Of a stretch of DNA of 34,306 nucleotides, positions 1 through 34,306 are shown piece by piece. The DNA is from a virus. Position 1 is the first letter of the stretch; each line of letters opens with the position of its first letter. The notes beneath the pieces are model-generated. The model made no database searches, was not told the origin of the DNA, and was given only the letters and a program-made list of their open reading frames with translations. The stretch lies in UHGV virus genome UHGV-0121572; one strand, written 5' to 3'. The translations under genes and the position numbers were made by a program.

Positions 1-9
1 TTAGCAAGG

Positions 10-29
10 TTGTGTACATTTGTACACAA
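10..29. promoter_or_regulatory. Perfect inverted repeat TTGTGTACA-TT-TGTACACAA just upstream of the TetR-family gene; candidate autoregulatory operator
   Basis: 9-bp arms read directly from the sequence, ~20 bp upstream of the likely ATG at 50; TetR-family operators are typically palindromes overlapping their own promoter. Confidence 0.3.
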
Positions 30-49
30 TTGCAGACAGAGGAAATGAC

Positions 50-586
50 ATGCGTCGCGCTAACGATCCGCAACGGCGAGAAAAAATTATCCAGGCCACG
101 CTGGAGGCGGTGAAACTTTACGGAATACATGCTGTTACGCACCGCAAAATTGCTACCCTTGCCGGGGTACCGTTGGGATCGATGACCTACTATTTTTCAG
201 GAATTGATGAGTTGTTGCTGGAGGCGTTCAGCAGTTTTACTGAGATTATGTCCCGGCAATATCAGGCATTTTTTAGCGATGTTAGTGATGCTCAAGGCGC
301 ATGCCAGGCTATCACCGATATGATCTACAGCTCACAGGTTGCAACGCCGGATAATATGGAGCTGATGTACCAGCTCTACGCGCTGGCTAGCCGAAAACCG
401 CTATTAAAAACGGTAATGCAAAACTGGATGCAGCGCAGTCAGCAAACGCTCGAACAATGGTTTGAACCCGGAACCGCCCGCGCGCTTGATGCGTTTATTG
501 AGGGGATGACGCTGCATTTTGTCACCGACCGTAAGCCGCTATCGCGCGAGGAGATTTTGAGGATGGTTGAGAGGGTTGCAGGGTAG
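50..586 (+). CDS. TetR/AcrR-family transcriptional regulator (probably host gene flanking the prophage)
   Basis: ORF 20..586 (TTG at 20); in-frame ATG at 50 preceded by GAGGA RBS; N-terminal HTH-like segment (…[25 protein letters not shown]…) typical of TetR family. Confidence 0.75.
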
Positions 587-604
587 TAGATAAATTTTAG
601 ATAA

Positions 605-630
605 CAAAAAACCCATTTATGTAAATGGGT
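605..630 (-). terminator. Rho-independent terminator for the leftward int/ORF161 transcript
   Basis: A6 run followed by stem ACCCATTT / AAATGGGT on + strand, i.e. hairpin followed by U-run on the - strand, downstream of the - strand ORF ending at 732. Confidence 0.45.
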
Positions 631-731
631 TAGAAATAACAATGAGTTGCAAGACAATCAATAAGTTAGGTTAGTGATAAGGAGTGGCGATTACGGGACA
701 ATGCCAACCGCTGCCGCCACTTTGTCGCCAC

Positions 732-1217
732 TTATACCGGAGATTTGTCATTTCCCCATAAAGGGAGGCTGGTGCTGAAGATTGCACGTTCGCAATCAGT
801 CTCAAGTTTCTTCTGAGCAACCTTTTGTGGGATAAATCGACACTGATTTGTGCGGCGGTCATACTTGATTTTAGCCTTTCCAATCTCAATAGCCCGCCAG
901 CCAATAGTACGATGTATTACAGCATCTATAGTCCTAAGACATCTCAGTTTACCCTGAATGACGAACTTTTCTTCGGGATTAATTGTGCAGGTGAGTTCTC
1001 CTGAAAAAGTCCAATCACCTTCTGCTTTCTCTAACTGTATATGTATGAAATGTGGATAAGAAGTAGAGATGTCACCTTCATTGCCCCAATCAACTTTTAC
1101 CAAAGACTCATAGTTTTTTGTTTTAGATGATTGATAAATAGGTTGATATGCAGCAGGGATGATTACAACTGCCCCAACTGCAGCCACAACTGAAAAAAAA
1201 TCCGCAATGCCGGACAT
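732..1217 (-). CDS. Hypothetical membrane-anchored protein (161 aa) immediately downstream of int
   Basis: ORF 732..1217; hydrophobic N-terminus (FFSVVAAVGAVVIIPAAY); 40-bp gap after int stop, same orientation; no recognisable catalytic motif. Confidence 0.5.
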   Translation of the reverse strand: MSGIADFFSVVAAVGAVVIIPAAYQPIYQSSKTKNYESLVKVDWGNEGDISTSYPHFIHIQLEKAEGDWTFSGELTCTINPEEKFVIQGKLRCLRTIDAVIHRTIGWRAIEIGKAKIKYDRRTNQCRFIPQKVAQKKLETDCERAIFSTSLPLWGNDKSPV

Positions 1218-1257
1218 AGCTTTACTCTATTAAGGGAAGGTGCGCTATTTTAACGTG

Positions 1258-2301
1258 TTAGCTGTTTGCTTCAAGGTTCGTTGCTTTAGTGGAAAGTGTG
1301 GCTAATGGATTGAAACGCAGTGCTGTTTCAAGGTGATCAGGGGCAAGATGTGCATAGCGCATAGTCATTTTTATATCGTGGTGGCCCAGGATTTTTTGTA
1401 AAGCAAGAATGTTCCCGCCGGACATCATAAAATGTGCTGCGAACGTATGGCGTAGAACGTGGGTAAGTTGCCCGCGTGGTAGTACGATCGAGGTTCTATC
1501 CATCACGGCTAAAAACTGGAAGTAGCAGTCAGTAAATAATTTGAAGCCGTCTAGGGCAACAATTTCCTCATACAGCTCTTTGCTGATCGGAATGCTGCGG
1601 TTTTTTTTGCCCTTAGTTCTGACAAATGTGATTCGGTATTTCGTGACCTGAGAACGTGTCAGGTTCACAGCTTCGCGCCAACGTGCTCCGGTGCTCAAGC
1701 AGATTTTGACGACAAGAGCGAGCAGGGGGCTTTGGCGTTGACAGTCGAACAGAAGCTCTGTGATTTGTTCATGTGTCAGCCAGGCCATTTCTTTTTCGGC
1801 AATGGTGAATTTACGCATGTTCTCCAGTGGATTTGGTGCTGTCCATTCACCGAGTCGGGCTAACTCGCTAAAGACCCCACTCAGATAGCTTTGCTCCAGA
1901 TTGATAGTTACCGGGCTGGCTCCTTTCTTCCATTTTTCGCTGAAGTAGATTTCACCCGTCAGGCGCTTATCGCGATAGTGCGCGAACATTTTGGATGTTA
2001 GATCGGTGGCGAGGGGATTTCCGAGAGCATCGACCATCAGTATCAACTTGTCGTAAACATGCTCGCCAGCGGTCAGGGATTTGCCGTGCAGTTTGAACCA
2101 GAGTTCAACGATATCCTGTAGAGTTCGACGGTCTACCGATTCACCAAGCCAAGGCTTAGCTTCTGCCTCCTCCATCGTGTGACGCTCAAAAGCTAATGCT
2201 TCGCCTTTGGTAGCGAACTGTTTACGCACGCGACGCCCGCTGCGTCCGGCGGGGTAACATTCGCAAAGCCATTTCCCTGTGGTTAGTTTTCGTACTGCCA
2301 T
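1258..2301 (-). CDS. int: Tyrosine integrase, P2 Int family
   Basis: ORF 1258..2457 but the P2-Int-like N-terminus MAVRKLTTGKW… begins at the ATG at 2301 with GGAGGG RBS; C-terminal catalytic region (…LRHTFAAHFMMSGGNILALQKILGHHDIKMTMRYAHLAP…) with the conserved R…HxxR…Y arrangement. Confidence 0.9.
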   Translation of the reverse strand: MAVRKLTTGKWLCECYPAGRSGRRVRKQFATKGEALAFERHTMEEAEAKPWLGESVDRRTLQDIVELWFKLHGKSLTAGEHVYDKLILMVDALGNPLATDLTSKMFAHYRDKRLTGEIYFSEKWKKGASPVTINLEQSYLSGVFSELARLGEWTAPNPLENMRKFTIAEKEMAWLTHEQITELLFDCQRQSPLLALVVKICLSTGARWREAVNLTRSQVTKYRITFVRTKGKKNRSIPISKELYEEIVALDGFKLFTDCYFQFLAVMDRTSIVLPRGQLTHVLRHTFAAHFMMSGGNILALQKILGHHDIKMTMRYAHLAPDHLETALRFNPLATLSTKATNLEANS

Positions 2302-2489
2302 AAAAAATGCCCTCCAGTAGAGAGCATTTTCACTGTATGTATAACCAGTGTCAATGTATGAAATCCTACGACCATACATCTCACTGAAGCCATAATTAAG
2401 TTGGCTATTCTTTTTGCTATGTGAGCATGTAATTTTTGCGGTTAACCTGCGGCTCATTTTTATTTTAGGCGCAGATATAAAAGCAAAAG

Positions 2490-2681
2490 TTATCGTGAGT
2501 TTTTAGTACAGATTTTTTTGGATTTACTAATAGTTCCATCATTGCAAACAAATTTGCCATCTGAGGTACAGTGAGAAACACCTCCCTTTTTCCCTGAACA
2601 GGGATAATTTCTAGCATAGGTAGTTAGTGGGTTTAATAACAAAGAACATGACAAAACCACAAAAAATACCTTACCAAGCAT
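2490..2681 (-). CDS. Small Cys-rich secreted protein/peptide (63 aa) between int and cI
   Basis: ORF 2490..2708; internal ATG at 2681 has a strong GGAGG RBS; N-terminal signal-peptide-like segment [23 protein letters not shown] then a Cys/Gly/Lys-rich mature part. Confidence 0.45.
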
Positions 2682-2697
2682 AGTTTTCCTCCCGGTA

Positions 2698-3354
2698 CTA
2701 TTTAACATACTTGACTGTTAAACTTATAATTTTACCAATTATTTCAATGTCTTCTATCTTGCATTCGAAGGCTCTGTTTCCACCCTCGACGAAGATTCTT
2801 CCACCGGGTAAACGAGTAATGTCACGGATCGTTATTTCGCCATCAATACTTATTACCCATTTACCATCACGTATATCATCAAATTCCTTATCACAAATAA
2901 ATTCAGAATTATTATCTGTGATTGCAAAAATATTCTTGAATGCCGACGGTAGAAATTCCCTATCGAAAATATAAAAACCGTCTTCACATAAGGCCCCATC
3001 AGATAATACATATTTAGCAACTTCCATAGTATTTGTATTTGCTGATGCTTGCTTTGAACCATGCCCTGTTGTTAGCCAATTAAGCGAGGTGCCCGTTTCA
3101 AGGGCGCACTGGATTACCCAATCTGCTGGAAAAATATCACGCATATAGCGCGTTGCCATGGTGCTCTTAGAAACACCTAAATGATCACAGAGAGCCTGAC
3201 GGGTACCGAACCCATATGCTTCAACTAAACGTTCTATGGCTTTCTTACCGCCGCTATTGAAATCCACAAGTCCTCCAAAGAAATCCAAAATTCGTTGACA
3301 GATTCCAAAAGCGATCTTAAAGTTGAACCAGAAGTGTTCTTTTGGAGCCTTCAC
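2698..3354 (-). CDS. cI: Phage 186-type CI immunity repressor
   Basis: Recalled similarity to 186 CI: N-terminal CI-type HTH (…[25 protein letters not shown]…[15 protein letters not shown]) and C-terminal domain (…[25 protein letters not shown]…); divergent from the rightward early operon; exact start uncertain. Confidence 0.8.
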
Positions 3355-3412
3355 TACTAATCACGACAAACAACGGCTCGCCACAAGCCATATCTAGAAG
3401 GAATGTTGCCTT
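3355..3412. promoter_or_regulatory. Lysis-lysogeny switch region between divergent cI and apl (expected pR/pL and operators)
   Basis: Position only: 58-bp gap between the divergently transcribed repressor and the first early gene; individual promoter elements not resolved. Confidence 0.3.
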
Positions 3413-3616
3413 ATGACACCTAACATTTCAATTACTCTGAATACACCACATGTCACAATCGAACGTTATAGCGAACTGACTGGCCTTTCTATTGATACGA
3501 TTAACGACATGTTGGCTGATGGCCGACTACCTCGTCATCGTCTTCGTAAAGACAAAAAACGTGAAAAGGTAATGATTAACCTGGCTGCTCTGACTGTTGA
3601 TGCTTTGTCTGCTTAA
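3413..3616 (+). CDS. apl: Apl/Cox-like excisionase / early transcription regulator
   Basis: 67-aa ORF, first gene of the rightward operon opposite cI; small basic HTH-like protein (…[34 protein letters not shown]…). Confidence 0.7.
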
Positions 3617-3680
3617 TAGACGTCTATTTTCGCAATAAGACGCTGAGTTCGATTTTGCGATAAGTTCGGAGTTGAAAACC

Positions 3681-4190
3681 ATGTTTGATTACCAAGTTTC
3701 CAAACATCCACATTTTGATGAAGCCTGTCGTGCATTCGCACTGCGCCACAATCTGGTGCAACTGGCAGAACGTGCAGGCATGAATGTGCAGATTCTGCGG
3801 AACAAACTGAACCCAGCTCAACCTCATTTATTAACCGCACCAGAAATTTGGTTGCTTACCGATCTGACTGAAGATTCAACGCTGGTAGATGGTTTTCTGG
3901 CACAGATTCACTGCCTGCCATGTGTACCGATTAATGAGGTAGCAAAAGAGAAACTGCCGCATTACGTCATGAGTGCAACTGCAGAGATAGGACGTGTCGC
4001 GGCAGGTGCGGTTTCTGGCGATGTAAAAACCAGTGCAGGCCGTCGTGATGCGATCAGCAGCATTAACTCTGTTACACGACTGATGGCGCTGGCTGCTGTT
4101 TCATTGCAGGCCCGTTTACAGGCTAATCCTGCGATGGCGAGTGCAGTTGATACCATGACTGGTCTTGGTGCTTCATTCGGTTTGCTGTGA
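3681..4190 (+). CDS. cII: Phage 186-type CII lysogeny establishment regulator
   Basis: ORF 3672..4190 (TTG); ATG at 3681 after GGAG; recalled near-identity to the 186 CII N-terminus ([45 protein letters not shown]…[23 protein letters not shown]…). Confidence 0.8.
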
Positions 4191-4197
4191 GGTGCTT

Positions 4198-4494
4198 ATG
4201 CTTACGAAAGAACCATCATTTGCATCGCTGCTGGTAAAACAAAGTCCGGCAATGCACTACGGTCACGGCTGGATCACGGGTGAGGATGGAAAACGCTGGC
4301 ATCCATGTCATTCACAAGATGAATTGCTGTCTGAATTGACCACGAGGAAACGGAGAAAGTCCAAATGTATGCGGCAGAAAGTGAAGTGGTTTATCAGTTT
4401 CGTTACAGAGGGGAGAGTTATTCAGTACCTGAAGATGATTTGCTCTGTTGCTATCCGTCATTGTCGGGCGATGGCAGTTACTTTTTCACGTTAA
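4198..4494 (+). CDS. Hypothetical early protein (overlaps the next ORF out of frame)
   Basis: ATG at 4198 with GAGGTG just upstream, immediately after the cII stop; the tail overlaps ORF 4365..4589 in another frame, so the true 3' extent is uncertain. Confidence 0.35.
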   Translation: MLTKEPSFASLLVKQSPAMHYGHGWITGEDGKRWHPCHSQDELLSELTTRKRRKSKCMRQKVKWFISFVTEGRVIQYLKMICSVAIRHCRAMAVTFSR

Positions 4495-4589
4495 AGGATG
4501 GGACGTTTTTACGGGGAGAGCAGGTTAAAGAGACGATACGAAAAAATGTATCTCCTCTTGAGCGTTACCGTAAGAACAAAGAACGATAG
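4365..4589 (+). CDS. Hypothetical early protein (74 aa)
   Basis: ORF with GGAGAAAG RBS upstream; balanced charged composition; in the fil/dhr-equivalent position of 186-like early operons. Confidence 0.45.
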   Translation: MYAAESEVVYQFRYRGESYSVPEDDLLCCYPSLSGDGSYFFTLKDGTFLRGEQVKETIRKNVSPLERYRKNKER

Positions 4590-4611
4590 CTGCGTTTGGG
4601 GGATATGAAGT

Positions 4612-4953
4612 ATGGCAATTAATGGCGCTGCAGCAACTGTTCCATTAAGCCCCGGTGAACGCCTGAATGGACTTAATCACATTGCGGAGTTAAGGGCGAA
4701 AGTTTTTGGCCTGAATATTGAGTCAGAGCTTGAGCGGTTTATTAAAGATATGCGTGATCCACGGGATATCAATAATGAACAAAATAAACGGGCACTGGCT
4801 GCCATATTCTTTATGGCAAAAATTCCAGCTGAACGTCATAGCATCAGCATTAATGAGCTGACCACTGACGAAAAGCGGGAGCTGATTAAAGCAATGAATC
4901 ATTTTCGTGCAGTGGTGAGCTTATTTCCCAGACGGCTAACCATGCCGAATTAA
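4612..4953 (+). CDS. Hypothetical early protein (113 aa)
   Basis: ORF in the early operon between cII and the replication gene, same strand. Confidence 0.55.
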   Translation: MAINGAAATVPLSPGERLNGLNHIAELRAKVFGLNIESELERFIKDMRDPRDINNEQNKRALAAIFFMAKIPAERHSISINELTTDEKRELIKAMNHFRAVVSLFPRRLTMPN

Positions 4954-5020
4954 CCAACTAATGAAATTAATGGCGTAAACCCGCCGGGCATCCCTTTATC
5001 TAAATTCAGGAGAATTAATT

Positions 5021-5254
5021 ATGCGTAATATTGAAACCCTCACGACTAAAACCGGACCGGATGACGCAGGGCTTAATATTTTACTGACAGAGGCTCGTCT
5101 GGAAGAACGCCGGGCAAGGGCAGAAGCAATGGCAGCTCGCCTTGATAGCCTGGCGTGTCATATCACATCCCGCCAGCTAAACCACGTCGAAGCGGCAGAA
5201 CTACTGCGTGTAACTGCTGAAGCAATCCAGAACGAAGCGCAGGAGATCCACTAA
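5021..5254 (+). CDS. Hypothetical early protein (77 aa)
   Basis: ORF preceded by AGGAGAA RBS; stop overlaps the start of the next gene. Confidence 0.55.
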   Translation: MRNIETLTTKTGPDDAGLNILLTEARLEERRARAEAMAARLDSLACHITSRQLNHVEAAELLRVTAEAIQNEAQEIH

Positions 5255-5481
5255 TGGCTGATGCAATGGATCTCGTACAGCAGCGCGTTGAAGAAGAACG
5301 CCAGCGCCATATTCGTGCTGCCCGTGCCAAAACACCGGGCGTGTCTCGCGTGCTTTGTATTGAATGTGAAGCGCCAATTCCGCCAGCACGACGCCGCGCC
5401 ATTCCGGGAGTGCAGCTTTGCATTACCTGCCAGGAAATCGCAGAGCTGAAAGGCAAACATTACAACGGAGGTGCTGTATGA
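5254..5481 (+). CDS. TraR/DksA-family C4 zinc-finger protein
   Basis: 75-aa ORF with CIEC…(x17)…CITC four-cysteine spacing characteristic of DksA/TraR zinc fingers; stop overlaps dam start (ATGA). Confidence 0.65.
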   Translation: MADAMDLVQQRVEEERQRHIRAARAKTPGVSRVLCIECEAPIPPARRRAIPGVQLCITCQEIAELKGKHYNGGAV

Positions 5482-6335
5482 GCACCATCCTGAAATGGGC
5501 GGGAAATAAAACCGCCATTATGTCCGAACTGAAAAAACACCTTCCTGCTGGCCCGCGACTGGTTGAACCTTTCGCGGGTTCCTGTGCTGTGATGATGGAG
5601 ACGGATTACCCCAGCTATCTGGTTGCGGATATTAATCCTGATTTAATCAACCTCTATAAAAAGGTTGCCGCTGATTGTGAATCGTTTATATCTCGCGCCA
5701 GAGTTTTATTTGAGATCGCAAACAGGGAGGTGGCTTATTACAACATAAGGCAGGAGTTTAATTACTCCACTGAAATTACTGATTTCATGAAAGCGGTATA
5801 TTTCCTGTATCTCAATCGTCACGGTTACCGTGGTTTATGTCGCTATAACAAGAGCGGGCATTTCAACATTCCCTACGGTAATTATAAAAATCCGTATTTC
5901 CCTGAAAAAGAAATTCGCGCATTTGCAGAAAAGGCCCAGCGAGCAACGTTTATCTGCGCCAGCTTTGATGAAACGCTGGCGATGTTGAAGGCGGGGGATG
6001 TGGTGTATTGCGATCCGCCGTATGACGGTACGTTTTCCGGCTATCACACTGACGGCTTCACTGAAGATGACCAGTATCACCTGGCATCTGTTCTTGAACA
6101 TCGGTCATCAGAAGGACATCCGGTCATTGTTTCTAACAGTGACACATCCCTGATCCGTTCGCTGTATCGCAATTTTACTCACCACTACATCAAGGCAAAA
6201 CGCAGCATCGGTGTGGCAGCTGGCGAGGGTAAATCAGCAACAGAAATCATTGCTGTTTCCGGGCCGCGCTGCTGGGTGGGATTTGATTATTCGCGTGGAG
6301 TGGATAGTTCTGCCGTGTACGGAGTACGTGCATGA
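5478..6335 (+). CDS. dam: Dam-like DNA N6-adenine methyltransferase
   Basis: ORF 5418..6335; ATG at 5478 with GGAGGTG RBS gives N-terminus [11 protein letters not shown] (AdoMet motif) and catalytic DPPY motif (…[10 protein letters not shown]…); stop overlaps start of A. Confidence 0.85.
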
Positions 6336-8746
6336 GTCATGCCGATATGAACAACTGCTGCGGCTTTAACGAAGCTGCCGCATCGTTCTCATGGAACAGC
6401 CCGAAAAAGGCCATTAACCCTTATCTGGACCCGGTGGAAGTTGCGCCGGTTTCTACGCTTTCAAACCTGATCACTCTGTACGCTGCCGATAACGAGCAGG
6501 AACAGCTGCGCCGTGAGGCGCTGAGTGATCAGGTCTGGGAGCGTTATTTCTTTAATGAATCCCGTGATCCTGTCCAGCGCGAAATGGAACAGGATAAGCT
6601 CATTAGTCGGGCAAAGCTGGTGCATGAGCAGCAGCGTTTTAATCCGGATATGGTCATTCTGGCGGACGTCAACGCCCAGCCTTCCCATATCAGCAAGCCG
6701 CTGATGCAACGTATTGAATACTTCAGCAGCCTTGGCAGGACAAAGGCTTATTCCCGCTATTTACGTGAGACGATTAAGCCATGTCTGGAACGACTGGAGC
6801 ATGTACGCGACAGTCAGCTATCTGCATCTTTTCGCTTTATGGCAAGCCATGAAGGGCTGGACGGCCTGCTGATCCTGCCTGAAATGAGTCAGGATCAGGT
6901 GAAACGCCTGTCCACCCTGGTAGCTGCGCATATGAGTATGTGCCTTGATGCCGCTTGTGGCGATTTGTATGCCACCGATGACGTTAAGCCAGAAGAAATC
7001 CGCAATACATGGGAAAGGGTGGCAGCGGAAACCCTGCGTCTGGATGTAATCCCGCCTGCGTTTGAGCAACTCCGTCGGAAAAGAAACCGCCGTAAACCCG
7101 TGCCCTATGAACTCATTCCGGGTTCGCTGGCGCGTATGTTGTGCGCCGACTGGTGGTATCGGAAATTATGGAAGATGCGTTGCGAATGGCGGGAAGAGCA
7201 GTTGCGTGCTGTCTGCCTTGTCAGCAAAAAAGCATCTCCCTATGTCAGCTATGAAGCCGTGTTGCATAAACGTGAGCAGCGCCGTAAGTCGCTGGAGTTT
7301 TTCCGTTCTCATGAACTGGTGAACGAAGACGGCGACACGCTGGACATGGAGGATGTGGTAAACGCCAGCAGCAGCAACCCTGCGCATCGCCGCAATGAGA
7401 TGATGGCCTGTGTTAAAGGTCTGGAGCTTATCGCGGAAATGCGCGGTGACTGCGCCGTTTTCTACACCATCACCTGTCCGTCACGTTTCCATTCCACGCT
7501 AAATAACGGCAGGCCCAACCCGACCTGGACAAATGCGACGGTAAGACAAAGCAGCGATTATCTGGTCGGTATGTTTGCTGCATTTCGTAAGGCGATGCAC
7601 AAAGCCGGGTTGCGCTGGTATGGCGTGCGGGTGGCTGAGCCGCATCACGACGGCACAGTTCACTGGCACCTGTTGTGTTTCATGCGCAAAAAAGACCGCC
7701 GCGCCATTACTGCATTGTTGCGTAAGTTTGCTATCCGTGAAGACCGCGAGGAGCTGGGCAATAACACGGGGCCGCGCTTTAAGTCTGAGCTGATTAACCC
7801 GCGCAAAGGAACGCCGACAAGCTACATAGCGAAATACATCAGTAAGAACATTGACGGGCGTGGTCTGGCTGGCGAGATCAGCAAGGAAACGGGTAAATCT
7901 CTGCGTGATAACGCTGAATACGTGAACGCCTGGGCGTCTTTGCATCGTGTTCAGCAATTCCGCTTCTTTGGCATTCCGGGGCGTCAGGCTTACCGTGAAC
8001 TGCGATTGCTGGCTGGTCAGGCGGCAAGGCAACAGGGGGACAAAAAAGCAGGTGCGCCGGTACTGGATAACCCGCGCCTTGATGCCATCCTGGCTGCTGC
8101 TGATGCTGGTTGTTTTGCCACCTACATCATGAAGCAGGGCGGCGTACTGGTTCCCCGTAAATATCACCTCATCAGAACCGCTTATGAAATCAACGAAGAG
8201 CCGACCGCCTATGGCGATCACGGCATTCGTATTTATGGCATCTGGTCACCTATTGCAGAGGGCAAGATCTGCACTCATGCAGTGAAGTGGAAAATGGTTC
8301 GTAAAGCCGTTGACGTTCAGGAGGCGGCAGCCGACCAGAGCGCTTGCGCCCCTTGGACTCGTGGCAATAACTGTCCCCTTGCTGAAAATTTGAACCAACA
8401 GGAGAAAGATAAATCAGCTGATGGGGACACCAGAACGGATATTACCCGCATGGATGACAAGGAGTTGCACGATTTTCTGCACAGTATGAACAAAAAAGAG
8501 CGCCGGGAACTGGCTGCAAGGTTACGCCTGGTGAAACCGAAACGGCGTAGAAACTACAAACAGCGAATTACAGACCATCAACGACAGCAGCTCGTCTATG
8601 AACTGAAGTCCAGAGGATTTGATGGCAGCGAGAAAGAGGTAGATTTACTCCTTCGCGGTGGCAGTATTCCGTCAGGAGCAGGCCTGCGTATCTTCTATCG
8701 GAACCAGCGTCTGAAGGAAGATGATAAGTGGCGGAACCTGTATTAA
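6332..8746 (+). CDS. A: Replication initiation endonuclease (P2 gpA / 186 A family, rolling-circle initiator)
   Basis: 804-aa ORF, last large gene of the early operon; size, position and internal region (…[13 protein letters not shown]…[14 protein letters not shown]…) consistent with P2 A-type replication protein. Confidence 0.85.
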
Positions 8747-8838
8747 TTACGCGGGTTAACAATTCGTGCTCTTAATAATACCAGGCATATCAGGCCGATG
8801 AACGTAAAAAAACGTTTTACATCAGTAAGATTATTATA

Positions 8839-8858
8839 TACTGTAAATATAAACAGTG
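8839..8858. promoter_or_regulatory. LexA (SOS) box TACTGTAAATATAAACAGTG
   Basis: Exact match to CTGT-N8-ACAG with AT-rich spacer, ~40 bp upstream of ORF 8899..9087; a second partial half-site (…TATACAGTA) lies just downstream. Confidence 0.6.
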
Positions 8859-8898
8859 GTTATGTATACAGTATTGCTTTGGTGTTATAGGAGGAAAG

Positions 8899-9087
8899 AT
8901 GCAGGACTATTTTTTGGAGTCTTTGAAGCTCCAGCGCATTGATTTTTTTCTTAAGCTTGTAGCGGCTAGTGAGTGTAGTGATGAAGAGAAGGGGCTGGCC
9001 CTGCAGTGGGTTTCTGAACTGACAGATGAACTCATGGCAAAAATCAGAACCCACGAATACAACCGCTCAATGGATGTCATCAGCTGA
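8899..9087 (+). CDS. Hypothetical SOS-controlled small protein (possible N-terminal part of a Tum-like antirepressor)
   Basis: 62-aa ORF with strong AGGAGG RBS directly downstream of the LexA box. Confidence 0.5.
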   Translation: MQDYFLESLKLQRIDFFLKLVAASECSDEEKGLALQWVSELTDELMAKIRTHEYNRSMDVIS

Positions 9088-9097
9088 GGTGACTTTT

Positions 9098-9331
9098 ATG
9101 CGCATTGAAATAATGATCGATAAAGAGCAGAAGATTAGCCAGTCTACACTAGACGCCCTTGAATCCGAGCTTTACCGCAATCTGCGCCCCCTGTATCCCA
9201 AAACGGTAATTCGTATCCGCAAAGGTAGCTCTAACGGTGTGGAACTGACCGGACTGCAACTGGACGAAGAAAGAAAACAAGTGATGAAAATTATGCAGAA
9301 GGTGTGGGAAGACGACAGCTGGCTGCATTAA
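9098..9331 (+). CDS. DinI-like protein (Tum C-terminal-domain-like)
   Basis: ORF 9026..9331; ATG at 9098 with GAGGTG RBS gives a 77-aa product MRIEIMIDKEQ…QKVWEDDSWLH matching the DinI family profile (MRIE… start, acidic W-containing C-terminus). Confidence 0.75.
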   Translation: MRIEIMIDKEQKISQSTLDALESELYRNLRPLYPKTVIRIRKGSSNGVELTGLQLDEERKQVMKIMQKVWEDDSWLH

Positions 9332-9490
9332 GAAACGTTGCTGGCGTCTGAAATTGCTTCTGGCGTCAGCAAGGTTGAACAACGAGTACAGTGAGGCGTT
9401 AGGTGTGGCGTTTATTTGATGAGTGAACGCCCTTTCTGCGACAGGTTTGGAGATTAAGGTTGAAACTACGGGCAAAATACCATCTTTTTC

Positions 9491-9916
9491 CTACTTAATT
9501 GAGTCCAGTAACAAGTTACAGTTACTCTCATTGTAGAGAGAACGAGCAATTAGTGTTACCTGCTTTCCATTCATTCCCGGCTTATCCCATAACACAGCTT
9601 CTTGCGACGCCACAAATTCAGCATAATCAATTATGCGTTGTTCGTGATCTGGTTCCTCATAGCCAAAGTATGAGAGCGCATCGTTGTAAGCGTGGTAAGC
9701 TGCTTTCTGTAATATCTTGATATCGGCTGTAGGTACTTGCTCCGTGTAGCTAGGATCTAATTGTGTGCTACTGCCATAGAATGCACATGAAAGGTAAGAT
9801 ATTGATTTCTGTTGAGCTTTAGTTCCTTTCTCATAGTTTTTAGCTGTTACCGCCTGAACTGGGACGCTAACAAAGCTTGCAACCAGAATTAAAATTAATA
9901 CGTAAAAGCTTTTCAT
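9491..9916 (-). CDS. Secreted/periplasmic protein of unknown function (141 aa), cargo (moron) candidate
   Basis: N-terminal signal peptide MKSFYVLILILVASFVSVPVQA with A-x-A-like cleavage site; GAGG RBS; opposite strand to flanking phage genes. Confidence 0.6.
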   Translation of the reverse strand: MKSFYVLILILVASFVSVPVQAVTAKNYEKGTKAQQKSISYLSCAFYGSSTQLDPSYTEQVPTADIKILQKAAYHAYNDALSYFGYEEPDHEQRIIDYAEFVASQEAVLWDKPGMNGKQVTLIARSLYNESNCNLLLDSIK

Positions 9917-10189
9917 TTTGACCTCAGCCGAAACGTTAGAGAGACTATCGAAGTTTGTAAAACCCGTGGCGATTCAGTTTGAGATCCTCCCCCTTACATG
10001 ATTTTTAATCAAATATATGCTTTTGTAAGCATACCTGTTAACCGAATTATTCATTTTTAGAGATCTTCCGACATACTGATTATGCCCGCTGAGGAGTTCA
10101 CCTTGCGTAAAGTCCGATTCGCTTTACTCGTCTGTGCATGTCTATGCTGCATGAGATTGCATGATCGTTTGAGGATCGTTTTTGCTAAG

Positions 10190-10214
10190 GCCCGCCAGAA
10201 CTGGCGGGCTTTTG
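10190..10214 (+). terminator. Rho-independent terminator ending the early/SOS rightward transcription unit
   Basis: GC-rich hairpin GCCCGCC-AGAACT-GGCGGGC followed by TTTTG. Confidence 0.6.
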
Positions 10215-10258
10215 CGTAGATTATGCACCTGCATGAAAACCACTACATAAAGCGGGCA

Positions 10259-10277
10259 GGCGTGGCGGGGATACGAG
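10259..10277. other. Candidate cos site (cohesive-end region)
   Basis: GGCGTGGCGGGGA matches the first 13 nt of the 19-nt cohesive end of phage 186 as I recall it (P2 differs by one base there), followed by a GCGCGC block as in P2/186 cos; sits between the end of the early region and the portal/terminase cluster. Confidence 0.4.
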
Positions 10278-10289
10278 CGCGCGCCACAA

Positions 10290-10360
10290 CATATTGTAAA
10301 TATGGTGTTAATTACGTTATTATTATAACACATAGATTAATTCTTCGATGAGATAAAGGA
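10290..10360 (+). promoter_or_regulatory. AT-rich promoter-like region and RBS upstream of the ATPase-HNH operon
   Basis: TTGTAA (-35-like) and TATTAT (-10-like) hexamers but imperfect spacing; AAAGGAG RBS 6-12 nt before the ATG at 10366. Confidence 0.25.
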
Positions 10361-10365
10361 GTGTC

Positions 10366-11589
10366 ATGAAATATTCAATTGATAAATTGGTTCATAAAGA
10401 TGAATTTAATAACAATTTCGAAATTGACCTTGGAGGGAGAAATTTAATTATTACTGGTAATAATGGTTCGGGAAAGACAAATTTATTAAAAAGATTGTAT
10501 TCTGTTTTAGAGCAGAGATTGGTTAGTATAGGGGATAATACCTTAACGAAGGCCATAGAAAAGCTGAACGAAGCTGAGGAACAATTAAGGAAACGTTTGC
10601 CTGGTGATTCATTATATGATTATTTTCTTAAACAGAAGAACGAAGCTACAAGGTTTATTGATAATGAAAAGAAATTTTCAATAACTTTTAATGATGAGAG
10701 GGATTTCAAGGTTTCAATTCATGAAAGAAAATCAATCATCAGATTTTTCGAAGCAACGCGGCAGGCGAGTATACTAGGTGATGGATCTATCTCAGGGATG
10801 GAAAAATTACTTCAAGAACACAAACAGCTATCGCTGACCAAGGATTCAGGTATATTATTTGAACGCTATTTAGTCTCTTATTGGAACTACGGGTTGCTGC
10901 AGAAGGGAAGTGGGAATGATATAGAGGCTGAGCGTGTTTTCAGCTGGATAGAAAAAATAAATCAAGATTTGAAAGTGTTGTTTGAAGATGAGTCTTTAAC
11001 GCTTGATTTTAATCTGGCAGAATTACGTATTTACTTAAAACAAAACGGTAAAGCACCTTTCAGATTAGATCAATTGTCGTCAGGTTTTTCATCAGTACTA
11101 TCTATTTATGCGGATTTGTTAGTAAAAGTTGAACTTGAAAAACTCGCACGTCACGAAATTTCAGGGATCGTTTTGATTGATGAAATTGATGCACATCTTC
11201 ATGTCACCCTACAGAAAAAGGTTTTCTCGTTTTTTAGTTCAGCTTTCCCAAATATACAGTTTATAATAACAACTCACTCTCCATTTGTTGTTCAATCTGT
11301 ATCGGATTGTATTATTTTTAATTTATCCACTTTAGAAACAATGTACGATCTCTCTATGTATTCTTACACGTCAATTATAAAAGGATTGCTAGGGGAAACT
11401 TCAGAGTCTGACACTCTAAAAGAAAAAATTAAATTGTTGGAGTCAATTTATAACGATCAGCAAATTAATGTTTTAGAATTGCAGAAGGTAGTCGGAGAAC
11501 TTGAGCCATATATTGATAAGATGGATGCAGCTTCGAAAGTAAAAATAGCCCTAGCTCAGAATAAAATCATTGAGATTCTAGGGGGGTAA
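10366..11589 (+). CDS. ABC/AAA-type ATPase (AAA_15/AAA_21-like; Septu PtuA-like defence ATPase candidate)
   Basis: Walker A GNNGSGKT near N-terminus, ABC-signature-like LSSGF, Walker B VLIDEIDAHLH and H-loop TTHSP near C-terminus; visibly AT-rich; 5-bp gap to downstream HNH gene. Confidence 0.8.
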   Translation: MKYSIDKLVHKDEFNNNFEIDLGGRNLIITGNNGSGKTNLLKRLYSVLEQRLVSIGDNTLTKAIEKLNEAEEQLRKRLPGDSLYDYFLKQKNEATRFIDNEKKFSITFNDERDFKVSIHERKSIIRFFEATRQASILGDGSISGMEKLLQEHKQLSLTKDSGILFERYLVSYWNYGLLQKGSGNDIEAERVFSWIEKINQDLKVLFEDESLTLDFNLAELRIYLKQNGKAPFRLDQLSSGFSSVLSIYADLLVKVELEKLARHEISGIVLIDEIDAHLHVTLQKKVFSFFSSAFPNIQFIITTHSPFVVQSVSDCIIFNLSTLETMYDLSMYSYTSIIKGLLGETSESDTLKEKIKLLESIYNDQQINVLELQKVVGELEPYIDKMDAASKVKIALAQNKIIEILGG

Positions 11590-11594
11590 TTATT

Positions 11595-12266
11595 ATGTTT
11601 AATGTTTCTAGGGTTGCTCCAGCCCCTGCCTGTTTAGCCCGTAAGACTTATAATGATCCTACGGTTGTTGCCGCGTTAAAAAGTATGTTCTTTGGTAAGT
11701 GTTATTTATGTGAGCAAGTTGATCTTACCGATCCAGAGATTGAGCATTTTACTCCTCATCAGGGCGATACATTGCTAAAATATAGCTGGGAGAATTTATT
11801 TTATTCTTGTCGTCGTTGTAATAGTATTAAAGGCACTCGACATACTAATATTCTAAATTGTACGGATTCCAGTGTAAATGTCACCAACGAGATTGTACAT
11901 ATATTACCGGGGATTAGCTCTGAAAGGGTAACTGTTCGTCCTTTTTCTTCAAATCCTAGCCAAGAGACATTAAATACAGTAGCGTTGCTTGATGAATGTT
12001 ATAATTTAGACAATACAGGTTTGCGTGGTATTACGCGAGAAAATTTAATGGAAAAAATTTTTGACCATTATTATGAGTATATAAATGTTAGACGAGTGCT
12101 GATCACTAGAACTAGTATACAGAGTAGAATCGATGAAGCTATTGAAACACTAAAAATAATGTGTAACCCAAAATATCCTTTTTCAGCGTTTTGGGTATGG
12201 CATTTTAAGCTCGATGTTCGGCTACATGAGTTACGGCCTGAGGTTTTAGAGGTTATTGACGTGTAG
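11595..12266 (+). CDS. HNH endonuclease (Septu PtuB-like nuclease candidate)
   Basis: CxxC…EH…N…CxxCN arrangement (…GKCYLCEQVDLTDPEIEHFTPHQG…WENLFYSCRRCNS…) typical of zinc-bound HNH nucleases; GGGGG RBS; co-oriented with upstream ATPase. Confidence 0.75.
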   Translation: MFNVSRVAPAPACLARKTYNDPTVVAALKSMFFGKCYLCEQVDLTDPEIEHFTPHQGDTLLKYSWENLFYSCRRCNSIKGTRHTNILNCTDSSVNVTNEIVHILPGISSERVTVRPFSSNPSQETLNTVALLDECYNLDNTGLRGITRENLMEKIFDHYYEYINVRRVLITRTSIQSRIDEAIETLKIMCNPKYPFSAFWVWHFKLDVRLHELRPEVLEVIDV

Positions 12267-12276
12267 ATGAGTTTTT

Positions 12277-12305
12277 GCGCCTGCGTATGCAGGCGCGATT
12301 TTTTT
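12277..12305. terminator. Bidirectional rho-independent terminator between the HNH gene and the portal gene
   Basis: Hairpin GCGCCTGC-GTAT-GCAGGCGC flanked by T-runs on both sides (GAGTTTTT … GATTTTTTT); convergent gene ends at 12266 (+) and 12320 (-). Confidence 0.6.
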
Positions 12306-12319
12306 AACTTACTATCATT

Positions 12320-13363
12320 TTATATGATACTACCGAACAATTCATAGGGGATAAAGTTGATAACTATTTGTCCCAGTCGATTATTTAATTCTTTCATTCG
12401 TTCTTGAAGGGGAATGAGTTCATTTCGCACAAAAACTCGACTCGCCTTCTCCACATCCCCAAATCCCCCGACATTATTTGGCATAATTCCCATCATCTGA
12501 GGCGGTACGCGGTGCGCAGCCATCATGTCATCGCGGCTGACATTTTTGATATTCAGAAACTCATCCTTCGCCGCGACCTCTGACAACGGGATAATCTGAA
12601 GCCCGTCTTTTTTGCCGTTAGGCGAGTACATAAACAGGTTGCGGAAGTTACCCGGTCCTTTGGCGCTTTTCATCGCGTTGCGGAGGTTGTTCACGTCCTC
12701 CTGGTTCTGCGCGGCATCGGTCATGTACATGATGAAGCCCGCATGACTGCCGTTAATGTAATACTTGCGACGGAACAGCGTGGCGGACTCATTGAGCAGG
12801 GCTGACGGAATAGCAGAAAGATAGCCGGGCAGGCCATAGATCTCCTGATTTATGTCCGGTTCCATCAGATGGAAAATGCTGCCTTTCGTGAACTGATACG
12901 GCTGCGTGGTCATGCCGTATTGCACAAACCAGTAGGTATCCAGGTCTAACCCGCGTCGGGTGTATTTTGCCAGCGCAGGTTCAAGGGCGATAACTTCACC
13001 GAAGCGGTTCGTGCGTTTCTCCAGATAGGCGTTACCAAATACCAGATAGTCCTGTACAAAACGCGAAAAAGCCTGTTGGCTGAGCAGCGGATGAGGGATA
13101 TAGGTACTGGTCAGAATGTTGCACTTTACTGCAATCGGGGAACTGTGATGCACGGCAGCGCGGAAGGTGCGCGCCAGTCCGTCAAAGCTGACGGGCGGCT
13201 CATACCAACGGTCCATCTGTACGCATTCCACATAGTCCAGTAATTCTCGGCGGTCCAGAACTGGAACGGGATCGCCGAAGCTGAATGCTTCGGCTGTAGT
13301 CTGGTTTTTATGCTGGATCTGATTCGTCGCCGCAGTGCGGTTTTTCTTACTCTTTCCCATCAA
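12320..13363 (-). CDS. Q: Portal protein (P2 gpQ family)
   Basis: 347-aa ORF in the conserved leftward Q-P pair, start overlapping the stop of the terminase ATPase gene; size and context match P2 Q. Confidence 0.85.
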   Translation of the reverse strand: MMGKSKKNRTAATNQIQHKNQTTAEAFSFGDPVPVLDRRELLDYVECVQMDRWYEPPVSFDGLARTFRAAVHHSSPIAVKCNILTSTYIPHPLLSQQAFSRFVQDYLVFGNAYLEKRTNRFGEVIALEPALAKYTRRGLDLDTYWFVQYGMTTQPYQFTKGSIFHLMEPDINQEIYGLPGYLSAIPSALLNESATLFRRKYYINGSHAGFIMYMTDAAQNQEDVNNLRNAMKSAKGPGNFRNLFMYSPNGKKDGLQIIPLSEVAAKDEFLNIKNVSRDDMMAAHRVPPQMMGIMPNNVGGFGDVEKASRVFVRNELIPLQERMKELNNRLGQIVINFIPYELFGSII

Positions 13364-15126
13364 AAAATCTCCACAATATTGCTGGTATTGGCGGACTCGC
13401 CCTGCAGCGGTTCGTTAAACAGTGCGTGCATCGTTGCCCAGGCCAGATCGGCGTGGCTGGCTTCTTCGCTGCGGCTGGCTTCATAGGTTGGGCGGTTGCC
13501 ACTGGCGGTGGTTGCGCGACGGATTGCCATGAATGACTGCGCAATGTCGGTGTGCCCGGCGTCAAACTCCAGACGGCGGTGGCTGATAATGTCGTAGGCC
13601 TTGAGTACCAGGGCGTTTTTAACGTTGGGGTTGTAGACAAACTCCCGGACGGCAGGAAAGAACGCTTTCACGTTCTCGTAAACCCCGTGACCAACGCCGG
13701 TTGAGTCGATACCGATATAAGTCACGTTGTACTGTTCGGTCAGTTTTTTGATGGCGTCAGCCTGGGCGCGAAAGTCCATTCCGCGCCACTGGTGACGCTC
13801 AAGAATGCGGAACTTGCCGCCCGGCACGGCTGGCGGAGCCACCACCACGCATCCGGCGCTGTCGCCATTCTGCGTACCTTTCGCCGGGTCATAACCGATC
13901 CATACTTCGCGCCAGCCAAACGGGCGCAGGGCCAGTGCATGAAAGTCAGTCCAGACTTCCCAGCTGTCTACCATGCACGCCTGCAGCTCGCTGAGCGGGA
14001 ACACGGACGCGAGATCGTCCACAAACTCGCACATCAGCAGGTTCTGGTATTCGTCCGGGCTGTACTCCATGCGCAACTGGTCAAGGTCGAACAGGTTACA
14101 GCCGCCGCGCACCGCATCTTCCACGGTGACTATCTGGCGGTATTGCCCGTCTGCGCACAGCAGGCCCGGGGCCAGATTGCTGTGGGACAGGTCGATGTCC
14201 ACCTTATCGGCTTTGTTGCGCCCACGGTTGAACAGCGCACCGGACCAGAACGGATAAGCACTGTGGGTCAGGCTGGATGGCGTGGAAAAATAGGTTTGTC
14301 GCCATTTTTTGTGAATAGCCATACCGGAAGCCACTTTGCGCAGCTCCTGGAATTTCGGTATCCAGAAATATTCATCCAGATACAGGTTGCCGTGGTAACT
14401 CTGGGCCGTGCGGGCATTGGTGCCGAGGAAGTAAAGCGTGGCCCCGTTAGGAAGCACCATCGGATCGCCTTTCAGCTCCACCTCGACTTCTTTGGCGAAG
14501 TCGATGATGTACTGCTTAAAGACGTGAGCCTGTGCCTTACTGGCAGAAAGGAAAATCTGGTTACGTCCGGTCAGCAGGGCGTCAATCAGGGCTTCACGGG
14601 CAAAGTAAAAGGTCGCGCCGATCTGGCGTGACTTCAGCAGGTTGCGGATGCGGTTGGTTTTTCCGGCTTCCCACCAGTGGCGCTGGTAGTTGAACATGGA
14701 GGAATGGAAGATTTCCTCCAGCTTTTCAATCTGTTCATCGGTGAAAACGTTCTTTTCCGGCTGACGACGCGGGCCTTTGTTGCGGTTGGCGACGTTAGGG
14801 TTTAAGTCGGCTTCGTTGCCGCCATTGTTAAACTTGCCGATCCGCGCATGGCGCTCCGACTGGCGCGCCAGCAGGTCAATCTCTTTGAAATCTTTCCCTT
14901 CTTTGTGCTCCTTCATAATGAGCTGGCAGTAGCGGGCGGCGGTGGTGAGCTGCATCTGATCCAGCGGCCCATAGTCACCCCACTTGTCGCGTTTCTTCCA
15001 GCTGTGAACGGTTGCAACTTTCTCGCCCAGCATTTCAGCAATGCGGGCTACGCGGTATCCCTGAAAGTACAGCAGCATGGCCTGCCGACGGGGATCGAGA
15101 TCTGCGGGTGTCAGTGTGGTGTTCAT
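13360..15126 (-). CDS. P: Terminase large (ATPase) subunit (P2 gpP family)
   Basis: 588-aa ORF divergent from the O-N-M-L operon; typical P2 P size and position. Confidence 0.85.
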   Translation of the reverse strand: MNTTLTPADLDPRRQAMLLYFQGYRVARIAEMLGEKVATVHSWKKRDKWGDYGPLDQMQLTTAARYCQLIMKEHKEGKDFKEIDLLARQSERHARIGKFNNGGNEADLNPNVANRNKGPRRQPEKNVFTDEQIEKLEEIFHSSMFNYQRHWWEAGKTNRIRNLLKSRQIGATFYFAREALIDALLTGRNQIFLSASKAQAHVFKQYIIDFAKEVEVELKGDPMVLPNGATLYFLGTNARTAQSYHGNLYLDEYFWIPKFQELRKVASGMAIHKKWRQTYFSTPSSLTHSAYPFWSGALFNRGRNKADKVDIDLSHSNLAPGLLCADGQYRQIVTVEDAVRGGCNLFDLDQLRMEYSPDEYQNLLMCEFVDDLASVFPLSELQACMVDSWEVWTDFHALALRPFGWREVWIGYDPAKGTQNGDSAGCVVVAPPAVPGGKFRILERHQWRGMDFRAQADAIKKLTEQYNVTYIGIDSTGVGHGVYENVKAFFPAVREFVYNPNVKNALVLKAYDIISHRRLEFDAGHTDIAQSFMAIRRATTASGNRPTYEASRSEEASHADLAWATMHALFNEPLQGESANTSNIVEIF

Positions 15127-15172
15127 GGCACAAACCTACAGCCTTGAATGAAGGCTTTCCCCGCCTGCGGTT

Positions 15173-15190
15173 TGTGTGGTTGTCGGTACA
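15173..15190. promoter_or_regulatory. Late-promoter activator site (TGT-N12-ACA, Ogr/B-type) in the P/O divergent intergenic region
   Basis: TGTGTGGTTGTCGGTACA centred ~87 bp upstream of the O start; P2/186 late promoters use a TGT-N12-ACA dyad bound by the zinc-finger activator Ogr/B. Confidence 0.45.
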
Positions 15191-15268
15191 AATACCGCGC
15201 ATTGTTTCACTACCCCCATCACCGCAACCATAAGGCTCCAGTAAGTTTTTTCTAACGGAGCACGGCTC

Positions 15269-16102
15269 ATGACAGTGAAAGCAAAGCGTTTTCGCATCGG
15301 GGTGGAAGGTGCCACCACCGACGGACGCGAAATCCAGCGTGAATGGCTGGAACAGATGGCAGCCAGCTACAACCCGGCGGTGTATACCGCGCTGATTAAC
15401 CTTGAGCACATCAAGTCTTATCTGCCGGACAGCACCTTTAACCGCTACGGCAAGGTGACGGCGCTGTTTGCTGAAGAAATAACGGAAGGTCCGCTGGCAG
15501 GAAAGATGGCGCTGTATGCCGATGTTGAGCCAACGGAGTCCCTGGTGGAGCTGGTGAAAAAAGGCCAGAAATTATTCACCTCTATGGAAGTCAGCCCGAA
15601 GTTTGCTGATACGGGCAAAGCCTACCTGGTCGGCCTGGCTGCCACTGATGACCCTGCCAGTCTGGGTACGGAAATGCTGACATTCAGCGCCAGTGCAGCC
15701 CATAACCCGCTGGCAAACCGCAAGCAGAATCCCGCCAATCTCTTTACCGCTGCAGAGGAAACGGTGATCGAACTGGAAGAAATCCAGGACGACAAACCGT
15801 CCCTGTTTGCCCGCGTCACGGCGCTGTTTACCAAAAAAGAGCAGTCAGACGATGCCCGGTTCTCTGATGTGCATAAGGCCGTGGAGCTGGTCGCCACTGA
15901 GCAGCAAAACCTGAGCGGACGCACCGAAAAATCCCTGTCTGAGCAGGAAGAACGCCTGTCTGAGCTGGAGACTGCTCTGCAGGAGCAGCAAACCGCCTTT
16001 AACGAACTGGTGAATAAGCTGAGTCATGAAGACAGCCGCCAGGACTACCGCCAGCGTGCAACAGGCGGTAACGCCCCCGCTGACACTCTGACCAATTGCT
16101 GA
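15269..16102 (+). CDS. O: Capsid scaffolding protein (P2 gpO family)
   Basis: N-terminus (…RFRIGVEGATTDGREI…NLEHIKSYLPD…) and LVGLAATDDPASLGTE block match P2 O as recalled. Confidence 0.9.
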   Translation: MTVKAKRFRIGVEGATTDGREIQREWLEQMAASYNPAVYTALINLEHIKSYLPDSTFNRYGKVTALFAEEITEGPLAGKMALYADVEPTESLVELVKKGQKLFTSMEVSPKFADTGKAYLVGLAATDDPASLGTEMLTFSASAAHNPLANRKQNPANLFTAAEETVIELEEIQDDKPSLFARVTALFTKKEQSDDARFSDVHKAVELVATEQQNLSGRTEKSLSEQEERLSELETALQEQQTAFNELVNKLSHEDSRQDYRQRATGGNAPADTLTNC

Positions 16103-16118
16103 TGGAGCACAAAACCCG

Positions 16119-17177
16119 ATGAAGAAGAATACCCGCTTTGCTTTTAACGCTTATCTGCAGCAGCTGGCGCGTCTGAACGGTGTGGCAGTTGAAGAACTGT
16201 CCAGCAAGTTCACCGTAGAGCCGTCTGTGCAGCAGACGCTGGAAGACCAGATCCAGCAGTCCGCCTCTTTCCTGACGCTGATTAACGTCACGCCAGTGAC
16301 TGAGCAGTCTGGTCAGTTGCTGGGGCTGGGTGTTGGCAGCACCATTGCCGGAACCACTGATACCGCAGCTAAAGAGCGTGAGCCTGTCGATCCGACGCTG
16401 ATGGTCGATGTGGAATATAAATGCGAGCAGACCAACTTTGACACGGTGCTGACCTACGCGAAGCTGGATCTGTGGGCGAAGTTTCAGGATTTCCAGGTGC
16501 GCATCCGTGACGCCATCGTGAAACGTCAGGCACTGGACCGCATCATGATCGGCTTTAACGGCGTGAAGCGTGCGAAAACCTCCAACCGTAGCGAAAACCC
16601 GCTGCTGCAGGATGTGAATAAAGGCTGGCTGCAGAAAATCCGTGAGGATGCACCGGATCACGTCATGGGCAGCACCACCACGGGCGGTGAAACCACACCG
16701 GGCGCAGTGAAAGTCGGGAAAGGTGGCGAATATGCCAACCTGGACGCGGTGGTGATGGATGCCGTCAATGAGCTTATCGACGTGGTCTACCAGGACGATG
16801 ACGATCTGGTGGTGATTTGCGGGCGTGAACTGCTGTCTGACAAGTATTTCCCGCTGGTCAACAAAGAGCAGGAAAACAGTGAAAAACTGGCTGCCGATAT
16901 GATCATCAGTCAGAAACGCATGGGTGGCCTGCAGGCGGTGCGTGCGCCGTTCTTCCCGCCGAATGCACTGCTGATCACCCGTCTGGATAACCTGTCCATC
17001 TACTGGCAGGAAGATACCCGCCGCCGTTCAGTTATCGACAACCCGAAACGTGACCGGATTGAAAATTTTGAATCCGTTAACGAAGCCTATGTGGTTGAGG
17101 ACTACCGCTGCGCTGCACTGGTGGAAAACATCCAGATTGGTGACTTCAGCGCCGCCGCAGCAGAAACCGGAGCGTAA
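16119..17177 (+). CDS. N: Major capsid protein (P2 gpN family)
   Basis: Strong recalled similarity to P2 N (…RFAFNAYL…FTVEPSV…NKEQENSEKLAADMIISQKR…ENFESVN…). Confidence 0.9.
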   Translation: MKKNTRFAFNAYLQQLARLNGVAVEELSSKFTVEPSVQQTLEDQIQQSASFLTLINVTPVTEQSGQLLGLGVGSTIAGTTDTAAKEREPVDPTLMVDVEYKCEQTNFDTVLTYAKLDLWAKFQDFQVRIRDAIVKRQALDRIMIGFNGVKRAKTSNRSENPLLQDVNKGWLQKIREDAPDHVMGSTTTGGETTPGAVKVGKGGEYANLDAVVMDAVNELIDVVYQDDDDLVVICGRELLSDKYFPLVNKEQENSEKLAADMIISQKRMGGLQAVRAPFFPPNALLITRLDNLSIYWQEDTRRRSVIDNPKRDRIENFESVNEAYVVEDYRCAALVENIQIGDFSAAAAETGA

Positions 17178-17180
17178 TTC

Positions 17181-17831
17181 ATGAGCCTGAGTCCCGCACG
17201 GCAGCATCGCCTGCGCGTTCAGGCTGAACAGGCCGCTCGCGAGGGGGGCAGTGTTCGCCACGCGTCGGGCTATGACCTGATGCTGCTGCAACTGGCGGAA
17301 GACCGCCGCCGTCTCAAGGGCGTTCAGTCCACGGTCAAAAAAGCGGAAATCAAGGTGGAGCTGCTGCCGAAATATGCCGCCTGGGCGGAGGGCGTTCTGG
17401 CTGCCGGAGGCGCTCAACAGGATGACGTGCTGATGTACGTGATGCTGTGGCGCATTGATGCTGGAGATTATGCCGGGGCGCTGGAGATCGGGCGTCATGC
17501 CCTGCGTCATGGCTGGGTGATGCCGCTGGGTAACCGCAACGTGCAGACCGTGCTGGCAGAGGAAATGGCAGACGCGGCGCAGAGCGCAATGCTTGCCGCC
17601 ACCGGCTTTGATGCCGATCTGTTGCTGCAGACGCTGGAGCTGACAGACGGTCTGGATATGCCGGACCAGTCACGGGCGCGTCTGCATAAAGCGATTGGCG
17701 CTGTCCTGAGTGAAAGCAACCCGGCTTCCGCCCTTAATCATCTCAACCATGCGTTACAGCTCGATCCCCGCTGTGGCGTGAAAAAAGACAAACAGCAGCT
17801 GGAGCGCAGACTGCGCAATGACAGCCGCTGA
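17181..17831 (+). CDS. M: Terminase small/endonuclease subunit (P2 gpM family)
   Basis: 216-aa ORF directly after N in the conserved O-N-M-L order. Confidence 0.8.
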   Translation: MSLSPARQHRLRVQAEQAAREGGSVRHASGYDLMLLQLAEDRRRLKGVQSTVKKAEIKVELLPKYAAWAEGVLAAGGAQQDDVLMYVMLWRIDAGDYAGALEIGRHALRHGWVMPLGNRNVQTVLAEEMADAAQSAMLAATGFDADLLLQTLELTDGLDMPDQSRARLHKAIGAVLSESNPASALNHLNHALQLDPRCGVKKDKQQLERRLRNDSR

Positions 17832-17926
17832 CAGAACGTGCCCCCGCGCACGGGCGGCACGGGGTGGCGAAAGGCACTGCCACATCAAAACCCCGTCCAC
17901 CGCCCTCTATTTCAGGAGAAAGCAGC

Positions 17927-18391
17927 ATGAAGTTTGTTGCGCCAGAACAGGCACCGGAACAGGCGGAAATCATCAGAAACACGCCGTTCTGGCCTGATGT
18001 GGACCTGTCGGAGTTTCGCAGTGTCATGCGCACTGACGGCACGGTGACGCAGCCGCGTTTAAAGCAGGTTGCGCTGTCGGCAATTTCGGAGGTCAACGCA
18101 GAGCTGTATGAGTTTCGCAGACGTCAGCAGATGCTGGGATATGCCTCGCTGGCAGAGGTTCCGGCTGAACAGCTGGACGGCAAAAGTGAGCGCATTCATC
18201 ACTATTTCAACGCGGTTTACTGCTGGGCGCGCGCCATGCTCAACGAGCGTTATCAGGACTATGACGCCACGGCATCCGGTGTGAAGCGGGGCGAGGAACT
18301 GGCGGAAGCAAGCGGTGATTTGTGGCGTGACGCCCGCTGGGCCATCAGCCGGGTGCAGGATGCGCCGCACTGCACAGTGGAGCTTATCTGA
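17927..18391 (+). CDS. L: Head completion/stabilisation protein (P2 gpL family)
   Basis: ORF 17864..18391; ATG at 17927 with AGGAGA RBS (MKFVAPEQ…); conserved position after M. Confidence 0.8.
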   Translation: MKFVAPEQAPEQAEIIRNTPFWPDVDLSEFRSVMRTDGTVTQPRLKQVALSAISEVNAELYEFRRRQQMLGYASLAEVPAEQLDGKSERIHHYFNAVYCWARAMLNERYQDYDATASGVKRGEELAEASGDLWRDARWAISRVQDAPHCTVELI

Positions 18392-18594
18392 TGAAAGTGC
18401 GTGCGCATCAGTATGACACGGTGGACGCGCTTTGCTGGCGTCATTACGGGCGCACGCAGGGTGTCACGGAGCAGGTACTGAAGGCAAATCCGGGGCTTGC
18501 CGAATACGGCCCCTTTTTACCTCACGGGCTGCAGGTGGAGTTGCCGGACATTCCGACCACCACCACCGTGCAGACCGTCCAGCTATGGGACTGA
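18391..18594 (+). CDS. X: Tail protein X (P2 gpX family)
   Basis: 67-aa ORF (same length as P2 X), start overlapping the L stop. Confidence 0.7.
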   Translation: MKVRAHQYDTVDALCWRHYGRTQGVTEQVLKANPGLAEYGPFLPHGLQVELPDIPTTTTVQTVQLWD

Positions 18595-18597
18595 ATT

Positions 18598-18813
18598 ATG
18601 ACGCTGGAGCGAATCAGCGCCTTTATCACGTATTGCATCGCCGTCGTGCTGGCCTGGCTGGGCGATTTGTCCATCAAGGATGCCTCAACGCTGGGCGGCC
18701 TGATGATTGGTGTGCTGATGCTGGCTATCAACTGGTACTACAAACACAAAGCCTACCAGCTTCTGCGCGACGGGCAGATCTCGCGGGAGGACTATGAATC
18801 CATCAATCGTTAA
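18598..18813 (+). CDS. Putative holin (small two-TM protein, gpY position)
   Basis: 71 aa with two hydrophobic segments and a charged C-terminus; immediately precedes the endolysin gene. Confidence 0.6.
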   Translation: MTLERISAFITYCIAVVLAWLGDLSIKDASTLGGLMIGVLMLAINWYYKHKAYQLLRDGQISREDYESINR

Positions 18814-19306
18814 ACGCTGCCTTGTCGGGGCCGTGCTGGCTATTGCTGCCACGCTGCCGGGTTTTCAGCAGCTTCACACCTCCGTGGAAGGGCTGAAACT
18901 GATTGCCGATTACGAAGGTTGTCGTCTGCAGCCGTATCAGTGCAGCGCGGGTGTCTGGACCGACGGCATTGGTAATACGTCGGGCGTCATTCCCGGCAAA
19001 ACCATTACGGAGCGACAGGCAGCAGAAGGGCTGATCTCCAACGTGCTGCGTGTGGAGCGGTCACTGGAAAGGTGTGTGAAGCAACAGCCACCGCAGAAAG
19101 TGTATGACGCGGTGGTGTCATTTGCCTTCAACGTGGGGACAGGCAATGCCTGCAGCTCCACGCTGGTGAAATTGCTCAATCAGCGGCGCTGGGCGGATGC
19201 GTGCCGACAGTTGCCGCGCTGGGTGTATGTAAAAGGTGTGTTTAATCAGGGGCTGGATAACCGCCGTGCGCGGGAGATGGCCTGGTGTTTACAGGGAGCA
19301 AACTGA
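18794..19306 (+). CDS. Endolysin, T4-lysozyme-like (GH24) with N-terminal signal-anchor-release (SAR)-like segment
   Basis: Hydrophobic N-terminus CLVGAVLAIAATLPG then a YEG…GVWTDGIGNT block resembling the GH24 catalytic region. Confidence 0.75.
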   Translation: MNPSIVKRCLVGAVLAIAATLPGFQQLHTSVEGLKLIADYEGCRLQPYQCSAGVWTDGIGNTSGVIPGKTITERQAAEGLISNVLRVERSLERCVKQQPPQKVYDAVVSFAFNVGTGNACSSTLVKLLNQRRWADACRQLPRWVYVKGVFNQGLDNRRAREMAWCLQGAN

Positions 19307-19307
19307 A

Positions 19308-19685
19308 ATGAAAAAGAAATTAATCAGCGGACTGTTTCTGATGTTATGGATGGCGCTGTTAATCGCAGCAATGGTGTATCCGCAGGGGATTTTTCCGGTA
19401 CTGGCAGCGTCCGGCGTTTGGGTAGCCTGTTTGCTGACATGGGCGGTAATTCCGGTAGCACTGGCTGCGTTAATTAAGAATGGCCTGCTCTGGCAGGAGT
19501 TAAGGGCATCTTTGCTGAAGACAATTACCCGAAAAGAAAACGTATTTATCAGTTGGGTGATGCGATTGCTGATTGTTGTAAGTCTCGCCTGGACGGGGTG
19601 GGCTATTACCCTGGTCTTTTATCTACTGACCGTTATTGCCTTCTGGATCACCCGTAATCAGATGGCGCAACAGGTAGCAGCATGA
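19308..19685 (+). CDS. lysA: LysA-like lysis accessory membrane protein (multi-TM)
   Basis: ORF 19236..19685; ATG at 19308 (MKKKLISGLFLMLWMALLIAAMV…) gives 125 aa with about four hydrophobic segments; P2 lysA position. Confidence 0.55.
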   Translation: MKKKLISGLFLMLWMALLIAAMVYPQGIFPVLAASGVWVACLLTWAVIPVALAALIKNGLLWQELRASLLKTITRKENVFISWVMRLLIVVSLAWTGWAITLVFYLLTVIAFWITRNQMAQQVAA

Positions 19686-20110
19686 ATCGGTTGCTGCTGG
19701 TTGTGCTGGCGTTATTACTGGCGGCGCTGGGCTGGCAGACGTGGCGGCTGGCTGATGCCAGCCAGACCATTAGCACGCAGGCAGACGAGCTGCAGAGCAA
19801 AAGCCAGTCACTGGCAAAGAGCAACAGCCAGCTTATCAGCCTGGCCATTCTGACTGAAACCAATAACCGGGAGCAGGCGCGGCTCTATGCCGAAGCAGAA
19901 CAGACCAGCGCGCTGCTGAGACAACGACAACACCGGATCGAGGAACTGAAACGTGAGAACGAGGATTTACGCCGCTGGGCTGATACTCCTTTGCCTGCTG
20001 ACATTATCCGGCTGCGGGAACGTCCGACGCTCACCGGAGGTGCAGCTTACCGTCAGTGGTTGTCCGCGAGTGACGCCGTGTCGGCTGGAGCAGGCAACGC
20101 CACGCACTAA
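19682..20110 (+). CDS. lysB: i-spanin (Rz-like, P2 LysB equivalent)
   Basis: N-terminal TM anchor MNRLLLVVLALLLAALGW followed by a charged coiled-coil-like periplasmic domain. Confidence 0.7.
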   Translation: MNRLLLVVLALLLAALGWQTWRLADASQTISTQADELQSKSQSLAKSNSQLISLAILTETNNREQARLYAEAEQTSALLRQRQHRIEELKRENEDLRRWADTPLPADIIRLRERPTLTGGAAYRQWLSASDAVSAGAGNATH

Positions 20111-20243
20111 CGGTGATCTGGACGCGTTGCTGGATGAAACGGAGGCCGCCTGGGCGGTCTGTGCAGACAAAGTGGACATGATTATTGCGTGTCAGGAGCG
20201 AAACAGTGAACAAACCACAATCCCTGCGCCACGCCCTCAATAA
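19953..20243 (+). CDS. lysC: o-spanin lipoprotein (Rz1-like, P2 LysC equivalent) overlapping lysB out of frame
   Basis: Lipobox LTLSGC after a signal peptide (MRTRIYAAGLILLCLLTLSGCG); starts inside lysB in another frame and extends past its stop, as in P2 lysB/lysC. Confidence 0.6.
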   Translation: MRTRIYAAGLILLCLLTLSGCGNVRRSPEVQLTVSGCPRVTPCRLEQATPRTNGDLDALLDETEAAWAVCADKVDMIIACQERNSEQTTIPAPRPQ

Positions 20244-20637
20244 AGCGGTGCCTTATGTCCGCAATAACCCGGACAAACTGCATCTGTTTGTGGATAACGG
20301 TTCGCTGGTTGCCACGGGGGCCAGCTCCATGTCGTGGGAGTACCGTTACACCCTGAACGCGGTGATTGAGGATTTCAGCGGCGACCAGAATCTGCTGATG
20401 GCCCCGGTTTTGCTGTGGCTGAGGAATAACCAGCCCGATGCCATCAATAACCCGGCGTTACGGGAAAAACTATTCACCTTTGAGGTGGATATTCTGCGCA
20501 ACGATGTCTGTGATATCAGCCTGAACCTGCAACTGACGGAACGTGTGCTGGTCAGCACTGACGGCAGTGTGTCGAGCGTTGAAGCTGTAGCGGAACCCGA
20601 TGAACCTGAAGAAATGTGGACGGTGAAACGTGGCTGA
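20206..20637 (+). CDS. R: Tail completion protein R (P2 gpR family)
   Basis: ORF 20185..20637 (TTG); GTG at 20206 with AGGAG RBS gives an N-terminus (…KPQSLRHALNKAV…NPDKLHLFVDNGS…) aligning with P2 R as recalled. Confidence 0.8.
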   Translation: MNKPQSLRHALNKAVPYVRNNPDKLHLFVDNGSLVATGASSMSWEYRYTLNAVIEDFSGDQNLLMAPVLLWLRNNQPDAINNPALREKLFTFEVDILRNDVCDISLNLQLTERVLVSTDGSVSSVEAVAEPDEPEEMWTVKRG

Positions 20638-21076
20638 ACTGCAGAAAGTGGACGACTGGCTGAGTGCTTTGTTGGCGAATCTGGAACCAGCCGCCAGAAG
20701 CCGCATGATGCGCCAGCTGGCGCAGGAACTGCGCCGGACACAGCAGCAGAATATCAGGATGCAGCGCAACCCTGACGGCAGCAGCTATGAACCGCGACGG
20801 GCAACAGCACGCAGTAAAAAGGGGCGCATCAAACGTCAGATGTTTGCAAAGCTGCGCACCACAAAATACCTGAAAACTGCCGCCAGCGCCGACTCTGCCA
20901 GCGTGCAGTTTGAAGGTAAGGTGCAGCGCATTGCCCGTGTTCACCATTACGGCTTGCGCGATCGCGTCAGTCGCAAAGGACCTGAGGTCCGTTACGCAGA
21001 GCGTCGCCTTCTGGGTGTAAATGATGATGTTGAGGCAATGACCCGCGACATGATTCTGCAATGGCTGGCGGGGTGA
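20630..21076 (+). CDS. S: Tail completion protein S (P2 gpS family)
   Basis: 148-aa ORF overlapping the R stop; conserved R-S pair. Confidence 0.8.
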   Translation: MAELQKVDDWLSALLANLEPAARSRMMRQLAQELRRTQQQNIRMQRNPDGSSYEPRRATARSKKGRIKRQMFAKLRTTKYLKTAASADSASVQFEGKVQRIARVHHYGLRDRVSRKGPEVRYAERRLLGVNDDVEAMTRDMILQWLAG

Positions 21077-21080
21077 TCTT

Positions 21081-21098
21081 TGTATCAGCACTGATACA
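21081..21098. promoter_or_regulatory. Late-promoter activator site (TGT-N12-ACA) upstream of V
   Basis: TGTATCAGCACTGATACA, a perfect 9-bp-arm palindrome, centred ~55 bp upstream of the V start codon in the S-V intergenic gap. Confidence 0.45.
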
Positions 21099-21144
21099 AG
21101 TTGCAGCTCTGTCGCCTTTCTTCCCCTGATGGCAACCTTTCCCT

Positions 21145-21723
21145 ATGAACGCACAATTAACCGAAATCATGCGCCTTATCACCAACCTGATCCGCTCAGG
21201 TGTAGTCACCGAAGTGGACAGGGCAAACTGGCTGTGTCGGGTGAAAACTGGCGACCTTGAAACCAACTGGATTAACTGGCTGACGCTGCGCGCGGGTAAT
21301 GCCCGCACATGGTGGAAACCATCGGAAGGTGAGCAGGTGGTGCTGCTGAGTCTGGGCGGCAATCTGGAGACCGCCTTTGCGCTGCCCGCTGTCTATTCGA
21401 ATCAGTTCGCACCACCGTCGACGTCGGCGGACGCCTGCGTGACAGAACATCCTGACGGTGGCTGGTTTGAATACGAACCCGCCACCGGGCGCTGGTATGT
21501 CAGGGGCATCAAATCAATGGTCATTGAGGCCGCTGACAACATCACCATGAAAACCAGTGAGTTTGTACTGGAGGCTGACCGCACGCGCATTAACAGCGAA
21601 GTTGTGATCAATGGTGGCGTTACCCAGGGCGGCGGAGCGATGAGTTCTAACGGGATCGTGGTTGATGCACATCAGCATACTGGCGTCCTGAAAGGCGGCG
21701 ACACAACCGGAGGCCCGGTATGA
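21145..21723 (+). CDS. V: Baseplate spike/assembly protein V (P2 gpV family)
   Basis: 192-aa ORF first in the V-W-J-I-H-G operon; Gly-rich C-terminal part typical of gpV spike proteins. Confidence 0.85.
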   Translation: MNAQLTEIMRLITNLIRSGVVTEVDRANWLCRVKTGDLETNWINWLTLRAGNARTWWKPSEGEQVVLLSLGGNLETAFALPAVYSNQFAPPSTSADACVTEHPDGGWFEYEPATGRWYVRGIKSMVIEAADNITMKTSEFVLEADRTRINSEVVINGGVTQGGGAMSSNGIVVDAHQHTGVLKGGDTTGGPV

Positions 21724-22079
21724 CGCTTTATAGCGGGATGAACAATACCAGCGGTAAAGCCATTACTGATATTGACCATCTGCGCCAGTCGGTGCGGGAC
21801 ATTCTGCTGACACCGCAGGGTAGCCGCATTGCCCGTCGTGAATATGGTTCCCTGCTGTCGGCACTGATAGACCAGCCACAAAATCCGGCATTACGCCTGC
21901 AGGTCATGTCGGCAGTGTATGTGGCGCTGAGTCGCTGGGAGCCACGGCTGACGCTGGATTCCATAACCATCAACAGCAATTTTGACGGTTCTATGGTGGT
22001 GGAGCTGGCCGGGCGGCGGAATAACGGTGTGCCTGTGTCCCTTTCCGTATTAACAGGAGCAGAGAATGGCAGTGATTGA
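21720..22079 (+). CDS. W: Baseplate protein W (gpW/gp25 family)
   Basis: 119-aa ORF overlapping the V stop; conserved order. Confidence 0.85.
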   Translation: MTLYSGMNNTSGKAITDIDHLRQSVRDILLTPQGSRIARREYGSLLSALIDQPQNPALRLQVMSAVYVALSRWEPRLTLDSITINSNFDGSMVVELAGRRNNGVPVSLSVLTGAENGSD

Positions 22080-22974
22080 CCTTTCGCAGTTGCCTGCGCC
22101 GCAGATTGTGGATGTGCCGGACTTTGAGACGCTGCTTGCTGAACGCAAGGCAGAATTTGTGGCACTTCATCCGAAAGATGAGCAGGAAGCAGTGATGCGT
22201 ACGCTGGAACTTGAATCTGAACCCGTTACCAAATTGTTGCAGGAGAACGCTTACCGTGAGTTGCTTCTGCGCCAGCGCATTAACGAAGCCGCGCAGGCGG
22301 TGATGGTGGCTTATGCCATAGGGGGCGATCTGGACCAGCTCGCCGCCAATTACAACGTGAAACGCCTGACGGTGACACCTGCTGATGATGACGCTGTGCC
22401 GCCCGTTGCGGCAGTGATGGAAAGCGATGAAGCGTTACGCCTGCGTGTGCCTGCAGCCTTTGAAGGGCTTTCGGTTGCGGGGCCAACAGCAGCTTATGAA
22501 TTTCATGCCCGAAGCGCCGACGGTCGGGTGGCGGATGCCAGTGCAACCAGTCCGGCACCTGCAGAGGTGGTGCTGACTGTCCTTAGCCGCGAAGGCGACG
22601 GAACAGCAGAAAAAGACTTGCTGGATGTGGTGGAAAAAGCCCTGAACAGTGAGAACGTCCGTCCGGTGGCTGACCGTCTGACGGTTCGCAGCGCAGAAAT
22701 CATCCCGTACCGTGTGGAAGCCACCATTTTTCTTTATCCGGGACCGGAAGCAGAGCCGGTAATGGCAGCGGCAAAAGTCAGCCTGCAGAGGTACATCGCC
22801 AGTCAGACGCGGCTCGGTCGGGATATTCGCCGTAGTGCTATTTTTGCCGCGCTGCATGTTGAAGGTGTTCAACGTGTGGAACTGGCTTCTCCGCTGGCGG
22901 ATGTGGTTCTGAACAAAAGGCAGGCGGCATCATGTACGCAGTGGAGCGTGACCAACGGAGGAACGGATGAATAG
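22066..22974 (+). CDS. J: Baseplate assembly protein J
   Basis: 302-aa ORF; conserved order and size. Confidence 0.85.
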   Translation: MAVIDLSQLPAPQIVDVPDFETLLAERKAEFVALHPKDEQEAVMRTLELESEPVTKLLQENAYRELLLRQRINEAAQAVMVAYAIGGDLDQLAANYNVKRLTVTPADDDAVPPVAAVMESDEALRLRVPAAFEGLSVAGPTAAYEFHARSADGRVADASATSPAPAEVVLTVLSREGDGTAEKDLLDVVEKALNSENVRPVADRLTVRSAEIIPYRVEATIFLYPGPEAEPVMAAAKVSLQRYIASQTRLGRDIRRSAIFAALHVEGVQRVELASPLADVVLNKRQAASCTQWSVTNGGTDE

Positions 22975-23572
22975 TCTGCTGCCACCGGGTTCAACTTCAC
23001 TGGAGCGCCGACTGGCGCAGACCTGTAGCGGGATTTCTGATCTGCAGGTGCCGCTGCGTGACTTGTGGAATCCGGCAACCTGTCCGATCAGTTTCCTGCC
23101 TTATCTCGCCTGGGCGTTCTCTGTGGATCGCTGGGACGAGGGCTGGACAGAAAGCGTCAAGCGCCAGGTGGTGAAGGATGCTTTTTATATTCATCAGCAT
23201 AAAGGAACCACCAGTGCCGTGCGGCGGGTGGTGGAGCCGTTCGGCTTCCTGATACGCATTATTGAGTGGTGGCAGACTGGAGAAACACCGGGCACGTTTC
23301 GCCTGGACATCGGCGTGCAGGACCAGGGCATCACTGAAGATACCTATCTGGAACTTGAGCGGCTGATAAGCGATGCCAAACCATGTAGCCGTCACATGAT
23401 CGGCATGTCCATCAATCTGCAAACCAGTGGCCCGCACTGGGTAGGGGCCGCCAGCTATCTTGGTGAAGAAATCACGATCTATCCGTATATCAACGAAACA
23501 ATTATTTCTGGCGGCACCGCGCATGAAGGCGGGGCGGTCCATGTTATTGACACAATGAGAGTGAATCCATGA
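22967..23572 (+). CDS. I: Tail protein I (baseplate)
   Basis: 201-aa ORF; conserved order. Confidence 0.8.
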   Translation: MNSLLPPGSTSLERRLAQTCSGISDLQVPLRDLWNPATCPISFLPYLAWAFSVDRWDEGWTESVKRQVVKDAFYIHQHKGTTSAVRRVVEPFGFLIRIIEWWQTGETPGTFRLDIGVQDQGITEDTYLELERLISDAKPCSRHMIGMSINLQTSGPHWVGAASYLGEEITIYPYINETIISGGTAHEGGAVHVIDTMRVNP

Positions 23573-25098
23573 GCACAAAATTTTATACCCTGCTGACGGA
23601 TATTGGCGCGGCGAAACTTGCCAGCGCCGCCGCGCTCGGTGTGCCGTTAAAAATTACCCATATGGCGGTCGGCGATGGCGGCGGAACATTACCAACGCCG
23701 GACGCAAAGCAGACTGCACTGGTAAATGAGAAACGCCGGGCTGCGCTGAATATGCTCTATATCGACCCGCAAAACAGCAGCCAGATTATTGCTGAACAGG
23801 TGATCCCTGAAAACGAGGGCGGTTGGTGGATACGTGAAGTGGGCCTGTTTGATGAATCCGGGGCATTGATTGCCGTGGGCAACTGCCCGGAAAGCTATAA
23901 GCCGCAACTGGCTGAAGGCAGCGGGCGCACCCAGACCGTGCGCATGGTGTTGATTACCAGCAGCACGGACAATATCACCCTGAAAATCGACCCTGCCGTC
24001 GTGCTGGCAACCCGCAAGTATGTGGATGATAAGGTACTGGAGCTGAAGGTGTACGTGGATGATCAGATGGCAAAACATCTTGCAGCACCGGACCCGCATT
24101 CACAGTATGCACCCAAAGAAAGTCCTACGTTTACCGGGACACCCAAAGCGCCAACGCCAGCGGCGGGGAATAATACCACGCAGGTTGCGACCACCGCGTT
24201 TGTTCAGGCGGCACTGACGGCTCTTATTAATGGTGCGCCAGCCACGCTGGACACGCTGAAAGAAATTGCCGCAGCCATAAACAATGACCCGAAATTCAGT
24301 ACCACCATTAACAATGCGCTGGCACTGAAAGCGCCGCTGTCGAGTCCGGCACTCACCGGAACGCCAACCGCACCGACTGCGGCACAGTCGGTCAACAATA
24401 CACAGATTGCCACCACGGCATTTGTGAAATCGGCGATTGCGGCAATGGTGGGTTCTGCACCTGCGGCACTGGATACACTGAACGAACTGGCGGCGGCGCT
24501 GGGGAATGACCCGAACTTTGCCACGACAATGCTTAATGCACTGGCAGGTAAACAACCGCTGGACAATACGCTGACTAATTTGAGTGGAAAGGATGTTGCT
24601 GGTCTTCTCGCATACCTTGGTTTGGGAGAAGGTTCTGCATTACCTGTAGGAGTACCAGTTCCGTGGCCTTCAGCCACTCTGCCGACAGGCTGGTTGAAAT
24701 GCAATGGCGCTGCCTTTGATAAGGTTAAATATCCCCGTCTTGCTACAGCATATCCATCAGGGAAACTACCTGATCTCCGTGGTGAGTTTATTCGTGGCTG
24801 GGATGACGGACGAGGCGTTGATGCTGGACGTGCTTTATTGAGCATTCAGACTGGGATGCTGGAAAAACATCGCCATATTGTTGTTGCCAACGATGGGTAT
24901 GATTCAAAAGAGGAATGGGAACTGGCGACAATCTTCAGAAGAGCATACACGCAAGGCCGGGGGCTTGATGCTGCTGATGTCGGAGGGACTCTGATTCCAT
25001 CACCAACGCTACATACACGAGGGAGTATTGGTAACACAGGTGGAAGCGAAACCCGTCCGCGAAATATTGCATTTAACTTTATCGTGAGGGCTGCATAA
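23569..25098 (+). CDS. H: Tail fibre protein H
   Basis: 509 aa; internal repeats (TGTPxAPT…NNTQxATTAFV…APAxLDTLxExAAAxxNDPxF) typical of P2-type tail fibres; distal C-terminal part of the Mu S / P1 S type. Confidence 0.85.
   Translation: MSTKFYTLLTDIGAAKLASAAALGVPLKITHMAVGDGGGTLPTPDAKQTALVNEKRRAALNMLYIDPQNSSQIIAEQVIPENEGGWWIREVGLFDESGALIAVGNCPESYKPQLAEGSGRTQTVRMVLITSSTDNITLKIDPAVVLATRKYVDDKVLELKVYVDDQMAKHLAAPDPHSQYAPKESPTFTGTPKAPTPAAGNNTTQVATTAFVQAALTALINGAPATLDTLKEIAAAINNDPKFSTTINNALALKAPLSSPALTGTPTAPTAAQSVNNTQIATTAFVKSAIAAMVGSAPAALDTLNELAAALGNDPNFATTMLNALAGKQPLDNTLTNLSGKDVAGLLAYLGLGEGSALPVGVPVPWPSATLPTGWLKCNGAAFDKVKYPRLATAYPSGKLPDLRGEFIRGWDDGRGVDAGRALLSIQTGMLEKHRHIVVANDGYDSKEEWELATIFRRAYTQGRGLDAADVGGTLIPSPTLHTRGSIGNTGGSETRPRNIAFNFIVRAA
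24605..24630. other. gix/hix-like 26-bp recombination site inside H (junction of constant and variable fibre parts)
   Basis: TTCTCGCATACC-TT-GGTTTGGGAGAA: imperfect palindrome around a 2-bp core, resembling Hin/Gin/Cin invertase crossover sites (recalled consensus …AAACC-nn-GGTTT…). Confidence 0.4.
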
Positions 25099-25700
25099 TG
25101 GATAACGCTGTATTAAATAGCGAGCTTATTGCCACGAAGGCGGGGAATATTACTGTCTATAACTATGATGGCGAAACACGGGAATATATTTCCACTTCAA
25201 ATGAATATCTTGCCGTTGGTGTCGGTATCCCGGCATATTCCTGTTTAGATGCTCCTGGCACATATAAGGCTGGTTATGCAATCTGCCGTTCAGTAGATTT
25301 AAACTCATGGGAATATATGCCAGACCATCGCGGTGAAATTATCTATAGCACCGAAACAGGAGAAGCAAAAGAAATCACGGTGCCGGGTAATTATCCTGAA
25401 AATACAACCACTATCGCCCCGTTAACGCCATACGATAAATGGGATGGTGAGAAATGGGTGACGGATACCGAGGCACAGCATAGCGCCGCAGTAGACGCAG
25501 CAGAAGCACAGCGTCAGTCACTGATTGATGCTGCAATGGCTTCCATTAGTCTGATTCAGTTGAAATTGCAGGCCGGGCGGAAGCTGATGCAGGCAGAGAC
25601 CACCCGACTTAACACTGTGCTGGATTACATCGATGCGGTGACGACAACGGATACCAGCACTGCGCCGGATGTCATCTGGCCTGAACTGTCGGAGGCGTAG
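25098..25700 (+). CDS. G: Tail fibre assembly protein G (Tfa family)
   Basis: 200 aa; C-terminus …LDYIDAVTTTDTSTAPDVIWPE characteristic of Tfa/gpG/U chaperones. Confidence 0.8.
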   Translation: MDNAVLNSELIATKAGNITVYNYDGETREYISTSNEYLAVGVGIPAYSCLDAPGTYKAGYAICRSVDLNSWEYMPDHRGEIIYSTETGEAKEITVPGNYPENTTTIAPLTPYDKWDGEKWVTDTEAQHSAAVDAAEAQRQSLIDAAMASISLIQLKLQAGRKLMQAETTRLNTVLDYIDAVTTTDTSTAPDVIWPELSEA

Positions 25701-25702
25701 GT

Positions 25703-25852
25703 CATTCAATATCTGGAGCACGGGGTGTATCGACCAGTTCTAGTGCATCCAGATAACTCACCCACGAATTATATTGTTCCAGTTCGCCACCTTTCAGGCG
25801 ATAAATAGCTGCTTTATCAGACCATTGCTTACTGTTTATAAACTCGTTAGCC
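25703..25852 (-). pseudogene. Remnant of an inverted-orientation alternative tail fibre assembly gene (G')
   Basis: My - strand translation gives …KQWSDKAAIYRLKGGELEQYNSWVSYLDALELVDTPRAPDIE*, which matches the Tfa C-terminal motif; only ~50 codons, no start. Confidence 0.5.
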
Positions 25853-25943
25853 TAGTCTATTCGCAGTTGTTTCTCTGCTTCGGTAGCAACCACAATCTCA
25901 TATAAATTAAACTAATAAGTTTTTATTAAAAGTAAGATAGATG

Positions 25944-25966
25944 CCACCATTTTATATAAATGGTGG
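25944..25966 (-). terminator. Stem-loop (possible terminator) just downstream of the orphan 290-aa gene
   Basis: CCACCATTT-TATAT-AAATGGTGG perfect 9-bp stem; on the - strand followed by a moderately U-rich stretch. Confidence 0.3.
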
Positions 25967-25973
25967 TTCGCAG

Positions 25974-26846
25974 TTAACTAGCATGTAATAAGTTGAACAG
26001 GTTTTTAGTTACTTCGTTTTTAGTACTAAAAAACATATCTTTAAGGTCCGGTAATGCAAAGGCAGCATTTTGGTCATTCGGTACAACAATAGGAGGCTCA
26101 TATCCGTTGTCATACATTTTCTTTAAAGCGGCTACTATTTTTGTCTGATTTTGACTGAATTCTTTCATGTCAATAAAAATTTCTCCAGATAGGGTCCCAT
26201 CATCTTCACGTAGTATCGCTGGTTTGACACGACATATCTGATCCATTTCTCCAGTAGAAAAACCGGCAATCGCTGCATTAAATAACAAAGATGAAGTAGC
26301 CCATTTTTCATATAGTTTTTTGATAGCCATGCTTCTGATTTTTTTATCGTTGATATATCCAATGCCACTGGCCAAAACTTCGGTTAATGGATTTTCCCCG
26401 CGAATTACTCCAGACCAATAGTTGTGCATCCAGGGCGCATTTTGCTCAAGCGGAGAGCCGAGATAATCAGTGATCCACTCTGAGTCCACCTCTGTAAAGT
26501 TCAAACCATGAAAATCAATTTCTGCAATAGTGTTTTTATAGTTTTGATTTAAACCCCAACGGTCAATTGCTATTTCAGCCATTTCTTTTGTTTTGAATAG
26601 ATATATTCCGGTTAGGCGGGAAACTTTATCTCTGAAATTGTCTGAGCGTACCTTTTCAAGAGCTAACTCATTTTGTAATTTTTCATTGTGATTATCTGAT
26701 AAGTATTTTCTTACTAGATTGTAGAACCAAATAGATACTCCAAACTCACTTTTATAACAGATTGATTCAATTCTTCCTATTGCAACCTCCCAGGCAACAA
26801 TTGGATTGTTTAAATTTAAGTAAGCATATAGTTTTCTCTGTTCCAT
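25974..26846 (-). CDS. Orphan hypothetical protein (290 aa), AT-rich cargo gene between G and FI
   Basis: Long ORF with own AAGGA RBS and stop codons upstream in frame; noticeably lower G+C than flanking tail genes; no motif I can assign. Confidence 0.7.
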   Translation of the reverse strand: MEQRKLYAYLNLNNPIVAWEVAIGRIESICYKSEFGVSIWFYNLVRKYLSDNHNEKLQNELALEKVRSDNFRDKVSRLTGIYLFKTKEMAEIAIDRWGLNQNYKNTIAEIDFHGLNFTEVDSEWITDYLGSPLEQNAPWMHNYWSGVIRGENPLTEVLASGIGYINDKKIRSMAIKKLYEKWATSSLLFNAAIAGFSTGEMDQICRVKPAILREDDGTLSGEIFIDMKEFSQNQTKIVAALKKMYDNGYEPPIVVPNDQNAAFALPDLKDMFFSTKNEVTKNLFNLLHAS

Positions 26847-26983
26847 TTTTATTTTCCTTATAGATGCTATGAAGGTTATTATTACATAAATGTTCGATAA
26901 ATGTTTTTAAGTTTTAACTTCGTTTCGGTGCCAATAAATATACATTACAAGTGAAATTTATCAAGGTAACAAAAGGAGAGCTA

Positions 26984-27276
26984 ATGCTAATAGGCTATGT
27001 ACTCCAATGGGCCGTTTCTTTTTTCATGTCATGGGTGCCCTGGCTGAAATGGAACGCGAACTGATAGTTGAACGTACCAGGGCGGGGCTTGCTGCAGCTC
27101 GCGCCAAAGGCAGAGTAGGTGGACGCCGTCCTAAGTTGACCATCGAACAGTGGGCACAGATTGGACGCTTACTCGAGGCCGGAGAATCAAGACAGCGTAT
27201 TGCACTGATTTTTGATGTGGGTGTTTCCACAATTTATAGAAAATTTCCGGCAAATAAGAGTAATGAATCTCCCTGA
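26984..27276 (+). pseudogene. Serine DNA invertase (Hin/Gin/Pin/Cin family) with internal deletion/frameshift
   Basis: ATG at 26984 with AAAGGAGAG RBS encodes MLIGYV (canonical invertase N-terminus) then goes out of frame; ORF 27007..27276 encodes only the C-terminal half (…FHVMGALAEMERELIVERTRAGLAAARAKGRVGGRRPKL…VGVSTIYRKF); the catalytic-serine region is missing. Confidence 0.75.
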
Positions 27277-27324
27277 ATCAGCATTATTTTGATTATCCCT
27301 GCAAGTAGACAAATACCGTAATTT

Positions 27325-27342
27325 TGTGTGAATAACGGTACA
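27325..27342. promoter_or_regulatory. Late-promoter activator site (TGT-N12-ACA) upstream of FI
   Basis: TGTGTGAATAACGGTACA, closely similar to the site upstream of O (TGTGTG…CGGTACA), centred ~85 bp upstream of the FI start. Confidence 0.45.
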
Positions 27343-27418
27343 ACTGCGCTTAGCTGTTTGTCAGGCACAATCACTTCAACATAGGGCGAAGCCTAATCCA
27401 ATCAGGAGGTTCGCCACT

Positions 27419-28591
27419 ATGGCTCAGGATTACCACCACGGGGTGCGCGTTGTTGAAGTCAACGAAGGCACCCGATCCATTACCACGGTGAGCACCGCCA
27501 TCGTGGGCATGGTCTGCACGGGCGATGATGCCGATGCAAAAATGTTTCCTCTTAATAAACCCGTGCTGATCACTGATGTACTGACCGCCAGCGGTAAAGC
27601 GGGTGAGTCCGGCACGCTGGCCCGTTCGCTGGATGCCATCGCTGACCAGGCAAAACCCGTGACCGTTGTTGTGCGTGTGCCGCAGGGTGAAACGGAAGAA
27701 GAAACCACGACTAATATTATCGGCGCAGTGACCGCTGAAGGTAAAAAAACAGGCATGAAAGCCCTGTTATCTGCCCAGACACAGCTCGGCGTTAAACCGC
27801 GCATTCTCGGCGTGCCAGGTCACGATAACAAAGCCGTTGCGACTGAGTTGCTGAGCGTGGCGCAAAGCCTGCGTGGGTTTGCTTACCTGTCAGCGTATGG
27901 CTGCAAGACGGTACAGGAGGCGATCACTTACCGTGAAAACTTCAGCCAGCGCGAAGGGATGCTGATCTGGCCTGACTTTACTGGCTGGGACACGGTGCTG
28001 AATGACGAAGCAACGGCATATGCCACCGCCCGTGCGCTCGGTCTGCGCGCCAAAATTGATGAGCAGACCGGGTGGCACAAGAGCCTGTCCAACGTAGGCG
28101 TGAACGGTGTCACCGGAATTTCTGCTGATGTGTTCTGGGATCTGCAGGACCCGGCAACCGATGCAGGTCTGCTTAACCAGAACGACGTCACCACCCTTAT
28201 CCGCAAGGACGGTTTCCGCTTCTGGGGTTCCCGCTGTCTGAGTGATGATCCGCTCTTTGCCTTCGAAAACTACACCCGCACGGCGCAGGTGCTGACGGAC
28301 ACGATGGCAGAAGCGCACATGTGGGCGGTGGACAAACCGCTTAACCCGTCGCTGGCCCGCGACATTATCGAAGGTATCCGCGCCAAAATGCGCAGTCTGG
28401 TAAGCCAGGGCTATCTCATTGGTGGTGATTGCTGGCTGGATGAGTCGGTGAACGACAAAGACACGCTGAAAGCCGGAAAACTCACCATCGACTATGACTA
28501 CACGCCAGTGCCGCCACTTGAAAATCTGATGCTGCGCCAGCGCATCACCGATCAGTACCTGGTGAATTTCGCCAGCCAGGTCAGCGCGTAA
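27419..28591 (+). CDS. FI: Tail sheath protein (P2 gpFI family)
   Basis: 390 aa; strong AGGAGG RBS; conserved FI-FII-E-T-U-D order. Confidence 0.9.
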
Positions 28592-28600
28592 GGGGACAAC

Positions 28601-29116
28601 ATGGCTTTACCACGCAAATTAAAACACCTGAACCTGTTTAACGACGGGAACAACTGGCAGGGGATCGTTGAGTCGCTGACGCTGCCGAAATTCACCCGCA
28701 AATATGAGAAGTATCGCGGCGGCGGAATGCCGGGTGCAGTGGATGTGGATCTGGGGCTTGATGACAGTGCGCTGGACACAGAATTTTCCATTGGTGGTAC
28801 TGAACTGCTGCTGTTTAAACAGATGGGCAAAGCCACGGTGGATGGCATCCAGCTGCGCTTTACCGGCTCTATCCAGCGTGACGATACCGGGGAAGTGCAG
28901 GCCGTGGAGCTTGTGGTGCGTGGACGTCACAAAGAAGTGGATTCCGGTGAGTGGAAGACGGGCGAAAGCAACACCACCAAAGTGACCAGTACCAACAGCT
29001 ACGCGAAGCTGACCATCAATGGTGAGGTGCTCTATGAAGTGGACCTCATCAACATGGTGGAAATTGTGGACGGTGTGGACCTGATGGAAGCGCACCGCAA
29101 CGCCCTCGGCCTCTGA
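28601..29116 (+). CDS. FII: Tail tube protein (P2 gpFII family)
   Basis: 171 aa directly after the sheath gene. Confidence 0.9.
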   Translation: MALPRKLKHLNLFNDGNNWQGIVESLTLPKFTRKYEKYRGGGMPGAVDVDLGLDDSALDTEFSIGGTELLLFKQMGKATVDGIQLRFTGSIQRDDTGEVQAVELVVRGRHKEVDSGEWKTGESNTTKVTSTNSYAKLTINGEVLYEVDLINMVEIVDGVDLMEAHRNALGL

Positions 29117-29170
29117 TGTATCTGAACGGCGCGGGATTCCGCGCCAGAACCCAATTTACAGGACAACAAA

Positions 29171-29473
29171 ATGAGCGATAAGCAGACTGAAAAGACCATT
29201 CAACTGGATACCCCCATCAAGCGCGGAAAAACGGAAATCACCGAAATTGTGCTGCGTAAACCGCAGTCCGGTGCGCTGCGCGGTACACGCCTGCAGGCCA
29301 TTATGGATATGGATGTGAATGCGATGATGACCGTGATCCCCCGCATCTCCAGTCCGGCACTGACTGCACAGGAAATTGCAGAGATGGACCCGGCAGATCT
29401 CACTGCCATGTCGGTTGAGGTTGTCATTTTTTTGTTGAAGAAGTCGGTGCTTGCCGGTTTACCGACAGCCTGA
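29171..29473 (+). CDS. E: Tail assembly chaperone E
   Basis: 100-aa ORF before the tape measure gene; contains a T7G slippery run near its 3' end. Confidence 0.8.
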   Translation: MSDKQTEKTIQLDTPIKRGKTEITEIVLRKPQSGALRGTRLQAIMDMDVNAMMTVIPRISSPALTAQEIAEMDPADLTAMSVEVVIFLLKKSVLAGLPTA

Positions 29474-29607
29474 CGGTTGACGATCTGGTGGCTGATATCG
29501 CCACCATCTTTCACTGGCCGCCATCCGTTACTGACGTTATGCCGCTGACCGAAGTGCTGGAATGGCGGTATAAAGCGATTCAGAGAAGCGGGGCCAACGA
29601 TGAGTGA
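29171..29607 (+). CDS. E+E' fusion product via programmed -1 ribosomal frameshift
   Basis: Slippery run TTTTTTTG at 29427-29434; the -1 frame stays open to a TGA at 29605-29607, encoding …DIATIFHWPPSVTDVMPLTEVLEWRYKAIQRSGANDE; analogous to P2 E/E' and lambda G/GT. Confidence 0.55.
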
Positions 29608-32600
29608 TAATAACCTGCGGCTGCAGGTCATTCTTAATGCGGTTGACAAACTCACCCGCCCATTCCGTGCTGCACAGGCCAGTTCGAAAGAGCTGGCTGG
29701 CGCAATCAGAAACTCCCGTGACGCATTAAAGCAACTCAATCAGGCGGGTAACAGCCTGGAAAAATTTCGCAAGCTGCAGGCTGATAACAAGAAGTTAGGC
29801 GACAGGCTGAACTATGCCAGACAGAAGGCTAATTTGCTTAGCTCTGAGCTGGAGGCGATGGAACAACCATCACAACGGCACCTTGTGGCTTTAGGTCGGC
29901 AAACGCTGGCAGTCCAACGCCTGGAAGAACAGCAAAAATATTTGCAGAAGCAAACGGCGCTTGTGCGTGCAGAGCTGTACCGGGCGGGAATTTCTGCGAA
30001 AGATGATGCGGGAGCAACCGCCCGTTTAGCCCGTGAAACATCACGTTATAACCAGGAATTGTCGAAACAGGAGGCGCGGCTGAAGCGACTGGGGGAAGCT
30101 CAGCGCAGGATGAATGCAGCACGTGCCAGTTATGCCCGTTCGCTGGAGGTGCGCGATCGTATTGCAGGTGCCGGAGCCACCACCACGGCTGCAGGGCTGG
30201 CAATGGGCGCACCAGTGATGGCGGCAGTAAAAAGCTATACCAGCATGGAAGATGCCATGAAAGGTGTGGCAAAGCAGGTCAATGGTCTGCGTGACGATAA
30301 TGGCAACCGCACTGCACGTTTTTATGAAATGCAGGATGCCATCAAGGCTGCCAGCGAACAGTTGCCGATGGAAAACGGTGCGGTGGATTTCGCTGCACTG
30401 GTTGAAGGTGGTGCGCGCATGAACGTCGCAAACCCTGACGACAGCTGGGAAGACCAGAAACGTGACCTGCTGGCCTTCGCCAGTACGGCAGCAAAGGCGG
30501 CAACAGCCTTTGAGCTGCCAGCGGATGAACTGTCAGAAAGTCTGGGGAAAATCGCCCAGCTCTACAAAATCCCTACCCGCAATATTGAACAGCTCGGTGA
30601 TGCGCTGAACTATCTGGATGATAACGCCATGTCGAAAGGGGCAGATATCATTGATGTCATGCAACGCCTGGGTGGTGTGGCTGATCGTCTGGATTATCGT
30701 AAAGCGGCGGCGCTGGGTTCCACCTTCCTGACACTGGGCGCTGCGCCAGAGGTTGCAGCCAGTGCAGCAAACGCGATGGTGCGTGAATTGTCCATTGCCA
30801 CCATGCAAAGCAAGAGTTTCTTTGAAGGGATGAATCTGCTGAAACTCAATCCTGAAGTGATTGAAAAGCAGATGACGAAGGATGCGATGGGAACCATCCA
30901 GCGCGTGCTGGAGAAGGTGAACGCACTGCCGCAGGACAAGCGTCTGTCTGCCATGACCATGTTGTTTGGTAAAGAGTTTGGTGATGACGCGGCGAAACTG
31001 GCAAACAACCTGCCGGAACTGCAGCGCCAGCTAAAACTGACAGCGGGCAATGATGCGCTCGGCTCCATGCAGAAAGAATCCGACATTAACAAGGACTCAC
31101 TTTCTGCGCAGTGGTTGCTGGTTAAAACCGGAGCGCAGAACACCTTCAGCAGCCTGGGCGAAACGCTGCGCCAGCCGCTGATGGATATTCTGTACATGGT
31201 GAAAAGCGTCACGGGAGCGTCGCGTCGTTGGGTGGAAGCTAACCCGGAACTGACGGGCACACTGATGAAAGTAGCCGCTGTGGTGGCTGCCGTTACCGTG
31301 GGCCTCGGCACCTTAGCGGTGGCGCTGGCTGCAGTGCTGGGGCCGCTGGCAGTCATCCGTCTGGGGTTCTCTGTGCTGGGTATCAAAACGTTACCTTCCG
31401 TTACGGCAGCAGTAACCCGAACCAGCAGCGCGTTGTCCTGGCTGGCTGGCGCACCACTGGCACTGCTGCGACGCGGGCTTGCTTCATCGGGCAACGCTGC
31501 GGGTTTACTTACTGCGCCGTTGTCGTCTTTGCGCCGCACGGCATCACTGACGGGAAATGTCCTGAAAACTGTAGCAGGTGCGCCGGTTGCACTTTTGCGG
31601 TCTGGATTATCCGGTTTACGTGCAGTTGCTGTGATGTTTATGAATCCACTGGCAGCACTACGCGGCGGGTTTGCTGCCGCAGGCGCGGTGCTGCGTGTGC
31701 TGGCATCCGGTTCGCTGGCGATGCTGCGCGTTGCCCTGTATGCCGTATCAGGTCTGTTAGGTGCTTTGCTCAGTCCGATAGGTCTTGTGGTTACTGCACT
31801 GGCGGGTGTGGCGCTGGTTGTCTGGAAATACTGGCAACCCATCACCGCATTTCTCGGTGGCGTGGTGGAAGGATTCAAAGCAGCGGCTGGTCCCATCAGT
31901 GCCGCATTCGAACCACTTAAGCCTGTGTTCCAGTGGATTGGAGACAAAGTGCAGGCGCTGTGGGGCTGGTTTACTGACCTGCTGACGCCTGTTAAGTCGA
32001 CCTCTGCCGAACTGCAGAGTGCAGCGGCAATGGGGCGACGATTCGGGGAGGCACTGGCGGAAGGGCTGAATATGGTCATGCATCCGCTGGACTCGCTGAA
32101 ATCCGGCGTTTCCTGGTTGCTGGAGAAACTCGGCATTGTCAGTAAAGAGGCTGCAAAAGCGAAACTGCCGGAAAGCGTGACGCGTCAGCAACCTGCGACG
32201 GTGAATGCAGACGGTAAAGTGATGATGCCATCGGGTGGTTTTCCGTCATGGGGATATGGCTTTGCGGGGATGTATGACAGCGGCGGGTATATCCCGCGCG
32301 GGCAGTTCGGCATTGTCGGTGAAAACGGGCCTGAAATTGTTAACGGTCCGGCAAACGTGACCAGCCGGAGAAATACAGCTGCACTGGCTGCGGTTGTTGC
32401 CGGAATGATGGGTGTTGCTGCCGCGCCAGCAGAGCTTCCACCGTTGCACCCTTTGGCACTTCCCGCGAAAGGCGGTGAAGCGATGGTGAGTCGCGCAGCT
32501 GCTGTGCCGCCCGTTCACCGGATTGAGGCACCGACGCAGATCATCATCCAGACGCAGCCAGGACAAAGTGCGCAGGATATTGCGCGGGAGGTGGCACGCC

Positions 32601-32677
32601 AGCTTGATGAACGTGAACGCAGACTGAAGGCAAAGGCCAGGAGTAACTACAGCGATCAGGGGGGATACGACGCATGA
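29600..32677 (+). CDS. T: Tail tape measure protein (P2 gpT family)
   Basis: 1025 aa; N-terminal coiled-coil-rich, Ala/Gly/Leu-rich hydrophobic central region; position after E/E'. Confidence 0.9.
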   Translation: MSDNNLRLQVILNAVDKLTRPFRAAQASSKELAGAIRNSRDALKQLNQAGNSLEKFRKLQADNKKLGDRLNYARQKANLLSSELEAMEQPSQRHLVALGRQTLAVQRLEEQQKYLQKQTALVRAELYRAGISAKDDAGATARLARETSRYNQELSKQEARLKRLGEAQRRMNAARASYARSLEVRDRIAGAGATTTAAGLAMGAPVMAAVKSYTSMEDAMKGVAKQVNGLRDDNGNRTARFYEMQDAIKAASEQLPMENGAVDFAALVEGGARMNVANPDDSWEDQKRDLLAFASTAAKAATAFELPADELSESLGKIAQLYKIPTRNIEQLGDALNYLDDNAMSKGADIIDVMQRLGGVADRLDYRKAAALGSTFLTLGAAPEVAASAANAMVRELSIATMQSKSFFEGMNLLKLNPEVIEKQMTKDAMGTIQRVLEKVNALPQDKRLSAMTMLFGKEFGDDAAKLANNLPELQRQLKLTAGNDALGSMQKESDINKDSLSAQWLLVKTGAQNTFSSLGETLRQPLMDILYMVKSVTGASRRWVEANPELTGTLMKVAAVVAAVTVGLGTLAVALAAVLGPLAVIRLGFSVLGIKTLPSVTAAVTRTSSALSWLAGAPLALLRRGLASSGNAAGLLTAPLSSLRRTASLTGNVLKTVAGAPVALLRSGLSGLRAVAVMFMNPLAALRGGFAAAGAVLRVLASGSLAMLRVALYAVSGLLGALLSPIGLVVTALAGVALVVWKYWQPITAFLGGVVEGFKAAAGPISAAFEPLKPVFQWIGDKVQALWGWFTDLLTPVKSTSAELQSAAAMGRRFGEALAEGLNMVMHPLDSLKSGVSWLLEKLGIVSKEAAKAKLPESVTRQQPATVNADGKVMMPSGGFPSWGYGFAGMYDSGGYIPRGQFGIVGENGPEIVNGPANVTSRRNTAALAAVVAGMMGVAAAPAELPPLHPLALPAKGGEAMVSRAAAVPPVHRIEAPTQIIIQTQPGQSAQDIAREVARQLDERERRLKAKARSNYSDQGGYDA

Positions 32678-33159
32678 TGATGGTGCTGGGATTGTACGTG
32701 TTTATGCTGCGCACCGTGCCGTATCAGGAGCTGCAGTATCAGCGCAGCTGGCGACATGCGGCTAACAGCCGGGTTAACCGACGCCCGTCAACGCAGTTTC
32801 TGGGACCGGACAACGACGTGCTGACGCTTTCTGGTGTTCTTATGCCGGAGATAACAGGCGGCAGGCTGTCGTTGCTGGCACTGGAGCAGATGGCAGAACA
32901 GGGGAAAGCATGGCCTCTGATTGAAGGCAGCGGCACGATTTACGGCATGTATGTGATTGAGGGACTGAATCAGACTAAAACGGAGTTTTTCCGCGACGGT
33001 ATGCCGCGCCGGATTGAGTTCACCCTGTCGCTCAAACGGGTGGATGAATCCCTGTCCGATATGTTCGGTGATCTCAGTTCGCAGCTGAATAATCTGCAGG
33101 ACACGGCAACATCTGCATTAAGCGATATCAGTAAAACGGTGGGAGGGCTGCTGTCGTGA
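32674..33159 (+). CDS. U: Tail protein U (P2 gpU family)
   Basis: 161-aa ORF overlapping the T stop; conserved order. Confidence 0.85.
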   Translation: MMMVLGLYVFMLRTVPYQELQYQRSWRHAANSRVNRRPSTQFLGPDNDVLTLSGVLMPEITGGRLSLLALEQMAEQGKAWPLIEGSGTIYGMYVIEGLNQTKTEFFRDGMPRRIEFTLSLKRVDESLSDMFGDLSSQLNNLQDTATSALSDISKTVGGLLS

Positions 33160-34256
33160 ATTTCAGCTCTGAACTGCTTAACAAAGGCAACAAAACTCCG
33201 GCATTCAGCATCAGTATTGAGGGCAGGGATATCACCACTGTGCTGGATAACCGCCTGATGAGTCTGACGCTGACGGACAATCGGGGCTTTGAAGCGGACC
33301 AGCTTGATCTGGAACTGGATGATGCCGACGGAAAAATCGTGCTGCCGCGCCGTGGTGCGGTCATTACGCTGGCGCTGGGGTGGAAGGGGCAGCCGCTTTT
33401 CCCGAAAGGGGCATTCACGGTGGATGAAATTGAACACACTGGTGCACCGGACCGCCTGACTATCCGGGCGCGAAGTGCTGATTTTCGGGAAACGCTGAAT
33501 ATCCGTCGTGAAAAATCGTGGCACAAGACCACAGTTGGGGAAGTGGTGAAGGAAATAGCCGCGCGTCACAAGCTGAAGATGGCACTGGGTAAAGACCTGT
33601 CGGATAAGCCCGTGGAACATATAGACCAGACTAATGAGAGTGACGGCAGTTTTCTGATGCGGCTGGCGCGCCAGTACGGTGCTATTGCGTCGGTGAAAAA
33701 TGGCAATCTGTTATTCATTCGGCAGGGACAGGGTAAAAGTGCTAGCGGTAAACCACTGCCGGTGATCACTATCACACGTAAGGACGGCGACAGTCACCGC
33801 TTTACCCTGGCAGATCGCGGAGCTTACACGGGCGTAATTGCCAGCTGGTTGCATACCCGCGAACCCGCGAAGAAAGAAAGCACCACGGTGAAGCGTAAGC
33901 GCAGGACTAAGAAGCAGAAGAAAGAGCCGGAAGCGAAGCAGGGCGATTACCTGGTGGGTACGGATGAAAACGTGCTGGTACTCAATCGCACCTATGCCAA
34001 CCGGAGTAACGCCGAACGGGCAGCGAAAATGCAGTGGGAACGCCTGCAACGCGGTGTTGCGTCATTCTCGCTACAACTGGCGGAAGGTCGGGCAGATCTC
34101 TACACGGAAATGCCTGTGAAGGTCAGTGGCTTTAAACAGCCAATAGATGATGCGGAATGGACCATTACCACCCTGACGCATACTGTCAGCCCGGATAACG
34201 GTTTTACGACCAGTCTGGAGCTTGAAGTGAAGATTGATGATTTCGAAATGGAATGA
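33156..34256 (+). CDS. D: Tail protein D (P2 gpD, late control/tail formation)
   Basis: 366-aa ORF overlapping the U stop; last gene of the tail operon before the expected ogr/B and attR (not in window). Confidence 0.85.
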   Translation: MNFSSELLNKGNKTPAFSISIEGRDITTVLDNRLMSLTLTDNRGFEADQLDLELDDADGKIVLPRRGAVITLALGWKGQPLFPKGAFTVDEIEHTGAPDRLTIRARSADFRETLNIRREKSWHKTTVGEVVKEIAARHKLKMALGKDLSDKPVEHIDQTNESDGSFLMRLARQYGAIASVKNGNLLFIRQGQGKSASGKPLPVITITRKDGDSHRFTLADRGAYTGVIASWLHTREPAKKESTTVKRKRRTKKQKKEPEAKQGDYLVGTDENVLVLNRTYANRSNAERAAKMQWERLQRGVASFSLQLAEGRADLYTEMPVKVSGFKQPIDDAEWTITTLTHTVSPDNGFTTSLELEVKIDDFEME

Positions 34257-34306
34257 TTCTTCGCAATGGAGAACTTTTAAGTTTGCAAAATGGAATAATG
34301 CGGTAT

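Follow-up and report, generated by a model that had tools for sequence, protein, structure and literature searches.

The window analyzed here is the whole 34,306-nucleotide stretch of the virus genome UHGV-0121572. Its tail region carries the fiber gene H (Phage_tail_fib and Collar domains), the fiber-assembly gene G (Caudo_TAP), and the sheath gene. An open reading frame (ORF) of 290 amino acids, oriented against the tail operon, separates G from FI, together with the remains of a DNA inversion system. The features of this region are as follows.

24605 to 24631, plus strand: left crossover (cix/gix-like) site inside fiber gene H, TTCTCGCATACCTTGGTTTGGGAGAAG, identical to the left repeat arm of UMNK88.
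About 25703 to 25897, minus strand: C-terminal remnant of an inverted second tail-fiber-assembly gene, annotated as a RefSeq pseudogene at an identical E. coli locus.
25944 to 25966, minus strand: terminator-like hairpin, starting 7 nt 3′ of the stop codon of the ORF.
25974 to 26846 (including the stop codon), minus strand: the 290-amino-acid ORF, with an ATG start from the ORF listing, encoding a protein with a predicted BC2332/DUF2441-like ADP-ribosyltransferase (ART) fold.
25977 to 26351, minus strand: predicted C-terminal alpha/beta domain (residues ~166 to 290), family specific and less conserved.
26352 to 26846, minus strand: predicted N-terminal ART-like domain (residues ~1 to 165), which contains the invariant residues.
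26854 to 26859, minus strand: ribosome binding site (RBS) AAGGAA, 7 nt 5′ of the ATG, read directly from the sequence.
26937 to 26964, minus strand: candidate promoter, the best sigma-70-like match (TTGATA-16-TATATT, 10/12).
26984 to 27276, plus strand: Cin/Gin/Hin-type DNA invertase pseudogene (ATG at 26984; Pfam Resolvase positions 109 to 144 plus HTH_7).

An initial annotation of this DNA had described positions 25701 to 27006 as the gene and its flanks; the interval also takes in the fiber-assembly remnant and the first 20 nt of the invertase pseudogene. The same annotation credited the gene with its own RBS and a downstream perfect 9-bp stem-loop, and both are present, as AAGGAA and the hairpin at 25944 to 25966. 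The hairpin has a 5-nt loop and a ΔG of −11.8 kcal/mol (z = −4.0 versus shuffled sequences, none of which folded equally well). It is conserved in a metagenomic P2-like contig, L007, whose protein is 87% identical to that of the window. The Citrobacter sedlakii locus (protein 60% identical) has a hairpin at the equivalent position whose sequence differs, as seen when window positions 25925 to 25976 are compared with positions 8871 to 8925 of the Citrobacter contig L004. All three hairpins (window, L007, and Citrobacter) gave z scores of ≤−4. The promoter match sits in the 137 bp of AT-rich sequence that separate the gene from the divergently oriented invertase; promoter-like sites were no more numerous there than expected from shuffling, and the promoter is therefore a candidate only.

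As the initial annotation also stated, the gene is more AT rich than its structural neighbors. The ORF has a GC content of 0.357, and the cassette that contains it one of 0.344, versus 0.508 for the whole window and 0.52 to 0.56 for the neighboring structural genes; values drop to 0.28 to 0.42 over the cargo region. A search of 5.8 billion proteins returned 104 homologues at an E value of ≤1e-3, all annotated as hypothetical, from Citrobacter, Yersinia, Pantoea, Vibrio, Moritella, Aeromonas, Betaproteobacteria, Nitrospirota, and other hosts. The dN/dS ratio of the ORF was about 0.10 to 0.15 (0.15 for the window versus E. coli strain C4, 0.11 versus L007, and 0.11 versus Citrobacter). Given the 104 homologues and these ratios, the ORF is not a chance reading frame but a genuine 290-amino-acid gene on which purifying selection acts.

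The placement between G and FI, opposite the tail operon, had been equated with the slot of the P2 Z/fun gene, and this agrees with the P2 annotation. The P2 order is H, G, a terminator, fun(Z) on the opposite strand, the pF promoter, and FI, so that the window gene matches fun(Z) in both position and orientation. The Z/fun slot has been described as a hotspot that mixes fiber swaps, invertases, and defense-like cargo (PMC3091744). P2 Fun(Z), a T5 exclusion protein, shares with the window gene the slot, the orientation, and an AT-rich, foreign cargo character (PMC3091744). Fun(Z) has 528 amino acids, compared to 290 for the window protein. When the comparison with Fun(Z) proposed in the initial annotation was run, no sequence similarity was found and homology was ruled out (BLASTP E = 1.9); only the slot is shared. 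The gene is a "moron," accessory cargo that a P2-like (Peduoviridae) prophage has acquired horizontally. The structural module of the window (13000 to 25700) matches a set of "Klebsiella phage Kp48xx-2" records at 95.7% identity across 98% of its length, which shows a Peduoviridae backbone common to different enterobacterial genera.

To reconstruct the history of the slot, we compared it with related loci. E. coli UMNK88, whose prophage is of the same type and has an intact device, carries H, G, an inverted chaperone gene, an inverted gp53-like alternative tip gene, and a recombinase gene; one of its inverted crossover sites, of about 26 to 27 nt, is within H, and the other is at the 5′ end of the alternative tip gene. 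The assignment of the assembly-gene remnant in the window is supported by alignment with the undamaged loci of UMNK88 and L007, and the deletion junction between this remnant and the cassette lies at about 25897 to 25925. A right-hand partner for the crossover site in H was not found within the window. The invertase pseudogene, aligned to the intact 189-amino-acid UMNK88 recombinase and to strain C4, has lost ~300 nt internally after its first 20 nt (junction at ~27003/27004, out of frame), and its C-terminal part persists as an ORF at 27007 to 27276. The invertase of strain C4 (L002, 4428 to 4970) has a smaller deletion, of ~170 nt, and a premature stop. The window type and strain C4 have the same deletion junction on the left. 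These differing invertase deletions and the identical left junction in two E. coli lineages indicate that the fiber switch decays stepwise around a cargo gene that is still intact.

The cargo gene is next to, and divergently transcribed from, an intact invertase gene in L007 (183 amino acids) and in Citrobacter sedlakii (185 amino acids). L007 still has its alternative tip and second chaperone as well as both crossover sites, and its right crossover site lies between the terminator of the cargo gene and the alternative tip. Because this site separates the gene from the tip, the cassette lies outside the invertible segment; phase-variable expression, which would have the gene inside that segment, is ruled out by the same crossover-site position. 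The initial annotation had remarked that the gene occupies the place where a Mu-like invertible segment would encode an alternative fiber tip. A Cin/Gin-type fiber segment was indeed present and has decayed, but in the relatives the gene lies outside it. Intact Cin/Gin/Hin-type switches next to the slot, as in UMNK88 and L007, consist of an inverted alternative tip, a chaperone, and a serine invertase; compared with the Cin/Gin/Hin switches of P1, Mu, and P2-like phages, the cargo gene adjoins one and is not part of one.

A cassette of ~1.05 kb (terminator, ORF, and AT-rich promoter region) is thus inserted into the small gap that separates the crossover site from the ATG of the invertase. A later deletion in the E. 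coli lineage took out this crossover site together with the alternative tip and most of the second chaperone gene, and the invertase gene underwent internal deletions in addition. Among 5,426 complete E. coli genomes, 7 carry the cassette, all of them in the G-FI slot and all with a dead invertase. The cargo is kept under selection while the host-range switch of the phage itself decays. In 4 of about 10 contexts, one of them outside the P2 slot, the family member has a serine-recombinase (Resolvase) gene or fragment as a direct or close neighbor; examples are L004, L007, and a Candidimonas contig (L015, 11356 to 11739). The cargo gene and the invertase may sometimes travel together, or this may be coincidence.

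The gene had been described as a true orphan lacking any recognizable motif. This description does not hold, since the protein belongs to a family of 519 clusters and has a predicted BC2332/DUF2441-like ART-fold N-terminal domain. A profile search of 1.84 billion representatives returned the 519 clusters at an E value of ≤1e-3, of which 143 reached ≤1e-30. Nearly all of these proteins have ~270 to 310 amino acids, and no domain fusions were evident in this search. Seventeen alignment residues are invariant and are concentrated in the N-terminal 165 (W19, E20, G24, R25, S38, E60, E64, R67, R77, F84, D121, S122, W139, Y143, E156, G161, and G163); mean column identity is 62% in the N-terminal part versus 43% in the C-terminal part. 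Scans of the window protein against Pfam, NCBIfam, and PADLOC returned nothing (Pfam, 0 matches at an E value of ≤1). The only PHROGs matches, over residues 40 to 160, were to phrog_5663 and phrog_9842, both of unknown function, and tblastn of the protein against 50,697 phage records gave no match.

An AlphaFold model built from the family alignment (pLDDT, 94.2; pTM, 0.90) contains the ART core fold, a split beta-sheet with flanking helices, in a BC2332-like three-dimensional arrangement. The sole accepted Foldseek match in the PDB was BC2332 of Bacillus cereus (PDB 2aua). Matches to porphobilinogen deaminase were discarded (probability of <0.1). At the sequence level, sequence and profile searches of the PDB likewise yielded nothing beyond a marginal match to 2aua (phmmer E = 0.06 to 0.13), and DUF2441 gave weak matches in 27 of 58 relatives (best E value, 3.2e-5). 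The window protein itself does not reach the threshold of the DUF2441 (PF10386) HMM and has no Pfam match, which makes its family a sister of DUF2441 and not a member by the Pfam criterion. Pfam assigns DUF2441 to the ART clan (PMC7955679), SCOP places "BC2332-like" (d.166.1.6) within the ADP-ribosylation superfamily (PMC3000352), and ProFunc matched BC2332 to diphtheria toxin active-site templates (PMC3024214). Literature on DUF2441, PF10386, and BC2332 is confined to such classification, with no functional study. As modeled, the N-terminal domain is solidly predicted to be an ADP-ribosyltransferase fold of the BC2332/DUF2441-like type.

Residues R77, S122, and E156 are invariant in the family and have the order and the secondary-structure surroundings of an R-S-E triad. 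In the model, R77 lies directly before strand 81-84 and helix 87-96, S122 ends strand 107-121 and is followed by a helix, and E156 begins strand 155-165. BC2332 shares R77, E156, and the helix motif E60-x3-E64-x2-R67, and it differs from the window protein in having Gly at the position of S122, in being only 17 to 20% identical, and in lacking the extra 125-residue C-terminal domain. No known relative of that domain was found. By their invariance and order, R77, S122, and E156 form a putative catalytic triad. RES-domain and related NAD-targeting toxins (ParT, MbcT, Res, Tne2/Tse6, and Rhs TreTu/TreX) scored too low for membership; these RES-type toxins are accompanied by a cognate antitoxin or immunity gene or have a delivery domain.

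We then examined where family members are located. The contexts, with percent identity to the window protein, are as follows.

Moritella (46%) and Aeromonas (44%): in P2-like prophages, flanked by replication gene A and the portal gene.
Yersinia enterocolitica (49%): final gene of an HP1/P2-like prophage, following the fiber genes.
Pantoea (48%) and IMG/VR contig L020 (32%): next to an Ogr gene, a portal fragment, and a large AAA_15/AAA_21 ATPase gene.
Vibrio cincinnatiensis (46%): single-gene cassette in the chromosome 2 superintegron, with VCR-like repeats at both ends.
Nitrospirota MAG (40%) and Candidimonas (37%): small islands with toxin-antitoxin genes, a DNA methylase gene, and integrase/resolvase fragments.
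Lambdoid phage L019, 7989 to 8921 (31%): between the small and large terminase genes.

The gpA-portal locus is the old/tin hotspot, a reservoir of anti-phage systems described by Rousset et al. (PMC9122126). The Moritella copy there adjoins a PLD/NgoFVII-type nuclease gene, and the neighbors of the Vibrio cincinnatiensis cassette are ParDE and Phd-ParE cassettes. The relative in L019 is on the late-gene strand, in a setting unlike the P2-like slots. Across ten contexts, no shared neighbor or conserved partner gene was found, which suggests that the gene works alone. A preprint on integrons and defense does not mention the family.

The prophage of the window has cargo at other positions as well. 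Its integrase gene is at 1258 to 2457 and its CI repressor gene at 2698 to 3354; beyond them, a 161-amino-acid ORF (732 to 1217, minus strand) without a match in Pfam or PADLOC may be further cargo at the prophage end. The other cargo hotspot is the P2 old/tin slot, between replication gene A (6332 to 8746) and the portal gene (12320 to 13363). It holds a DinI-like gene (9026 to 9331, plus strand; Pfam E = 1.3e-22), a 141-amino-acid ORF (9491 to 9916, minus strand) with no match in Pfam or PADLOC, and a complete Septu system at 10366 to 12266 on the plus strand (PtuA, 10366 to 11589, PADLOC E = 1.5e-124; PtuB, 11595 to 12266, E = 2.6e-83).

Our leading interpretation, to which we assign a probability of roughly 45%, is that the gene encodes a self-contained, NAD-dependent ART-type effector that would protect the lysogen from other phages. 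The two-domain protein is predicted to be cytoplasmic; its gene, oriented against the late tail operons, has its own RBS and terminator and a candidate promoter and would be expressed in the lysogen. In the N-terminal domain, R77, S122 (or D121), and E156 would bind and activate NAD+, and the domain might then ADP-ribosylate a phage or host macromolecule or merely consume NAD+. The more variable C-terminal domain would sense the trigger or target and hold the enzyme in check as long as the cell is uninfected. The genomic contexts (the gpA-portal hotspot, the integron cassette, the toxin-antitoxin/defense islands, and the lack of a partner) strengthen the case for a single-gene defense function. 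No family of the PADLOC-DB v2 defense HMMs matched the window protein at an E value of ≤10; as a positive control, the same library recognized the Septu PtuA/PtuB elsewhere in the window.

ART-based anti-phage precedents exist in the toxin-antitoxin systems DarTG and CmdTAC (PD-T4-9), to which the likeness is at the level of the fold only, and CmdTAC has been reported from P2 hotspots. DarTG and CmdTAC need a partner (a macrodomain antitoxin, or an antitoxin plus a chaperone), whereas the window gene has no conserved partner: an adjacent antitoxin or chaperone gene is not conserved in any of the ten contexts. An ART-superfamily effector of single-protein architecture on a phage hotspot has not yet been described. 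The broader claim, which we regard as possible but doubtful, is that the gene founds a new single-polypeptide anti-phage system, in which the previously unseen C-terminal domain would both restrain and trigger the BC2332-like ART domain, no antitoxin being needed, and which would be spread by P2-like and lambdoid phages and integron cassettes across Proteobacteria. This would be the first function for the BC2332/DUF2441 branch.

Several other functions were weighed against the proposed defense role. An ART-fold enzyme might instead serve the phage in counter-defense or host takeover, as do T4 Alt, ModA, and ModB or the anti-CRISPR protein AcrF11. We consider this unlikely: in P2-like phages the gene opposes the late operons and has its own signals, as do lysogenic-conversion genes such as fun(Z), and homologues outside phages (in the integron cassette and toxin-antitoxin islands) would have no obvious use in phage counter-defense.

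It is likewise improbable that the fold carries out a different chemistry or no ADP-ribosylation at all, as a NAD- or nucleotide-binding regulator, an RNA 2′-phosphotransferase-like enzyme, or a factor for the invertase or fiber switching. Inactive and divergent ART folds exist (PARP13, IcmQ, and Tpt1 are among the fold matches), and the middle residue of the putative triad is not common to BC2332. In addition, the gene divergently adjoins the invertase in three lineages, and in Candidimonas it has a Resolvase fragment at a distance of two genes. However, the 17 invariant residues include the R…S…E set in canonical order, most other contexts have no invertase, and the E. coli gene is still under purifying selection after the loss of the invertase, the crossover site, and the alternative tip. 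A small share of the probability falls to none of the readings listed here being correct.

A toxin with a role in addiction (prophage or cassette stabilization), in virulence, or between bacteria, with the C-terminal domain or an unannotated small gene as the antidote, is very unlikely. Toxin-antitoxin modules do neighbor the gene in the Vibrio integron and the Nitrospirota island, and many ART-fold relatives are toxins (RES, MbcT, Rhs-Tre, Tne2, and Tse6). Nevertheless, a conserved adjacent antitoxin ORF is absent in the ten contexts, and in the window the flanks are just 137 nt and about 50 nt long. The protein lacks a signal peptide and any delivery domain (Rhs/PAAR or other), and all of the best 150 relatives are stand-alone proteins of ~270 to 310 amino acids. 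A virion component, either an alternative fiber tip or a chaperone of the invertible segment, has next to no probability and is effectively refuted: nothing favors it except the position in the remains of that segment, the fold is ART-like and unrelated, the ORF has no Pfam fiber or chaperone match (Caudo_TAP, Gp53-like, or collar; H and G match at 1e-65 and 1e-29), in keeping with the earlier remark that it does not look like a fiber, the L007 gene lies outside a segment that retains its own tip and chaperone, and homologues also occur in integrons and non-phage islands.

The gene proposed here as a defense effector is a 290-amino-acid, stand-alone E. coli gene in loci where phage cargo often proves to be antiviral. 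The locus itself is an example of cargo that is selected for while a host-range switch (invertase, crossover site, and alternative tip) decays. For the BC2332/DUF2441 branch, which has had a crystal structure since 2005 and no function, this sister family is a tractable entry point. If the gene has no role in defense, it would still represent an uncharacterized enzyme family that moves among phages, integrons, and islands. If it does defend, it would be an ART effector without an antitoxin, unlike DarTG and CmdTAC, and with a new sensor or regulatory domain.
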